Shown one piece after another: positions 1 to 64,000 of a stretch of DNA of 64,000 nt. The position numbers were made by a program, and so were the translations under genes. The stretch comes from an uncultured Pseudomonadales bacterium (GTDB lineage: Bacteria; Patescibacteriota; Microgenomatia; UBA1400; PJMF01): assembly GCA_964404025.1 (NCBI GenBank), contig CAYOIJ010000001.1, forward strand, positions 22,685 through 86,684, in the 5' to 3' direction. The notes beneath the pieces were generated by a model, which was given only the letters and a program-made list of their open reading frames with translations, searched no databases and was not told where the DNA came from. Every line of letters begins with the position of its first letter. Position 1 is the stretch's first letter.

Positions 1-696
1 GGGGCAAATCAAAACCCTGATGTTAATCCTGAAATTAATTACTCACCAGCTAGAAAAAAACGTATTCAAGAATATTTAAAAAGTATTCCAGAAAACGATG
101 AGAAACTTGATGATTGGGATCATCATTATAAACAAAAAACTCAGGCTTTAATTGCCAATTATGATCAAGTTAAGGTTCGAGCTGAGAACATTTCCGTTAA
201 ACAAGGGGAAGAGACGAGTAAGCCACAGCTTAAAACAAGAATTCGTAAATTGAAAAACTTAAAAGAGGTTCAAGAAAAAAATGTTCAAGATAATTTGCAA
301 AATGAGATAGGGGTAAATGAGGAAATAATTAATTTAGAAAACAAACAAACAACCAACTACAGCTTAAGCGCAAATAATCCCCCCAACAAACAGCTAGAAA
401 ACAAAAGTGTTGATGAAAATAAATTAGAGCCAGAGCAAGCCAACCAATTAGTTGGAAGAGTGACTGATTCACAAGGGCAAAGTGTTAATAATGCTTTGCT
501 GGAAATATTTGCTAATGATCAAGATCAAGCCTTGCGCATCATTAAAACCAACGCTGCTGGTCAATTTTATATTAAAACAGCCCTTCCTAACGGAGAATAT
601 TTGATCAAAACTGAGGCCGAAGGCTTAGTGTTTTCTCCATTAAGTATTAGGTTGACTGGAAAAATAGTTCCAAGCATAAAAATTATTGCTGATTAA
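1..696 (+). CDS. C-terminal part of a protein whose 5' end lies outside the window. The C-terminus has a carboxypeptidase-regulatory-like / Cna-B-like beta-sandwich motif (GRVTDSQGQSV...NDQDQALRIIKTNAAGQFYI...LPNGEYLIKTEAEG)
   Basis: Frame 1 is open from nt 1 to the stop at 696. The ORF-track Met at 250 is internal. VTD..G.PV..A...TDANG.Y.I..LP.G.Y pattern by eye. Lies directly upstream of the VirB4-like pair. Confidence 0.4.
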   Translation, partial: GANQNPDVNPEINYSPARKKRIQEYLKSIPENDEKLDDWDHHYKQKTQALIANYDQVKVRAENISVKQGEETSKPQLKTRIRKLKNLKEVQEKNVQDNLQNEIGVNEEIINLENKQTTNYSLSANNPPNKQLENKSVDENKLEPEQANQLVGRVTDSQGQSVNNALLEIFANDQDQALRIIKTNAAGQFYIKTALPNGEYLIKTEAEGLVFSPLSIRLTGKIVPSIKIIAD

Positions 697-749
697 AAAT
701 TAAGACTCTTTTACTAAGGGTCAAAATCTAGTAAACTTAAACAAGACTC

Positions 750-1844
750 ATGAGTGATAACACTATTAGCTCTACTACGCAAGAATTTCTTGATGTTTTT
801 GATATTACCAACGACATGGTAATCCTTAAAGATGGTGTGGTATCCATCATTATGCAAATAGGCACCATGAACTTTAGTTTATTAGCAGAACAAGAACAAG
901 ATGCCATTATGTATACCTATGGTGCCTTGCTTAATTCTCTCAACTTCCCCATTCAAATTAATATTCAATCCAACATCAAAGACGCAACTAGATACCTAAG
1001 ATTACTCGAAAACCAGGCTAGACAAGCTAAATCTAGAGAGAAGGCTAAATTAATTGAAGAATACCGAGATTTTGTAGCTAATTTAATTCGCGAACGCAAT
1101 GTTTTAGAAAAAAAATTCTTTGTAGTTATTCCCACCAATGCTGGAGAAATGGGTTTATACACCGCAGAAAGCGTACTACCTGGTAAAACTAAATTTAACA
1201 TTAATAATTTTGAAAAAACCATCCTAATCGAAAAAGCCTCTACAATACTAGATCCTCGTAGAGATCATTTAATAGCTCAATTTAATAGGATTGGTTTATT
1301 CGCTAGACAACTAGATACTCAAGAAATTATTCAAAATTTTTATATTAACTACAATCCAGAATCAACAGAAGGACAAGAAGTTACTAATAGTGAAAGCTAT
1401 ACAACTCCTATGGTTAGGGCCAGTCTAACAAGCAATCAAAAACTTAGCACAGTAGAACAAGATAATGTCCAAGCTCAGACGCAGACTCAAGCTCCGGCCC
1501 CAAAACAAACACCAGCACAAACACCAGTTTCAGCGCCCAAGCCAGCACCAATACCGACATCACCACCAACACCGGCATCGTCACCAGAGATAACCACTGA
1601 ACCAACTGAAAGCTTTGTACCAAGCGAGATACCAAAAACCGACACCAATCCAACAAACTTCAGTGAAGAAATTGCGCAACTTCAAACAACAAGCCCCGAA
1701 CCAAATCAACCCTCACTAATAAATAATGATGCTCAAGAAACAAACTTAAACGTCCAAAACAATCAATTTAATCAAAAAATGATGCCACCTAGCTCAATCA
1801 ATCAAGTATTAAATAAAAATGAGTCAGGGCCCGTGGAGCTTTAA
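750..1844 (+). CDS. VirB4 N-terminal-domain-like protein with no Walker motifs and a Pro/Thr/Gln-rich low-complexity tail. Translationally coupled (TAATG overlap) to the downstream VirB4 ATPase
   Basis: N-terminus QEFLDVFDITNDMVILKDGVVSIIMQIGTMNFSLLAEQEQDAIMYTYGALLNSLNFPIQINIQ resembles the N-terminal signature of VirB4/TcpF/TraE ATPases (KDG...inf.l.s.eEq..i...f...ln.l....qi). No TM segment. Its stop overlaps the start of the next gene. Confidence 0.4.
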   Translation: MSDNTISSTTQEFLDVFDITNDMVILKDGVVSIIMQIGTMNFSLLAEQEQDAIMYTYGALLNSLNFPIQINIQSNIKDATRYLRLLENQARQAKSREKAKLIEEYRDFVANLIRERNVLEKKFFVVIPTNAGEMGLYTAESVLPGKTKFNINNFEKTILIEKASTILDPRRDHLIAQFNRIGLFARQLDTQEIIQNFYINYNPESTEGQEVTNSESYTTPMVRASLTSNQKLSTVEQDNVQAQTQTQAPAPKQTPAQTPVSAPKPAPIPTSPPTPASSPEITTEPTESFVPSEIPKTDTNPTNFSEEIAQLQTTSPEPNQPSLINNDAQETNLNVQNNQFNQKMMPPSSINQVLNKNESGPVEL

Positions 1845-4039
1845 TGTCAATTTTAGATTTTAACCTACCATTTCTTAACAAGAAAAAACCCAGCATCGAC
1901 CCTGTAGAACAAAAACAAATTGATGCAGAACAATACACCCAAGAAAAATTGAGAGATTTTTCTCGAGGCCTTGTTACCATTCAAGACATTATTGCTCCAG
2001 AAGCAATTGAGGTGGACTTCACCTATCAAAAAATTAATTCTACCTATACTAGAACTCTTTTTGTAGCTGGCTATCCCAGGAGTGTTCCTGCTAACTGGCT
2101 GTCCCCTCTAATTAATTTTCCTACTCAAGCCAATATTTCAATGTTTATTTTTCCTTCAGACACTAGTGAAATTTTAGACAACTTGAAGAGAAAAATTACC
2201 GAAATGGAGGCTGAGATTACCTCCGATGTCAGGGCGGGTAAAATTAGCAATATTAATACTGAAATTAAACTAAATGATGCTCGAGTTATGCGTGAACAGC
2301 TTGCTGCCGGATCAGAAAGATTTTTTCAATTTAGCTTATATGTCACCATCAAGAGTGAAAGTAAAGAGCAGTTAGAAAAAACCACTAAAGCTATTCAATC
2401 TGCTCTAGGATCTTTATTAATTGTTTCCAAAAAGTCAGCCCTACAAATGGATGAGGGCTTTAAAACAACCATTCCCATGGGTGTAGATCGCCTACTTGTT
2501 ACCAGAAACATGGACACCACTTCTCTTGCCACTACCTTTCCATTTACCTCCTCAGAACTAACCATGGAAACTGGTATTGTTTATGGGATTAACGAGCACA
2601 ATGACTCTCTGGTTATATTTGATCGCTTTCAAATGGAAAACGCCAATATGGTTATTTTTGCTAAGTCTGGAGCTGGTAAATCTTATACGGTTAAACTAGA
2701 AATTTTGCGACAGCTTATGTTCGACACAGAAATTATTGTTCTTGATCCAGAGCATGAGTATGAAGAGCTTTGTAAAATGGTGGGCGGAGAATACATTAAT
2801 TTTACTTTTGGTTCAAAAGCTAAGATTAATCCTTTCGATTTGTCCAACCTATATGAAGAAGGAGAAAACGAGCTTGGACAAAAAATTCTTTCACTTCACG
2901 GCTTGCTAAAAGTAATGTTGGGCGAAATGACTCCCCAACAAGAAGCAATACTAGATCGCGCTATTGTTGCTAGTTACAAGGCTAAAGGCATAACTCCAGA
3001 TCCCAACACACAAACCAACACTCCCCCACTAATGGAGGATCTTTATAAAGCCTTAATTGGCATGGAGCAAGATGAAAGCGCCGACTTAGCTGCTCGTTTA
3101 GAAAAATTTATTACCGGTTCTTTTCGCGGTATTTTTGATAAAGCTTCAAACATAGATATTAAATCTCCCTTCACAGTATTTAGTGTTAAAGAAATGGAAG
3201 AAGAACTGCGACCAATAGCAATGTATGTGATTCTTGACTTTATTTGGACAAAAATTAAGAAAGATCTCAAAAGAAGAATTTTGGTTATTGATGAGGCCTG
3301 GTACTTTATGATGCATCAGGACAGTTCAGCTTTTGTTTATTCAATGGTTAAAAGAGCGCGAAAATATTATTTAGGAATTACCACTATTACTCAAGACGTA
3401 GAAGACTTTTTACGAAATGATTATGGGCGAGCTATTGTTTCCAACTCCTCCATCCAGTTTTTAATGAAACAATCCACATCTTCAGTTCCTCTTTTAGCTC
3501 AAACTTTTTATCTGTCTGAAGGTGAAAGACAGCTCTTGGTTACTTCAGATGTTGGTGAGGGAATCTTTTTTGCTGGACAAAACCACGTGGCACTACGGGT
3601 AATTGCTTCTGATAAAGAACATCAGGTAATTACTACTGATCCAGAGGAAATTTTGAGTCAAAGAAAACAAGCTAGTGCTGAAAGAGAATTACGCCGCCAA
3701 AGACTTGAACAAAGCTCATCTGTAGAAACGCCAGAAGAAAAAGTTGGATCCTTTGAGACACCAAGTAAAATTCCCTGGCAAGGAGAAGAAATTAATTTTA
3801 CAACAGACGTATTGGAAGACGCAACAAATAAAGCAGAAAAAAATCTAAAACAAAATCCAGTGTTACCTCAAATTAAAAATATTTTTGATGGCGAAGGTCA
3901 TGCACAAACAGAATCTCAAAATATAGAGACTAAAAACCAAAATGCAAATCCTGATAGTCCTACAAGCACGGAGAGCGAAGAATCAAACAATAAACAGCAC
4001 TTTGGCTATTCAATTGACGACTATCAAGCTCCAAAATAA
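1844..4039 (+). CDS. virB4: VirB4/TraE/TcpF-family (AAA_10) type IV secretion / conjugative transfer ATPase
   Basis: Walker A VIFAKSGAGKSYTVK, Walker B RRILVIDEAWYFM, GITTITQDVEDF motif. VirB4-type N-terminal region (IAPEAIEVDFTYQKINSTYTRTLFVAGYPRSV). 731 aa with an unusual roughly 130-aa low-complexity acidic/polar C-terminal tail. Confidence 0.8.
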   Translation: MSILDFNLPFLNKKKPSIDPVEQKQIDAEQYTQEKLRDFSRGLVTIQDIIAPEAIEVDFTYQKINSTYTRTLFVAGYPRSVPANWLSPLINFPTQANISMFIFPSDTSEILDNLKRKITEMEAEITSDVRAGKISNINTEIKLNDARVMREQLAAGSERFFQFSLYVTIKSESKEQLEKTTKAIQSALGSLLIVSKKSALQMDEGFKTTIPMGVDRLLVTRNMDTTSLATTFPFTSSELTMETGIVYGINEHNDSLVIFDRFQMENANMVIFAKSGAGKSYTVKLEILRQLMFDTEIIVLDPEHEYEELCKMVGGEYINFTFGSKAKINPFDLSNLYEEGENELGQKILSLHGLLKVMLGEMTPQQEAILDRAIVASYKAKGITPDPNTQTNTPPLMEDLYKALIGMEQDESADLAARLEKFITGSFRGIFDKASNIDIKSPFTVFSVKEMEEELRPIAMYVILDFIWTKIKKDLKRRILVIDEAWYFMMHQDSSAFVYSMVKRARKYYLGITTITQDVEDFLRNDYGRAIVSNSSIQFLMKQSTSSVPLLAQTFYLSEGERQLLVTSDVGEGIFFAGQNHVALRVIASDKEHQVITTDPEEILSQRKQASAERELRRQRLEQSSSVETPEEKVGSFETPSKIPWQGEEINFTTDVLEDATNKAEKNLKQNPVLPQIKNIFDGEGHAQTESQNIETKNQNANPDSPTSTESEESNNKQHFGYSIDDYQAPK

Positions 4040-4050
4040 AAAATTGCCCC

Positions 4051-4080
4051 TTGTCAAATGTGGAAAACACTGTGTATAAC
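4051..4080 (+). promoter_or_regulatory. Putative dnaA promoter. A TTGTCA -35-like element and a TATAAC/GTATAA -10-like element overlap two DnaA-box-like 9-mers (TGTGGAAAA 4059-4067, TGTGTATAA 4071-4079)
   Basis: Read directly. Each 9-mer has one mismatch to TGTGGATAA (the reverse complement of TTATCCACA). 60-90 nt upstream of the dnaA ATG. Confidence 0.3.
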
Positions 4081-4143
4081 TATGAGTGTTAAATTTCTTT
4101 TGTAGTTTCAAATTCTGCCCCAGAAAGATGTCTAAGGATTAGT

Positions 4144-5652
4144 ATGTCAGAACAAGCTTATGATTCTCAAACCATAGAACAAATTTGGCAAATGGCTAAA
4201 AATGATCTAGAAAGCAGCTTAAGTCCAGCAATTTTTAATACATGGATTCTACCTAGCCCACTCACCCAACTGAGAGTTATTGATGAATTAAAAGCTGAGG
4301 CAACAATAAATTGCATGACTGCATTTCACGCAACCAATCTAAAATCCAATCTTTATTTACCAATTAAAACCGCTTTAGAAAAATATGTAAATCGACCGCT
4401 AGAAATAAATTTTGTGGTGGGTGATGGTAAAAAAACAGAAAAGCAAAACGACGGTTTTGTTCAAACCGACCATCGCCTCAGTTCTAAAAAAAAACAGACT
4501 CACAAAACAAATGAAAGTACAGACGGACCAGGACTAGTTTCCCCCACCGTAGACGAGTTGTTTTCTTACTCAAATATTGAGAATAATGCTATTGATAGGT
4601 TTAATTTAAGAGCTAAACAAATAGGTCTTAAAAACGATTTTACTTTTAACAATTTTGCTGTTGATCCTAGCAACCAAATGGCTCATGCCGCTGCTACCAA
4701 GGTTGCCAGTAGTCCCGGTTCAAGCTACAACCCTCTCTTTTTATATGGCGGGGTGGGCGTGGGCAAAACACATCTTATGCACGCCATTGCCAACTACATT
4801 TTAAAAAACGATCCAGACATCAATATTGTTTTCTGTACTGGCGAACAATTTACTAACGAAATTATTCGCTCAATTCAAAACAAAAACTCAGCTCAATTCC
4901 GCAATAAATATCGACGCGCTGAATTATTACTATTAGACGACATCCAATTTATTGCTGGTAAAAAAAGTGTTCAAGAGGAATTTTTCCATACTTTTAATGC
5001 TTTGACTGGAAATAATTCGCAAGTTATTTTAACCTCCGACCTTCCTCCCCACGAAATTAGTTTGCTAGAGGATAGAATTCGCTCACGCTTTGAGGCTGGT
5101 CTAATGATTGATATTCAACAACCAACTCTAGAACTTCGTACAGCAATTTTACTACTCAAAGCACAATCTAATCACATCAACATTCCCAACCACCTCGCCC
5201 AAAGAATTGCTGCTCAAGTTGACAGTGCTAGACGAATTGAGGGAATTATTAAAAAAATTCGCAGCGCCGTTGAACTACAAGGAGCAGAGATCAATGTTGA
5301 GTTAATCGACTTAATTCTTAAAAAAGAAATTAGACATAATCATAAAAAAATGCTCAAGGTTAAGCCACAAGACATTATTCAAAGCGTTAGTAACCACTTT
5401 CACCTTAAGCAAAGCGCTATTAAGGGTGGAAGGCGCAATAAAGAGTTGGTTAAGGCTCGCCATATTGCCATGTACCTTTTAAGACAGGAACTAAATAGCT
5501 CTCTTGAAGAAATTGGCCAGTGGTTTGGTGGTCGTGATCACACCAGCGTTATCCATGCCGTTAAAAAAATTGAAAAGGAGTTGTTGGTTGATGAGACAAT
5601 CATTCAAGATGTTTCTGCTTTAAAAATGTCTTTAGTAGCCATTTCTAAATAA
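4144..5652 (+). CDS. dnaA: Chromosomal replication initiator protein DnaA
   Basis: AAA+ Walker A LFLYGGVGVGKTHLMHAIANYI, Walker B LLLLDDIQFIAGK. C-terminal DnaA HTH (IAMYLLRQELNSSLEEIGQWFGGRDHTSVIHAVKKIE). 502 aa. Confidence 0.95.
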   Translation: MSEQAYDSQTIEQIWQMAKNDLESSLSPAIFNTWILPSPLTQLRVIDELKAEATINCMTAFHATNLKSNLYLPIKTALEKYVNRPLEINFVVGDGKKTEKQNDGFVQTDHRLSSKKKQTHKTNESTDGPGLVSPTVDELFSYSNIENNAIDRFNLRAKQIGLKNDFTFNNFAVDPSNQMAHAAATKVASSPGSSYNPLFLYGGVGVGKTHLMHAIANYILKNDPDINIVFCTGEQFTNEIIRSIQNKNSAQFRNKYRRAELLLLDDIQFIAGKKSVQEEFFHTFNALTGNNSQVILTSDLPPHEISLLEDRIRSRFEAGLMIDIQQPTLELRTAILLLKAQSNHINIPNHLAQRIAAQVDSARRIEGIIKKIRSAVELQGAEINVELIDLILKKEIRHNHKKMLKVKPQDIIQSVSNHFHLKQSAIKGGRRNKELVKARHIAMYLLRQELNSSLEEIGQWFGGRDHTSVIHAVKKIEKELLVDETIIQDVSALKMSLVAISK

Positions 5653-5713
5653 ACACATTAAAAAAACTGATTTATGCTTATTTTTTAAACAAAAACAAAC
5701 ATAAACAATACAC

Positions 5714-5722
5714 TTTTCCACA
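5714..5722 (+). promoter_or_regulatory. DnaA box, one mismatch (TTTTCCACA)
   Basis: Read directly. 15 bp upstream of the perfect box and in the opposite orientation. Confidence 0.5.
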
Positions 5723-5736
5723 AACCTGAAAAACTC

Positions 5737-5745
5737 TGTGGATAA
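5737..5745 (-). promoter_or_regulatory. Perfect DnaA box (TGTGGATAA on +, which is TTATCCACA on -)
   Basis: Exact 9-mer read at 5737-5745. Confidence 0.75.
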
Positions 5746-5860
5746 AGTATGAATAAACTGTGAAAAAGCTTGAATAATTATTAACCCCTTGTTTATTAAA
5801 CTTAAACTTATGCTAAGTTCTTCTAAAAAGCTCACAAGGAAATTCACTACTTTATGCCAT

Positions 5861-5869
5861 TTATTCACA
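5861..5869 (+). promoter_or_regulatory. DnaA box, one mismatch (TTATTCACA)
   Basis: Read directly. Confidence 0.5.
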
Positions 5870-5937
5870 AAAAAATTAGACCTAAAAAGAACATTTTTTT
5901 TGAGTAATTTCATCGTTTTCGTGAATAAATTTTCACT

Positions 5938-6005
5938 TTCCCACCACACCTACTACTACTATTACTATTTATATATAAATTAATTATAGAAATTAAAATT
6001 TATCA
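5938..6005. repeat. GC-cluster (CCCACCACACC), then six tandem trinucleotides TAC TAC TAC TAT TAC TAT (5951-5968), then an AT-rich tract (5969-6005). This architecture resembles DnaA-trios followed by a DNA unwinding element
   Basis: Read directly. The order DnaA box, GC cluster, 3-nt periodic repeat, AT-rich region matches the described bacterial basal unwinding module. Confidence 0.5.
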
Positions 6006-6011
6006 GTTACA

Positions 6012-7160
6012 ATGAAGTTTATGAAAATAATCGCTCTACAAGAAAATATTAAACAAGAACTTGTTTATTTACAAAAAATTATACCAAGTAGACCACAATT
6101 ACCAATTTTATCTTCTATTTTTCTTAAATCCCAGGATAATAAATTAGTTCTGGCCGCAACAGACCTATATCTAGGTATGCGGTCTAGCACAGTGGTTGAG
6201 GTTAAAGAAAAAGGATCTCTAGTTGTTGATGGTGATACTTTTCGTAGTTTAATTTTTTCCCTTTCTCCTGGAAAAATTACTCTAGAGTTAGTAGACTCTG
6301 TTTTGAAAATAACCCAGGGTAAAACAAAAATTAAATTAAGCTGTCAATCTACCGAAGAATATCCTAAATTTCCTGATGTCAGTGGTGACTCTTTTAAGTT
6401 ACAAACAACAGATTTGGAAAAGATTCAAAAATTAGTAATCTTTGCTACTAGCACTGATCAAACAAGACCGGTTCTAACATCGTTATTAATGAAATTTTCT
6501 GACAAAGGTTTGACCGTTGTCGGAACAGATGGTTTTAGATTAGCCAACCTTGAGCTTAATGAACTCAAATTCTCTTTTAATAAAAATCTAATGGTTCCGG
6601 CCAAAGCACTAAGTGAATTGTTGAGAATAGCTAAGCAGTGCCAGAGTGACGAAGTGGAAATAATTGTAGCTGAAGAATTAAAACAGCTTTTATTTAAGGT
6701 TAATGGTATTGAGTTTTTTGTCAGATTAATCGAGGGAGATTATCCACCCTATCAAAAAATTATTCCTCCAAGCTTTCGCTTAAAAGCACAAATTGATGGC
6801 GAGGAGTTTCTAGATCAACTTAAAAGAGCACAAATTTTTTCAAGAGAGAGTTCGAATATTGTTCGCTTGTCATTTAAAAATGAAAATAAAAACAATTATT
6901 TGATAATAAAATCAATCTCCCCAACTTACGGAGAATATGTTGGAGAGATGTCCATTGAGATAGATACTGAAATTTTAAAGCAAGAATTAAACGAACTACA
7001 AATAGCTTTTAATGTTTTGTACTTAATTGATTTCATTAACGCAGTTGACACAGAAAAAATATCTTTAAGCGTAAACGAAAGCTTAAAACCCGCGAAATTT
7101 ACCAATCCATCAGATAAAAACTATTTATATATTAGCATGCCGTTCAGAGTCAACGAATAA
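6012..7160 (+). CDS. dnaN: DNA polymerase III beta sliding clamp
   Basis: Position after dnaA. 382 aa. The N-terminus MKFMKIIALQENIKQELVYLQKIIPSRPQLPILSSIFLK...LAATDLYLGMRS matches the DnaN N-terminal signature (R.TLPILSN.L....L.L.ATDLE). Confidence 0.85.
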   Translation: MKFMKIIALQENIKQELVYLQKIIPSRPQLPILSSIFLKSQDNKLVLAATDLYLGMRSSTVVEVKEKGSLVVDGDTFRSLIFSLSPGKITLELVDSVLKITQGKTKIKLSCQSTEEYPKFPDVSGDSFKLQTTDLEKIQKLVIFATSTDQTRPVLTSLLMKFSDKGLTVVGTDGFRLANLELNELKFSFNKNLMVPAKALSELLRIAKQCQSDEVEIIVAEELKQLLFKVNGIEFFVRLIEGDYPPYQKIIPPSFRLKAQIDGEEFLDQLKRAQIFSRESSNIVRLSFKNENKNNYLIIKSISPTYGEYVGEMSIEIDTEILKQELNELQIAFNVLYLIDFINAVDTEKISLSVNESLKPAKFTNPSDKNYLYISMPFRVNE

Positions 7161-7181
7161 GTCATGTTATAATAATCGCTT

Positions 7182-7328
7182 ATGAAAAGAACCTGGAATC
7201 CTAAGAAAAAAAAGCGTTTAAGAATGCATGGCTTTTTAAAAAGAATGTCTACTTTGGGTGGTCGAAGAATTTTAGCTAGACGCAGAGCAAAAAAACGAAA
7301 AAAACTGACCGTAATTAAAAAAGCCTAA
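7182..7328 (+). CDS. rpmH: Ribosomal protein L34
   Basis: Not in the ORF track because it is only 48 aa. Hand translation gives [48 protein letters not shown], the classic L34 sequence. Directly precedes rnpA. Confidence 0.85.
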
Positions 7329-7370
7329 ATTTTTAACAATTTTTCTTTTTTTAGAGTAAAATTAAATTTA

Positions 7371-7736
7371 ATGTTGGCAAAAAAATATCGCCTCAATTTA
7401 ACTTTGACAGAAAATAGTCAAATGTTTAAGAGTGGCTTAAGCCAACAATTTACAGGCAAAAGCTTGTTGTTTTATTATCGGCCAAATAAAACTAAATTGA
7501 AGATCGCTGCCCTAGCCCCCTCAAGAATCTTCCCAAAAGCTTATCAGCGTAATCGCTACAGACGGCTACTTTACAACTTAATTATTAAAAAAAATAAAGA
7601 AATGTCGGGGGCTGGAAAATACAATCTATTTGATAAAAAAATTGATTTAATTATTGTTTACAAAGATCGCAATTTTAAAAATAGTGATTTAGAAGAAGAT
7701 TTAAATAAATTTTTAGAGAAATATGCGGATATATAA
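7371..7736 (+). CDS. rnpA: RNase P protein component
   Basis: 121-aa basic protein immediately after rpmH. Conserved RNR..RRL segment (YQRNRYRRLLYN). Canonical rpmH-rnpA synteny. Confidence 0.75.
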   Translation: MLAKKYRLNLTLTENSQMFKSGLSQQFTGKSLLFYYRPNKTKLKIAALAPSRIFPKAYQRNRYRRLLYNLIIKKNKEMSGAGKYNLFDKKIDLIIVYKDRNFKNSDLEEDLNKFLEKYADI

Positions 7737-7905
7737 GCTTTTAAGCACAATTAGACACAATATTATGTATAGTGTTTTTGGCTATTCCTCGGTGTGTGGT
7801 CAGACACCAAGCTGTAGTCAATATACTGCTCTAGAAATAAAAAAGAATGGTACAATTATCGGGTTAGCGAAAGGAATTTGGCGAGTGCTTAATTGTCGCC
7901 ACTAA
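7723..7905 (+). CDS. yidD: Membrane protein insertion efficiency factor YidD
   Basis: 60 aa with the YidD Cys motif (GQTPSCSQYTALEI...GTIIGLAKGIWRVLNCRH). Overlaps rnpA by 14 nt and precedes yidC. Confidence 0.7.
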   Translation: MRIYKLLSTIRHNIMYSVFGYSSVCGQTPSCSQYTALEIKKNGTIIGLAKGIWRVLNCRH

Positions 7906-7912
7906 GAGAATT

Positions 7913-8935
7913 ATGGGATTTTTAATTACTTTTTTCAGTGAAGTTTTATTATTTTTTAATGGCGCGCTGGGCAGTGTTGGTCTAGCTCTTATAGTTTTTA
8001 CTATAATTATTCGTTTGTTAATTTTGCCATTGACCCTACCAAGCATCAAGTCAAGTCAAAAAATTAAAAAACTTCAACCAGAATTAAAGAAAATTAAAGA
8101 AAAATTTAAAGGAGACAAACAGGGTTATGCTCTTGCTCAATCTCAGCTTTATAAAAGTTATAATATTAATCCCCTAGCTGGTTGTTTACCTCAAATAATT
8201 CAGCTAGTTATTTTAATTATTTTGTATCGGGCAATTATTGGCTTATTTGATCAATCAAATAGCCTAAACTTTAATTTTTTATGGACTGACCTTAGTCAAC
8301 CAGATAAACTATATATTTTCCCAATTTTAGCAGCACTTAGTCAATTTATTTTATCCTTGATGATTTCTCCAGCTACTCAAACTAGAGATGTAGTGTCAAA
8401 CAAAACCCAGGACGAGCTGTTGAAAAAAGCTAATGAAAAGGAAGAGGACATTGCTGAAATGGCTTCTACCATGCAACAGCAAATGATGTTTTTAATGCCA
8501 ATTATGACAGGTGTAATTGCTTTAAGGTTGCCATCAGGCCTAGCCCTTTACTGGATAATGGGAACTATTTTTAGTATTGTTACTCAGTATTTTGTGTCTG
8601 GATTGGGAGGAATTGCTGTTTTTTGGAATAATAATATTGCTAAAAAAGGGCTTTTTGGAGCTAAGCTTTTACCAGAAGAACAAGGCAAGAACTTTTTGCT
8701 AGAAGAAAACAAGCAAGAAAAGATAGTTAAAGAAGCTCCTTTAAAAAAACTATTAAAAAAAAGTGGTACCAGCAAAGAAACCACAGAACTAGCTGAACTT
8801 TTAATAAAAAAAGGAGCCAGCACAGAGGCTTTACCAGCAAAAAACACTAGGGCAACTAAAACAAAGGCTCAGGAAAAAATTAAAAAAAACCGTCGGCAAA
8901 AAAAACGAGCAGCTAAAAAAAAGAAACGCTCTTGA
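7913..8935 (+). CDS. yidC: Membrane protein insertase YidC/Oxa1 family with a Lys-rich C-terminal tail
   Basis: YidC core motif YNINPLAGCLPQIIQLVILIILY. Multiple TM segments. Basic ribosome-binding tail. Ends with a TGA stop. Confidence 0.85.
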   Translation: MGFLITFFSEVLLFFNGALGSVGLALIVFTIIIRLLILPLTLPSIKSSQKIKKLQPELKKIKEKFKGDKQGYALAQSQLYKSYNINPLAGCLPQIIQLVILIILYRAIIGLFDQSNSLNFNFLWTDLSQPDKLYIFPILAALSQFILSLMISPATQTRDVVSNKTQDELLKKANEKEEDIAEMASTMQQQMMFLMPIMTGVIALRLPSGLALYWIMGTIFSIVTQYFVSGLGGIAVFWNNNIAKKGLFGAKLLPEEQGKNFLLEENKQEKIVKEAPLKKLLKKSGTSKETTELAELLIKKGASTEALPAKNTRATKTKAQEKIKKNRRQKKRAAKKKKRS

Positions 8936-8944
8936 AAGACTAAT

Positions 8945-9400
8945 ATGAAAATTGAAGAATATTTAAGTAGGTTAATTGAATATCTTGGAATTGAGGGAGA
9001 AATTGAAATTAAAATTGAAGAGGGAGAGGAAAGAGTTCAAATAGATGTTCAAACAGATGAAAAAGATACAGCTCTATTAATTGGTAGTCGAGGGGAAACC
9101 CTTAGCGCCATTGAGCTTCTAACTAAGTTAAGCTTTAAAGACGATTACGAAGATAAGCGAATAACTTTAGACATCAATGGCTATAAGTTGCGACAAGAGG
9201 AACGATTAAAAGAAAAGGCTCTAGATTTAGCTCAAAGGGTTTTAGAAACTGGACAGCCCTATGAGTTTCGTTATTTAAACTCTTATGAGAGACACCTAGT
9301 TCATGAGGTGATTGCCAAAGAAACAGGTTTGGAAAAAATAAATACTCATTCTGAGGATAGAGATTTGGGTAGAGTCTTAATAATTGAGGTTAAAAATTAA
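8945..9400 (+). CDS. jag: Jag/KhpB-like RNA-binding protein (KH and R3H domains)
   Basis: KH-like DTALLIGSRGETLSAIELL. R3H-like YEFRYLNSYERHLVHEVIAKETGL. Canonical position after yidC. Confidence 0.7.
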   Translation: MKIEEYLSRLIEYLGIEGEIEIKIEEGEERVQIDVQTDEKDTALLIGSRGETLSAIELLTKLSFKDDYEDKRITLDINGYKLRQEERLKEKALDLAQRVLETGQPYEFRYLNSYERHLVHEVIAKETGLEKINTHSEDRDLGRVLIIEVKN

Positions 9401-9467
9401 GCTACTTGAGGTTGCAATAATTATGCGCTAATTATGCGTTAATAGTTTTCAACTTTGAGCTTTTTAT

Positions 9468-9896
9468 ATGGGAAAGAAAATAAAAATTTATACTGATGGC
9501 GGGTCAAGAGGTAACCCTGGAATAGCGGGCGCTGGAGTTTATATAGAAGATGCTTTTGGTAAAAAAATTTACCATGAAGCTAAGTTTTTAGGTACTAAAA
9601 CTAATAACGAGGCAGAATATTTAGCCTTTCTATTGGCGATTAATTTTTTATTACGTTATGAAATTAAAAACCCTGGGTTGGTAGAAAGTGCTGAGTTCTT
9701 CTTAGATTCAAAATTAGTGGTTGAACAAATTAATCGACGTTGGAAAATTAAGAAGGCGGAGTTAAGAGATTTAGCAGAAACTTCTTGGGAAAATCTAAGT
9801 AGCCTCCCCTACCCAATAACCGTCAAACACTTGCTTAGAGAAAACAATAAAATTGCTGATCAACTAGCCAACGAAGCTATGGATCGAGCTTGTTAA
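9468..9896 (+). CDS. rnhA: Ribonuclease HI
   Basis: IKIYTDGGSRGNPGIAGAGV N-terminal motif. C-terminal ENNKIADQLANEAMD. 142 aa. Confidence 0.75.
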   Translation: MGKKIKIYTDGGSRGNPGIAGAGVYIEDAFGKKIYHEAKFLGTKTNNEAEYLAFLLAINFLLRYEIKNPGLVESAEFFLDSKLVVEQINRRWKIKKAELRDLAETSWENLSSLPYPITVKHLLRENNKIADQLANEAMDRAC

Positions 9897-9930
9897 TTGC
9901 TTGGGCTTTAATTTACAATGTTGTTTACAA

Positions 9931-12900
9931 ATGATTGGTCAAAAACAACATTTAACAAGTGAATTGGTTGAGGATAGACCTGTTGTTTTTTTATTAGTTG
10001 AAGAAAAAAATCCATTTACCGATAGTTTAATTAGTTTTTTTAATTATTGTTCGCTAGACGCAAGGCTATTACTCCTGGATTCTTTTGTAGATCCTGCTCA
10101 AGCTTTAAAGCAATATCAGGCTATTAAAAAGGTTGAGGTCTATAAGCTATTAGTTGTGGGAGGTTTTAAAAAGACCTATGTAAAAAATCCAGACTTTCTT
10201 TTGCAGGTGCTACGAGCTTTTGAACGAGCTTTTGCAGAAGATGGTCGACTAATTTCAATATTTTTTTTGTTAAACTACTCTAGTCCCATTTCACCCATGG
10301 ATTTTGAGTTGCTTAATTTTAAAACTTTCTGGTTTAGGCAAGAGAGTTTTTTAAATCAAGCGCTAAAGGCTTTTCCCTTAGCTCAATTTTGTTTAGTAGA
10401 AGATCTTTTAGATTTGGATTTTGACTTTAACTTAAAGTTTAATTTATTTTTTAGTCCTTTTAAAAAACAACTGCTTTTGGATAGCCAGAGTAATTGTTGT
10501 TGGCAGACACAAGACGGTTTTTTAAGAAACTTTAGGACTTTATTTTTTCAGAGTAAGCCTGGGGAAAAACACTTGCTGCGAGGTCAGAAAACCCATAGCA
10601 CAAAGTTTGTGTTGGATGCTAAAGATTTGTGTAGTAGATATTTCTTACAGCAATTTGACATCCTAGATTTATTTCTACAGTCGGGCAAAGAAAATTATTT
10701 TTTGGCAGATTTTATAAAAGTTTATAATTCTGATGATAAAGTGTTGGAAATTTTAGATGAAAAAATTCGTCAACTTCCCCTTTCTTTAAATAAAGAGCTA
10801 ACTTTAGATCAAAATAGCTTGCAAACGATTGAGACACAAAAAACAGCCAAAGAGCTGTTGTTAAAATCAATCCCAGCAAGCAGTGATGAAAAGCTGGAAA
10901 AAGACGATAAGAGCTTGTCTAAGCTTAATAAAAAAACAGCTGCTACTGTACAAAGCGAAAATCATTTGAAGCAAGAAACTCAAAAAACAGATTTATTAGC
11001 AGGACAAAACAATATAAAGACTGATAAATCAAGCAATATAGATAAAACATTGCAAGATATTTTCCGTAAAGAACAAAAAACAAGGCACAAGCAACGTTTT
11101 AAACAAAATTTAAAAGGAGCAAAGAAAATTGTTAAAAAGAGCAAGTATCGTCGCTTTTCTTTTTATTTTGGAATTCTTCTTTCTTTAATTGGAACTTTAG
11201 TTCTAATTTTATTTGTAAATTTTTATTTTACTCAAAAGCTTTTTGAAAAAAATTTATTGGCTATTATGGAGGAAGATTTGTCCAACACCAATATTACGCA
11301 GGTTTCTCCTCCAAATAAGAGAGATTATCAATTCTTTAAATGGCAATTGGATAATTATGGAGAGCTTATTGGTGAAGAAATTTTTTCTACAGCTAATAAT
11401 TATTGGAAAATTTTTGAACACTTACAGAACCAAGCTAGCTTAACTGAAGGCTTGGAAAATGAGACCTTCCAGCTTTATCAGGCGATTTTAAAAACTGATG
11501 GAGATCTAAATATAAATTGGTCTAGCTATTTAAGTAAAAGACAGGAAATGTATCAGTTCAAACAAGAATTAAGTGGTCTTTTAGATCAATTAAACCCAGA
11601 TATTTTGCCAAAATCCCAGGCTGAAATTTTAGCTCAATACAAGAGTCAAACCCTAAAAGAGTTGATGTCTCAACAACGTTCAACACTTTTTTTAGATTCT
11701 TTGAGCAAATTTTTATTAAGCCCTGCAAGGAGTAATGTTGTAATTTTAATTCAGGACAGCAGTGAATTGAGGTCAAGTGGTGGTTTTCTGGTTTCGCTAG
11801 TAAGCTTGAGTTTTGAAAAAAGCCATTTATTGGATTGGCGAGTGTATGACGTGACTGATCTTGACCAAAGAATTTATGGAGAAAGAGAAGCGCCCGAGGA
11901 ATTAAAAAGTTTATTGGTGAGTGATAAACTCTTATTAAGAGACGCTAATTGGCCAGCTAGTTTTGCTGATGCAAGCTCCAACATTACTTGGTTTATAGAG
12001 CAAAGTTTAAATTTAAGTCCCGACCTTATTTTAACTTTAAATACTAAAGAAATTCATGATTTTCTAGAACTACTCTCCCCCCTTGTAGTCAATGATTTAG
12101 AGCTAAATCAAAATAATTTTTTTGAAGAGTTGCTGCGTCAAGAAAAGCTAAGTTTTAGTTTGGTTGTAGAGAACTTATTTAAACGCTTAATGACAGCATC
12201 AAAAGAAGAAATTATTTATATTTTAAAACAAGTAAATTTAGCTTTAGACACAAGAGAGATCTTTTTATACAGCAACATTGATCAATTACTTAGTGTTTTA
12301 AAGAATAATTTGTGGTCTGGAGAAATCTTGGAAACCCCTTGTCCAAGTGAGTTTGCTAGCGCTGGTGATGAATGTTTTACAGATGGAATTTTTCAACTAG
12401 AAAACAACGTGGGTTTAAATAAAGTTAACCGTTTAGTCACACAAGAAATTGATCATAGTTTAGGGATTAGCGAAAAGTTTATTCGTCATAAACGGGTGAT
12501 CCGTTTAGAAAACTTCAGTCGTCAAAACTTCTGGCCAGAAGGAAATTATCAAACTTATTTAAAATTTTACTTGCCAAAAAGCGCTAATTTAGAAAAAATT
12601 ACACTGAATGGGAAAGCCGTTAACCCCAGCGCTTATCGATGGTTTGAAGAAAAAAACAAGCGAGTCTTAGCCCATCGCCTTGTTGTCCCAGTACTTTCCA
12701 CTGCTACTTTAGAAATTATATATCTAGTTCCCCATCAATTAACTCCTCCTTTTTCTTATGTTTTCCTTGATCAAAAACAAGCGGGTCTATTTGACAAACA
12801 GACTAACTATAAAGTGTTATTTGCTGAAAACTTCTTACCAACTCTGATTGCACCTCAGGCTAATTATCAAGACAAAGTAATTGAATTTAGTAATGACAAT

Positions 12901-12933
12901 CAGGATAACTTTTTATTTGCGGTTGCTTTTTAG
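9931..12933 (+). CDS. Large single-pass membrane protein. Roughly 430-aa cytoplasmic N-terminal domain, one TM helix (FSFYFGILLSLIGTLVLILFVNFYF), roughly 540-aa extracytoplasmic domain, possibly DUF4012-like. Function unknown
   Basis: Roughly 1000-aa ORF. The track starts at a TTG at 9901; the first in-frame ATG is at 9931. The extracellular segment contains DSSELRSSGGFLVSLVS, reminiscent of the E.R..GGF motif of DUF4012 proteins. This is recalled from memory, not verified. Confidence 0.5.
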   Translation: MIGQKQHLTSELVEDRPVVFLLVEEKNPFTDSLISFFNYCSLDARLLLLDSFVDPAQALKQYQAIKKVEVYKLLVVGGFKKTYVKNPDFLLQVLRAFERAFAEDGRLISIFFLLNYSSPISPMDFELLNFKTFWFRQESFLNQALKAFPLAQFCLVEDLLDLDFDFNLKFNLFFSPFKKQLLLDSQSNCCWQTQDGFLRNFRTLFFQSKPGEKHLLRGQKTHSTKFVLDAKDLCSRYFLQQFDILDLFLQSGKENYFLADFIKVYNSDDKVLEILDEKIRQLPLSLNKELTLDQNSLQTIETQKTAKELLLKSIPASSDEKLEKDDKSLSKLNKKTAATVQSENHLKQETQKTDLLAGQNNIKTDKSSNIDKTLQDIFRKEQKTRHKQRFKQNLKGAKKIVKKSKYRRFSFYFGILLSLIGTLVLILFVNFYFTQKLFEKNLLAIMEEDLSNTNITQVSPPNKRDYQFFKWQLDNYGELIGEEIFSTANNYWKIFEHLQNQASLTEGLENETFQLYQAILKTDGDLNINWSSYLSKRQEMYQFKQELSGLLDQLNPDILPKSQAEILAQYKSQTLKELMSQQRSTLFLDSLSKFLLSPARSNVVILIQDSSELRSSGGFLVSLVSLSFEKSHLLDWRVYDVTDLDQRIYGEREAPEELKSLLVSDKLLLRDANWPASFADASSNITWFIEQSLNLSPDLILTLNTKEIHDFLELLSPLVVNDLELNQNNFFEELLRQEKLSFSLVVENLFKRLMTASKEEIIYILKQVNLALDTREIFLYSNIDQLLSVLKNNLWSGEILETPCPSEFASAGDECFTDGIFQLENNVGLNKVNRLVTQEIDHSLGISEKFIRHKRVIRLENFSRQNFWPEGNYQTYLKFYLPKSANLEKITLNGKAVNPSAYRWFEEKNKRVLAHRLVVPVLSTATLEIIYLVPHQLTPPFSYVFLDQKQAGLFDKQTNYKVLFAENFLPTLIAPQANYQDKVIEFSNDNQDNFLFAVAF

Positions 12934-13081
12934 TTTCACGTGCAAAAAGCCCTTTTTTTAAAAAATAAACTGATTCATTAGTCTTTTTTTAGTGTTTTTT
13001 TCTTAATTATTATTTTTCAAATGATAGCTTTCCTTCGCTGCTTTTTCGGTTTTAGCTCTCTTAGAGATTTTTCAAGCTTTG

Positions 13082-13090
13082 TGGTAGAAT
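13082..13090 (+). promoter_or_regulatory. Extended -10 promoter element TGgTAGAAT, 65 nt upstream of rplY
   Basis: Read directly. No strong -35. Confidence 0.3.
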
Positions 13091-13154
13091 GAGAACCTAT
13101 TTTGCTTCTAGAAATAGATAATCTTAAATTTTTAAAATTACAGAAAAGATATTT

Positions 13155-13877
13155 ATGACAAAAATTACATTTAAAGTAGCTAAACGTTCAAATAAGAAAG
13201 CTAAACAATTGCGCCGCCAAGGGGTGTTACCAGCTAATGTTTATATTCCAAAAAAAGATTCAATAGCTCTGGAAGTTAATCCCATAAATTTCGCCAAGCT
13301 TTACGACGAAGCAGGGGAAACTGGCCTAATTTATTTAAATATTGAAGGGGAGTCTCAAGCGATACCAGTCTTAATTGATCAAGTTGATATGGATTATTTG
13401 GGTAGTAGCTTTGAACACGTAGTTTTTAGAGGTGTAAACTTAAAAGAAAAAATTACAGCTAATGTACCAGTTGAAGTAATAGGGGAGTTTGATGTTCCAG
13501 AAGCAGTTTTAATTACTGTCCAAGATGAAGTTGAGGTCGAGGCTTTACCAGCTAACCTTCCAGAAAAATTTGTTTTTGATGTTAGTAGTTTGAAAGCCAT
13601 TGGAGATGCTTTTACTTTAGCTGACTTAGAATATGACAAGGATGAAGTTGAATTAGTTCTAGCCGAAGATGAGGATCCCGGCGAAAGAGTGTTGGTTTCT
13701 GTTCAGGCCCAAGAGGAAGAGGAAATTATAGAGACACCTGATGAGTTGGTTGAGCCAGAACTAGTTGGGGATGACGAGAAAGCTGAAATAACAGAAGACG
13801 GTGAAAAACCACAGGCTGAAAAGCCGGGCGCTGGAGAAAATGCAGCTGCTGAAGAAAAATCAAGCGACTCTAAATAG
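13155..13877 (+). CDS. rplY: Ribosomal protein L25 / general stress protein Ctc form, with an acidic C-terminal extension
   Basis: AKRSNKKAKQLRRQGVLPANVY, then the L25 beta-barrel pattern and a Glu/Asp-rich tail. 240 aa. Confidence 0.8.
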   Translation: MTKITFKVAKRSNKKAKQLRRQGVLPANVYIPKKDSIALEVNPINFAKLYDEAGETGLIYLNIEGESQAIPVLIDQVDMDYLGSSFEHVVFRGVNLKEKITANVPVEVIGEFDVPEAVLITVQDEVEVEALPANLPEKFVFDVSSLKAIGDAFTLADLEYDKDEVELVLAEDEDPGERVLVSVQAQEEEEIIETPDELVEPELVGDDEKAEITEDGEKPQAEKPGAGENAAAEEKSSDSK

Positions 13878-13928
13878 AAACCACCAAGGTTAACTCAGGG
13901 TAATTTTTAGATTTTTAAAGTGAACTAT

Positions 13929-14360
13929 TTAATAATTAGGGTCTAATTCCCAGGATTGTTGAAATTTTTCTTGAGCTATTTTGGAATCTTCAAGTTCTAA
14001 CAATTTTGCAAGGTTAAACAATATGTCTCGACTGTGTCTTTGTTTTACTTCCAATGATAAATAAAATTTTTTTAGCGTTTCGATTTCTATTTGATCTAGA
14101 GTAAGTAAAATTTCTCCAGGATTTTGACTAACTGCTTCTTTTAATTTAATTTCTGGAGTTTTATTTTTTTGCCAGAGCTGCCAATTAATTAACCAAATTA
14201 ACAGTAAAAGAAATAATAAGATGGGGGTTATTTCTTTTTTTAATTTAAGTTTGAGTAAGAGATATTGAGCACCAAATACACAGAGATTATAGAGAAGTTT
14301 TATGATTAAAAAACAAAACAGTATAAAAGTGGTAATTTTTTTTAACATTAAGCTGGCCAA
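13929..14360 (-). CDS. Hypothetical small membrane protein
   Basis: 143-aa ORF with two hydrophobic segments. Overlaps the 3' end of valS by 13 nt. No recognisable family. Confidence 0.35.
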   Translation of the reverse strand: MASLMLKKITTFILFCFLIIKLLYNLCVFGAQYLLLKLKLKKEITPILLFLLLLIWLINWQLWQKNKTPEIKLKEAVSQNPGEILLTLDQIEIETLKKFYLSLEVKQRHSRDILFNLAKLLELEDSKIAQEKFQQSWELDPNY

Positions 14361-16678
14361 GGACTACTCATTAATAATTTGTCTTTAACTAGTTTTTCTT
14401 GGTACAAAATCTGCCAAATGGTTTCAGTGACAAAGGGAATAAAAGGATGAAACATTTTTAAAAATATTATTAGTCCTTCTAAGATTTTTTCCTGACTTAT
14501 CAGTTTATTTTTTGATTCTTCTATGCATTCATCACAAAACCAATGCCAAAATTCATTATGTAAAGTTTCAGCAGCTAAGCCGAGTTGCTGTTGTTCTAAA
14601 TTACGAGTGATTATAGATTGAAGTTTTTTGAGTTTTTTATCAAATTCTTTATCTAATCGGCCCTGGCCTTTACTTTTAGCTGGAGAAGTTTCTGCTTCTC
14701 TTTGCAACAAGATGAAACGAGCAGCATTCCAGATTTTATTGTTAAGGTTGCGCATTGCTTTAAAATCAGCATCGCTAATGCTTTTGTCTAATCCAGCACT
14801 AGAACGAATAACAATAGCTATTCTGAGCGCATCTATACCGTATTTTTCGCCAATTTCTAGTGGATCGACAACATTGCCCTTACTCTTACTCATTTTCTGG
14901 CCCTTGCCGTCTCTAATGAGGCCGTGCAAGTAAACTTTTTTGAAAGGCAATTGTTGGGTGCTGTATAAGCCCATCATTAGCATGCGCATTACCCAAAACA
15001 TTAAAATATCATAAGCAGTTTCCATAATGCTAGTCGGATAAAAACGCTCAAAGTCTCCAGATTTATTGTTTTTTAGAGCAACTACTGGCCACTGGCTTGA
15101 AGAAAACCAAGTGTCAAAAGTGTCGGTTTCTTGTAAATATTGCTTAGTATTATCTGGTTTAGTGGTGCCAAGTAAATATTGAGCGTCAATGGGGGCAGCG
15201 AGGTTTTGTAAACCCTTTTCTATTTCCTCAAAAGAATATTTTTTAAGTAAGTTTTTGATGAGATCAGTAATTCTTTGTCCATCTTTATCTAAAAAAGTAA
15301 TCCGTAAATTTGGATTACTGTCAACTTCATACCAGACTGGCATACGAATACCCCAAACAACCTGTCGACTAATATTCCAATCTTCTAAGTTTTTTAACCA
15401 GTGTTTAAGAATTTTGTCATAACCAGCGCCATATATTGTCAGTTCTTTTTTCTGAATTTTCTGTAAAACAGCTTCTGTTAAGGATTTAACTCGAACATAG
15501 AATTGGGGTAGAGGAAGGGGTTCTATGGGGTTGTTGCAGCGATAGCATTTGGCTAAATTGTGTTGATATTGTTCGTCAATTTTTTCTAATAATTGATTTT
15601 GTTCTAAATCTTTAACAATGCTCTCTCGAGCAATATGCGTTTTGAGCCCAGCATATTTGCCGGTAAATTTGGTGAGTCGACCATCAAAACCAACTGCTAT
15701 AGCAGGTAATTTTTCTTCTTCCTTGCTTAGATTTTTTTCTTTTATTAATTGTTTTTTTAAATCAATATAACCAAGCTCATTATTATCAATAGCTTCTTGT
15801 AATTGATCTTGGTGCTTCTGCCAGAAAGCAAAGTCATTAAAGTCATGGAAGGGGGTAATTTTGACTGCACCAGTGCCAAATTCCGGATCAACAAAATCAT
15901 CAGCAATCACTTTAAGTTTAACTAAGCCCAATAAACCCTGAAATTCAATAGTTTTGCCATGATAAGCGCTGTAGCGCTTGTCCTTTGGGTGAACAGCAAT
16001 AGCTACATCGGCAAAGATAGTTTCTGGTCGAGTTGTAGCAATACTAATTGGCCCATACTTTAAATAATAAAGAGGACTTTCTTGTTCAGCATGATTAATT
16101 TCGAGATTACTGAAACCAGTGCCACATTTGGGACAGTAGTTTACTAAGCGATTAGCTCGATAAATCAAATCATCTTTTGCCATTTGTTTAAAAGTTTCGA
16201 TAACGTCTTCAACGATGTCTGGATCTAGAGTAAATTTAAAACGACTCCAATCGGCGCTAGCTCCTAGTTGCTTAATTTGTTGAACAGCTGTTTGAGTGTT
16301 TTTATCAACATAGTCCCAGATCATTTGATAAAGGGTATCGCGGTCAAAGTTAAAACGACTTTGCTTTTCTTTTTTTAGTTTTTTTTCAAAAACAAATTGA
16401 GTTTCAATACCAGCATGATCAGTGCCAGGAAGCCATAGTGTATCGTGACCTCTCATGCGAGCGAAACGAACCATAATGTCTTCTAAAGTCACAACACAAG
16501 CGTGACCCAAATGAAGAGGATCGTTGGCGTTTGGAGGAGGCATAACAATGGAAAAACTTGATAAATCATTATTTTTTAACTGTTGGTTAATTTTACTATC
16601 GGGATTAAAAGCATCGGCTTTTTCCCAGAGCTGATAAATCTTTTGCTCGTAAGTTTTGGCTTGGTAGTGTTTGTCCAT
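14348..16678 (-). CDS. valS: Valyl-tRNA synthetase, short form lacking the long C-terminal coiled coil
   Basis: Class I HIGH (PPPNANDPLHLGHA) and KMSKS (KMSKSKGNVVDP). ValRS-specific LWLPGTDHAGIETQ. 776 aa. Confidence 0.9.
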   Translation of the reverse strand: MDKHYQAKTYEQKIYQLWEKADAFNPDSKINQQLKNNDLSSFSIVMPPPNANDPLHLGHACVVTLEDIMVRFARMRGHDTLWLPGTDHAGIETQFVFEKKLKKEKQSRFNFDRDTLYQMIWDYVDKNTQTAVQQIKQLGASADWSRFKFTLDPDIVEDVIETFKQMAKDDLIYRANRLVNYCPKCGTGFSNLEINHAEQESPLYYLKYGPISIATTRPETIFADVAIAVHPKDKRYSAYHGKTIEFQGLLGLVKLKVIADDFVDPEFGTGAVKITPFHDFNDFAFWQKHQDQLQEAIDNNELGYIDLKKQLIKEKNLSKEEEKLPAIAVGFDGRLTKFTGKYAGLKTHIARESIVKDLEQNQLLEKIDEQYQHNLAKCYRCNNPIEPLPLPQFYVRVKSLTEAVLQKIQKKELTIYGAGYDKILKHWLKNLEDWNISRQVVWGIRMPVWYEVDSNPNLRITFLDKDGQRITDLIKNLLKKYSFEEIEKGLQNLAAPIDAQYLLGTTKPDNTKQYLQETDTFDTWFSSSQWPVVALKNNKSGDFERFYPTSIMETAYDILMFWVMRMLMMGLYSTQQLPFKKVYLHGLIRDGKGQKMSKSKGNVVDPLEIGEKYGIDALRIAIVIRSSAGLDKSISDADFKAMRNLNNKIWNAARFILLQREAETSPAKSKGQGRLDKEFDKKLKKLQSIITRNLEQQQLGLAAETLHNEFWHWFCDECIEESKNKLISQEKILEGLIIFLKMFHPFIPFVTETIWQILYQEKLVKDKLLMSSPWPA

Positions 16679-16735
16679 TGAGAGTTAATTATAGCACCGA
16701 AGCAGACCTGACTCTAGTTTATAACTTTTGTTTTT

Positions 16736-17380
16736 TTGTCTGTTAAAATAACGAGGATGAACAACAATTTGGTGGATTACAAGCGAGTAAATTTAGTTAA
16801 TGATCAAGATGAAATTATTGCTAGTGCTGATAAGCTTGAAGCTCATTTGGGAGAAGCCATGCTTCATCAAGCAATTTCTTTCTTTTTGTTTAGAAGAAAT
16901 AAGGCTGGTCGTTTTCAATTGTTACTGCAAAAACGCAGTGATAAAAAAATTGTAGGAGCTAGTCAATGGGCTAACACACTGTGTGCCAACGTGGCGATGG
17001 GAGAAAATCATCGACAATGTTTGCAGAGGCGCTTGAAAGAGGAGTTGGGGATCAGTTTACCTAAGGGTCTTCGTCAAAAGGTAAGAGAAGTTTTTGTTTT
17101 AAATTATCAAGTGCCTTGTAATCAGCGCTATAGCGAAAGAGAAATTGATCATATTTTTGCCTTATTTTTAAATTATCAAGAATTTAAAAAACTATTAATA
17201 AAAATCAACCCTGAAGAGGTGGATGAGGTAGCTTGGTTTGACTGGTTAAACTTAATTAATAAAAAGGGATTAGTAAATAAGAAAAAAGCTCCTTGGTTCC
17301 AGCTTTTTTTAGATGATGCGCGAGTAAAAGGAGCAATCAATCTTTTTTTAGAAAATAATATAATTAGTATGGAGAAATAA
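16736..17380 (+). CDS. idi: Isopentenyl-diphosphate delta-isomerase, type 1 (Nudix)
   Basis: LVNDQDEIIASADKLEAH...LHQAISFFLFRR..GRFQLLLQKRSDKKIVGASQWANTLCA...GENHRQCLQRRLKEELGI parallels the E. coli Idi core. The track start is a TTG; an in-frame ATG lies at 16757. Confidence 0.65.
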   Translation: MSVKITRMNNNLVDYKRVNLVNDQDEIIASADKLEAHLGEAMLHQAISFFLFRRNKAGRFQLLLQKRSDKKIVGASQWANTLCANVAMGENHRQCLQRRLKEELGISLPKGLRQKVREVFVLNYQVPCNQRYSEREIDHIFALFLNYQEFKKLLIKINPEEVDEVAWFDWLNLINKKGLVNKKKAPWFQLFLDDARVKGAINLFLENNIISMEK

Positions 17381-17394
17381 GTTAGTATGGAAAA

Positions 17395-18111
17395 ATGAGT
17401 ATGAAATCAAATAGGGTTCCTCGACACGTTGCCATCATTATGGACGGTAATCGGCGTTGGGCAAAAAAACAAGGATTATCAATTATTAAAGGTCATCGCA
17501 AAACTGCCGAGGAAACAATAGAAAGATTAGCTGATTACGCAATTAGCGTTGGCATTCAATTTTTGACTCTTTGGGCTTTTAGTACTGAAAATTGGCAGCG
17601 TGATGATAAAGAGCTAGAGGGAATCATGAGTTTATTTCGTGAAACTTTTAGTACTGCTGCTGAGCGCTTACATGAAAAAGGAGTGCGAGTACATACTATT
17701 GGCGATTTAAGTCGTTTTCCTCAAGATATTAAAGAAGGTGCTGAACACTGGAAAAAAGAGACGCTCAATAACAAGGGCCTTGTTGTTACTTTTGCGCTTA
17801 ATTACGGTGGTCGAGATGAAATAATTAGGGCTGTTAAGCGTCTGATCGCTCAAGAAAAAAACTTAGCTGAGCAAAAAATTACTCAAGATCTTCTCGAAAA
17901 ATATCTCGATACTAAATTTGAGTTAAATTTACCCGATCCAGATTTAATTATTAGACCTGGCGGAGAACAACGTTTATCTGGATATTTACCCTGGCAGGGG
18001 GTGTATAGTGAACTTTATTTTTGTTCGACACTAATGCCAGATTTTAATGAAAAAGAATTTGCCAAAGCTTTGGTTGAATTTTTTAAGCGCCAAAGACGCT
18101 TTGGACAATGA
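17395..18111 (+). CDS. uppS: Undecaprenyl diphosphate synthase (cis-prenyltransferase)
   Basis: HVAIIMDGNRRWAKKQGL...GH...LTLWAFSTENWQR signature. 238 aa. Confidence 0.9.
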   Translation: MSMKSNRVPRHVAIIMDGNRRWAKKQGLSIIKGHRKTAEETIERLADYAISVGIQFLTLWAFSTENWQRDDKELEGIMSLFRETFSTAAERLHEKGVRVHTIGDLSRFPQDIKEGAEHWKKETLNNKGLVVTFALNYGGRDEIIRAVKRLIAQEKNLAEQKITQDLLEKYLDTKFELNLPDPDLIIRPGGEQRLSGYLPWQGVYSELYFCSTLMPDFNEKEFAKALVEFFKRQRRFGQ

Positions 18112-18121
18112 TCATTAAAAA

Positions 18122-18553
18122 TTAGTTTTCAATCCAATTTTTTTCTGAGCCTGGAATGATAAATGATTTAATCATCTCAATGCCAGTGAAATTAGCGATC
18201 AGATTAATGATAATAAAAGCCGACAGGGCTAAAATTAGGCCAATAATAGCAAAGGTAATAGTATTCTTAGACTTTTCTACTTCTTGGCTTTTTCCAGCTG
18301 ATAACAATAGATTAAAAGCTGCGTAAATAATCATCACAAATCCTGCTATGCCAATTAATGTTAAAACAATGGAAAGAGTATTGGCCAGTAAACACCCAAT
18401 GCCTTGAACAGTGGCTACTCCTTCGATAGTGCAATTGGTGTTGATTTCATCCCATTTTTTAGTTTGTGCTTGGACAGGTTTAACAAGAGGAAAAAACGAA
18501 AGGGTTTGAATCATCATGGATTTGATTATAGCAATAAAAAACTCTCTTTCCAA
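18122..18553 (-). CDS. VirB2/TrbC-like pilin paralog 1 of 7
   Basis: Signal peptide ending VQAQT. Two TM helices flank the conserved loop LLSAGKSQEVEKSKNTITFAIIGLILA. C-terminal tail ...IIPGSEKNWIEN. Confidence 0.6.
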   Translation of the reverse strand: MEREFFIAIIKSMMIQTLSFFPLVKPVQAQTKKWDEINTNCTIEGVATVQGIGCLLANTLSIVLTLIGIAGFVMIIYAAFNLLLSAGKSQEVEKSKNTITFAIIGLILALSAFIIINLIANFTGIEMIKSFIIPGSEKNWIEN

Positions 18554-18590
18554 GCAAATGAAAAGAGAGTTTTTTAGTATTTAAATTTAA

Positions 18591-18992
18591 TTAGGGTTTA
18601 TTAATAGTGCCTACGTTTTGAAAAACTTCATTAAAGCTACCAAAGCCTAAGAAGTTTACAATTAAGTTAATTATGGCGTAGGAAGCTGCTACGACAATTA
18701 AACCAATGATGGCGGCCGTAATCTTGTTGCGAGCTTCTTCAGCTTTTCCCTTATCTCCTCCTGAAGTAATCCATTGAATACCTCCAAAAATTAGATAGGC
18801 AAAAACCAAGATAGCTGCAAGCAACATCACCACATTCAAAATAGAACTAAACATTTTGCCAAAATCAGTGGCGTAACCAGTACCTGGAGTGACTTCAATG
18901 TCATCAAAAGCTGCCATTACCAGCTTGGCTTGAAGAAGAATTCCACTTAAAGCACTGCCACTAGCCAGAGCAATTTTTTTAGTTAATTTCAT
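18591..18992 (-). CDS. VirB2/TrbC-like pilin paralog 2 of 7
   Basis: Signal peptide. TM hairpin with loop WITSGGDKGKAEEARNKITAAIIGLIVVAASYAI. RBS AAAAGGAGAC. An extended -10 lies upstream. Confidence 0.65.
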   Translation of the reverse strand: MKLTKKIALASGSALSGILLQAKLVMAAFDDIEVTPGTGYATDFGKMFSSILNVVMLLAAILVFAYLIFGGIQWITSGGDKGKAEEARNKITAAIIGLIVVAASYAIINLIVNFLGFGSFNEVFQNVGTINKP

Positions 18993-19028
18993 AAAAGTCT
19001 CCTTTTAAATTTTTTTATCTAACTTTTT

Positions 19029-19037
19029 ATTATATCA
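19029..19037 (-). promoter_or_regulatory. Extended -10 promoter (TGATATAAT on the minus strand) upstream of pilin paralog 2
   Basis: Read on the reverse complement of 18993-19063. About 37 nt from the start codon, with a strong RBS between. Confidence 0.4.
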
Positions 19038-19063
19038 AGTTTATTAGTCTTTAGCAAAAAAAT

Positions 19064-19405
19064 CTAGACGAATTTTATTACAGTGATACCAAGGAAACTG
19101 GCTACCAGACTAAAAATAGCCATAGTGGCTGCTAGAACTATTAAGCCAATAATAGCCGTAGTGATTTTGTTGCGGGCAAATTCTATTTTACTTTTATCTC
19201 CGGAAGAAGTTATCCATTCAATCGCTCCCCAAATAATTAAGCCTAAACAAGCAACAACCCCCAGAACCATAGCTACTCTTAAAATGTTGCTGAGCCAATT
19301 GCCGAATCCACCATCAGCTGTTTGAGACTCCTCAGCTCCATATAGACCCTGCTTAACAGCTTCCTCAGCTATGTCTAAAGTAACTTGTGCGATTTGTTTA
19401 CTCAT
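19064..19405 (-). CDS. VirB2/TrbC-like pilin paralog 3 of 7
   Basis: TM hairpin with loop WITSSGDKSKIEFARNKITTAIIGLIVLAATMAI. 113 aa. Confidence 0.65.
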   Translation of the reverse strand: MSKQIAQVTLDIAEEAVKQGLYGAEESQTADGGFGNWLSNILRVAMVLGVVACLGLIIWGAIEWITSSGDKSKIEFARNKITTAIIGLIVLAATMAIFSLVASFLGITVIKFV

Positions 19406-19430
19406 ATTTGATTTTTCAAAATTATTAATG

Positions 19431-19859
19431 TTAATTTACACCTGGAATAGTGAGTCTTAATAGGTCAAATTCACCACCAAACAGTAATTTACTCATAAAG
19501 CCTAGTAAAACAAAGGAGCTAACCAATAAAACCAAGCCAATAATGGCGTGAGTCATTTGATTGCGTGCTTTTTCAAGTTTGCTTGTATCTCCTCCTGAAG
19601 TAATCCAAGTGAAGGCTCCCATGAGAAAATAGGCGATAACAGCTAGTGAGCCAATAGTTATAGAAGCCCTCCACAGATAAACTGTATATTCAATAAATTT
19701 GCCACCACTGGTTACAGTGGCATCGTGTTGTCCAAGGTCACCAGTCACTGGGTTGTTAATTTGCGCCTGAACTATTTGTGGCTGAACGATGAAGCTTAAT
19801 AAAAGCAAATAAAAAAAACTTAGTTTTTGATACAGGTTTGAATATAAGATTTTTTTCAT
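19431..19859 (-). CDS. VirB2/TrbC-like pilin paralog 4 of 7
   Basis: Signal peptide ending VQAQI. Loop WITSGGDTSKLEKARNQMTHAIIGLVLL. C-terminal ...LTIPGVN. Confidence 0.65.
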   Translation of the reverse strand: MKKILYSNLYQKLSFFYLLLLSFIVQPQIVQAQINNPVTGDLGQHDATVTSGGKFIEYTVYLWRASITIGSLAVIAYFLMGAFTWITSGGDTSKLEKARNQMTHAIIGLVLLVSSFVLLGFMSKLLFGGEFDLLRLTIPGVN

Positions 19860-19865
19860 ATAAAT

Positions 19866-20255
19866 TTAACTGTTTCCAGGAATAATTTCTTGTATCATCT
19901 TGGCTGGCTCTAGTAAGTCTAAGCCTATAATGCCGCCAATAAGACCGATAATTGCATAAGTGGCAACAATTAAAATCAGGCCTAAAGTGCTCCAAACCAG
20001 ACGATCTTTGGCCTTTTCAACTTTGCCTGTGTCGCCGGCAGCGGTAATCCAGCTAAATGCAGCAATAAAAGCATAGACAATAAAAAATAAGGTACCCAAA
20101 ACAGTAATTACCCCGATAATGTCACTGATCCATAACTCTAGGGTTGACAATACAACAGTAGCGTCTTCTAAATTGGCTGGTTGACGAGCTTCACTAACTG
20201 GTTTTATTGAGCCAATATTGACATCTTTAGCAAGAAGAGTATTAATTTTTGACAT
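19866..20255 (-). CDS. VirB2/TrbC-like pilin paralog 5 of 7
   Basis: Loop WITAAGDTGKVEKAKDRLVWSTLGLILIVATYAI. C-terminal ...IIPGNS. Confidence 0.65.
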   Translation of the reverse strand: MSKINTLLAKDVNIGSIKPVSEARQPANLEDATVVLSTLELWISDIIGVITVLGTLFFIVYAFIAAFSWITAAGDTGKVEKAKDRLVWSTLGLILIVATYAIIGLIGGIIGLDLLEPAKMIQEIIPGNS

Positions 20256-20263
20256 AATTTTAT

Positions 20264-20704
20264 TTATATTATTGGACTTGGTATTTTGGGGTTAATTATA
20301 AAGCTAGCATCACCAAATAGAATTAAACCGATAACAGCGGCGATGGTGTAAGAGGCAACAATGATAGCGAGCCCAACAACGCTTAGAGTAAGTTTGGAGC
20401 CAATTTTTTCTATAGCTCCTGAGTTGTCGGCACTAGTGATATAGGTAAAACCAGCTAAGATAAAATTAAGCATGGTCCACAATCCAGCCACAATTGAGAT
20501 CAGTTTAATCAAGTTAGAAAAGAAAAGAATAAGGCCAATACCACTATCTGATTGTTGATTTAACTCAGCCACGCCAGGAGGAGCATCAATATTACCAAAA
20601 ACAGAAGCGGGTTTAGCGCTTGGGGTTTGGGCAAAGGTTTGATTATTTAAAAAGATGCTTGATGCAATAAGTAGAAAAAGTAGTCCTAAAATTATTTTTT
20701 TCAT
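20264..20704 (-). CDS. VirB2/TrbC-like pilin paralog 6 of 7
   Basis: Signal peptide ending FAQT. Loop YITSADNSGAIEKIGSKLTLSVVGLAIIVASYTI. Confidence 0.6.
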   Translation of the reverse strand: MKKIILGLLFLLIASSIFLNNQTFAQTPSAKPASVFGNIDAPPGVAELNQQSDSGIGLILFFSNLIKLISIVAGLWTMLNFILAGFTYITSADNSGAIEKIGSKLTLSVVGLAIIVASYTIAAVIGLILFGDASFIINPKIPSPII

Positions 20705-20733
20705 TTCAAATTTCCATTATACCTGGCTCTTTT

Positions 20734-21150
20734 TCAAAAGCCAATATCTGCTCCAGTAAATGTTTTGATTATTTGCATAATCCAATAAGCAGCGAAAATA
20801 ACTAAGAATCCGATGAGAGCCGAAGTCATGGTAGTTTTAGCTTTTTCTTTACTTTCTGACTCACTTCCGGCAATCATAGCTAAACCTGAAATAACGATCA
20901 TGGCAAAAAGAATTAAGCCAACTAAGACAAAGACAACTCTTACCAAAAGATTAACCATGTCTGCTGGCGTGCTAAAAACATCACTAACTTTTTGGCCGTC
21001 ACTAAGAACCAAGTATTCTGCAAGATCTATCTCAACAGCGTTAGTATCAGCTTGAGCTGTAAATTGAATGGATGAAAAATTAAAAATTAAAAAATTTGAA
21101 GCTAGAACTGACATTATTAATATAATTGTCATCAAGATTTTTTTCATCAA
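20734..21150 (-). CDS. VirB2/TrbC-like pilin paralog 7 of 7
   Basis: Signal peptide ending TAQA. Loop MIAGSESESKEKAKTTMTSALIGFLVIFAAYWI. Confidence 0.6.
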   Translation of the reverse strand: MMKKILMTIILIMSVLASNFLIFNFSSIQFTAQADTNAVEIDLAEYLVLSDGQKVSDVFSTPADMVNLLVRVVFVLVGLILFAMIVISGLAMIAGSESESKEKAKTTMTSALIGFLVIFAAYWIMQIIKTFTGADIGF

Positions 21151-21197
21151 AGCTAATTATAAAATAAAATTTTCTGATATGATAGGGTAGTTTGATC

Positions 21198-21755
21198 ATG
21201 AAGCGTTTTATCGGATTTACAGACGAGCGAGTTTTAGTTGAAGCCATCAAAAATGGTCATGAATTGGCCATCGAATATTGGTTTAAGCATTACTATAAAA
21301 AATTATTAACTCTAGCTTTACAAAAATTACCCAATTCAGCTGTAGCTGAAGAAATTGTGCAAGAAACCTTTGTTAATTGTTTGCGGGCAATCAACTTATT
21401 TAAGGGAAATAGTTCGTTGTTAACATACATGCAGAGTATTTTACGTCATGAAATTAATGATTTTTATCGTAAACGGTATGCAAAAAAATTTATCAAAACG
21501 ATTCCTCTCTCTGAGGTTTTTTTAGAGCATGAGTTTAAAGATGCTCATGAAACTGCTGTCATGGTTAAATTAGTTTTAAAAAAAATGGCTAGAAGATCTA
21601 GAGAGTTGCTAATGCAAAAATATGTAGATAAAAAAAGAGTAAAAGATTTGGCTCGAGAACTAGGTAGAACCGAAAAGGCTATCGAATCTGAATTGTTTAG
21701 GGCCAGAAAAGAATTTCGTTTGCTGTGGGCAAATATTAGTCAAACAATTGATTGA
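21198..21755 (+). CDS. ECF-type sigma-70 family sigma factor
   Basis: Region-2-like AVAEEIVQETFVNCLRAINLFKGNSSLLTYMQSILRHEINDFYRKR. Region-4 HTH RELLMQKYVDKKRVKDLARELGRTEKAIESELFRARKEFR. Divergent from the pilin array with only a roughly 45-bp spacer. The track start at 21192 is a TTG; the first ATG is at 21198. Confidence 0.75.
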   Translation: MKRFIGFTDERVLVEAIKNGHELAIEYWFKHYYKKLLTLALQKLPNSAVAEEIVQETFVNCLRAINLFKGNSSLLTYMQSILRHEINDFYRKRYAKKFIKTIPLSEVFLEHEFKDAHETAVMVKLVLKKMARRSRELLMQKYVDKKRVKDLARELGRTEKAIESELFRARKEFRLLWANISQTID

Positions 21756-21767
21756 TTAAAATATTGA

Positions 21768-21995
21768 TTGAATTCAAAAAAACACATGCAGAAAAATAAC
21801 AATCAAGAATTTTTAAGAAAACTAAAGACAGAAGCTAAATTAATCAGTTCACTCGAAAAAGAAAAATTTATTCCTGACCAATTGAGTGTTTTAGCTAATT
21901 TTGTTGCCACCCACGCTTGGCAAATATTATTAATTTTAGCTTTTATTACATCTTTACTCTGGGAATTATTACTTTATCAGGGAAATAATGGATAA
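21768..21995 (+). CDS. Small single-TM protein, candidate anti-sigma factor
   Basis: 75 aa. Charged N-terminus then one TM (WQILLILAFITSLLWELLLY). Immediately downstream of the ECF sigma. Assignment is by position only. Confidence 0.3.
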   Translation: MNSKKHMQKNNNQEFLRKLKTEAKLISSLEKEKFIPDQLSVLANFVATHAWQILLILAFITSLLWELLLYQGNNG

Positions 21996-22296
21996 GACGG
22001 GGATTGTTACATCAATGATTTATTCGCTGGGTCAAATTACTTTAGGTTTGTTTTTACACCCTTATCAGAGTATGCAAAACCTAGTCCGTGATCAGGTTTT
22101 TATACCACTAATGCTGTTGCCTACGCTTTTGGCAGGTCTGTTTTATGTTCTGTTTGCTTGGTGGTTGTTAGCCCTGTTTTATGATGGGTCAATAGTATTT
22201 AGATTGGTTTATCGTTCTTTTTTCTTTTTCTTTTTGTTTTGGCAAATTTTATTAGTTTATTTATTTTGGCGTTTTAAACGTGCTTTTAGTAATTAA
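21988..22296 (+). CDS. Hypothetical small polytopic membrane protein
   Basis: 102 aa, 3 hydrophobic segments. Overlaps the previous ORF by 8 nt. Confidence 0.3.
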   Translation: MDKTGIVTSMIYSLGQITLGLFLHPYQSMQNLVRDQVFIPLMLLPTLLAGLFYVLFAWWLLALFYDGSIVFRLVYRSFFFFFLFWQILLVYLFWRFKRAFSN

Positions 22297-22316
22297 TTAT
22301 AAAATGATTTTAATTT

Positions 22317-23438
22317 ATGTTATTGCGTAAGTTAGCTCTGCAAAATTTTCGAAATTTTGCTAATCAAAGTTGGAGTTTTGATAAAACCACAATTATTGTT
22401 GGTGATAATGGTAGTGGTAAAACCTCTCTTATAGAAGCAATTAATCTTTTAGCTAGTGGTGATAGTTTTCGAGCTAGTCGCATTGAAGAAATGATTCGTT
22501 TGGGAGCTGAACTGGGTCGAGCACAGGCCCTTTTTGATTTAGAGGATTTTACTTTTGCAAATGAAGAGGCCAAACAAGCCAATAAAGAAATTCAAGATTT
22601 AGAGCAATTAAAATTAGAAATAATGCTTACCAGAGGCATGGTTGCTGGTAAAAAAAGCCAGTATCGTCTGTTTACTGTTAATGATATTAGGCGGCGGCGT
22701 GCTGATTTTGTTAAAAACTTATCGGTAGTGGTTTTTCGTCCTGAGGATTTACGTTTGGTGGAAGGTAGCCCCCGCCGCCGCCGCTTATTTCTTGATCAAA
22801 CTTTATCGATGTTAGATTGGGAATATCAACGATCTCTTCAGCAATACGAAAAAACCCTAAAACGTCGTAATTTATTGTTGCAAAAAGTTCGCGAAGGGGA
22901 AGAAGACAGGAGTATTTTGTCTTTTTGGAATTTGAATTTAGCCAAACAAGGTCAGTTTTTGCAGGGAGAGAGAAGTAAATTTATTGATTTTATTAGAGAA
23001 GTAATTTTTCCCTTTGAACTAAATATTGAATATTTACCCTCTTTAATTAGTGATGATCGTTTAACAAAGTATTTAAATAGAGAAATTGCTGCTGGGCACA
23101 GCTTGCTTGGACCTCACAAAGATGATTTTTTAGTTAAATTTTCTCTACCTGAAAAAGGAATTGAAGATTTGAGTCTACTAGCTTACGGTTCTCGGGGCCA
23201 GCAGCGCTTGGGAGTTTTATGGCTAAAAGTTGCAGAACTGCAATTTTTGCACAGTCAGATTGATTATCAACCGCTTTTACTTTTGGACGATATTATGTCT
23301 GAACTAGATGAAGATAGTAAGAAAATGGTTTTAGGCCTACTAAATAATTATCAAACTGTGGTGACTACAGCTGATGAGGATTTAGCGAACGAACTAGAAA
23401 AAAGCATTCAACTTAGTAAACTAATTAAATTATCTTAA
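22317..23438 (+). CDS. recF: DNA replication and repair protein RecF
   Basis: LALQNFRNFANQSWSFDKTTIIVGDNGSGKTSLIEAINLLASGDSFRA (Walker A). C-terminal LLLLDDIMSELDEDS (Walker B / D-loop). 373 aa. Confidence 0.85.
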   Translation: MLLRKLALQNFRNFANQSWSFDKTTIIVGDNGSGKTSLIEAINLLASGDSFRASRIEEMIRLGAELGRAQALFDLEDFTFANEEAKQANKEIQDLEQLKLEIMLTRGMVAGKKSQYRLFTVNDIRRRRADFVKNLSVVVFRPEDLRLVEGSPRRRRLFLDQTLSMLDWEYQRSLQQYEKTLKRRNLLLQKVREGEEDRSILSFWNLNLAKQGQFLQGERSKFIDFIREVIFPFELNIEYLPSLISDDRLTKYLNREIAAGHSLLGPHKDDFLVKFSLPEKGIEDLSLLAYGSRGQQRLGVLWLKVAELQFLHSQIDYQPLLLLDDIMSELDEDSKKMVLGLLNNYQTVVTTADEDLANELEKSIQLSKLIKLS

Positions 23439-23468
23439 AATAATGATTTTTGAATTTTTAATTATTCT

Positions 23469-23861
23469 TTAAGACGTCAGGGTATTGCCTTGTTCTTTTA
23501 ATTCATTAAACCAAGTAAATTGTTCTAAAACCCCCACCATGTATTCAGCTCTTGAATGATGAAATTGATGCAGTGAACTATTAAAACCCGATTGTAATTG
23601 TTTACAAATGGTCCTTGATTCTCTCAGAGCGATAACCAAGTCTAATATGAAGTCCAGATCTTTATCATACAGGTTTGTATCAATTTCATCTAATATTTTT
23701 TTAAAATCTAATAACGATACATTTTTATATCTATTAATAATAACTTGTGACGCACCCATGTTTATTTCTAAATTGGTTTTGGGATTTGTGTTTAAACTGG
23801 CGTTCTCCCGCTCGGTTTTATCAATATTAATAGATGAAGTTTTTATTTCTTTTTGACTCAT
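23469..23861 (-). CDS. Hypothetical protein
   Basis: 130-aa ORF with no recognisable motif. Confidence 0.3.
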   Translation of the reverse strand: MSQKEIKTSSINIDKTERENASLNTNPKTNLEINMGASQVIINRYKNVSLLDFKKILDEIDTNLYDKDLDFILDLVIALRESRTICKQLQSGFNSSLHQFHHSRAEYMVGVLEQFTWFNELKEQGNTLTS

Positions 23862-23965
23862 AATTTTCTAACTGTGCTGTGTTTGTATTTAAATTGCTGT
23901 TTATTAAAAATAATTTAAAATTATTTGCAGCAAACCTGCTCATTTTACTTTTTTTCTCTAATTTT

Positions 23966-24844
23966 TCAAGTTTTGTCTTGAATTGCTTGCCATAATACTT
24001 GGGGGATTTTTCCTACTAAATCACTAGTATTAAAATAAGGACCAACATTTTTATAGAGGGAATCTCCAGTTTTTTTATTAATATAGCTAGCAATAATAGC
24101 ACTCACTAAAGCCTCATTTTTGCAATAGAGAGCGGCTAATAATCCAGCTAAAACATCTCCTGTACCGCCTTTGGTCATGCCAGCATTACCTCCACTGATT
24201 GTAATTACCTTTACTTGCGGATAATTTTTTCCAGGAAAAATTTGATCAGTTTGGCCCTTCAACAAGCAAGTGGGCAGTGCCTGATATTTTTCAGGATTAA
24301 AGTCGTTGTTTTTCTTAATCAGGACCTCCATTTCTTGATGATGTGGTGTAATAATACAGTTGCTATTAAAAAGGTCAGGGTTAATCATTTGTAAGGCACC
24401 CGCATCAATCACCCATTTTTTCTCTGGATATTTACTCAGTAAATGATCGCTTAGTTGAGCAGTATAGGAACTTCTTTCCATCCCTGGTCCTAATAAAACG
24501 CAGTCAGCCTCTTTCAAATAAGTCTCAATTTCTTTACGACTAACAACAATTCCTTGCCAAAAATTAGCTTTTGCTTCTTGATTAAGTTTTTTATCTGATT
24601 CTCTTTTTTGCCATCGTTTAATTAATGTGTTGTTGCTAGGCACCGAGCTGTAGAAAACCATATCAACAATTTTGCTAGCAACATCAAGACTCCATTTGCT
24701 AGCAGCATGAAATAACTCTGAACCACCAATAATTAGTAGTTTGCCGTTTTGACCTTTATGAGAATTTTCTTTAGCAATTTCCAGCTTTTGAAAAGCTTCT
24801 TTAATTGCTTTTTGAGATTCTAGTGTCTGTTCCTGATTGTACAT
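23966..24844 (-). CDS. nnrD: ADP-dependent (S)-NAD(P)H-hydrate dehydratase (YjeF C-terminal / carbohydrate-kinase-like)
   Basis: GKLLIIGGSELFHAASKWSLDVA...GPGM...GGNAGMTKGGTGDVLAGLLAALY motifs. Confidence 0.8.
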   Translation of the reverse strand: MYNQEQTLESQKAIKEAFQKLEIAKENSHKGQNGKLLIIGGSELFHAASKWSLDVASKIVDMVFYSSVPSNNTLIKRWQKRESDKKLNQEAKANFWQGIVVSRKEIETYLKEADCVLLGPGMERSSYTAQLSDHLLSKYPEKKWVIDAGALQMINPDLFNSNCIITPHHQEMEVLIKKNNDFNPEKYQALPTCLLKGQTDQIFPGKNYPQVKVITISGGNAGMTKGGTGDVLAGLLAALYCKNEALVSAIIASYINKKTGDSLYKNVGPYFNTSDLVGKIPQVLWQAIQDKT

Positions 24845-24955
24845 GATGTTCTTATTCTACTATGTTTTGAAACTCTGTGTTTTACTTTTCCTTAAAATAA
24901 ATTTGCATAATTTGCAAAAATAACTCTTGTTTTAGCAATCAAACTATGCCAAAAT

Positions 24956-26068
24956 ATGACTTTAATGTACGAGCCCCAATTTCAAATCAGCAACAACTTA
25001 TTGAGCTATATTTCTGCGATCGAATCAGCTAAAGCAGTAATTGATAATTCACCACTTGTGCCTGCTTGGGAAGCTAAATTTCGTGATGAAGCATTAGCTC
25101 GCAGTGTTCATTATGGCACCAGAATTGAGGGTAATGATTTAAGTGCTGCTCAAGCTGGGCAGGTTTTATCTTTAGAAAAAATTGATACTGTGCAATCAGT
25201 GCTTGATCAGACTGGCATAATTGCTCGTGAAAGAGATATTCAAGAAGTAATTAATTATCGCAATGTCTTGGCTTGGATAGACCAGCAGCCATTGTTAAAA
25301 AAAAGCCAAGATCAAGAAGATTCTTTACTCAATCTTGCAACCCTAAACCTATTGCACCGCTTAACAATGAACAATTTACTAGAAGAAGGTAGAATTGCTG
25401 TTTTGCGTGATAAGCAAGTTATTGTCAGAGGTGCAAGAGATGGACAGGTAGTTTTTCGTCCCCCAGTAGCTGCTGAAGTTCCATTTTTATTAGACGATCT
25501 TTTCACTTGGTTAAAGGGGGAAGAGAGTCAAAACTTACACCCAATTTTGCGAGCAGCAATTGTTCACTATCAACTAGTCTATATCCATCCCTATGTAGAG
25601 GGGAATGGTCGCACTGCTCGAGCTTTTGCTACTCTTGCTCTTTATGAGTCTGGCTATGATTTCAAGCGTTTTTTTTCAATTGAAGAGTATTTTGACAGCA
25701 ATGTTGACGCCTACTATCAAGCACTTTTATCTGTTCAGCAAAATGCTAAACACGATTTAACTTATTGGTTGGAGTATTTTGCCTATGGTTTGGCGCTGGA
25801 AATTGATAAGGTTAAACTAAAAGTAGCCAAGCTTTCACAAGATTTGAAGCTCAAGCGCGAGCTTGGACAGCAAGTAGCCCTATCTGAGCGACAAATTGTT
25901 TTATTAGAACTGCTACAAAATCAAGGGACTATGACCTCTGACGATGCCCAAAAAGTCTTACCCAATGTTTCGGTTGATACTATTCTGCGAGATCTTAAGG
26001 ACTTGATTGCCAAGGGTGTGGTTAAGAAACATGGGGTAACCAAGGGGGTTAGCTATAGTCTTAATTAA
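24956..26068 (+). CDS. Fic/DOC family protein with a C-terminal winged-helix domain
   Basis: Canonical Fic motif HPYVEGNGRTARAFATLALY (HPFx[DE]GNGR). C-terminal wHTH-like DLKDLIAKGVVKKHGVTKGVSYSL. Confidence 0.85.
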   Translation: MTLMYEPQFQISNNLLSYISAIESAKAVIDNSPLVPAWEAKFRDEALARSVHYGTRIEGNDLSAAQAGQVLSLEKIDTVQSVLDQTGIIARERDIQEVINYRNVLAWIDQQPLLKKSQDQEDSLLNLATLNLLHRLTMNNLLEEGRIAVLRDKQVIVRGARDGQVVFRPPVAAEVPFLLDDLFTWLKGEESQNLHPILRAAIVHYQLVYIHPYVEGNGRTARAFATLALYESGYDFKRFFSIEEYFDSNVDAYYQALLSVQQNAKHDLTYWLEYFAYGLALEIDKVKLKVAKLSQDLKLKRELGQQVALSERQIVLLELLQNQGTMTSDDAQKVLPNVSVDTILRDLKDLIAKGVVKKHGVTKGVSYSLN

Positions 26069-26132
26069 TTTTTTTGGTGAATGTGACTTGGTTTTTCTCA
26101 CTGATTTGACATAATATGTTCGAAGGAATTTT

Positions 26133-27959
26133 ATGCTTTTTAATCGATTAACCCAATATTTGCTCAATTTAGAAAAACTTAGTTCTCGTCTGGAAATGAC
26201 AGAATTATTAGCTGAAGTTTTTAAAGAGCTTGGTGAAGAAGAAATCGCGCCAGCTAGTTATTTATTGCAAGGAGGTTTGGTCCCTAGCTATCAATCTCTA
26301 GAGTTTCAATTATCCAATAAAATGTTGGTGCGCTCTCTAGCCAATTTTTATCTTCGTTATGAAAATTCTCTAAAAGATAAAGGTCGAGAGCTATTTTCAG
26401 AGCAAAATTTGTTTGGCGCTGACAATCAAGAGCTAATTGTTAAGAGGTTAAACAAACAATACAAAGAAATGGGTGACTTGGGAGATTTGTTTTATCAAAC
26501 ATTAGATAATTTTTCAGAATTACTAAATAATGATAAAAATTTAAATATTTTGGAAGTTCATCAAAAACTAGAAGATATTGCCAGGGTTGGAGGACTAGGT
26601 TCTCAGGATAAAAAAATCAATCTTTTGGCTGATTTATTAAGTCAGGTTAGTCCCTTATCAGGTAAGTTTATAGCGCGGATTATTTTGGGGAAAATGCGTT
26701 TGGGTTTTTCTACTATGACCATGTTGGACGCATTGTCATGGGTAAAAACAGGGGACAAAAGTGAGTCTCCGGCTTTGGAGGAAGCTTTTCAAAAAAAAGC
26801 TGATTTTGGTTTGTTGGCAAAACTATATCTTTTTGAAAAAGATCTTAATGCTAAAGAATTAGCCAGTCGTTACAAAATGGAGCTGGGCATTCCAGTAGTG
26901 CCAGCACTATGCCAAAGACTGAATAGTTCTCAAGAAATTATTGATAAAATGGGTGAACTTATAGCTGAACCAAAATATGATGGTTTACGTATCCAAATCC
27001 ATCTCAATAAAGCTGGCTTTGCTGATGGTAGCCGATATAAAGCTTATACTCGCAATTTAGAAGAAGTATCAGCGATGTTTCCAGAATTAGATCAATTATT
27101 GGAAGAATTTCAGGGTGAAACAGCTATTTTAGATAGTGAGGCTGTCGGTATTAATCCTGATTCTGGGAAGTTTGTTGCTTTTCAAGAAACCATTTCTCGT
27201 AAACGTAAATATGAAGTTGATGCTAAAGCCTTGGAGTTACCCATTCGCTTTTATGTTTTTGATTTATTGTATTTGAATGATGAGTCTCTAATTGATGAGC
27301 AACTACTTGATCGTAAAAAAAAGCTCAGCAAGGCAATTAATGACTCACAAGTGGTTAAAATAACTGATTACCAAATTATCAGTGATCCAATTGTTTTAAC
27401 TAATTATCATGAAAAACAATTAGACCTTGGTTTAGAGGGCGCAGTAATGAAAAAACCAGAATCTGCTTATGTGGCTGGTCGTAAAGGTTGGCGTTGGGTA
27501 AAAATCAAGGAAGCTGAGGGTAAACGAGGTAAATTAAATGATACTCTTGACTGCATTATGATGGGTTATTATCGAGGCAAAGGTAAGAGACAAAGCTTTG
27601 GTATTGGGGCGCTGTTAGTTGGTGTTTTAGATGAAGTCAGTGGCAAAATTAAAACTTTATCTAAGATTGGTACTGGTTTAACTGATGAGCAATTTCGCAA
27701 AGTTAAGAATTTGGCAGATCAGCACTTGACCAGCAATCATGAGCCTAACTCAAAATATGATTTTAAAAAAGAATTGGCAGCTGATGTGTGGATTGAGCCA
27801 AAATTAGTCTTGGAAATTGCAGCTGATGAAATTTCCAAATCTCCGAGCCATACTGCTACGGTGGCCCTGCGCTTCCCTCGTTTGATAAAAATTAGGGGCG
27901 ACAAGGATTGGCAACAAGCAACTACCCTTCAGGAATTAAAAAATATTAGTCAGGCTTAA
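26133..27959 (+). CDS. lig: ATP-dependent DNA ligase (Lig1-like, with N-terminal DNA-binding domain)
   Basis: Motif I AEPKYDGLRIQIH (KxDGxR). LDSEAVGI (motif III). EGAVMKK (motif IV). RKGWRWVKIK (motif V). 608 aa. Confidence 0.8.
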   Translation: MLFNRLTQYLLNLEKLSSRLEMTELLAEVFKELGEEEIAPASYLLQGGLVPSYQSLEFQLSNKMLVRSLANFYLRYENSLKDKGRELFSEQNLFGADNQELIVKRLNKQYKEMGDLGDLFYQTLDNFSELLNNDKNLNILEVHQKLEDIARVGGLGSQDKKINLLADLLSQVSPLSGKFIARIILGKMRLGFSTMTMLDALSWVKTGDKSESPALEEAFQKKADFGLLAKLYLFEKDLNAKELASRYKMELGIPVVPALCQRLNSSQEIIDKMGELIAEPKYDGLRIQIHLNKAGFADGSRYKAYTRNLEEVSAMFPELDQLLEEFQGETAILDSEAVGINPDSGKFVAFQETISRKRKYEVDAKALELPIRFYVFDLLYLNDESLIDEQLLDRKKKLSKAINDSQVVKITDYQIISDPIVLTNYHEKQLDLGLEGAVMKKPESAYVAGRKGWRWVKIKEAEGKRGKLNDTLDCIMMGYYRGKGKRQSFGIGALLVGVLDEVSGKIKTLSKIGTGLTDEQFRKVKNLADQHLTSNHEPNSKYDFKKELAADVWIEPKLVLEIAADEISKSPSHTATVALRFPRLIKIRGDKDWQQATTLQELKNISQA

Positions 27960-29106
27960 TAGTTTTTGTATTTTCGTTAAGTTTATTTTTATTGAGATAT
28001 TGATCAATTTCTTTAATTAAGATATTTGCTGATTTTTGATTGTATTCTTTAAGTTTTTTTAGACTTATTTGGAATTTTTCAAGTTTTTGAGGTTTATCAA
28101 TGAGGTTTAGTAGTTTTTGATTAGCTGCTTTGGCTTTTTCTTCTACAAAGCCCAGTTTATATTCCTTAATAATTTCTAAATTACCAGCCTCTTGAGCAAT
28201 GTGGGTGATGGCAAAAAATGGAGTAAGAGTTGCCACACTTTCAAATAGGCTATTGGGGCCAGCTTTACCAATAATTAAATCGGCTACTTGCATGTAAAGA
28301 TGCAAGTCTTTGGTAAAAGTCAAAGGTGTTATAAGAGCTTTGGACTGACTAAACATGTTTAAACTTTTTTTAATACCTAAAATATTGTTGTAAAGACTAC
28401 GATTATTACCACAAGCAATAAAAACCCTTACAGGTTTGGGGCAATTAATGAGTGCAGCTAAAACTTTCAATATGGCTGCTGAACCATCGGAGCCTGAAGC
28501 GATTAAAAAAACCAAATTCTCTTTAATTTTTAATTTTTTTCTCACTTCTTTTTTTTGATAATTTTCTTCGAATTTTTTACCAATAAACCAACCAGAGGCT
28601 TTCGCCTGACAGAGTTTTTGATATTCTGCTAAATTTTTGTTTTCAAAAAAGAAATTAGCTTCAGCCTCATGAGCAATTTGCCAAGGATGAATAGTTCGTG
28701 GATCAGTAATGATATTAAGAAATGGAATATTCTTATTTTTTTTAATTTTTTCGAGAGCGGGGATGAAGGGAAAATAACAATTGACTGCTAAATCGATCTT
28801 TTTATCCTTAACAAAACGATTGGTTGGCTCATAAGTGTATTGAAAAAAGATATTAAAAATTAGTTTGCTTAGTTCTGCATCTTTTTCTATTGCTTTTACG
28901 GATAAATCATAGGGTAGTTTTAAGATGCTCGGTGCCAAGCGATAAAGAGATTCGTAAGCTGTTTCAAAAATTTGTTTGATATAAAATATCTCTACTCTAT
29001 ATCGATCTCCCGCTTGGTGCTCAATTTTTTCTTTAATTGCTTCAGCAATGCTTTGATGACCTTGTTTGGTGCTGAAAATACCAATGTTTTTTTTCATCTC
29101 TTGCAT
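27946..29106 (-). CDS. MGDG-synthase/UgtP-like diacylglycerol glycosyltransferase (GT28 family)
   Basis: N-terminal IGIFSTKQGHQSIAEAIKEKIE and NIITDPRTIHPWQIAHEA parallel B. subtilis UgtP (NYGNGH...TDFCLHKIWVH). C-terminal GT-B half. Confidence 0.55.
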   Translation of the reverse strand: MQEMKKNIGIFSTKQGHQSIAEAIKEKIEHQAGDRYRVEIFYIKQIFETAYESLYRLAPSILKLPYDLSVKAIEKDAELSKLIFNIFFQYTYEPTNRFVKDKKIDLAVNCYFPFIPALEKIKKNKNIPFLNIITDPRTIHPWQIAHEAEANFFFENKNLAEYQKLCQAKASGWFIGKKFEENYQKKEVRKKLKIKENLVFLIASGSDGSAAILKVLAALINCPKPVRVFIACGNNRSLYNNILGIKKSLNMFSQSKALITPLTFTKDLHLYMQVADLIIGKAGPNSLFESVATLTPFFAITHIAQEAGNLEIIKEYKLGFVEEKAKAANQKLLNLIDKPQKLEKFQISLKKLKEYNQKSANILIKEIDQYLNKNKLNENTKTIKPD

Positions 29107-29153
29107 TATAACTGTAAAAACTTTAAAAGGGATAAAATGTTAGAATAGAGCTT

Positions 29154-29687
29154 ATGAAGATTTATGTGGGATTAGGTAATCCTGGGGAAAAATACCAAAA
29201 AACTCGTCACAATGCAGGCTTTATGTTTGTTGATACTATGGCTGAGGAGTTGGGCTTATCTTTTAAATTTGAAAAAAAATTTAACTCAGCATTAGCTGTA
29301 AAAAGAGATGATCTTTTTTTACTTAAGCCTCAAACTTTTATGAATAATTCTGGTCAGGCCCTAGGGGCGTTTTTAAATTATTTAAAAATTGACCTTAAAG
29401 ATTCACTTTCTGGTCCGGAAGATCTAGTTGTAGTTCATGATGACTTAGACTTAGCTTTAGGCACCTTTAAGTTGCAAAAAGCAGTTGGGCCTAAGGAACA
29501 CAATGGCTTACAATCAATCTATCAACATCTGGGAACTAAAGATTTCTGGCATTTGCGCTTGGGCGTGGACTCTAGACAAGGCCTGAGAAATATTCCTCCG
29601 GCAGACTATGTCTTGCAAACTATGCCACAACCTGAGCGTCAAATTTTTTATAAAACAGTAAAAGTGCTTTTGCAGGATTTGCTCTAG
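29154..29687 (+). CDS. pth: Peptidyl-tRNA hydrolase
   Basis: MKIYVGLGNPGEKYQKTRHNAGFMFVD signature. 177 aa. Confidence 0.9.
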   Translation: MKIYVGLGNPGEKYQKTRHNAGFMFVDTMAEELGLSFKFEKKFNSALAVKRDDLFLLKPQTFMNNSGQALGAFLNYLKIDLKDSLSGPEDLVVVHDDLDLALGTFKLQKAVGPKEHNGLQSIYQHLGTKDFWHLRLGVDSRQGLRNIPPADYVLQTMPQPERQIFYKTVKVLLQDLL

Positions 29688-29708
29688 CTAGATTATACTT
29701 AACTATCG

Positions 29709-30941
29709 ATGAAGCTGCCCAAGTTATCTTTCCAGAAAAACCAGAACTTAAAACATCTTTATGTAATTCGTTTATTTCGTGAATTAGTCAATAAATTGGT
29801 AATGTTTTTTTTACCAATTTACTTTTTTAATTTACACTTACCTTTTTGGGATCAAATTAATTGGGCTTTAAATCAGCGTGGACAGAATGTATTAACTGCT
29901 TTGCAGATAGGTATTTTTAATATAGCCATTTTGCACCTTCTCTCACGTCTAGTAGCTTTTATCTCTGCTATTTGGGTAGCTCAGCAGACTATTAAGTTGG
30001 GAACTAAACACGCCTTTATTATGGGGCATATTTCATATGCCTTGTTTGTAGCTTTTTTATTTTTATCACAAAGCAATCCTTATTGGATATTTTTGGCAGT
30101 AATGATAGATGGTTTTCAAATAAATTATTTTTGGAATAGTTATCATTATTCTTTGAGTCGCAACAGTAATCATCACAAAATGGGTAGTAATTTAGGTATT
30201 ATTAATTTTTTACTTAATCTAGTGACAATGATTTCGCCAGCCATAGGAGGCTTGGTAATTTCTGTTTTGGGATACGGGAATTTATTTTTAATGGGTTTAC
30301 TATTGATCGGGGTGGGTTTGATTTTTACAATTTTATTGGACAACGTTAAAGTGAGAGATAAAATTTCTTGGGAGGAGTTCGCTTCTTGGATGAGTGAACC
30401 GGGCTTTAGACGCTTGGGTTTAACATTTGCTGGTCGTTATTTTAATGATGGGATGTTAAGTCTTTGGCCACTGTATATTTTTATTTTGTTAGGTACGAGC
30501 GCTAAAGTGGGCTCTCTGTATAGTTTTTCTTTATTAGTGGCAATGGGTATTAGTTACTTGGTTGGATCAGTAATAGATAAGCGTAAAAGTCGCAAACCCT
30601 TCATGATGTCAGCCAGTGTTTTATCCTTTTTTTGGATAATTAGGTCTTTCGTAGTGGGTTTTTGGTCAATTGTGATTGTTAATACCCTAGATCGTGTGGC
30701 GTCTAGCTTTCATTGGTTATTTTTTGATCGAGTGTGGATGGTGAGGGGCAAGGGTCGAGAAGGTCTTTCTTATTTTACTTATCGACAAATGATTAGTAGT
30801 GTGGCTGCAATTGTGTTTTGGTCTCTGGTTTTCTTCTTGTTTTATTTTTTTGGCAATGCCTGGACCAGTTTATTTGTGATAGCTGCAGTTGGTGTTCTAT
30901 TAACTTTGCTGGTCAAAGAGCATCAAGACCCTAAGTTTTAG
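29709..30941 (+). CDS. Polytopic membrane protein, possibly an MFS-type transporter
   Basis: About 10-12 predicted TM helices. No diagnostic motif beyond topology. Confidence 0.4.
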   Translation: MKLPKLSFQKNQNLKHLYVIRLFRELVNKLVMFFLPIYFFNLHLPFWDQINWALNQRGQNVLTALQIGIFNIAILHLLSRLVAFISAIWVAQQTIKLGTKHAFIMGHISYALFVAFLFLSQSNPYWIFLAVMIDGFQINYFWNSYHYSLSRNSNHHKMGSNLGIINFLLNLVTMISPAIGGLVISVLGYGNLFLMGLLLIGVGLIFTILLDNVKVRDKISWEEFASWMSEPGFRRLGLTFAGRYFNDGMLSLWPLYIFILLGTSAKVGSLYSFSLLVAMGISYLVGSVIDKRKSRKPFMMSASVLSFFWIIRSFVVGFWSIVIVNTLDRVASSFHWLFFDRVWMVRGKGREGLSYFTYRQMISSVAAIVFWSLVFFLFYFFGNAWTSLFVIAAVGVLLTLLVKEHQDPKF

Positions 30942-30953
30942 TTTAATCTTTAA

Positions 30954-32054
30954 TCAGTGTTGACGAGAACGAGCAAAATCTAAAATTTCCAGAAGCAGTT
31001 CTTGTAAATTTTTATTTTTCAACTGATTAATTAGGGTCTGCGCTTCCAGATTTAATTGATCCAAGAGTTGATTGACTTGTTTTAAGCTGTGGTTTTCAAA
31101 TAATTTTTGAATGGCTGAATATTGATTTTCTTTAATATTTTGTTTGGCAAAACAGTTGTTTAGTAATTCTCTTTCTTGTTTTCTGAGAGTTTTGTCTTTA
31201 ACCAGATAATAGTAAAAAATAGTTTTTTTGCCTTCTTTTACATCAGATAGGATTGGTTTGCCAGTCTTTTGATTATTGCCAAAAATGCCTAGATAATCGT
31301 CTCTAATTTGAAAGATAAGACCGATTTTTTCTCCAATTTCACTAAGTTGATTGCTGTCCTTAAATTTATTGGCGAGTTTTGCGGCGAGTATTAGGGGTAG
31401 AGAAAAACTGTAGCGAGCAGTTTTGTACAGATTCATTTCTAAGATTTGTTCCAGCGAAGGTAATGTTTCTTGCATTGCTAACTGACTATCAAGCATTTCA
31501 GCCAAAATTACTTGGCTAATTTCTCGATTAATCAAATTCTGAATGCCTAAAAACTGCTCTCTATTTAGTTTAATTTGTGAGTCTGAATTATTAGTGCTTT
31601 CCAAGACTAATTGATTGGCTAGAAAAAAACATATATTGCCTAAGCAAATTGCTTGGCTTTTTCCATAGTGTTGGTTTGGAGTTTGGTTTTGTTTAGAGTA
31701 ATATTGCCAGATAGAATCTTGTCCTCTTCGCTGCTGATCTTGATCAATAATATCATCATGAATCAACAATCCAGCCTGAATTAATTCAAGGGCGCTAGCC
31801 AAGGGCAATAAAATCTCTTCAAAGATTTTTTCTCTTTTTTGTGGTTCAAATATTTCATAAGCGAGGATGAACAAATTAGCTCTTGTCATTTTACCCAGCA
31901 CTACAAAGTTTTTTAGAGTTTCGAAGACATCATCATCCAAGCTTATTTTTTTTAATGCCTGTTTTTCTTGATCTAAAGATTTTTGAAGATAGTTGCTAAT
32001 ACTCGTTCTATATTTACTTAAAATGGACATCGATTTAGTCATGTTAAGTATCAT
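30954..32054 (-). CDS. Polyprenyl diphosphate synthase (trans-isoprenyl diphosphate synthase, FPP/GGPP-synthase family)
   Basis: First DDxxD LLIHDDIIDQDQQRRG. Second DDxxD FQIRDDYLGIFG. 366 aa. Confidence 0.85.
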   Translation of the reverse strand: MILNMTKSMSILSKYRTSISNYLQKSLDQEKQALKKISLDDDVFETLKNFVVLGKMTRANLFILAYEIFEPQKREKIFEEILLPLASALELIQAGLLIHDDIIDQDQQRRGQDSIWQYYSKQNQTPNQHYGKSQAICLGNICFFLANQLVLESTNNSDSQIKLNREQFLGIQNLINREISQVILAEMLDSQLAMQETLPSLEQILEMNLYKTARYSFSLPLILAAKLANKFKDSNQLSEIGEKIGLIFQIRDDYLGIFGNNQKTGKPILSDVKEGKKTIFYYYLVKDKTLRKQERELLNNCFAKQNIKENQYSAIQKLFENHSLKQVNQLLDQLNLEAQTLINQLKNKNLQELLLEILDFARSRQH

Positions 32055-32119
32055 ACTATGAAATTGCTAATTAAGTAATTTTGCGTGATTTCTTGAAAAA
32101 ATCCGACTAATAAATTGTT

Positions 32120-33016
32120 ATGGAGGTTCCAAGACATTGGCGTTTACAAAAAACTCGTTATGGCAATGGGGAGGGAGAGCTAAAATTTGCTGTCTGTCCA
32201 GTTTGTGGTGAAAAAATATTTCCACCAAACCGACCAATTTGCACTCGTTGCAGTTCTTCAATGACGGAGAACATTGTTTTTCAATCAGATGCTGTAGGAG
32301 TGGGCGCTTTAACCTTTGTAGCTACAGAAAAAGGGTTAAAGCTTCTATTTTTTGACGATGTTGATAGTAACCATTCAGATGATGAAAGTAGAAAAAAAGA
32401 AAGAATTATTTATCCTGAAAATCAAAATAAACTTGGCCAGAACCTAGCAGTTCAACGTCGGCTTAATAAGCAAGAAGATGTTTTTACTAGGCCAACTGGT
32501 ATCAACACGGTCACTGGTAGGGTAGAAAATGAGTCAGAACTCTTATTAGATTTTCTAGACGATAATGAAGACCTTGAGTCTTTAAGTTTTAAACAATTGC
32601 CACCAGCTTTTGTTAATGCTTTGTTTTTCAGCATGTTGCGAGAAATTGAAGAAGAAGTGCCGGGTCTATCATCGGCTGATTTAAGAGATAAGGTGCATTT
32701 TTTCTCTAAGTCTTCTTTTAGAATTGAACAAATTAGACCACTTGAAGGTTCTAATCAAGAGTTAGCACTTTATAATTTTGTAGTTTTTGTTTTAGCAATT
32801 TTAATTAATGAAGAAGAGTTAGCAAAAATTAAAAGGGAGGGCTGGCGACTTTATTCTCCAAAGGAATTATCAAGCATGGATAAAAAAGAATTTCGAAAAG
32901 CGACTTTGGCGGTTTTAGACTTTTTACCAGCAGCTTTATTATTTTTGGCAGAAGAAGGTAAAATTCCTCAAGAAGAGTTGGCAAGATTATTACCCCAACA
33001 AGTAGAAATTAATTAG
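32120..33016 (+). CDS. Zinc-ribbon protein (CPVC...CTRC), possibly with a DUF35-like N-terminus, and an acidic C-terminal region. Function unknown
   Basis: N-terminal ELKFAVCPVCGEKIFPPNRPICTRCSS, then SDAVGVGALTFVATE, resembling the Zn-ribbon plus OB start of DUF35 proteins. The remaining 200 aa are unassigned. Confidence 0.45.
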   Translation: MEVPRHWRLQKTRYGNGEGELKFAVCPVCGEKIFPPNRPICTRCSSSMTENIVFQSDAVGVGALTFVATEKGLKLLFFDDVDSNHSDDESRKKERIIYPENQNKLGQNLAVQRRLNKQEDVFTRPTGINTVTGRVENESELLLDFLDDNEDLESLSFKQLPPAFVNALFFSMLREIEEEVPGLSSADLRDKVHFFSKSSFRIEQIRPLEGSNQELALYNFVVFVLAILINEEELAKIKREGWRLYSPKELSSMDKKEFRKATLAVLDFLPAALLFLAEEGKIPQEELARLLPQQVEIN

Positions 33017-33025
33017 AAAATATAA

Positions 33026-33826
33026 ATGAAAAAAAATCTTACTTTAATTAAGCTCGGTGGTTCAATTATTACTGATAAAGAAATTCCTATGTCTTTGAGA
33101 GGATCAATTCTTAAGCGCTTGGTCGGTGAAATTGCTAGCGCTAGACAAGAAAAACCTGATCAATTACTAATAATTGGTCATGGTCAGGGTAGTTTTGCCC
33201 ATGTTCCAGCTAGTCAATATAAAACAATGGCTGGATTTATCAATGATGAAAGTGTTTTGGGGATGGCTATTGTTCAAGATAGTGCTGCTTCACTCAATCG
33301 TTTAGTTGTTCATGAGTTTTTAAAACACGAGTTAGCAGCGGTTTCTTTTTATGCTAGCAATACAATTGTTACGAAAAAAAGAAAATTATTGAATTTTTGT
33401 GCTGATGCTATCGATCAATATTTACAAAAAGGCTTATTGCCAATTACTTGTGGAGACGTCTTAGTTGACAGTGACCAGGGTTGCACGATCTGGTCAACAG
33501 AAAAAATCTTAGCTTTTTTAGCTGATTATTTTTTAGAAAAAGGAATGCAAGTGAACAAGATTATCCATGTAACAGAAGTAGCTGGTTTTTTAGATAAACA
33601 AGGCCAGCTTGTACCAGAAATTACAGCCAGTACTTGGCCTCAAATCAGTAAAGATTTACGCCATACTAGAGGTTTTGATGTGACTGGGGGCATGGGTTTA
33701 AAAATTGAGAAGTCGCTGGATTTAGCAAAAAAAGGGATTGAGTCAGTAATAATTTCTGGAATGATGAAAGACAATTTATTTTGGGCACTCAGTGGTCAAG
33801 ACTGTGTTGGTACTACTATTCATTAA
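33026..33826 (+). CDS. ipk: Isopentenyl phosphate kinase (amino-acid-kinase fold), archaeal-type
   Basis: LTLIKLGGSIITDK, IIGHGQGSFAH and GFDVTGGMGLKI align with the archaeal IPK motifs ILKLGGS / HGGGAFGH / DVTGGM. Confidence 0.75.
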   Translation: MKKNLTLIKLGGSIITDKEIPMSLRGSILKRLVGEIASARQEKPDQLLIIGHGQGSFAHVPASQYKTMAGFINDESVLGMAIVQDSAASLNRLVVHEFLKHELAAVSFYASNTIVTKKRKLLNFCADAIDQYLQKGLLPITCGDVLVDSDQGCTIWSTEKILAFLADYFLEKGMQVNKIIHVTEVAGFLDKQGQLVPEITASTWPQISKDLRHTRGFDVTGGMGLKIEKSLDLAKKGIESVIISGMMKDNLFWALSGQDCVGTTIH

Positions 33827-34286
33827 TTGTTGTTTTATCTTCATCTAAACTAGATTTTTCTTTTTCTAAATTTTTTTCAACAGATTTCTGTTGCCAATCA
33901 TCTACCACTGCTTTGCAGTAAATATATTGACCATATTCAAAAGCTTTTTCACCAAGTTTCTTTTCTTCTAATTCGTTTGTTTGGATGGATTCTGAAACAA
34001 ATTCTTGAGCGACTTTTCCAGCTTCTAGAGCTTTTTGTGCACTTATTTTAATTTGTTCTCCTGCGTCACCACTTAATTTATTTAATTGTAAATTTAATTC
34101 TTCTTGATTTTGAAAAGAATTTATAAAATCTTGCCAATTCTGGATTTTGCCTGATTGAAACTTTTCAATTTGAGCTTGAAGTGGATGGTTTTTGAGCAAG
34201 CCTTTTTGGTAAGCAAATGCGCTTAAGGCCAATAAGATTAAAATAATAATCAATAATTTTATTAGTTTAATAATTAGTTTGATCAT
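33816..34286 (-). CDS. Hypothetical N-terminally membrane-anchored coiled-coil protein
   Basis: Hydrophobic N-terminus (IIKLIKLLIIILILLALSAFAY), then a polar, helix-prone region. 156 aa. Confidence 0.4.
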   Translation of the reverse strand: MIKLIIKLIKLLIIILILLALSAFAYQKGLLKNHPLQAQIEKFQSGKIQNWQDFINSFQNQEELNLQLNKLSGDAGEQIKISAQKALEAGKVAQEFVSESIQTNELEEKKLGEKAFEYGQYIYCKAVVDDWQQKSVEKNLEKEKSSLDEDKTTINE

Positions 34287-34290
34287 AGGG

Positions 34291-34364
34291 TGCGTGTGCT
34301 AGGACTTGAACCTAGAACCGCCAAGGTATAAGCTTGGTGCTCTAACCAATTGAGCTACACACGC
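34291..34364 (-). tRNA. tRNA with anticodon UAU. Ile-type, reading AUA, is inferred from the anticodon and D-arm only. 74 nt, with CC encoded after the discriminator A
   Basis: Hand-folded cloverleaf. Acceptor GCGTGTG/CACACGC is a perfect 7 bp. U8 A9. D-stem GCTC/GAGC with loop AATTGGTTA. Anticodon stem CCAAG/CTTGG with loop C-U-UAU-A-C. Variable loop CGGTT. T-arm CTAGG-TTCAAGT-CCTAG. Discriminator A. Confidence 0.8.
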
Positions 34365-34405
34365 GCTTGAAATGCATTATAGCAAAAAACCAAGGAAAAC
34401 TAACT

Positions 34406-35323
34406 TTACAAAAGTAGTAGTAGCAGTGCGCCAAAGCCAAGAACACCGAGTCCAGCTTTTAGGTAATTAAACCAATCGGCAAATCCTGATTCGGTTGGCA
34501 CAAGGGCTGGTCTCTCAATAACATTATTACCATCTGGCAAGCGACAGTTAACATCAGTTGGATTAACATCAAGACGACATAGTCCCTCATAACAAATGTG
34601 ACTGACATTGTCGCAGTCAGTATTTTCACTACAACTTTCATTACAACCAACAGTGGTAATTACTTGAGTTAAAACAGGAGTTGGCTCTTCTTTGGGAGGA
34701 GTAGTTACCGTAGTAGGTGTTGGAGTGGCAACTGGCTTATCGGTGGGAGTAGGTTCTGGAGTTTGAGTTGGGCTGGGAGTTCCTGTTGGTTCTGGAGTTG
34801 GAGTGAGTGTTAAAGATGGGGTTGGCGTGGTAGTTGGCTCAACACTAGGAGTGGGAGAGGGAGTAATGCTAATTGTTGGCTCCACACAGCAAGAGTCATA
34901 ATCACGCTGATTACGGCACTCATCAGTTTGTGAAGCTAAGCCACAAATACCAACTGCAATGGCCACTCCTTCATTTGGAGCGCCTTGTATACAAACATAA
35001 TCTTCTTGACAATCATTATCATCAGCGCAGCCACTTTCGGCACAGCTTAAGTTTAAAGGAACACTAAAGGTAGTGACACAAGATTCTTCTACAGGAATAT
35101 ATGCTTCTGGTTGAGATTGTGGGACGTTGGGAGCTACTGGTCCTGGTTCTAACTCTTGTTTGCGACTAATCAAAATAACACTAGCTGATCCCACGATAAA
35201 AAGTAGCAGAGTAAAAAACAATAGTACAGTTTTAAGTGGGTTTTTGCTCTTTTTTGTTTTAGAATCACCAGCACTCGGTGCTTTTGCATATTTGACTGGT
35301 TGGTAATTATTGTTTTTGTCCAT
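34406..35323 (-). CDS. Cys-rich, Thr/Pro-linker surface protein, paralog A. N-terminal signal-anchor and a shared C-terminal domain ending in a hydrophobic tail
   Basis: N-terminal basic region plus TM. Many Cys. PT-rich linker (TPSPTPSVEPTTTPTPS...). The roughly 95-aa C-terminal domain VITTVGCNESCSENTDCDNVSHICYEGLCRLDVNPTDVNCRLPDG...VPTESGFADWFNYLKAGLGVLGFGALLLLLL is near-identical to paralog C. Confidence 0.6.
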   Translation of the reverse strand: MDKNNNYQPVKYAKAPSAGDSKTKKSKNPLKTVLLFFTLLLFIVGSASVILISRKQELEPGPVAPNVPQSQPEAYIPVEESCVTTFSVPLNLSCAESGCADDNDCQEDYVCIQGAPNEGVAIAVGICGLASQTDECRNQRDYDSCCVEPTISITPSPTPSVEPTTTPTPSLTLTPTPEPTGTPSPTQTPEPTPTDKPVATPTPTTVTTPPKEEPTPVLTQVITTVGCNESCSENTDCDNVSHICYEGLCRLDVNPTDVNCRLPDGNNVIERPALVPTESGFADWFNYLKAGLGVLGFGALLLLLL

Positions 35324-35334
35324 TTTCTTATTTT

Positions 35335-36417
35335 TTATTCCAAGCTTGCCTCTTTAATTTCTGGGTTGGTCCATTCTTGGCAAGAATCTAAGCCTGTACA
35401 TAAGCGACATTCAGCAATAAAATCCCCACCTTCTTTAATTAAATAATCCGCAGAAGTATTGGCAATACTAAGTCTTTCTTCAAGAAAGACTACTTCTCCG
35501 TTTGGTTCTAAGACAGCAAAATCAAAGCGCTCAATTAAGTCATCAGGATTTCCGCTAGATGCTAGTTTACCAGAACATCTAAACCTAATAATGCTAACTC
35601 CAGGTATAAATTCTTGATCTGCATCTCCGGTTAAAACTTGATTATTTTGATCTAGAATTTCAACTTTGCGACACATTGGAACAGGAGTGGGTGTTGGTCC
35701 AGTAGTGGGTGTTGGTCCAGTGGTTGGAGTGGGACCGGTAGTTGGAGTGGGTCCAGTGGTGGGTGTTGGTGTTGGAGGACGTGGAGTGTTAGTTGGTTGA
35801 GGCGTATTGCCACACTCTCTTAGCGAAGTTTCATAATGCTGACAGCTCGAGTTAACATTGCAGTAGGTGTTTGAGTTGTTAACAGCATCAATTTGCCAGC
35901 ATTGAGGGTAGTTTGAGCTTCTGGCTTTATTCAGTAGGGTACTACAGTTTCCAAACTCCCAATAAGAACTAGGGTCAGACTCAGAGCATTTTCCAGGAAC
36001 TAGAATACCTTTTGGACAGTTGATGAGCACACATTTACCCTCCCAAGTACCTGAAGTATTTCGACAAGAACTTCCATAATGATAGGAATTACAGCTAAAA
36101 CCAGAACTATAAGCTTGTTGTCTGGTGTCTTGACGCTGTTTCATTAAAATTAAACCCGCAGCACTACTAGCCAGTAGGAAGAAAAGCAAGACAATTGCTA
36201 GTATATTGGTTTTATTTTTAGTCAAGTTGTCTTGTGGATTTTTAGAGCCAGAATCTTTACTAATCAGATTAGGTGGGGTTTTTTCTGTTTTAACTTCATT
36301 TTTCTTATCAAAATTATTACGTCTATTCAGGAAAAAAGTATTAGATTCTAGCTTATCAGGCTGACTCGGTATTGTTTCATTGTGAACTGGTGAAAAACGA
36401 TTGCTAGTGTCAGTCAT
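35335..36417 (-). CDS. Cys-rich, Thr/Pro-repeat surface protein, paralog B. It has a different C-terminal domain and no C-terminal hydrophobic tail
   Basis: N-terminal cytoplasmic stretch plus TM (ILAIVLLFFLLASSAAGLIL). Post-TM motif MKQRQDTRQQAYSS shared with paralog C (KRAQDLRQQAAYQ). (TGPTP)n repeats. Confidence 0.6.
   Translation of the reverse strand: MTDTSNRFSPVHNETIPSQPDKLESNTFFLNRRNNFDKKNEVKTEKTPPNLISKDSGSKNPQDNLTKNKTNILAIVLLFFLLASSAAGLILMKQRQDTRQQAYSSGFSCNSYHYGSSCRNTSGTWEGKCVLINCPKGILVPGKCSESDPSSYWEFGNCSTLLNKARSSNYPQCWQIDAVNNSNTYCNVNSSCQHYETSLRECGNTPQPTNTPRPPTPTPTTGPTPTTGPTPTTGPTPTTGPTPTPVPMCRKVEILDQNNQVLTGDADQEFIPGVSIIRFRCSGKLASSGNPDDLIERFDFAVLEPNGEVVFLEERLSIANTSADYLIKEGGDFIAECRLCTGLDSCQEWTNPEIKEASLE
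35690..35800. repeat. Tandem 15-nt coding repeat encoding (PTTGPT)n within surface protein paralog B
   Basis: GTGGGTGTTGGTCCAGTAGTGGGTGTTGGTCCAGTGGTTGGAGTGGGACCGGTAGTTGGAGTGGGTCCAGTGGTGGGTGTTGG read directly. Confidence 0.7.
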
Positions 36418-36522
36418 AAAAAGACTATGAATAAGGCATTACAAGTATTATCTTTAGATAAGCATACTCTATTTTTTGAGGCTTTAGCAAGAGTAATTTT
36501 TTATATTCCATTCTAGAATTAA

Positions 36523-37626
36523 CTAAAATAGAAGTAACAATAAGGTTCCAAGTCCTAGCGCACCCAAACCAATTTTAATGAAATTAAACCAATCAGCAAA
36601 ACCTGTTTCAGTTGGAATTTCTACTGCTCGCTCAATGATAGTACCACCATCTGGCAAGCGACAGTTAACATCAGTTGGGTAGACATCTAGACGACAAAAG
36701 CCTTCATAGCAAATATGGCTAATATTGGCACAATCAGCGTTTTCATTGCAACTTTCATTACAGCCAACAGTGGTAATTACTCTAGTTACGACTGGAGTTG
36801 GTTCTTCTGGTTTGTTAGTTGGCTGGATACTTGACGTGGGACTAGTAGTGGCTGTGGGTTCAGTGGTTGGGCCGGTGGTTGGCTCGGATGTTGGCCCAGT
36901 GGTTGGTCCGGTGGTAGGCTTAGTAGTTGGTTCGATTGTAGGTTCAGTGGTAGGTTCAGTGGTAGGTTCAGTGGTAGGTTCAGTAGTTGGTTCGATGGTG
37001 GGTTCAGTGGTTGGCTCGGATGTTGGCCCAGTGGTGGGTCCAGTGGTGGGTTTGGTGGTAGGCTCAGTGCTGGGTTTGGCTGTGGGTTGAGGAGAACTTT
37101 GACAATAATCTCCACCTCCTCCAGTACTAATACAAGTTCTTGGGCCACCATTTCCACCACAATTAGTAGTAATCCAACAATCGTGAGTATAGCACTTGGT
37201 ATACAAAAGATACCAATCCTTACAATAAGAACCTCCTTTGTTAGAACAACTACTAATCTGACTAGAGGTACAGATGATGTCCTGATAGGCAGCTTGTTGT
37301 CTCAGGTCTTGAGCTCTTTTAATTAAAAATAAAGAAGTTAAGGTGCCAATTACCAGTAATAAAAGTAAAATACCTAGCAAGATTGTTTTCTTTTGTTTAG
37401 GTGTTTTTTTTTGCTTGTTTTTTGTAGGTGCTTTACTTTTACCACTGTTGTTACCTGATTGAGATGTATTTACTGGATTTGTTTGAAGAATTGGGTTATT
37501 AGTAGAGGCATTTGTTGTTGAAGGCCCGTTAGGTCTAACCATCGGAGGCTCGCTAGGCTTGCTAGCTTGATTCTCATGAGGTTTTTGTTGGTATTTATTT
37601 GGTAAATATTTACTTAAGTCAGACAT
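36523..37626 (-). CDS. Cys-rich, Thr/Pro-repeat surface protein, paralog C, with the shared C-terminal domain and hydrophobic tail
   Basis: N-terminal Lys-rich region plus TM. Cys/Gly-rich segment. Roughly 80-aa (PTTE/PTTG/PTTK) repeat. C-terminus VITTVGCNESCNENADCANISHICYEGFCRLDVYPTDVNCRLPDGGTIIERAVEIPTETGFADWFNFIKIGLGALGLGTLLLLLF. Confidence 0.6.
   Translation of the reverse strand: MSDLSKYLPNKYQQKPHENQASKPSEPPMVRPNGPSTTNASTNNPILQTNPVNTSQSGNNSGKSKAPTKNKQKKTPKQKKTILLGILLLLLVIGTLTSLFLIKRAQDLRQQAAYQDIICTSSQISSCSNKGGSYCKDWYLLYTKCYTHDCWITTNCGGNGGPRTCISTGGGGDYCQSSPQPTAKPSTEPTTKPTTGPTTGPTSEPTTEPTIEPTTEPTTEPTTEPTTEPTIEPTTKPTTGPTTGPTSEPTTGPTTEPTATTSPTSSIQPTNKPEEPTPVVTRVITTVGCNESCNENADCANISHICYEGFCRLDVYPTDVNCRLPDGGTIIERAVEIPTETGFADWFNFIKIGLGALGLGTLLLLLF
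36845..37085. repeat. Tandem 12-nt coding repeat, about 20 units (GGTTCAGTGGTA-like), encoding (PTTE/PTTG/PTIE)n in paralog C
   Basis: Near-perfect 12-nt periodicity read directly. The antisense ORF-track entries here are frame artefacts of the repeat. Confidence 0.8.
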
Positions 37627-37756
37627 AGATTATTATATGTAATAAAACTACTTACACTCTAGTTTAATACACTGAGGCAATACTTGGCAAGCAGAAAAAC
37701 AAATCTCGATATATTTTGATCTATTAAAGGCAAATTGCTGATAAAATTTAATAAAT

Positions 37757-38401
37757 TTAAATCATTTTTAACAATTGATACCAAATTATTTGAAAAATTA
37801 AAAAATATTGTTGCCTTAAATTTAAAGAAAGAGTATCTTGTTCAAGTTTTTTCCAAGCTTGTAAGCTTGTGTGCCTTTCATTATCTAGCACCCACAAAGA
37901 AAAAAGACCTGGTTTTACTTGATGTCTCCACAAGCACCAATTAGGATCAATTTTTTTTAAAGCATTAGCTTCATTGACGGGTAGTGGTCTAGGACCGACT
38001 AAAGCCATTTGACCTTTTAAGACGTTAATTAATTGAGGAAGTTCATCAAGTCCGCTATGAGATAAAAACTTGCCAATTTTCAAAAAGCGAGGGTCGTCAC
38101 CAATTTTAAACATTGGTGTTGGGGCATAGTTTAAGTCAACAAGTTGTTGGTGGTTTTTAGAGCGAAGTGATTCAGCATTTTTAACCATAGTGCGTAATTT
38201 ATAAACGGTAAAAGTTTTTTTATATTGGCCCATTCTTTTTTGTTTAAAAATAATGGGACGACCAATTTTCCATAATAAAAATGGCCAAGTGATGATAGAT
38301 ATTGGTAATAAAATTATTATAAGTATTATTACTAAGACTAGGTCAACTGTTCTTTTAGATTGTTTGTTGAAACTAGGATGAAGGAAATTAATTTTTCTCA
38401 T
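37757..38401 (-). CDS. Polyprenyl-phosphate sugar phosphotransferase (Bac_transf / WbaP-PglC-like priming transferase)
   Basis: N-terminal TM. FKQKRMGQYKKTFTVYKLRTM and the diagnostic ALVGPRPL motif. 214 aa. Confidence 0.8.
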   Translation of the reverse strand: MRKINFLHPSFNKQSKRTVDLVLVIILIIILLPISIITWPFLLWKIGRPIIFKQKRMGQYKKTFTVYKLRTMVKNAESLRSKNHQQLVDLNYAPTPMFKIGDDPRFLKIGKFLSHSGLDELPQLINVLKGQMALVGPRPLPVNEANALKKIDPNWCLWRHQVKPGLFSLWVLDNERHTSLQAWKKLEQDTLSLNLRQQYFLIFQIIWYQLLKMI

Positions 38402-38485
38402 CTTAAAGATTATCTAAAATAATATTTAATCATTCTATCGAAAAATTTAATTAAAGATAGTCTTAATGTTTTTTTATGTTATCAT

Positions 38486-39331
38486 TTGAATGTTTTAAAA
38501 GGAAATGATTTTTTAGAAAATAGAATGAAATTTAGTAAAAAACAGTGTTATTGGTTAGATTTTTTATCGGCAATGACACAAAAAGAAATTAAAGCACGTT
38601 ATAAACGAGCTACTTTCGGTTTTCTATGGATAATATTAAATCCTCTTTTACAGATGTTGGTCTTGGGTTTTGTTTTTCAGTTTTTTGTTCCAATCCGAGT
38701 TGACAATTATTTTCTATTTTTATTTGCAGGATTGTTGCCTTGGAATTTTTTGTCTCAGAGTTTAACTAAAACAACACCAGCTTTTTTTTATGAAAGAAAT
38801 TTAATTAAAAAAGCTAAATTTCCTAGAGAAGGAATTGTTTTATCAATTATTTTTTCCAACTTTTTTCATTTTTTGGTAGCTTTATCTCTGCTTTTGGTAG
38901 CTTTAATTGGTGATAAATTATTGATTGAAAGTTACGGTTTTGTACAAATAATTTTTTACATGTTAAGAATGTTATGGCTTTTACCGGCGATGTTACTATT
39001 AATAGTTTTTACCACTGGTTTATCCTTAATTACCTCATCTCTTAATGTCAGATTTCGTGACATAAATTTTATTGTTCAATTAACAGTAATGCTGTGGTTT
39101 TATGCCACACCAGTGATTTACACATTAAATTTATTGCCAGAATTTTTGTGGCCGATTTTTTATTTAAATCCGATGACTGCTATAATTGAATTGTTTCATC
39201 ACGCATTGATGGGTCTACCGATTACAATAACCAGCTTTATTTGGATGACGGTTGGAGTAATTTTCTGTTTTTTTTATTTTGGTTTACGAATTTTTAGCAG
39301 AGAAAGTAAAAATTTTGATGATTGGTTGTAA
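38486..39331 (+). CDS. wzm: ABC-2 family polysaccharide export permease (Wzm/TagG-like)
   Basis: Six TM segments. KEIKARYKRATFGFLWIILNPLLQMLVLGFVF signature of ABC-2 permeases. Paired with the following ATPase. Confidence 0.7.
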   Translation: MNVLKGNDFLENRMKFSKKQCYWLDFLSAMTQKEIKARYKRATFGFLWIILNPLLQMLVLGFVFQFFVPIRVDNYFLFLFAGLLPWNFLSQSLTKTTPAFFYERNLIKKAKFPREGIVLSIIFSNFFHFLVALSLLLVALIGDKLLIESYGFVQIIFYMLRMLWLLPAMLLLIVFTTGLSLITSSLNVRFRDINFIVQLTVMLWFYATPVIYTLNLLPEFLWPIFYLNPMTAIIELFHHALMGLPITITSFIWMTVGVIFCFFYFGLRIFSRESKNFDDWL

Positions 39332-39343
39332 TTTTGGAAAAAT

Positions 39344-40054
39344 ATGACTGTTTTACAAGAAAAGACAATAAAAAAACGCAAAGTAAGCAATGAGGTTGCT
39401 ATTTCTTTATCTAATATTGGAAAGAAATATACCATTACTCACGAAAAACCAACTCTTGTAGAGGATGTTAGTAGAATATTACATTTTCAAAAAAAACAAG
39501 AATATTGGGCATTAAAGAACGTTGACTTAAAAATTTATAAAGGGGAAAAAGTTGGCCTTTATGGACCTAATGGAATTGGGAAGACTACGATATTGAAGAT
39601 TATTGCTGGTATTAGTGCTCCTACTGAGGGCAAAATAAAAACTAAAGGACGAACTGTTTCTTTAATAGACTTGGAAGCTGGTTTTCATCCTGATCTAACT
39701 GGACAGGAAAACATCTTTTTAAACGGCTTAATTATTGGTATGGAAAAAAATGAAATAAAAGAAAAATTTAATAAGATTGTTGATTTTGCTGGTATTGGTG
39801 ATTTTATTACCGCACCTTTGTACACCTACTCTAGTGGCATGAAGTTGAGATTGGGTTTTAGTGTGGCAATTCATTCTAATCCGGAAATATTACTTCTTGA
39901 TGAGGTAATCAATGCAGGAGATGAAAAATTTCGAGAAAAAGTTTGGAACGTTTTATTAAAAATGTTTGATGAAGAAATTACAGTGTTGATGGCCAGTCAG
40001 TGGTTGGAGATACTAAACAAACACATGTCGAAGATTATAAGTTTGTCTAAATAA
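39344..40054 (+). CDS. wzt: ABC transporter ATP-binding protein (Wzt/TagH-like, short form without a C-terminal glycan-binding domain)
   Basis: Walker A GLYGPNGIGKTT. Signature YSSGMKLRLGFSVA. Walker B ILLLDE. 236 aa. Confidence 0.85.
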   Translation: MTVLQEKTIKKRKVSNEVAISLSNIGKKYTITHEKPTLVEDVSRILHFQKKQEYWALKNVDLKIYKGEKVGLYGPNGIGKTTILKIIAGISAPTEGKIKTKGRTVSLIDLEAGFHPDLTGQENIFLNGLIIGMEKNEIKEKFNKIVDFAGIGDFITAPLYTYSSGMKLRLGFSVAIHSNPEILLLDEVINAGDEKFREKVWNVLLKMFDEEITVLMASQWLEILNKHMSKIISLSK

Positions 40055-40066
40055 TTGTTTTATTTT

Positions 40067-41113
40067 TTAATCGTTTATTAAAACCTTATAAGCTGATAAA
40101 AAGAAAACCTCCTTTTTTCTAAATCCACTTTTTTTTAAAACACTAATAAAATCTGTAATTTTATAAAATTTATACCAGTTCTGGTTAAAATTTAACTTTA
40201 ATATTGATTTTTTCAGCGAAAGAAACAAGTAGCCATATTCAATATCCTTGGTTGAGGAATCGGGAGTAAAGTGAATAAAAGTAATTTTTTCATTCTTAGT
40301 TTTCAATAAGGAGTAACTTTTATCCAATGCTTTTGGTTTTTTTTGACTCAAATACAGGCAATACACTGTTTGTTCTACTAAGTGAATCTGATATAAAAAT
40401 TCTACGCCTCTGTAGTAGTCTCTAATTATTCTTTCATACAAGGCATTACCAATGTTTTCTAACCAGTGATTTAAGTTTTTAAGGGTTCGCTGAGGATTTA
40501 CTGATTCTCTATTTATGCATAGCAAGCCACTATTTAATTGCTGAGGTAGGTTTTTCATTTTTAAATACTTTTGTGCCTCAATCGGTGAAATTACTTTAAA
40601 GTTCAAGTAATCCTGCAAGTACAATGAAAATAAATTTTTTGCATCTTTATCATTTACCCAGTCGATAATTTTTTTAGGAGAAGAAAAAAATAAACAGTCG
40701 GCATCTATAACAATGATTTTCTTGTATTGAGATAAAATTGGAGTGAATAATTTTTTTCCTGCCCAGGTTTTTTGATACATCTCCTCTGCAATTGAATGTT
40801 TTTTAAGCAGCGTTAGTGTTTGGGAATTAAGTTTTTCTAATAATTCAAATTCAGAACCCATTAATTTTATAAGCTTTTTGTGAAACTTTGTAAGTGATCC
40901 GTCATTGACGAAAATGATTTTGACATTTTTCACGAATTTTTTAAAACTAATTGCACTCAAAATTCCTAAATATATGTATTGATTGCCAACAGTAATAAAA
41001 GCAGCGGTGTTTTTTATTAATTTATTTTTAGAATTTTTCTTAAAAGAAATAATTAATACATTGACAAATATGGCAGTATTGACAATGTATCTTTTTAAAC
41101 GATGTTTGATCAT
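40067..41113 (-). CDS. Hypothetical protein, possible nucleotide-sugar-dependent glycosyltransferase (DxD-like KIIVIDADCLFF)
   Basis: 348 aa. N-terminal hydrophobic segment. Only weak motif evidence. Confidence 0.35.
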   Translation of the reverse strand: MIKHRLKRYIVNTAIFVNVLIISFKKNSKNKLIKNTAAFITVGNQYIYLGILSAISFKKFVKNVKIIFVNDGSLTKFHKKLIKLMGSEFELLEKLNSQTLTLLKKHSIAEEMYQKTWAGKKLFTPILSQYKKIIVIDADCLFFSSPKKIIDWVNDKDAKNLFSLYLQDYLNFKVISPIEAQKYLKMKNLPQQLNSGLLCINRESVNPQRTLKNLNHWLENIGNALYERIIRDYYRGVEFLYQIHLVEQTVYCLYLSQKKPKALDKSYSLLKTKNEKITFIHFTPDSSTKDIEYGYLFLSLKKSILKLNFNQNWYKFYKITDFISVLKKSGFRKKEVFFLSAYKVLIND

Positions 41114-41248
41114 AAGTTGTTGTGTTTTAAGTTTTAGTTTTTATAAGTAAATAATAGACTAATCTTTTACCAGCAGGGTTCAGGTAATGATATACTATGT
41201 GCAATTATTCTACAATAAAGGCATGGGAATTATTTTTCGATATAAATT

Positions 41249-42625
41249 ATGAAAACAAAGGTTATTTTTGTTAATCCACCATTTTATAGGTCAGAAAATT
41301 CAAACGCATCCAATAACTTCAAGGTGGATGGACCGAGATTTCACAAGATATATAGGAACATCCCTCAATTATTAAAAATTTGGAATAAATTTAGAGATCC
41401 TACGGTTAGATTTGGTGTAAGAGCTGGGTCTAGATGGCCGTGGACTTGGGATCAGCCCCTAGAACCAATTCACTATCCATTTATGATGGCTTATGCAACT
41501 TCATATTTGATTTCAAAAGGAATAGAATCAAAATTAATTGATTCTATCGCTGAAGAAGACTACTCTTATTCTAACTTTCTCAAAAAAATAAAAAAGGAAA
41601 AAGCAGATATTGTTGTCATGGAAACCTCTATGATTTCTTTGGACATTGATATGTGGTTGGCTAAAAAAATTAGTAGCTTTAGCGAGGTAGGAATAGCTGG
41701 CTCTTATGTAACTTATTATGCTCAAAGTATGCAAAATAAATATCCTTTTATCAGCTATTTGTTGCCAGGAGAATATATAAAATCATCTTTTAAAATGGCA
41801 GTCAAGAAACAAAAGGGTGTTTATAAATCAGAAATTATAAGTGACTTGGATGCATTGCCTTTTCCATACAGAGACTATCCAGAGTCAATAAAGTATTACG
41901 ATCCTACGATGCCAACCCCCAAGCCTCAACTGCAAATTTATGGGAGCAAGGGTTGTCCCTTCAAATGTTCGTTTTGTCTTTGGACTCAAACCATGTATTT
42001 TCATAAGTTCACACTGAGAGACCCTAAGAGAATTGCCGAAGAAATTAAGCATTGTGTAAAAAAATATAAATTTAAAAGTATTTTTTTTGATGATGACACT
42101 TTTAATATTGGCAATGAACGCATAAGTGAATTATGCGACCTATTAAAAGAAATTAATTTACCATGGACGATGATGGGGAGACTAGATTGTTCTCCTGATT
42201 GGTTGATTGACAAAATGGTTGCTTGTGGCTGTGTTGGCATGAGGTTTGGTTTGGAGACTTTTAATAAAAAAGTTAGTAAAAGAGTAGATAAGGGATTGGT
42301 CGATCAGAATCTTTACAAGAAAATAAAAAGATTGAGTGATAAGTATCCTAAATTAATGTTGAGAATATTCATGATGAAAGATTTACCAGGTCAGACAAAT
42401 CAAATGCATCAATCTGATATGAAAAAATTACAAGGTCTAGGATTTAAAGAATTTGGTGATAAATATAGACAAATTCAAGTATCTGTTTGTGCGCCTTTTC
42501 CCGGAACTAAACTGTTTGAAGAAATTAAGGACAAAGTTGATTCTGATAAATTAGACGATTATCGTTTATATGATGGGCACTTAAATACAATAATGAAATA
42601 TTTTAATAAAAATAATTCAAACTAG
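41249..42625 (+). CDS. B12-binding-domain radical SAM enzyme
   Basis: CxxxCxxC cluster YGSKGCPFKCSFCLW. N-terminal roughly 180 aa consistent with a cobalamin-binding Rossmann-like domain (ADIVVMETSM...). 458 aa. Confidence 0.7.
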   Translation: MKTKVIFVNPPFYRSENSNASNNFKVDGPRFHKIYRNIPQLLKIWNKFRDPTVRFGVRAGSRWPWTWDQPLEPIHYPFMMAYATSYLISKGIESKLIDSIAEEDYSYSNFLKKIKKEKADIVVMETSMISLDIDMWLAKKISSFSEVGIAGSYVTYYAQSMQNKYPFISYLLPGEYIKSSFKMAVKKQKGVYKSEIISDLDALPFPYRDYPESIKYYDPTMPTPKPQLQIYGSKGCPFKCSFCLWTQTMYFHKFTLRDPKRIAEEIKHCVKKYKFKSIFFDDDTFNIGNERISELCDLLKEINLPWTMMGRLDCSPDWLIDKMVACGCVGMRFGLETFNKKVSKRVDKGLVDQNLYKKIKRLSDKYPKLMLRIFMMKDLPGQTNQMHQSDMKKLQGLGFKEFGDKYRQIQVSVCAPFPGTKLFEEIKDKVDSDKLDDYRLYDGHLNTIMKYFNKNNSN

Positions 42626-42636
42626 TATTTTCAGTT

Positions 42637-43494
42637 ATGAAAATTTTAATTGTTGGGGCTTCAGGATTTATCGGTTCAGCACTACATTTTTCTTTGGCAA
42701 AAAAAACAAAGGTGATAGGTACTTATTACAAAAACTACGTTCCTGGCACTTATTATTTAGATGCCAATAGTCCTGATAATATAAAAAACTTTTTAAAAAA
42801 ACATACAGATATTGATTTTATTATTTTGAGTCATGGTGTTAAAGATTTAGTAAAGTGTGAAAATGATTATTCGTTGGCTTATCAAAACAACGTTCAACAA
42901 ACAATTAACATTGTTGAATCATTAAAATGCTTTAATAATAAAGCTAGGGTTATATATATATCATCTAATTATGTTTTTGATGGAAAAAAAGGTTTATATA
43001 AAGAGTATGATAAAAAAAATCCAAGAACTATTTACGGCAAGACTAAGTCTTTGGCAGAAGACTATTTAATTAGCCAGGATGTTCCTTGGACAATTATTAG
43101 AACGTCTTCTGTCATAGGTTTAAAAAGTAGTTTTATTAGCTATGTTAAACGGGAGTCTTTGAAAAAGAATAAAATATTTCTCTATAAAAATGTAAACATT
43201 AACCCGACTCCAGCAACAATGTTGATGGATTTTTTTGATTTACTAGTCTTTGATAGTGATTTAAACAGTACTAAAAATCAAATCCTTCATTTTGTAGATA
43301 AAAAAATTGAAAGCAAATATAGCTTTGTTATAAATAACTACAAAGTATTGAGTTTAGAAGTTGAGATAGAGCCAATAATAAGTGAGAGTCCACTTTATTT
43401 TGAGAATTTAACAATGAAGGTTACTGATAAATTTTACTCTCAACTAAGCTCATCTTATGACAAATATTTAAGAGAATCACTAACTGAAAACTAA
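42637..43494 (+). CDS. NAD(P)-dependent sugar-nucleotide reductase, RmlD-like (dTDP-4-dehydrorhamnose reductase family)
   Basis: MKILIVGASGFIGSAL Rossmann motif. YISSNYVFDGKKGLYKEYDKKNPRTIYGKTKSLAE matches the RmlD S.DYVFDG...Y.E.D...P...YG.SK pattern. 285 aa. Confidence 0.6.
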   Translation: MKILIVGASGFIGSALHFSLAKKTKVIGTYYKNYVPGTYYLDANSPDNIKNFLKKHTDIDFIILSHGVKDLVKCENDYSLAYQNNVQQTINIVESLKCFNNKARVIYISSNYVFDGKKGLYKEYDKKNPRTIYGKTKSLAEDYLISQDVPWTIIRTSSVIGLKSSFISYVKRESLKKNKIFLYKNVNINPTPATMLMDFFDLLVFDSDLNSTKNQILHFVDKKIESKYSFVINNYKVLSLEVEIEPIISESPLYFENLTMKVTDKFYSQLSSSYDKYLRESLTEN

Positions 43495-43496
43495 TT

Positions 43497-44690
43497 TTAT
43501 TTCAATAATGAATTGACTATATTAACTAGTTTTTTGATTTCGATGTCCATATTAGCTTGTTCAGTCACATACTTGTAACCTTTTTCTATTATTTTTTCTT
43601 TTAAATCTGGATTCTTTAAATAAAAAGATATTTTTTTTTCTAGATCTCTGTTGCCACTACTGACTATTAGTTTGTTGTGCAGAGAGTGTTTTTTATTAAT
43701 AAATCTTGCATCGGTAATCACAAATCCCTTGCAAGCTAACGCTTCCAATGTTCTAAGAGTAACAACATTCAATCTTAAATGATCTAGGGCTGTAAAATTC
43801 AAACAAATTTTACTTGAATTATATAGACTTCTTACATGAGCTTGTGATATTTTTCCTCTGGATATTTGAGAAAAAATTGAACTGTCATAGTAGGTATAAC
43901 TATAAATGTTTGCAATTATTCTGACTTTTAAATTATTTATTTCAATTTCTAATTTTTGTTTTTTGTCTTCTATTTTTAAAATGAAATTATTGGCTATCTT
44001 TTTTAGATGTCTGAATTTATTTTTTAAATATATCAGCACAGCTTTAAAATTACGTTTATCTGAAGCAAAATTTTTAATACTTATTTTAATTTTTTTATAT
44101 ACTTTTAACTGTTTTGATTCTTCTTTTTTTATAATTTCTTTAGAGTTGGCTTGATTCCAGCCTCCAAATAATCCAAACTTGAATTTTAATGGTGGAAGCA
44201 GATATTTTTCTGTATGTTCTTTATTTTTAATATTATTCCCAACATAAACGACATCATAAGAATTCTTTTTTACTTTTTTCTCAGGGAAAAATATTTCTGT
44301 ATCTACACAAAAAGGGAAATAAAATACTTTTTTATTTTTTAATTTAGTTTTGTATGATTCATACAATTTTTTTGAAACAAATATATAGGCATCGTATTTA
44401 TATTTGCTAATTTTAAACAAAATCTTTTCAGATTTTTCTTGATAAGGATCTTGCAAATAGAGAACGTGTTTTTTTGCCCAATTTTTGTTTAAAGGCGTTT
44501 CGTCCAGATAGATCATCAAATCAATCTTTTTTAAGGGTAGATTGATGGCAGAATATAATCTTGCACGAATCTTATTAGGTTTATTAATTCTTTTACATAG
44601 TGATTCTGCATACAACTCATCTCCAACAACATAGTTATTGTTTTTTAGAGATCCTGTATGGTATTTTGTATAGAAACCAATATTAATCAT
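43497..44690 (-). CDS. CgeB-like glycosyltransferase (Glyco_trans_1_2 C-terminal domain)
   Basis: C-terminal LRLNVVTLRTLEALACKGFVITDA...KKISFYLKNPDLKEKIIEKGYKYV fits the R.FEa.acG...kl.yyl.np..r motif of CgeB-type GT-B enzymes. Confidence 0.5.
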   Translation of the reverse strand: MINIGFYTKYHTGSLKNNNYVVGDELYAESLCKRINKPNKIRARLYSAINLPLKKIDLMIYLDETPLNKNWAKKHVLYLQDPYQEKSEKILFKISKYKYDAYIFVSKKLYESYKTKLKNKKVFYFPFCVDTEIFFPEKKVKKNSYDVVYVGNNIKNKEHTEKYLLPPLKFKFGLFGGWNQANSKEIIKKEESKQLKVYKKIKISIKNFASDKRNFKAVLIYLKNKFRHLKKIANNFILKIEDKKQKLEIEINNLKVRIIANIYSYTYYDSSIFSQISRGKISQAHVRSLYNSSKICLNFTALDHLRLNVVTLRTLEALACKGFVITDARFINKKHSLHNKLIVSSGNRDLEKKISFYLKNPDLKEKIIEKGYKYVTEQANMDIEIKKLVNIVNSLLK

Positions 44691-45616
44691 TATTGAAATT
44701 GTTCTTTTGTTGAATGATAGTTTGCTATAGTTAAACCTTTAACAATTTCATAAGTTTTTTTACTGAATTTTAAAAAGTTTTCCTTTACAGTTTTATAATG
44801 ACAAAAATTAAAAATATTTTTAAAATCTGAATAAACATATTTAAGATTTTCATTCAATACTTGCTTGCTTAATTGATGGTCAAATTTACCAATATAACTA
44901 TAACAAGCAATTTCTCCGCCAAGATAAGATAACTTTAATTTTTGATGCTCCTTTTTTGTTAGCCACCTATTGTGGTGCAAAATTATCTTGGGTTCATAAA
45001 GTATAGTTTTTTTGTTTATCAGAGCTCTCAGTGCTATTTCTGCATCTTCAGCACTTTTGGTTCTTGTTCCAGGTCCCAGCCATTCTTTAAAACCTCCATG
45101 TTTTTTAAAAAAACTGCTTTTCCAAGCCATGTTGTTGCCAAAACCTATGTTTTCCCAATGTTTACATGGTTTACTAATATATCTTTTTTGATTTTTTAAA
45201 AAAACTGCTGGGCAAACCAAACCGTTATTAATATTTTTTTTGTAAGGCAATGTTTTACCAAAGACAGCGACTATTTTTTTGTCATTTTGCAGGGTTGATT
45301 TAATATTTTTTAGCCAATTGAAGCTTGGTAAACAGTCATCATCAGTAAAAGCAATTATTGGAGTGGTGCTTAGTTTAATTGCGAGATTTAAGGCTTTAGA
45401 TTTACCTTCATTACTTGTATAAATATAGCGACAATTTTTTATTTTTTTAATTTCTTTTTTTAAGGCATGGCTCATCTTTTTTGAGCAACTTTGATCTACA
45501 ATAATTAATTCAAAATTATTAAAATTGCCATTATTTAAAGCCTGTAGACAATTAGTTAATTGTTTTTGACGATTTTTTGTTGCGATAATGAGAGATAATT
45601 CTGTTGACGTTGACAT
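44690..45616 (-). CDS. Glycosyltransferase family 2
   Basis: SLIIATKNRQKQLTNCLQAL...ELIIVDQSC...GKSKALNLAI...IIAFTDDDCLP (GT-A DxD). Confidence 0.8.
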   Translation of the reverse strand: MSTSTELSLIIATKNRQKQLTNCLQALNNGNFNNFELIIVDQSCSKKMSHALKKEIKKIKNCRYIYTSNEGKSKALNLAIKLSTTPIIAFTDDDCLPSFNWLKNIKSTLQNDKKIVAVFGKTLPYKKNINNGLVCPAVFLKNQKRYISKPCKHWENIGFGNNMAWKSSFFKKHGGFKEWLGPGTRTKSAEDAEIALRALINKKTILYEPKIILHHNRWLTKKEHQKLKLSYLGGEIACYSYIGKFDHQLSKQVLNENLKYVYSDFKNIFNFCHYKTVKENFLKFSKKTYEIVKGLTIANYHSTKEQFQ

Positions 45617-45634
45617 TGATATAATATTTTTGTA

Positions 45635-46051
45635 TTAGAGGCTATAATATTTTTTTTGCACTGAACCGAGAAAAGGTCCTTGTTTGACTTCAAATATTTC
45701 AGCTTGTGTTAACAGTTCGAAGCTATGACCCAAAGATCTTTGAAATAAAATATCCCCCTTTTTTAAAATTTCAGTTTGAAATAATTTCCCTTGCTTGTTG
45801 TAGAAATTTACTTTAACTTTTCCCTTAACAATGTAAAAAACCTCCTGCAAGCTATCCACAGAACATTTTTGAAAGCAATGGTAATGAGCTTTTAATTTAG
45901 CACCTTTGGGCTTTTTATGATAACCAACTTGCAAATAATCTTCCTTTTTTGAAAAAAAATCCAAATTATCAATTGGAAACTGTGCCCTCACAATATAAGC
46001 AATTTCTTTGTTGTTGTAGAGGATTTTTTTGATGTTTTCTGTTTTTGACAT
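45635..46051 (-). CDS. Cupin-fold WxcM/FdtA-like protein (possible sugar-nucleotide ketoisomerase)
   Basis: 138 aa. GYHKKPKGAKLKAHYHCF... resembles the WxcM-like C-terminal cupin domain. Lies in a glycan locus. Confidence 0.5.
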   Translation of the reverse strand: MSKTENIKKILYNNKEIAYIVRAQFPIDNLDFFSKKEDYLQVGYHKKPKGAKLKAHYHCFQKCSVDSLQEVFYIVKGKVKVNFYNKQGKLFQTEILKKGDILFQRSLGHSFELLTQAEIFEVKQGPFLGSVQKKYYSL

Positions 46052-46242
46052 ATTTGGTTAAAAACTAGCGGTGTAGATTAAATACAAAATACAAATAAAA
46101 AACACTAATAGCAACCAGTATTTAATTTCGATCAATTTATGACATAATATACCAGATAATCAACATTTTATTTATTAGAGCTTTTACTCTTTTGAGGTTT
46201 AGATTTATTAAACTTCACTGTTAGAAATTATTAAAAAAATCA

Positions 46243-47409
46243 ATGGATATAATTTTTTCAACCTATGAGGCTAAAGAAATTGGTGGAAGTTATTTGCGTT
46301 CCTTGTCTTTAGCGCAGGGATTAACTGAGCTAGAACATCAAGTGACTTTGTGGACTAGTGCTAAAAAAATTAGTTTCTTACCAAAAGTAAGTTATGAAAA
46401 GGGTGTAAAGGTTGTAGAATCAATAGGCTTAATGCCTTATCGTTTTCGAAAAGGGGGAAATGACATTTTTGATATTTGTTTTAGAAGTTTGGCTATTTTC
46501 TTTTCAAAATGTGATGTTATTCAAAGTTTTAATCATCGGCCAGCAGCGACTATTCCTGCTTTGATTAAGTCTCGCTTTTTTCCAAAAACAAAGTGGTTTT
46601 TGGATTGGGCTGACCTCTGGGGAAGAGGAGGTATAGCAGATCGTCGTTATGGACCTTTTAGTTTTTTAACAGTGAATTTTGATCATTATACTGAGCGTCT
46701 TTTTATTCGTTTAGCTTTTGCTGTTACAGTAATTAGTGATGATTTAGTTAAAAAAGCTAAATTAATTAGAAAAAAAAAGAACAATGTATTTTTTCTAGGT
46801 GTTGGAGCTAATATTCAAGGCATTAAGACGATGTCTAAATTTCTTGCGAGACGCAAACTGGGTTTGAGTCAAACAAAAAAAATACTAGTTTATTTATATG
46901 TTGGTACTTATGATGAAGAGTTATTGGCTAAAACTTTTATAGAGTTAAACCATTTAAGGAAAGATGTGCTATTAATGTTGTTGGGTCCTCCAATACCAGC
47001 TTTCGAGAAAGAAATAAACGTTCATAAGAGTTTAAACAATAAGGTTATATATCAAGGAGTTGTTGATAGAGATTTGCTAAGTTTATATTTGTCGGCTGGC
47101 GATTTAATGCTTTTACCTTTTGCAGATAAAGAAATTAATAGAGGTAAATTTCCCAATAAACTGGGAGATTATTTGGCAGTTGGCAGACCCACGATTGCTA
47201 ATCCAACCGGCGAAGTTAAGAAATTATTGACTCAGGAAAAAGTTGGAATTTTAGCTCCAGAGACACCAAAAGAGTTTGCTTCTGCGATAAATAAAAGTCT
47301 TAAACAAGTAAGCAAATTAAGACAGCTGGGTAAAAATGCTAGGATATTAGCTGATAAACTATCTTGGCGCACTATTGCTCAAGAGCTTGAAGCTTTTTAC
47401 ATTAAATAG
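46243..47409 (+). CDS. Glycosyltransferase family 1 (GT4-like, GT-B fold)
   Basis: C-terminal LMLLPFADKEINRGKFPNKLGDYLAVGRPTIANPTGEV (E..G.P.KL.EY.A.G.P.I motif). Confidence 0.75.
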   Translation: MDIIFSTYEAKEIGGSYLRSLSLAQGLTELEHQVTLWTSAKKISFLPKVSYEKGVKVVESIGLMPYRFRKGGNDIFDICFRSLAIFFSKCDVIQSFNHRPAATIPALIKSRFFPKTKWFLDWADLWGRGGIADRRYGPFSFLTVNFDHYTERLFIRLAFAVTVISDDLVKKAKLIRKKKNNVFFLGVGANIQGIKTMSKFLARRKLGLSQTKKILVYLYVGTYDEELLAKTFIELNHLRKDVLLMLLGPPIPAFEKEINVHKSLNNKVIYQGVVDRDLLSLYLSAGDLMLLPFADKEINRGKFPNKLGDYLAVGRPTIANPTGEVKKLLTQEKVGILAPETPKEFASAINKSLKQVSKLRQLGKNARILADKLSWRTIAQELEAFYIK

Positions 47410-48222
47410 GTTTTTTCTAAAAAACCAAATATTTTTTTCTTGATTGAAATATATGCTTGGACTTAACTTACATAAGTGAACAAGTTTTGTTATCTGTCTC
47501 CATATAACTTTAATTATTGTTGCTAAGACAATTGGTGTTTTATCGTTTATTTCGGCGTAATATTTTCGGTGTTGATCATTGTTTTTTCGATTAGGATTGA
47601 GTCGATATGAGGCCAAACAGGCATCAACACAATAGAGTTGACTGTGTTGTGCAAATTTTTGCCAAAGCTTCATGTCCATTGAATAAGGCACTTCATCTAA
47701 TTTACCTCCAGTTTTTTCCCATAGTGATCTTCGCCAAAAAGTTCCCTCTTGCATAATAAAACCCAATAGTTTTCTGGTATATAATCCTTTTTTAATTAAA
47801 GACCTTATGTACAGAGGTTTTCTAGCTAAATATATGAGGTGTCCAGTTTCGTTTATGGTAGATGGCAAACTTGTTAGCCAATCTATTTCTGGAAATTTTG
47901 CAAAAATGCTAGCTACTAGCTTGAAGGTGCCTGGTTTAATAATGTCGTCACTATTAATCCAAGCCATAATTTCACCGTTAGTTTGTGCAAAACCCTTGTT
48001 AATGGCATGAGATTGTCCTCGATCTTTTTTGCTCTCAAAATAATCAATTTTTTTTTGATATTTTTTGATAATTTCCAAACTTTGATCACTTGAACCCCCA
48101 TCTATTATTAGATATTCAAAATTGGGATAATCTTGATTTAAAACTGATTGAATTGTTTCTTCAATAAATTCTCCTTGATTGTAAGATGGAGTGACAATAG
48201 AAATTTTAGGCAATTTCTTCAT
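47359..48222 (-). CDS. Glycosyltransferase family 2
   Basis: KISIVTPSYNQGEFIEETIQSVLNQDYPNFEYLIIDGGSSDQSLEII, classic GT2 N-terminus. 287 aa. Confidence 0.85.
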   Translation of the reverse strand: MKKLPKISIVTPSYNQGEFIEETIQSVLNQDYPNFEYLIIDGGSSDQSLEIIKKYQKKIDYFESKKDRGQSHAINKGFAQTNGEIMAWINSDDIIKPGTFKLVASIFAKFPEIDWLTSLPSTINETGHLIYLARKPLYIRSLIKKGLYTRKLLGFIMQEGTFWRRSLWEKTGGKLDEVPYSMDMKLWQKFAQHSQLYCVDACLASYRLNPNRKNNDQHRKYYAEINDKTPIVLATIIKVIWRQITKLVHLCKLSPSIYFNQEKNIWFFRKNLFNVKSFKLLSNSAPR

Positions 48223-48247
48223 AGAAAAGTGTTTCTAGTAACAGACA

Positions 48248-49114
48248 TCAATTTTCTTCAACTGATATAATTTCACCGAGAACACTTACCTGATCAAAAT
48301 TTAACCACAAGTTTTCACCGACCAACAAGCTTTCCTTTTTACGATAAAAATAATAATCATTAATATTCTCAGCTAATAGATTCACATGTAGATAGACTTG
48401 GGTTCTTTCTGGATCTATGATTTTTACAATACCGCTTGTACTTGTAAGCTCTCTTTCTCCAGGCTTTTTTTCTACCTTAGTGACTTCTACCAAATTGGTA
48501 TTTTCACTATCTTTTACTGTGATACCTTTTTTTAGAAGATCGGCAATGTGATTGTCTATTCCCTTAATCAACACTTGACTGTTATTTACGTAATCAACCT
48601 TTGCTTCATTTTCTTTGATTTTTAAAACCAATTTAAAACTTTTTAAATCTCTTTTCTTTTCAAAAAGATCAATAATTTCTCCACTAATAAGCAAATCTTT
48701 TACTTTAAAAGATCTAACGTCATGTATTAGTAGTGGAATGCCCTCGTAAAGATATTGTTTAGTTACCTTATTTTGAAGAGCCTTAATCTTTAAAGTAACA
48801 TAAACATCATTAAAAACATAAGCATTGGGGTAGCTATAAACATCAGCAATTTCTATCAGAGTTTCACCTAATTGATTTTTTTGTGATTTTCCTGGAATGA
48901 TTTGTTCTACGTACCATGCTTTTGGCTGATTAGTATCAATGTAGTTTTCAGGATATTCATGATTAAAAAGTCTAATGGTGATATATAAGTACTCTGTTTT
49001 TCTACTGAATAAAAAATAAATACTGGCTGTAATAAAGAAGATAGCAAATAGAGCTATTAGATCAAAGATTTTATGTTTATTTTTGTTGTTTTTTTTAAAT
49101 AGTTTTTTTTTCAT
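48248..49114 (-). CDS. Hypothetical N-terminally membrane-anchored protein
   Basis: 288 aa, single N-terminal TM. No recognised family. Confidence 0.35.
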   Translation of the reverse strand: MKKKLFKKNNKNKHKIFDLIALFAIFFITASIYFLFSRKTEYLYITIRLFNHEYPENYIDTNQPKAWYVEQIIPGKSQKNQLGETLIEIADVYSYPNAYVFNDVYVTLKIKALQNKVTKQYLYEGIPLLIHDVRSFKVKDLLISGEIIDLFEKKRDLKSFKLVLKIKENEAKVDYVNNSQVLIKGIDNHIADLLKKGITVKDSENTNLVEVTKVEKKPGERELTSTSGIVKIIDPERTQVYLHVNLLAENINDYYFYRKKESLLVGENLWLNFDQVSVLGEIISVEEN

Positions 49115-50576
49115 AGTGTGTTAATGAGACTCCAATTAGGAATAAAGTATTTAATAAATTTCTTTCTGGATGAAAAAGCATTATTATAAAACTTCCTATT
49201 ATTCCAGAGTATAACATTGTTTTATTGATGCTGCTAATAGCATCCAATTTTATTAGATGTTTTAAAAAGTAATAAAAAAACAATAAATATACTAATAAAC
49301 CAAAAATACCTCTTTCTATCATAAACAGCAAGAAACCCTGATGAACATTCTCTGGAAAGTAGCTAACAACTCCCTTTGGAAAAAGTTGGTAAGCAATGGG
49401 AACAAACATTTGATCGCCAATACCTAGAAATGGACTTTTCTTAAATATTTCCCAAGCTTCTTGATATTGTATTAATCTAGTGCTGAAACCTCCCCAATCA
49501 CTAAAACTATAGATTGAATTAAGTAAGCGACTACTAAATTTGCTAAATAGAAAAAGTGCAATCAATAAAAATAAAAACCTATGGGCCCTACTAGTCTTAG
49601 TTAACTTTTTTTTCCAATTTGAAAATTGATCATTAAAAAATTTTGGGTGTCTGAAACAAACAAATAGAGCGCTGATTATCAAAGCTAAATAAGCGGCTCT
49701 ACTCAAAGAAAGAAATATAACAACTATTGAACCTAAGATTGTCCAATTAACAAAGTCTTTAAAGGGAGCTGCTAGCTTTTTTAAATAAAATTTAATAAAA
49801 GCCAATAAGAATATGTAAATGAGATGTTTATTAGCTAAGCCATTGGGGTGATAGGCTAGGCCGAAAGGTCTAAATCCACCCGAGCCCTCGTCTGCTCCTA
49901 GGCCAAAAATTGGAGCCGTTTTTGTAGTTTCTACGATTAAGCCAATTGGTCGTTTAAATAATACTTGTGCTAAGACAAGAATACTTTCGTAGTTGACTAA
50001 AATGAGCCATATAAATAAAAAAGTAGTGAGCAATCTATAAAACTCTTTTTTATTTAAATTATTTTTTAATAAGATCAAATAATAGGCCCAAATCACTGAT
50101 AAAAAACTATTAAAAACAAAAAAAAGGCTAATTTCTAATAATACGGCCCCATAAATAGCAGATAAAAATCCACTAGCAGCTACAATAATTATTAATTTCT
50201 CATGAATTAACAATTTCACTTTGTTTTTGTATATTCTTTGCCAAAATGGAATTAGAAGTAGAGCAACAGTGGCAATCATTAAGTAAGGAGTAAAAGTCCA
50301 AGATAAGTGTCGACCTTCAAAATATTGATGAACAACTATGGCTTTTGCAGGAACAACTAGAGTCGAATGGGATTGACCTATCCAAAGAGTAGTTAATATA
50401 GGTGCGACATAAATGATTGCTTTACTAAAAGAGTAGCGCCAAGTTAAAAAAAATAAAAATACAAAAGATAGGGCAAAAAAACTTTTTACATTAGGTAACA
50501 GGCTAGTAACTAATAAAAACAGCAAACAGGATAAGACCGCAAGCAAATCAGTTGATTTTTTAATTTTTTGCCACAT
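49095..50576 (-). CDS. Polytopic membrane protein, possible O-antigen polymerase/ligase (Wzy-like)
   Basis: About 11-12 TM helices with a larger loop near the C-terminal third. Context within the glycan locus. Confidence 0.4.
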   Translation of the reverse strand: MWQKIKKSTDLLAVLSCLLFLLVTSLLPNVKSFFALSFVFLFFLTWRYSFSKAIIYVAPILTTLWIGQSHSTLVVPAKAIVVHQYFEGRHLSWTFTPYLMIATVALLLIPFWQRIYKNKVKLLIHEKLIIIVAASGFLSAIYGAVLLEISLFFVFNSFLSVIWAYYLILLKNNLNKKEFYRLLTTFLFIWLILVNYESILVLAQVLFKRPIGLIVETTKTAPIFGLGADEGSGGFRPFGLAYHPNGLANKHLIYIFLLAFIKFYLKKLAAPFKDFVNWTILGSIVVIFLSLSRAAYLALIISALFVCFRHPKFFNDQFSNWKKKLTKTSRAHRFLFLLIALFLFSKFSSRLLNSIYSFSDWGGFSTRLIQYQEAWEIFKKSPFLGIGDQMFVPIAYQLFPKGVVSYFPENVHQGFLLFMIERGIFGLLVYLLFFYYFLKHLIKLDAISSINKTMLYSGIIGSFIIMLFHPERNLLNTLFLIGVSLTHYEKKTI

Positions 50577-51567
50577 AACCTAATAAGTAGTGTCTTTCAA
50601 AGTTTTTAATCAAGCAAGTAGCAAAAATTTTTTTAAAAAAAGAATTACATTCTATATGTTCTTTATATTTTTGATAATCTTTAACAAAATTTTTAATGGC
50701 ACGTAAAAAAAATAATAAGAATAATTGGTTTTTTAGATTAACTAAATTATCGTTGAGTTTCCACTTATCGTTTAAGTATTTGGCTAATTTCCCACGGTGA
50801 AAAGCTCGGCATTTAAATCTAGCAAAAGAATCAGTTTCTTCGTGATAAATTAACATTTTTGGAGTATAAGCTCCTTTAACACATCCTTTTTTAACTTGAA
50901 AATCTAAATCAAAATCAGCTGAATCATAATATAAACTTTGACATTTTTCATCAAATTTTAATTTCTTTTTTTTGAAAAAAGTAGCGTCAAGCAATAGGTT
51001 TTTAGTATCTAATAATTGGCCATTATATTCTTTCCAAAAGTTGTCTCTAGCGTGTTGAGCAATAGCAAAAATATTTTGGGTATTTAATAATTTAGTAATT
51101 CCTAAGACATATTTTGATTTTGTATCAGAGATTGTTTCTAGAGCTTTTTTAAGCCAGTTCTTGTCTGCTACGCAATCATCATCAATAAAGGCTAGATAAG
51201 GACTTTGATTAAATTTCATTGCTTGATTGCGGCAAGCAGGCACAGTTTTTTTGGGTAAATGATGGTACTCAATTTTTAACTTGTTGAACAATTCGTCTTG
51301 GGCGATTGGAAGTGCAGATTGCTTATCATCATTATCCACAATAATGATGGTGAACAATTTAAAACTTTGTTTTTTTAAGCTTAATAAACATCTCTTTAAC
51401 TTGATCGGTCTATTTTTGGTTATGATAGCAATGCTGACTGGTAAGACTGAATTTTTCATTAGAATTGTTATTATAATATAATAAACCAATGCTAAAGAAT
51501 GCTTTAATCTTAATTCCTGATTTATCTGGAGGACAACAAGTTTGTGATTTTGTTTGGCAAACAGCAC
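50560..51567 (-). CDS. Glycosyltransferase family 2
   Basis: VSIAIITKNRPIKLKRCLLSLKKQ...TIIIVDNDDKQS...LAFIDDDCVADKNW. Confidence 0.75.
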   Translation of the reverse strand: MLFAKQNHKLVVLQINQELRLKHSLALVYYIIITILMKNSVLPVSIAIITKNRPIKLKRCLLSLKKQSFKLFTIIIVDNDDKQSALPIAQDELFNKLKIEYHHLPKKTVPACRNQAMKFNQSPYLAFIDDDCVADKNWLKKALETISDTKSKYVLGITKLLNTQNIFAIAQHARDNFWKEYNGQLLDTKNLLLDATFFKKKKLKFDEKCQSLYYDSADFDLDFQVKKGCVKGAYTPKMLIYHEETDSFARFKCRAFHRGKLAKYLNDKWKLNDNLVNLKNQLFLLFFLRAIKNFVKDYQKYKEHIECNSFFKKIFATCLIKNFERHYLLGYVAKN

Positions 51568-52607
51568 TGGGTTTATCTAAAAACAATCAAGTTTATATTA
51601 TTAATTTTAATCAGCAAGAATTTAAGAAAAATAAAAACATAAGGCAGATAAAGCCTTTTAATTGTTTACCATTTAGTAGATTTACTCTTATTAAAAAAAT
51701 AAATCAGCATTTATACAAATTCTTATTAGGACTTTGGTTTTCTTTGAAATTTCCTTTAAAGAGACGTTATCTATGGATCTTTTTTCCTCAATTGGCAGAT
51801 TTATTAAGTTTGAGATTTTTTGCTTTTTCAATTGTTTTTGATATTGTTGACTTTCACTTTTCTTTTGATTCTGATGCTTATCAAAAACTACAAACACAAA
51901 AGAAAAAAATACTGGACAGCGCTGATTATATTTTTTCTATATCAAAAAGTTTAAAAAAATTATATGAAAATGAAACTGATAAAGAAATTCACTTGGTAAA
52001 ACAAGGGTTCGATTATCAAACTTTCAAAAAAAGAGCCAAAAAGAGTGTTAAGGTACCTGGTAGTAAGCCAATTATAGGTTTTGTGGGACAGATAAGCATG
52101 CGTTTAGATTTTTCATTATTAGATGATTTGCTTAAGGATAATCCAAATCTAAACTTTGTTTTTATTGGTCCTTTGCACTATGAGCCCAACGTTAGCCAAG
52201 ATTCAGGCTTATTACTTTTAAAAGAAAAATTTAATCAGCTTTTGACTCATTCAAATTTTTTTCATTATGATAAGCAAGAGAGAAATAAAATTTTATCCTT
52301 TATTGAGACCTTTGATCTTGCAATTATTCCTTATGACGCATCTTTAGTATTCAATCGCTATTGTTATCCAATGAAATTATTCGAATATTTTTATGCTGGT
52401 AAGCCGGTGGTCAGCAGTAATATTAAGGAGCTACAAAAATTTCCTAATTTTGTTAAAATTGCTTATTCACGAGATGATTGGCAAAAGCTGATTTTGCAGT
52501 TACTAAACCAGGATTGGTCAAAAAAACAACAGCAAAAGCAAAGGAAAATAGCTTTAGTAAATTCTTGGGAAAATAAATTGAATGAGATGATGTCTATCAT
52601 CGATTAA
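51489..52607 (+). CDS. Glycosyltransferase family 1-like (GT-B)
   Basis: C-terminal FDLAIIPYDASLVFNRYCYPMKLFEYFYAGKPVVSSNIKEL. Confidence 0.6.
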   Translation: MLKNALILIPDLSGGQQVCDFVWQTALGLSKNNQVYIINFNQQEFKKNKNIRQIKPFNCLPFSRFTLIKKINQHLYKFLLGLWFSLKFPLKRRYLWIFFPQLADLLSLRFFAFSIVFDIVDFHFSFDSDAYQKLQTQKKKILDSADYIFSISKSLKKLYENETDKEIHLVKQGFDYQTFKKRAKKSVKVPGSKPIIGFVGQISMRLDFSLLDDLLKDNPNLNFVFIGPLHYEPNVSQDSGLLLLKEKFNQLLTHSNFFHYDKQERNKILSFIETFDLAIIPYDASLVFNRYCYPMKLFEYFYAGKPVVSSNIKELQKFPNFVKIAYSRDDWQKLILQLLNQDWSKKQQQKQRKIALVNSWENKLNEMMSIID

Positions 52608-52615
52608 AAGATAAA

Positions 52616-53614
52616 ATGAAACATAATAAAAACAAGAAAACTAAAAAAACAAAAATTTTAATTACTGGGGCTGGTGGTTTTATTGGTGGTCATTTAGTTA
52701 ATTATTTTGATCTTCAACAAAATACAGAAATTAGAGCGGTAGATATTAAACCTCTGGCTGAGTGGCAACAAGTTAATAAAAATGCAGAAAATTTAATTTT
52801 CGATCTGAAAGATTTCAAAAATTGCCAAATTGTCAGTGAGGGTATTGACGAAGTTTATAATCTAGCTGCTGATATGGGTGGCATGGGCTTCATTGAAAAC
52901 AATAAGGGCTTGTGTATGCTTAATGTTTTAATTAATACTCATATGTTGATGGCAGCTGCTGATTCTGGAGTAAAAAGATTTTTTTACTCTTCTTCAGCTT
53001 GTATTTATCCTTTAAATAAACAATCCAACAGTAGCGTTATTGAATTAAAAGAGAGTGATGCTTATCCAGCTATGCCAGAAGATGGATATGGTTGGGAAAA
53101 GCTTTTTTCTGAACGAATGTGTCGTCATTTTAGTGAAGATTTTAATTTAGTAACAAGAGTGGCTCGTTTTCACAATGTTTATGGACCTTTTGGTGAGTAT
53201 AAAGGTGGTCGAGAAAAAGCACCGGCTGCTTTATGCAGGAAAGTAATAGAAGCCAAAATTAATAAAAAGAAAGATATCGAAATTTGGGGTGATGGTCAAC
53301 AGACAAGAACCTTTATGTATATGGACGATTGTGTTAAAGGTATTGATTTAATCATGCATAGTGAAATTGATGAGCCAATTAATTTAGGTAGAAGTGAGTT
53401 GGTAACAATCAATGAATTATTGTCAATAATAGAAAAAATTGCTGAAATTAAATTGAATCGTCAATATAACTTAGAAGCTCCGCAAGGGGTTCGTGGTAGA
53501 AGTAGTGATAATACTTTGATTAAAAAACACCTTGATTGGGAACCAGAAGTTGATTTGCACGAGGGTATGAAAAAAACTTATGAATGGATAGAAAAAAAGG
53601 TGATGAACAGATAG
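52616..53614 (+). CDS. GDP-mannose 3,5-epimerase homolog (plant GME-type extended SDR)
   Basis: Near-collinear similarity, recalled by eye, to plant GME. NLAADMGGMGFIENN / RFFYSSSACIYP / ESDAYPAMPEDGYGWEKL (YxxxK) / RFHNVYGPFGEYKGGREKAPAALCRK / IWGDGQQTRTFMYMDDCV / GVRGRSSDNTLIKKHLDWEP. Confidence 0.75.
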   Translation: MKHNKNKKTKKTKILITGAGGFIGGHLVNYFDLQQNTEIRAVDIKPLAEWQQVNKNAENLIFDLKDFKNCQIVSEGIDEVYNLAADMGGMGFIENNKGLCMLNVLINTHMLMAAADSGVKRFFYSSSACIYPLNKQSNSSVIELKESDAYPAMPEDGYGWEKLFSERMCRHFSEDFNLVTRVARFHNVYGPFGEYKGGREKAPAALCRKVIEAKINKKKDIEIWGDGQQTRTFMYMDDCVKGIDLIMHSEIDEPINLGRSELVTINELLSIIEKIAEIKLNRQYNLEAPQGVRGRSSDNTLIKKHLDWEPEVDLHEGMKKTYEWIEKKVMNR

Positions 53615-53635
53615 AATTTTTGCGAAGTTTATTTT

Positions 53636-55168
53636 TTAAAGACAATGCGTATATACCCTAGTAAAATCATAATCTGGCCCTTCTTGATACCATAGACAAC
53701 TTTTTTCTGAGTTAATAAAATTTCCTAGCCGGTATAGCCCAATTGACTCATACCAACTTCTCAAGGAATTGTCGTATTCTCCATAAATCCCCCAGTCCAA
53801 CAAATTGTTATAGGGAATTATAACTTTTGTATTATGCATTTTTTCATATTCAACGATACTATTTGCTAAATTATCCTGGTTGCTAATTTTTTCAATATTT
53901 TTTACAGAGATTAGAGAAATATTTGAATTATTTTTGTAATAGTATTCTAATGTTTCTGGATAGGGAGATAGAATGACGTATTGTTGTTGATCTTTTTGTA
54001 TTTTGTTTTGAATACTTTGTGCTGTTGAATAATCGTGACTACAAAAAACATATTGATTGTTTACAGTAAAATTTGGAAGAATTTTCCAAAAATTAATTAT
54101 GCAGATTACTAGCGTGATAACAATTAATATCTTTTTAAAATTGTTTTTTAGATTTTTTACAGCAAGGGTTGTCGATAAAACAAAGCTAAATATCACAGGA
54201 GTAAAATATCTTTCTAAATAAGCAGGAAATAAAGTATGAAAAACTAAAAACAACCCACTAAATAGTAGAGTTGTTTTGATTAAATTATTATTTTTATTTT
54301 TATTAAAATTATATTTTTGTAAAAAAAATATTAATAAATAAAAAATAACACTAATAAAAATAATAATTAAATTTGGCTTGGCATATAAATAATTTTCATT
54401 ATAGAAAAGAGTAAAAGGGAAATTACTTATGAATCTTAATTCTGGAATATCTCCTGATCTTTGAAACAACTCGACTAAAAAAGGAGTATTTAAGAAATTC
54501 CTAGAATAATTTCTAGTCATTAGCACAGTCAATATAACTGTGGCTGGAATAAAAAATACTATAATTTTTTTAATCAAATTTACTAAATTGCGCTTGTTCA
54601 AGAAATCAATAAGAATAAGGCTTATAAATAATAAAATAGATTCATATCTAATTAATATTCCTAAAGCAGTCAAAAAACTAGCTAAAAGAATCTTTTTCTT
54701 CCATACCAAAAAGAAGATAAATAAGCTAAACATGGAGAATAACACTTCAGAATTATTGGAAACTGCAGATTTAAATACTATTGGGTTTGATATTAAAAAT
54801 AATATGGCTAAACCGGCATGCCATATATCTCTATCTTTTTTTAAAATGAAATAAACCAAAAGAATGGCTGCGGTCATAGTAATAGCATTGATTAACAAAG
54901 CGACTTCAATTTCAGTCAAAAAAGCAGATAATACTTTTGAAAAAATGCCAATTAATATCGGGTTTGCAGGTAAAGATTGGATTGTTGGTGGTAATTGAAA
55001 CTTTAAATAAAAGTTGCTATCTCTTAAAAACTGAAAAAAATCTGGATCAACATGACGCTGTGGACCAATTAACTGTACTAAAAAAGCAAAATATATAAAA
55101 ATAATTGTATAAAAAATAATGTTAAATAATTTAACTATTTTTATGTTTTTAGTTTTTTTATTTTGCAT
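53636..55168 (-). CDS. Polytopic membrane protein, GT-C-like (ArnT/PMT-type glycosyltransferase candidate)
   Basis: 510 aa, about 12-13 TM helices. Topology resembles GT-C fold transferases. No definitive motif. Confidence 0.3.
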   Translation of the reverse strand: MQNKKTKNIKIVKLFNIIFYTIIFIYFAFLVQLIGPQRHVDPDFFQFLRDSNFYLKFQLPPTIQSLPANPILIGIFSKVLSAFLTEIEVALLINAITMTAAILLVYFILKKDRDIWHAGLAILFLISNPIVFKSAVSNNSEVLFSMFSLFIFFLVWKKKILLASFLTALGILIRYESILLFISLILIDFLNKRNLVNLIKKIIVFFIPATVILTVLMTRNYSRNFLNTPFLVELFQRSGDIPELRFISNFPFTLFYNENYLYAKPNLIIIFISVIFYLLIFFLQKYNFNKNKNNNLIKTTLLFSGLFLVFHTLFPAYLERYFTPVIFSFVLSTTLAVKNLKNNFKKILIVITLVICIINFWKILPNFTVNNQYVFCSHDYSTAQSIQNKIQKDQQQYVILSPYPETLEYYYKNNSNISLISVKNIEKISNQDNLANSIVEYEKMHNTKVIIPYNNLLDWGIYGEYDNSLRSWYESIGLYRLGNFINSEKSCLWYQEGPDYDFTRVYTHCL

Positions 55169-55169
55169 T

Positions 55170-56669
55170 TTAGTTTTGAAAAACTATGTATTCGATATTT
55201 TGTAATTGAAATTTTAATAAAATTTTTTCTTTGGAAAGATAAGCTGTATTTGTTTGATTGTAATCTGTATTTCGCCAACATAGTAAAACAGTGTTGTTGT
55301 TTTTTAAAGTTATTTGACTATTAAAATCATCAAATAAAAAATAGGGTTCTTCTTTCTGAAAATACCAATACATTCTTGATTCCCAATAAAAATTGTTTAT
55401 GGTGTTTTTGCAAAATTCACCACCATCAATAATGCTTGAATCAGGGAGATATTGATGGATTGTGTCACTCACTTGCAGATGGTGTCGATAAGAAATATTA
55501 CTAGGCATTTTTTCTTGTTCAAAAGATTTGCCACTGATTAAAATAGTTAAGGATAATAATAAAAAAGCTAACTTGTTTTTTTCTAAAGTAATTTTTAAAC
55601 CACAAGCTAGTAAAGCAGCTAAGAAAAAATAAATATTATTTAAATAATGACTCAATGGGTTTTCATGAATATTATAAAAAACATAGTGCAATATTAAGGC
55701 AAAAAGAGAAATAAATGTAAATTTATTTAAATGTTTGTTTTTACTAATCAAACCGATGATAATTATTAGGCTATATATTAAATACATAATAAGTGTTAAT
55801 TTCGGGTGAACCATATTGATTGTTAAATCAACAGTTTTTAAAAAATTTTCAATTCTAAAGTTAGAAAAATTAAGTTGATTGGTGCCAGCGCCAAGTAATT
55901 GTTGGTGTATATCGCTTAAAGCCAGATCTTTTATAATTTGTGAATAAAATATTAAAAAAGAGAGTAAACCACTAATTCCAAAAGTTATTAATTTAAGTAA
56001 ATTTTTTATTTTTAATTGTTTAAAATTAAAACTTAAAACATATATCATTAAATATATTGGCCAGATAAAAATAGCTCCATACCAGAAGCTACTAGCTAGT
56101 GAAAGTAAAGTGGCGCTGATTACTAAATTAATTGTATTGTTGTTTCTAATTGCTGACTGAAAAAACAATAATGATGTAAGAACAATTATTACACTGTTTG
56201 AGGCAGTTGTTTGCACAATGCTAAAATCTATAAATATTGATGAAAGAGCATAAAAAAGGCTTATGATTAGTGCTGGAAGGCTGGAGAATTCCTTTTTAAT
56301 AATTAAGAAAACCAAAACAATACCTAAGGATTGATAAAATATTATTAATCCAGAGATATAGTCGTAGTTTCCTTTAGCGATTAAAGTTAATAGTGCAATG
56401 AAATAGTAATAAATAGAGGGGTAGGTAGAACCAATACCAGTATTCCATGGTCCATATTGAGAACTCATATTTTTAAAAGCAATCAGATATCCGGCTAACA
56501 TATCTCTAGCAACATCACCAAGCCACACACTATTTGTTGAGTAGAGGTATAGCCTAATAAAAAATCCCAAGCAAAATATCAAAATAATTGTCAAAATGTC
56601 AAATTTTTGTTGTTGTTCTTGGTAAGTAGAAATTATTTGTGACAATTTCTTTTTGTTTTTGATTTTCAT
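55170..56669 (-). CDS. Polytopic membrane protein, GT-C-like (ArnT/PMT-type glycosyltransferase candidate)
   Basis: 499 aa. The first extracytoplasmic loop carries an acidic WLGDVARD motif after TM1, reminiscent of the D-containing loop of GT39/GT83 enzymes. About 11 TM helices. Confidence 0.35.
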   Translation of the reverse strand: MKIKNKKKLSQIISTYQEQQQKFDILTIILIFCLGFFIRLYLYSTNSVWLGDVARDMLAGYLIAFKNMSSQYGPWNTGIGSTYPSIYYYFIALLTLIAKGNYDYISGLIIFYQSLGIVLVFLIIKKEFSSLPALIISLFYALSSIFIDFSIVQTTASNSVIIVLTSLLFFQSAIRNNNTINLVISATLLSLASSFWYGAIFIWPIYLMIYVLSFNFKQLKIKNLLKLITFGISGLLSFLIFYSQIIKDLALSDIHQQLLGAGTNQLNFSNFRIENFLKTVDLTINMVHPKLTLIMYLIYSLIIIIGLISKNKHLNKFTFISLFALILHYVFYNIHENPLSHYLNNIYFFLAALLACGLKITLEKNKLAFLLLSLTILISGKSFEQEKMPSNISYRHHLQVSDTIHQYLPDSSIIDGGEFCKNTINNFYWESRMYWYFQKEEPYFLFDDFNSQITLKNNNTVLLCWRNTDYNQTNTAYLSKEKILLKFQLQNIEYIVFQN

Positions 56670-56716
56670 GAGGCTCTACAACTATAATAAAATAAATCAC
56701 AACTAACAAGTTATTT

Positions 56717-58891
56717 ATGAAAGACTTTTTGTTTAAGCTGTTTTATCCGTTTTTTTCAATACTTATTTTATTATCAATTTTTTTAATGGAAACTGAATAT
56801 AAGTTTTATCTATTTGCCTTGTGGTCATGCTTTCTACTATTTTATAGTTTTATGATAGGAGACAAAAAAACCAGATCTTCGACTTCAGACTTGAACCAAA
56901 ATCAGACTTCATTACTAAAGATAAAAAAACCATTTTTGCGCAAAATTCACTTTTTTAGTTTCCTTTTTTTGTTTTTGGCTCTAATCAGTAGTGTTTTTTC
57001 TCATCACAAGCCTCTTTCTTTAGAAAAGTACTTATTTTATTTGGTAGCTATCAGTATTTTTTTGTTTTTTTTACAAATTAAAAAAAAGTTTTTTAAAGCC
57101 AAATTATTTGTTGAATACTTGTTGTTAATTACTTTTATATTAAATATCTTGGTTATTATTTTGAGCTTTGTTAGTAATTCTAGGGAATTTTTTCAAGGTG
57201 TGAATCTGTTAGTTAGGAGTTATGGACACAATCACTATGTAGCTTTTTTACTCTTAGTTTTACCTTTGATCTGGTGGCATTTGTTAGAAGAAACTCCTTC
57301 TTATTTTCTAACGAATAAGGTAAAAGTATTTTTCGATATTTTTTTATTGATTAGTTCTTACTTATTACTATTAATTAGCTTATCTCGTTGGGCTTTATTT
57401 ATTAGTATTATTCAGTTTTTCTTAATTTTTTTATTAGTAAAAAAAGTTTTTTTTAATTTATACAAAAAAAAAGCTGTTTATTTTTTAATTAAGAGCGCGA
57501 TTTTGAGTTTTTTATCTCTTGCTTTAATTTTTTTGTTTTTATCTTTGCCTCTGTCGATCAATGATAAAGAGAATTGTTTTTTGCGCTTGTACGGTAAAGA
57601 TTTATGTACACCAATAGAACAAAATAGCCGTTTTTTTTATTGGCGACAGGCTTGGTTAAGTTTCAAAAATTACCCAATTGTCGGTTATGGTTTAGGTTCT
57701 TTTAAATATGCAGCTCGTCGTTTCCCAATAATTAATCAACAAAATAGTGCTTATGCTCATAATATTTTTTTACACAATTTGGCCGAAATGGGCGTTTTGG
57801 GTGGAGGAAGTTTTATTTTATTTATCATATATATTTTTTATCAATCTGGACTTTTAGTTTTTAAATCAAAAAATCCATTGGCTAAATTTCTATATTTAGC
57901 TGCCATAAGCTCTTCAATCAACGCCATGTTAGATTTTGATTGGCATTTTTTTATTATTTTTTTGTTAACACTCATTTTTTTGGCTTTCATTTTATCTGAC
58001 TTTGCTAAAATTAATGATAACCAAAGACTAAGGAATTCGAAGTCGAGTTTTTTGTTTATATTAGCTTTTTTTACCTTTATATTGGTTGTTGCTGATATTT
58101 TAACTGTTAGTTGGCAATCAAAAAAACCAGAATATTGGTTAAAATTTACTCCGTTTTTAAATTTTGCTGCTAATGCAACGCTCGAGGAGTCAGTAATCAA
58201 TGTTAGTAATTATGAAAGTTTGTACAACTGGTATCGTTATGATACAGGATTTATAAATCGCTTCTTAAATTTAGAAGAACTAGACGATGAGCGTGAGAAA
58301 CAGCTGTATTTAGATTTAGCTGAGATAGATCCAGTAAGTTTTATGGCCAAAATTCATTTTAAAGATAGATCTTTAGAAGAAGCTGAGATTTTATTGAAAG
58401 AATTATTAAGAATTATAGATAGTTATCAGGCATTTAATGACTATTATTTTATTAGTTATCAGCAGCGAATTGATTTGGCTGAACAAATTTATAGTTTAGG
58501 ACAAAACGCTTATTTACAAAGTGATTGGTCAAGGGCTAGCTATTTTTATCAATCAGCGCATTTTTTTGATCCTTATATTTTCTTTAACGAACGAGCAATC
58601 TTTTTAGATGAAGACAACTTAGATCGACTTTCATTATTTTTTTTAAATTTTCAAGATTTTTCACCACATGAGAGTGGAGATTATTATCATTATCTATTTT
58701 TATATAGACAGGTGATAACTAAGCTTTTTGAAGATAATCAGTTGTTAGAATTTAAGCAGTTAGTAGGGGCAATGCTTGATCAGGAGCCAGAGTCAAAAGA
58801 TTATCTAACTAATCATTTACAAGAATTAGTGATCAGTGAAGAGCAAGCACAAGCTCTTATTTATGTTGAAGAAAATTATAAATCTAATTAA
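56717..58891 (+). CDS. O-antigen ligase (Wzy_C) domain membrane protein fused to a C-terminal soluble helical/TPR-like domain
   Basis: TM-rich N-terminal half with the Wzy_C signature IVGYGLGSFKYAARRF...AHNIFLHNLAEMGVLGG. A roughly 270-aa C-terminal soluble domain rich in Y/F/L/E/D. Confidence 0.6.
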   Translation: MKDFLFKLFYPFFSILILLSIFLMETEYKFYLFALWSCFLLFYSFMIGDKKTRSSTSDLNQNQTSLLKIKKPFLRKIHFFSFLFLFLALISSVFSHHKPLSLEKYLFYLVAISIFLFFLQIKKKFFKAKLFVEYLLLITFILNILVIILSFVSNSREFFQGVNLLVRSYGHNHYVAFLLLVLPLIWWHLLEETPSYFLTNKVKVFFDIFLLISSYLLLLISLSRWALFISIIQFFLIFLLVKKVFFNLYKKKAVYFLIKSAILSFLSLALIFLFLSLPLSINDKENCFLRLYGKDLCTPIEQNSRFFYWRQAWLSFKNYPIVGYGLGSFKYAARRFPIINQQNSAYAHNIFLHNLAEMGVLGGGSFILFIIYIFYQSGLLVFKSKNPLAKFLYLAAISSSINAMLDFDWHFFIIFLLTLIFLAFILSDFAKINDNQRLRNSKSSFLFILAFFTFILVVADILTVSWQSKKPEYWLKFTPFLNFAANATLEESVINVSNYESLYNWYRYDTGFINRFLNLEELDDEREKQLYLDLAEIDPVSFMAKIHFKDRSLEEAEILLKELLRIIDSYQAFNDYYFISYQQRIDLAEQIYSLGQNAYLQSDWSRASYFYQSAHFFDPYIFFNERAIFLDEDNLDRLSLFFLNFQDFSPHESGDYYHYLFLYRQVITKLFEDNQLLEFKQLVGAMLDQEPESKDYLTNHLQELVISEEQAQALIYVEENYKSN

Positions 58892-58902
58892 AAGTTTTTA
58901 AA

Positions 58903-60219
58903 CTAGTTGGAGATTAAAGCATCAATTCCGGGCAACTCTTTACCACTCAAAAACTCTAAGGCAGCTCCGCCAGCAGTAGATATATGGGTAAATTGTTCGT
59001 GTAATCCTGTTCGATTAATAACACTATTGCTTTCTCCACCACCTACTAGTGAAATGGCGCCTTTTTGAGTGGCGCGCGCAATTGCGCGCGCTACCTCTCG
59101 ACTACCACGAGCAAATGTGGGATTTTCAAATACTCCCATGGGACCATTCCAAACAATGGTTTTTGCTTCTTGTAAGATATATCGATAAAGCCTGATAGTT
59201 TCTGGACCAATATCCAAATATTTAATGTCGCGATCGTTATCTGTGTCTGCAACATCTGATAATAAACTAATCTTTTCACTTGTTTTAGTTTCAGCATCTT
59301 TAGCTGCTAGCACATCAATTGGTAAAATAATTTTAGGAAGAGGTAGATTTTTGCGGTCTTTACCAAGATCCTCAAACAAAACTCGTTCTGTGGCGTGTTC
59401 AATCAGTATTTCTTTTGCCATATTCATGATTTTTTCTACTTCTTCTGCTTCTTTTTTTTCATCTGCACCAATAAAAGATCGATGTGTTTCAATTCCACCA
59501 GCCCTGAGCATGGCATTGGCAATTCCGCCTCCCACCAAAACCACATCTGCTAGGCGAGATAAATTTTGCATAGTAGTTACTTTATCGGAAATTTTTGCAC
59601 CACCCATTACTAAAACTAAAGGGCGTTTAATATTTTCTAAAGCTTTATTGAAGTGTTCAACTTCTCGTTTAAAATTAAAACCAGCAAAGCTAGGTAAACG
59701 TTTGGCTAAGCCAACTACGCTGGCATGTTCTCGATGGCTAGCGCTAAAAGCTTCATTAATAAAAATGTTTGCCCCACTATCTTTGATTAATTGTTTAGTG
59801 AAATTGAGATTATTTGCTTCTTCTCCAGGATAGAAACGCAAGTTTTCTAATAGTAGAGCTTGACCACCAATCAATTTTTTTGTTTTTTCTGCAACTTTTA
59901 TTCCAACACAATCGTCAACGAACTCAACGGGTAAATCTAAATTATTTTTCAAAAATTTGGCCACTGGTAACAAGCTCAAGTCGTGGTTTTTTTTACCTTT
60001 AGCTCTGCCAAGATGTGAGATTAAAATTACTTTTGCTTTGTGATCGAGTAAAAAATTAATAGTTTCCAGTGCGCTACTAATTCTGTCATTATCAGCCACC
60101 CTCCAAACTGCACTTTTACCTCCAGCTTTACCAGCAACTAATTTTAGGGGAACGTTGAAGTCGACTCTTACCAAAACTCTTTTATTTTTAATGTCTTTAG
60201 TTTTAGGGCAGTTAATCAT
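58903..60219 (-). CDS. pgk: Phosphoglycerate kinase
   Basis: N-terminal KRVLVRVDFNVPL. C-terminal GGGESNSVINRTGL...ISTAGGAALEFLSGKELPGIDAL. The likely start is the MINCPKT Met at 60219; the ORF track extends to 60255. Confidence 0.9.
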   Translation of the reverse strand: MINCPKTKDIKNKRVLVRVDFNVPLKLVAGKAGGKSAVWRVADNDRISSALETINFLLDHKAKVILISHLGRAKGKKNHDLSLLPVAKFLKNNLDLPVEFVDDCVGIKVAEKTKKLIGGQALLLENLRFYPGEEANNLNFTKQLIKDSGANIFINEAFSASHREHASVVGLAKRLPSFAGFNFKREVEHFNKALENIKRPLVLVMGGAKISDKVTTMQNLSRLADVVLVGGGIANAMLRAGGIETHRSFIGADEKKEAEEVEKIMNMAKEILIEHATERVLFEDLGKDRKNLPLPKIILPIDVLAAKDAETKTSEKISLLSDVADTDNDRDIKYLDIGPETIRLYRYILQEAKTIVWNGPMGVFENPTFARGSREVARAIARATQKGAISLVGGGESNSVINRTGLHEQFTHISTAGGAALEFLSGKELPGIDALISN

Positions 60220-60307
60220 AGCTTCTATTTTGCCATCTTTTTCTAGAGGAAACAACTAGATACTTGTGTTACAATACACAGATCAAAAAGAAAGGAACTA
60301 TTTTGAT

Positions 60308-61417
60308 ATGGCTAAGAGTATAAAAAAAATGAGTATGGAGGAGCTTTTAAAAGCTAATGCTGATAAATTAGTTGTCCCTCACAAAGGTGACACAATAACT
60401 GGTGTTATCGTTGAAAAAAATAAGAAAAATTTAGTTATTGATTTAGGATCTAAAACAGAAGCTTATGTGGCTGACAAAGAATTTGAGTTTGCTAGTGATT
60501 TTATTGATGACTTAAAAGTTGGTGATGAAATTAAAGCAATTGTTGTTTCTACTGATTATGAAAATGGTCAAGTGCTTTTATCTCTGAAAGGAGCAGCTTC
60601 TGACGCTAAGTGGGAATATTTTGAGGAAGCGCTTGATAAAGATCAAAGTATAGAAGCCAAAGGAGTAGAGTTGAATCGTGGTGGATTAATTGTTTTGGTT
60701 AATGGAGTGCGAGGTTTTGTACCTTCTAGTCAATTTGGACGTCAATACATGGGTAAAATTGCCTCCCTTAAAGGAGAAACGTTTAAAGTTAAGGCTATTG
60801 AGGTTGATCGAGAAAAAAATCGTTTAATTTTTTCTGAGCGTCACGTAAGTGAGGCCAAAGAACTAGCTCAAAAAGATTTGGCAGTTGAAAGTGTCAAAGA
60901 AGGTGAAGTCTATGAGGGAGTAGTTTCCGGAGTTATGCATTTTGGCTTGTTTGTTACGGTAGAGGTGCCCGTTAAAGATGAGGACGATAAGGACAGTACT
61001 GGTTACATTGAAGGCCTAATTCATATTTCTGAAATTTCATGGGAAAAAGTTAATCATCCTAGAGATTACCATAAAGTTGGTGACAGAATTAAAGTCAAAG
61101 TTTTAGGCATTGATGAGCGAACCAATAAACTAAATTTATCTATTAAGCAATTAGAGGAAGATCCTTGGACCACTTTAGAATCACGTTATGCGGCTAGTAC
61201 TACCTTTACCGGTAAGGTTACTCGTATTGAACCATTTGGAGTCTTTGTTAATGTGGAAAAGGGTGTTGATGGTTTAATTCACTCTACCAAGCTAGATCCA
61301 AGTAAGGAGCTCAAAGTTGGTGACGAAGTGACAGTTAACGTAGAAAATGTAGTTCCAGAACAACGTCGGATGAGCTTATCCATTGTTCAGACAGATTTGC
61401 CAGTTGCTTATAAGTAA
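60308..61417 (+). CDS. rpsA: 30S ribosomal protein S1 (four S1 domains)
   Basis: Repeated S1 OB-fold motifs (GDTITGVIVEKNKKNLVIDLG, GGLIVLVNGVRGFVPSSQ, GEVYEGVVSGVMHFGLFV, TFTGKVTRIEPFGVFVNV). RBS AAAGGA 8 nt before the ATG at 60308. The track start at 60266 is a GTG. Confidence 0.85.
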   Translation: MAKSIKKMSMEELLKANADKLVVPHKGDTITGVIVEKNKKNLVIDLGSKTEAYVADKEFEFASDFIDDLKVGDEIKAIVVSTDYENGQVLLSLKGAASDAKWEYFEEALDKDQSIEAKGVELNRGGLIVLVNGVRGFVPSSQFGRQYMGKIASLKGETFKVKAIEVDREKNRLIFSERHVSEAKELAQKDLAVESVKEGEVYEGVVSGVMHFGLFVTVEVPVKDEDDKDSTGYIEGLIHISEISWEKVNHPRDYHKVGDRIKVKVLGIDERTNKLNLSIKQLEEDPWTTLESRYAASTTFTGKVTRIEPFGVFVNVEKGVDGLIHSTKLDPSKELKVGDEVTVNVENVVPEQRRMSLSIVQTDLPVAYK

Positions 61418-61523
61418 ATTTTAGTAATTTCTTAATTGTTAAAACTAGCAGAATATATAGTTGAAAAATACCCTATATTTCAGTAAAAAAATAGTCTTTA
61501 AACTAGATTTTTTTCTCGACTAA

Positions 61524-61532
61524 TGCTATAAT
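61524..61532 (+). promoter_or_regulatory. Extended -10 promoter TGcTATAAT, placing a TSS within a few nt of the ATG at 61541 (probable leaderless transcript)
   Basis: Read directly. Confidence 0.4.
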
Positions 61533-61540
61533 GAGGGTCT

Positions 61541-61693
61541 ATGGCGAAACAAAGAATGATCGTTACTGACGACCAATTATTAATCGATATGGAATTGTTG
61601 TTTAATGCAATTCGAGAAGTTGATGGTGATTGGGAACAGGTGGAAAAAGAAATGAATCAATACTTGGCCGCTGTGCAAGCTATGGCCGAGTAG
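61541..61693 (+). CDS. Small hypothetical protein (50 aa, MAKQRMIVTDDQLLIDMELLFNAIREVDGDWEQVEKEMNQYLAAVQAMAE)
   Basis: ORF translated by hand, below the ORF-track size cutoff. It sits immediately downstream of a consensus extended -10 with no room for an RBS. Confidence 0.25.
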   Translation: MAKQRMIVTDDQLLIDMELLFNAIREVDGDWEQVEKEMNQYLAAVQAMAE

Positions 61694-61711
61694 TTAATAA
61701 AAAAAGGTTTC

Positions 61712-62401
61712 ATGAGCAAAAGTAATCAAACAGCTCAGTCTGCAGACTATCAATCAGTACCTTTGGTGATTGCAGATGGTGATGAGGGGGTACAACTCAA
61801 TCATGGTCGCCGTTTTGCTTTTTTGGGCTCTGGCTTTCGCTTACCACATTTTTCTCAAGTAATTGAGGTTTTACAAAAAACAATTATTGAGAATTTCCCA
61901 AAAGAACAGTTAAACAAGAAATTGAAAATTGCTGCTAGTGAAGAAAATGCTTGGTTTAAACAAGAACTTAAACTCAATGATTGGGATGAAACTAATGCTA
62001 GTGCTCAACAGCACCTAGCTGCTTTAGCTGATAAATTAAAACTCAAATATGTAGGAATTTTGCCTTTTGCCGATCCTAAAGAATTAGAAGCAGAAGTCAA
62101 AGGACACATGGTTCGTCCTCACAACATGCATCTAGCCAATAAAGCTTGTTTTACAGTTGCTGGGGGAGAAGAAGTTTATAATTTAGGACAATATTTAATA
62201 AGTGCCGATTGGCTAGCTGATTTTACCAATAGTGGTAAGAAAAATATGTCTCAAGCTAAAGAGTTATTGCGAAGTCAATTAGATTTTTATCAAAACCTAG
62301 CGGGAGAAACTAAACTAGAAATTATTATTGAAGAACAGGGGTTGTTTAGTGAAGAATTAGTTAAAAAGAATCATCAAGTTTTAGATAAAATTTTAGCTTA
62401 G
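61712..62401 (+). CDS. Hypothetical protein
   Basis: 229 aa, soluble. No recognised motif. Confidence 0.4.
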   Translation: MSKSNQTAQSADYQSVPLVIADGDEGVQLNHGRRFAFLGSGFRLPHFSQVIEVLQKTIIENFPKEQLNKKLKIAASEENAWFKQELKLNDWDETNASAQQHLAALADKLKLKYVGILPFADPKELEAEVKGHMVRPHNMHLANKACFTVAGGEEVYNLGQYLISADWLADFTNSGKKNMSQAKELLRSQLDFYQNLAGETKLEIIIEEQGLFSEELVKKNHQVLDKILA

Positions 62402-62432
62402 TTTAATTCAATTTAGGTTTATCAAATTTTTT

Positions 62433-62846
62433 ATGTCTGTTAAAAAACATAAAAGTCAAAAACAAGTTGAAAAGACTAGAATTGTTGAACAAACTCTATT
62501 TGACAATTTCCAAAAAAGTGAAAAGCTTGAATCAAAACAGCAACAGAGCGTTAAAAACGAGGGTTTTAGTGCTGTGGCTGAATTATTAACAAAACACTCA
62601 ATTAAACAAAATAATAAATATATTAGTCGGGAATTTCAGGCTTTTGGTTGTCATATGGCCACAGTTTTAGGGGATCAAGCTCATACCTCACTTTATATTA
62701 AACTAGCCAAAACTTATCCACGTGCCCTATTAGAACAAGCCCTGTCTTTTGTTAGTGATGCTGAAAATGCTAAAAGTAAGGCTAAGTTGTTTATGTGGAA
62801 GTTGGATTTATTGAAAAAAGCTAAAGATAAAAAGCCGAAAAACTAA
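62433..62846 (+). CDS. Hypothetical basic protein
   Basis: 137 aa, Lys-rich termini. Confidence 0.35.
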   Translation: MSVKKHKSQKQVEKTRIVEQTLFDNFQKSEKLESKQQQSVKNEGFSAVAELLTKHSIKQNNKYISREFQAFGCHMATVLGDQAHTSLYIKLAKTYPRALLEQALSFVSDAENAKSKAKLFMWKLDLLKKAKDKKPKN

Positions 62847-62877
62847 AAAAGACAATTTTCATTTCTAATGTAATAAT

Positions 62878-64000
62878 TTATTCGATCGTATTGAGTTCAA
62901 TTTTTAAGACCAAATCTTCTTTAAAGGAAGGTGATTGAAGAAAATGGCGACCAGAGCTTAATTGTTGATCACTAACTACTTCACCAGTTTTGGGATTTAG
63001 CCATTGTAAGTCTCCGTTCTGTTCAAGATTGATTTCAAAAGTAAAACTTGTTTCGAAACCATTGTGAGCAAAATGGTAGGCGTAAGCGATCCACTCTCTT
63101 TCTGAAGTAAGGGTATAAATTCTAGTATCATTTGTTTTTAGATTAGTAATGAAAGATTTTTTTTCCAATTGTGAACTAAGTTTTTTGGTAAAATCAGAAA
63201 TGATTTTCATATATTGTCTTTCTTCTACTCCAATATATTGATTAGCATTGTTAAAAGCTTCATTGTAAAAATCTTTGGAATGACTTGAGTTCCAAAAGAT
63301 TAAACTAGCACCATTAAACAAAGAGGTCCAAGCTCTGACACGCATAATTAAAGCTGAATCTTCATTCCAGTTTTTTGTACCATTACCAATTTCTCCAAAA
63401 ATAATAGGTTTTTGATATTCTTCAAACTTATTGATTTCTCTCAAAATCTCTGTATCAGCGATTATAGGCAGACTGGTTGAATACCAATGAGGAGAAATAA
63501 TATCAACTTCTTCTAGTTGTGGTTTTTCCCAACTAATACTTAAAGGTTTGTTTGGTTCAAGAGTTTTTAATTTGTTCAGGTATTGAGTGGCGGTTTTGTC
63601 ATCTAGTACTCCTTCGTTAGTTAATTCCCAAACAGATGTATAAGCTCCATAACGAGCTACCATGTATTCTAAATAATGATTAATAGCAAGTTCTCCTTGA
63701 GGACTTTGTGGATCACCAGGTAGTCCCCAGGCAAACAAGGTTAAATATATCTGAACATCTCTTTGATAGAGGTTCTCTAACAGAGAGTCGGCCAGCTTAG
63801 AATTTGCAATAGAATAATCATTCTCTGGATACTTAATGTTTCCGGCAATAAAAAACTGGTAGTTTCCTGGACTCCAACGAAAAGTGTTGAATCCGCTTTC
63901 CTCATAATAAACATCTAAGTATTCTTCAAGATCAACTATTTTATTTTCTTGTTCTTCGCCTATGTAAAAATCATCAAAATAATTGCTATTGTAGTTAAAA
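62878..64000 (-). CDS. Glycoside hydrolase family 5-like protein (N-terminus outside the window)
   Basis: Frame open to the window edge. WELTNEGV (NE acid/base) and IIFGEIGN (nucleophile Glu) are spaced as in GH5 (beta/alpha)8 enzymes. Confidence 0.55.
   Translation of the reverse strand, partial: FNYNSNYFDDFYIGEEQENKIVDLEEYLDVYYEESGFNTFRWSPGNYQFFIAGNIKYPENDYSIANSKLADSLLENLYQRDVQIYLTLFAWGLPGDPQSPQGELAINHYLEYMVARYGAYTSVWELTNEGVLDDKTATQYLNKLKTLEPNKPLSISWEKPQLEEVDIISPHWYSTSLPIIADTEILREINKFEEYQKPIIFGEIGNGTKNWNEDSALIMRVRAWTSLFNGASLIFWNSSHSKDFYNEAFNNANQYIGVEERQYMKIISDFTKKLSSQLEKKSFITNLKTNDTRIYTLTSEREWIAYAYHFAHNGFETSFTFEINLEQNGDLQWLNPKTGEVVSDQQLSSGRHFLQSPSFKEDLVLKIELNTIE

Follow-up and report, generated by a model that had tools for sequence, protein, structure and literature searches.

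A predicted GDP-mannose 3,5-epimerase within the surface-glycan locus of a Pacebacteria-like Patescibacterium

The gene that we assign to a GDP-mannose 3,5-epimerase (GME or GM35E) lies inside a glycan locus, recognised with Pfam and NCBIfam, which spans about 37.7 to 58.9 kb of the window, that is, of the whole 64-kb stretch of DNA analysed here (Table 1). Together, an initiating phosphoglycosyl transferase, the Wzm/Wzt pair, five GT2/GT4-type genes, two Wzy_C genes and two GT-C genes make up the surroundings of GME, and its position in a glycan locus, claimed earlier from the sequence alone, was thus borne out. Directly upstream of GME stands the glycosyltransferase gene GT4_372, whose stop codon precedes the GME start by 8 nt on the same strand, so the two genes are probably co-transcribed. 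The pair has minus-strand genes on both sides, and a scan for promoters and terminators around it gave results no better than those from shuffled sequence. As a mechanical ORF, the GT2 gene on the upstream side overlaps the start of the divergent GT4_372 by 79 nt; the public gene call (L001) makes this GT2 299 aa long with its end at 51459, which leaves a gap of about 30 nt.

Table 1. Genes of the glycan locus, and residues of the predicted GME with their counterparts in the A. thaliana enzyme (AtGME); positions are those of the window.
Feature	Position	Strand	Basis or remark
Polyprenyl-phosphate sugar-phosphate transferase, locus start	37757-38401	-	Pfam Bac_transf; NCBIfam EPS_sugtrans
ABC-2 permease Wzm	38486-39331	+	Pfam ABC2_membrane
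ATPase Wzt	39344-40054	+	Pfam ABC_tran
GT4 glycosyltransferase (GT4_388)	46243-47409	+	Pfam; conserved block
GT2 glycosyltransferase (GT2_287)	47359-48222	-	Pfam; conserved block
Unknown protein, 288 aa	48248-49114	-	Conserved block
Wzy_C membrane protein	49095-50576	-	Pfam; conserved block
GT2 glycosyltransferase	50560..51567	-	Pfam; mechanical ORF with GTG start, 335 aa
GT4 glycosyltransferase (GT4_372), 372 aa, TuaH-like	51489..52607	+	Pfam Glycos_transf_1; NCBIfam TuaH 106 bits, below cut-off
Predicted GME (GM35E)	52616..53614	+	ORF with ATG start, 332 aa plus stop codon
NAD+-binding GxxGxxG, G18-A-G-G-F-I-G24	52667..52687	+	Aligned to AtGME G34..A40
Ser127 (triad) and Cys129 (catalytic acid/base) in FYSSSACIYP	52994..53002	+	AtGME S143 and C145; roles from PMC8787198
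Tyr158-x3-Lys162, SDR catalytic motif	53087..53101	+	AtGME Y174 and K178
Asn187, conserved 'orange wall' Asn	53174..53176	+	AtGME N203
Lys201, predicted base of the Cys/Lys pair (His in GDP-fucose synthase)	53216..53218	+	AtGME K217
Arg231, predicted diphosphate contact	53306..53308	+	AtGME R243
[quoted passage not shown]
Two tandem GT-C-type (PMT_2-like) membrane glycosyltransferases, convergent with GME	53636..56669	-	Pfam PMT_2, weak
Second Wzy_C (O-antigen ligase/polymerase-like) membrane protein, locus end, PGK next	56717..58891	+	Pfam

Elsewhere in the locus, the plus strand at 41249-43494 encodes a radical SAM protein of the B12-binding type, which resembles HpnJ at a score below the cut-off, and immediately after it an RmlD-like reductase; none of RmlA, RmlB and RmlC was found in the 64-kb window. 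This pair suggests an additional, unusual sugar modification.

The window as a whole is an origin-proximal piece of chromosome (DnaA at 4144-5652, DnaN, YidC, LeuRS and UppS; GC 33%). Named relatives of DnaA belong to Patescibacteria (88% identity) and Candidatus Pacebacteria (56-65%), which identifies the host as a Pacebacteria-like CPR bacterium, of an ultrasmall kind. Directly upstream of dnaA, at 750-4039 (+), a TraC-like protein and a 731-aa TraG/VirB4-type P-loop ATPase are encoded, so that components of a type IV secretion or conjugation-like kind sit beside replication origin genes. Among the housekeeping genes we also observed a 1,010-aa protein with a DUF4012 domain (9901-12933, +) and a Fic/DOC-domain protein (24956-26068, +). 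A 608-aa ATP-dependent DNA ligase (26133-27959, +) has the three-domain archaeal/eukaryotic architecture (DNA_ligase_A_N/M/C) on what is a bacterial chromosome. The sole tRNA in the 64 kb, detected with the Rfam tRNA model at 34289-34364 (-), is a tRNA-Ile with the anticodon TAT (UAU). Such a tRNA is uncommon for reading AUA in bacteria, most of which use a lysidine-modified CAU tRNA.

Against all PDB chains (phmmer), the 332-residue product of the GME gene matched A. thaliana GDP-mannose 3,5-epimerase best (2c59; E = 4.1e-94, 319 bits), and Myrciaria dubia GME (8sg0) and the mutants of 2c59 matched likewise (E about 1e-93 to 4e-94). Residues 10-329 aligned with residues 28-342 of the 2c59 chain, collinearly over about 96% of the protein with three short gaps, and 148 of the 314 aligned columns, counted from the HMMER alignment, were identical (47%). 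This confirmed the collinearity with plant GME over nearly the full length that the sequence-only reading had reported, and each of the GME motifs that it quoted is present in the ORF (AADMGGMGFI, FYSSSACIYP, YGPFGEYKGGREKAPAALCRK, WGDGQQTRTF and GVRGRSSDNTLIK). That reading had also considered that the best match might turn out to be a generic UDP-glucose 4-epimerase (GalE). It did not: an enzyme of this type, from Thermotoga, was only the first PDB match outside GME, at E = 9.5e-27 and 98 bits, and UDP-xylose synthases and GDP-fucose synthases trailed as well (E = 1e-26 to 1e-22). With 319 bits for GME against 98 for the next class, the likeness singles out GME and lies far outside what chance would give.

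The family libraries are less specific. The Pfam Epimerase model covers residues 14-258 (E = 2e-41), but Pfam gives only the generic Epimerase/GDP_Man_Dehyd SDR families, and no NCBIfam model scored above its cut-off, the best being GDP-L-fucose synthase. These libraries alone would therefore leave the protein as a "NAD-dependent epimerase/dehydratase". An AlphaFold model of moderate quality built from a 12-sequence alignment (pLDDT 75.8, pTM 0.79, with low pLDDT in the active-site loops) has the SDR fold. Used as a Foldseek query, it matched plant GMEs best (E about 2e-33, TM 0.78), and GalE-type enzymes came after them (6e-25); with an rmsd of about 8 Å to GME structures, the model served for this ranking of folds only and not for active-site geometry, and it contributes little that the sequence had not already shown.

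The residues that define GM35E have been established for AtGME, and comprise the triad S143/Y174/K178, the acid-base pair C145/K217, and R306, R243 and N203 (PMC6678494, PMC8787198). At the position of K217, GDP-L-fucose synthase (GMER) has a His, and the Cys/Lys pair is absent in GalE (PMC8787198). R306, which acidifies the catalytic Cys, is a Lys in GMER (PMC6678494, PMC8787198). When the window GME was mapped to AtGME through the HMMER alignment with 2c59, all eight residues and the glycine motif were found in place (Table 1). They are invariant in a 12-sequence alignment of the window GME with eleven homologs, G18, G20, G21 and G24 among them, and the same set is near-universal among 117 members of the clade. 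The catalytic Cys and Lys, for which the sequence-only reading had proposed to look, are both present as Cys129 and Lys201. By these residues the active site is intact, and the identity of the protein as a GM35E is well supported and, in our estimate, probable.

Enzymes of the GM35E family begin with a Tyr-assisted hydride transfer to bound NAD+, which yields a GDP-4-keto sugar; a Cys and a Lys then act at C5 and C3, and the sugar is reduced again. Their products are GDP-L-Gal (the main one), GDP-L-Gul and minor GDP-D-Alt. In the same manner, the window GME, an extended short-chain dehydrogenase (CEP1 / extended SDR), would hold a tightly bound NAD+, and its Tyr158, Lys162 and Ser127 would oxidise GDP-D-mannose at C4. 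Cys129 and Lys201, acting as an acid/base pair, would invert C5 and C3 by de- and reprotonation, with Arg295 lowering the pKa of the Cys, and renewed reduction at C4 would give an equilibrium mix of GDP-L-galactose (main), GDP-L-gulose and minor GDP-D-altrose. The surrounding locus would build a polysaccharide or glycoconjugate on undecaprenyl phosphate, and one of its glycosyltransferases, for which the adjacent GT4_372 is the nearest candidate, would use one GDP-L-hexose. The surface glycan of this Pacebacteria-like Patescibacterium would then carry L-galactose or L-gulose. Our best explanation, which on sequence comparison we consider likely, is that the protein is a functional bacterial GM35E, that its GDP-L-hexose feeds the surrounding glycan locus, and that the gene is old in the lineage. 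In itself, it would then be an ordinary bacterial GM35E that makes activated L-galactose or L-gulose. That an L-hexose occurs in the surface glycan is a plausible and reasonable expectation, and stops short of a demonstration.

The chemistry could be the same and the sugar drawn off a different one. In that case the cell would use GDP-L-gulose (the C5 epimer) or GDP-D-altrose instead of GDP-L-galactose, as in the proposal made for BlmG in bleomycin synthesis. At equilibrium GM35E yields a mixture of all three, from which the transferase acting next selects the sugar that is used; in the locus, no transferase has an assignable donor, and a sequence search found no relative of the adjacent GT4_372 in the PDB. 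Nothing here discriminates among the products, but GDP-L-galactose is the main one for all characterised GM35Es, and we regard use of GDP-L-gulose or GDP-D-altrose as rather unlikely.

It is improbable that the epimerase, although of GME fold, acts on another nucleotide sugar (a modified GDP-hexose or GDP-heptose, or a non-GDP sugar), in which event the locus would be without L-Gal and L-Gul. Genes of the GDP-mannose pathway are not visible in the window: neither ManC (mannose-1-phosphate guanylyltransferase) nor ManB/phosphomannomutase nor PMI was found in the 64 kb or, in five related loci, up to 10 kb from GME. Their absence from these regions also counts against our best explanation, in which a supply of GDP-mannose is presumed. 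A gene for a cytidylyltransferase-like protein of ~378 aa often follows GME in other phyla, which hints at a nucleotide-sugar context that may differ within the clade. However, the window encodes no homolog of this protein. Arg231 and Asn187 are the same in AtGME, as is every residue of the catalytic set, and at 47% identity over the full length conservation of the substrate is the usual expectation.

The generic Pfam families (Epimerase, GDP_Man_Dehyd) and the GDP-L-fucose synthase model that tops the NCBIfam matches are what could be expected of a UDP-hexose 4-epimerase or a GMER that merely resembles GME, but the NCBIfam scores are far under their cut-offs (117.4 vs. 500 for Fcl, NF047922; 82.7 vs. 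262.3 for GalE, TIGR01179), GalE is without the Cys/Lys pair formed here by Cys129 and Lys201, the positions of Lys201 and Arg295 are taken by His and Lys in GMER, no PDB match scores above 98 bits for GalE or above 84 for GMER while GME reaches 319, and a GDP-mannose 4,6-dehydratase is absent from the 64-kb window. By residues and by scores the protein belongs to neither family; both identities were excluded, and we assign them a negligible probability.

Returning to the protein as a bacterial GM35E, we found relatives of it in great number. A large protein collection returned thousands of matches, the best 120 of which are 65-98% identical to the window GME and include proteins named as from Patescibacteria, Pacebacteria, Woesebacteria, Acidobacteriaceae and Aminicenantes; several of these 120, the 98% match included, already carry the name "GDP-D-mannose 3',5'-epimerase" from JGI. 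A pattern scan over one genome per GTDB species gave at least 584 confirmed relatives. Among the best 80 of these species representatives, GME is 60-67% identical and is spread over more than ten phyla (Acidobacteriota, Planctomycetota, Bacteroidota, Verrucomicrobiota, Cyanobacteria, Alpha-proteobacteria, Actinomycetota, Chloroflexota, Ignavibacteriota, Gemmatimonadota, Chlamydiota and Patescibacteria). Finally, an exhaustive HMMER search of 1.84 billion representatives yielded 1,056 clusters at 50% identity (E ≤ 1e-30), and its top 150 matches all exceeded 240 bits. In nine proteins of 535-845 aa, a full GME-like domain is fused to extra N- or C-terminal domains (P0127, P0130, P0133, P0136, P0138, P0155, P0171, P0201 and P0221).

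The closest relatives of the window GME are Patescibacteria proteins (70-98% identity). A neighbour-joining tree, which took in AtGME but not Methylacidiphilum MfGM35E, set the window GME in a Patescibacteria sub-clade of a tightly conserved bacterial clade, with AtGME on a separate branch. Given the wide distribution and this tree, the framing of the sequence-only reading, in which bacterial GMEs were sporadic, plant-type and a sign of horizontal acquisition, is not supported. That a plant or an alga recently donated the gene, or that it is foreign and sporadic in some other way, might be read from the GC content of the glycan-locus genes (25-34% across 38000-58900), which is below the 36-38% of the housekeeping genes on either side; exchangeable glycan islands commonly show such a difference. 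GME itself, with 32.7% GC, equals the window mean of 32.9%; its identity is 70-98% to Patescibacteria and 60-67% to other bacterial phyla, against 47% to plants; and, besides the placement in the tree, its synteny is kept in three relatives. On these four grounds (identity pattern, tree, synteny and GC) the plant origin was rejected, and a foreign origin of this kind is scarcely credible.

Exact copies of the GME protein occur on two other metagenome contigs, where the neighbours are identical. Beyond these, GT4_388, GT2_287, the unknown 288-aa protein and Wzy_C also stand next to GME in the loci L087, L003-L005 (named Ca. Pacebacteria by NCBI) and L089/L090, at 38-73% identity in tblastn; GME itself is 79%, 74% and 75% identical to that of the window in the three, respectively. 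A homolog of the first downstream GT-C is kept in L087 and L003, and L087 also keeps the second GT-C and the second Wzy_C, its GT-C homologs at this position being 58-60% identical. Since the block is kept in three related Patescibacteria genomes, GME is a stable component of the cluster. As part of our best explanation, it is likely that GME has long belonged to this cluster in the lineage and is no recent import.

The adjacency of GT4_372 and GME, by contrast with their spacing in the window, is not kept. The 20 kb covered of L087, the syntenic relative closest to the window, contain no homolog of GT4_372, and in L003, L089 and L091 the homolog is located elsewhere, not beside GME. Because the pairing is not conserved, we downgraded GT4_372 as the L-hexosyltransferase to a candidate. 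The gene that abuts GME in L003 (6607-7341), L089 (9141-9884) and L091 (9258-10004) is of the WecG/GT26 type, and in L091 the two genes share 4 nt at the start of GME. A WecG/TagA-family GT26 is also the commonest immediate neighbour of bacterial GME (L009, L012 and about 30 other loci in Acidobacteriota and Patescibacteria). Such a protein is a candidate GDP-L-hexose transferase; its gene is absent from the window.

Other neighbours recur outside the window. The ~378-aa conserved protein mentioned above lies 3' of GME on the same strand in Bacteroidales, Ignavibacteriota and Sedimentisphaerales (L013, L024, L035, L038, L042, L048, L050, L051, L057, L058, L068, L076 and L082; at about 9000-10200 in most), and has a cytidylyltransferase-like domain (PF01467) at its N-terminus, while the C-terminal ~250 aa carry no annotation. 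In the related Patescibacteria clusters of L003 and L089, an RGP-family protein (PF03214, the plant 'reversibly glycosylated polypeptide'/UDP-arabinose mutase family) is encoded at 41-1024 (-) and 2411-3529 (+), respectively, and UDP-galactopyranose mutase (GLF) and carbamoyltransferases are present too. These three kinds of protein hint at furanose and carbamoylated sugars in the glycans of related Patescibacteria.

A literature search for work linking GME to Patescibacteria or CPR bacteria returned nothing relevant. Bacterial GM35E itself is already known; the gene described here adds a member, from a little-studied phylum, to an enzyme family that is known and widespread. Far from being a plant-like rarity, bacterial GME is a large family of high conservation, which generic annotation pipelines often label only "NAD-dependent epimerase/dehydratase". 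For this uncultivated, episymbiotic lineage, about whose surface chemistry next to nothing is known, our results predict an envelope glycan with L-galactose or L-gulose. Tentatively, and with somewhat less than even confidence, we propose that Pacebacteria-like Patescibacteria have a lineage-conserved L-Gal or L-Gul surface glycan or glycoconjugate, made by GME together with the GT4-GT2-unknown-Wzy_C block and GT-C, and that the pan-bacterial GME clade, often accompanied by WecG/GT26 or the cytidylyltransferase-like protein, could mark an overlooked and widespread L-hexose modification of the envelope. The practical value is modest: the enzyme is a candidate for GDP-L-sugar biocatalysis, and its gene a possible marker for L-hexose glycans in CPR bacteria.

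The characterised plant enzymes, AtGM35E (2c59/2c54/2c5a/2c5e) and Myrciaria dubia GME (8sg0), share with the window GME a collinear extended-SDR architecture at 47% identity and an identical catalytic set (S/C/Y/K/N/K/R/R), and are its best structural neighbours. However, the window GME lacks the stretches by which the plant protein is longer at the N-terminus (about 25 aa) and the C-terminus (about 37 aa). It has GxxGxxG where AtGME has GxxGxxA, belongs to another clade, and lies in a bacterial glycan locus instead of serving plant ascorbate and cell-wall metabolism. The only biochemically characterised bacterial GM35E, MfGM35E from Methylacidiphilum fumariolicum, was described with demonstrated activity in 2019 (PMC6678494). 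Like the window GME, it is ~330 aa long, lacks the extensions of the plant enzymes and has the conserved Ser, Cys, Lys, Arg and GxxGxxG, and its gene also lies beside glycosyltransferase genes, with a proposed role in the synthesis of LPS or an envelope glycan (PMC6678494). Its host is a Verrucomicrobiota thermoacidophile and thus of a different phylum, and the two proteins were compared by description.

In the bleomycin cluster, BlmG, which is 42% identical to AtGME, has been proposed to epimerise NDP-mannose to NDP-L-gulose (PMC6678494). BlmG and the GM35E of the A201A pathway are, like the window GME, bacterial GME homologs, and both supply an L-hexose to a glycosyltransferase. They do so in Actinomycete secondary-metabolite glycosylation, whereas the window gene lies in a surface-glycan locus with Wzm/Wzt, Wzy_C and GT-C. 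Finally, GMER (Fcl/WcaG) shares the SDR fold, the C3,C5 double epimerisation of a GDP-4-keto sugar and the Cys acid. In contrast to the window GME with its Lys201 and Arg295, GMER uses a His base and a Lys to acidify the Cys, takes its 4-keto-6-deoxy substrate from GMD, and consumes NADPH.
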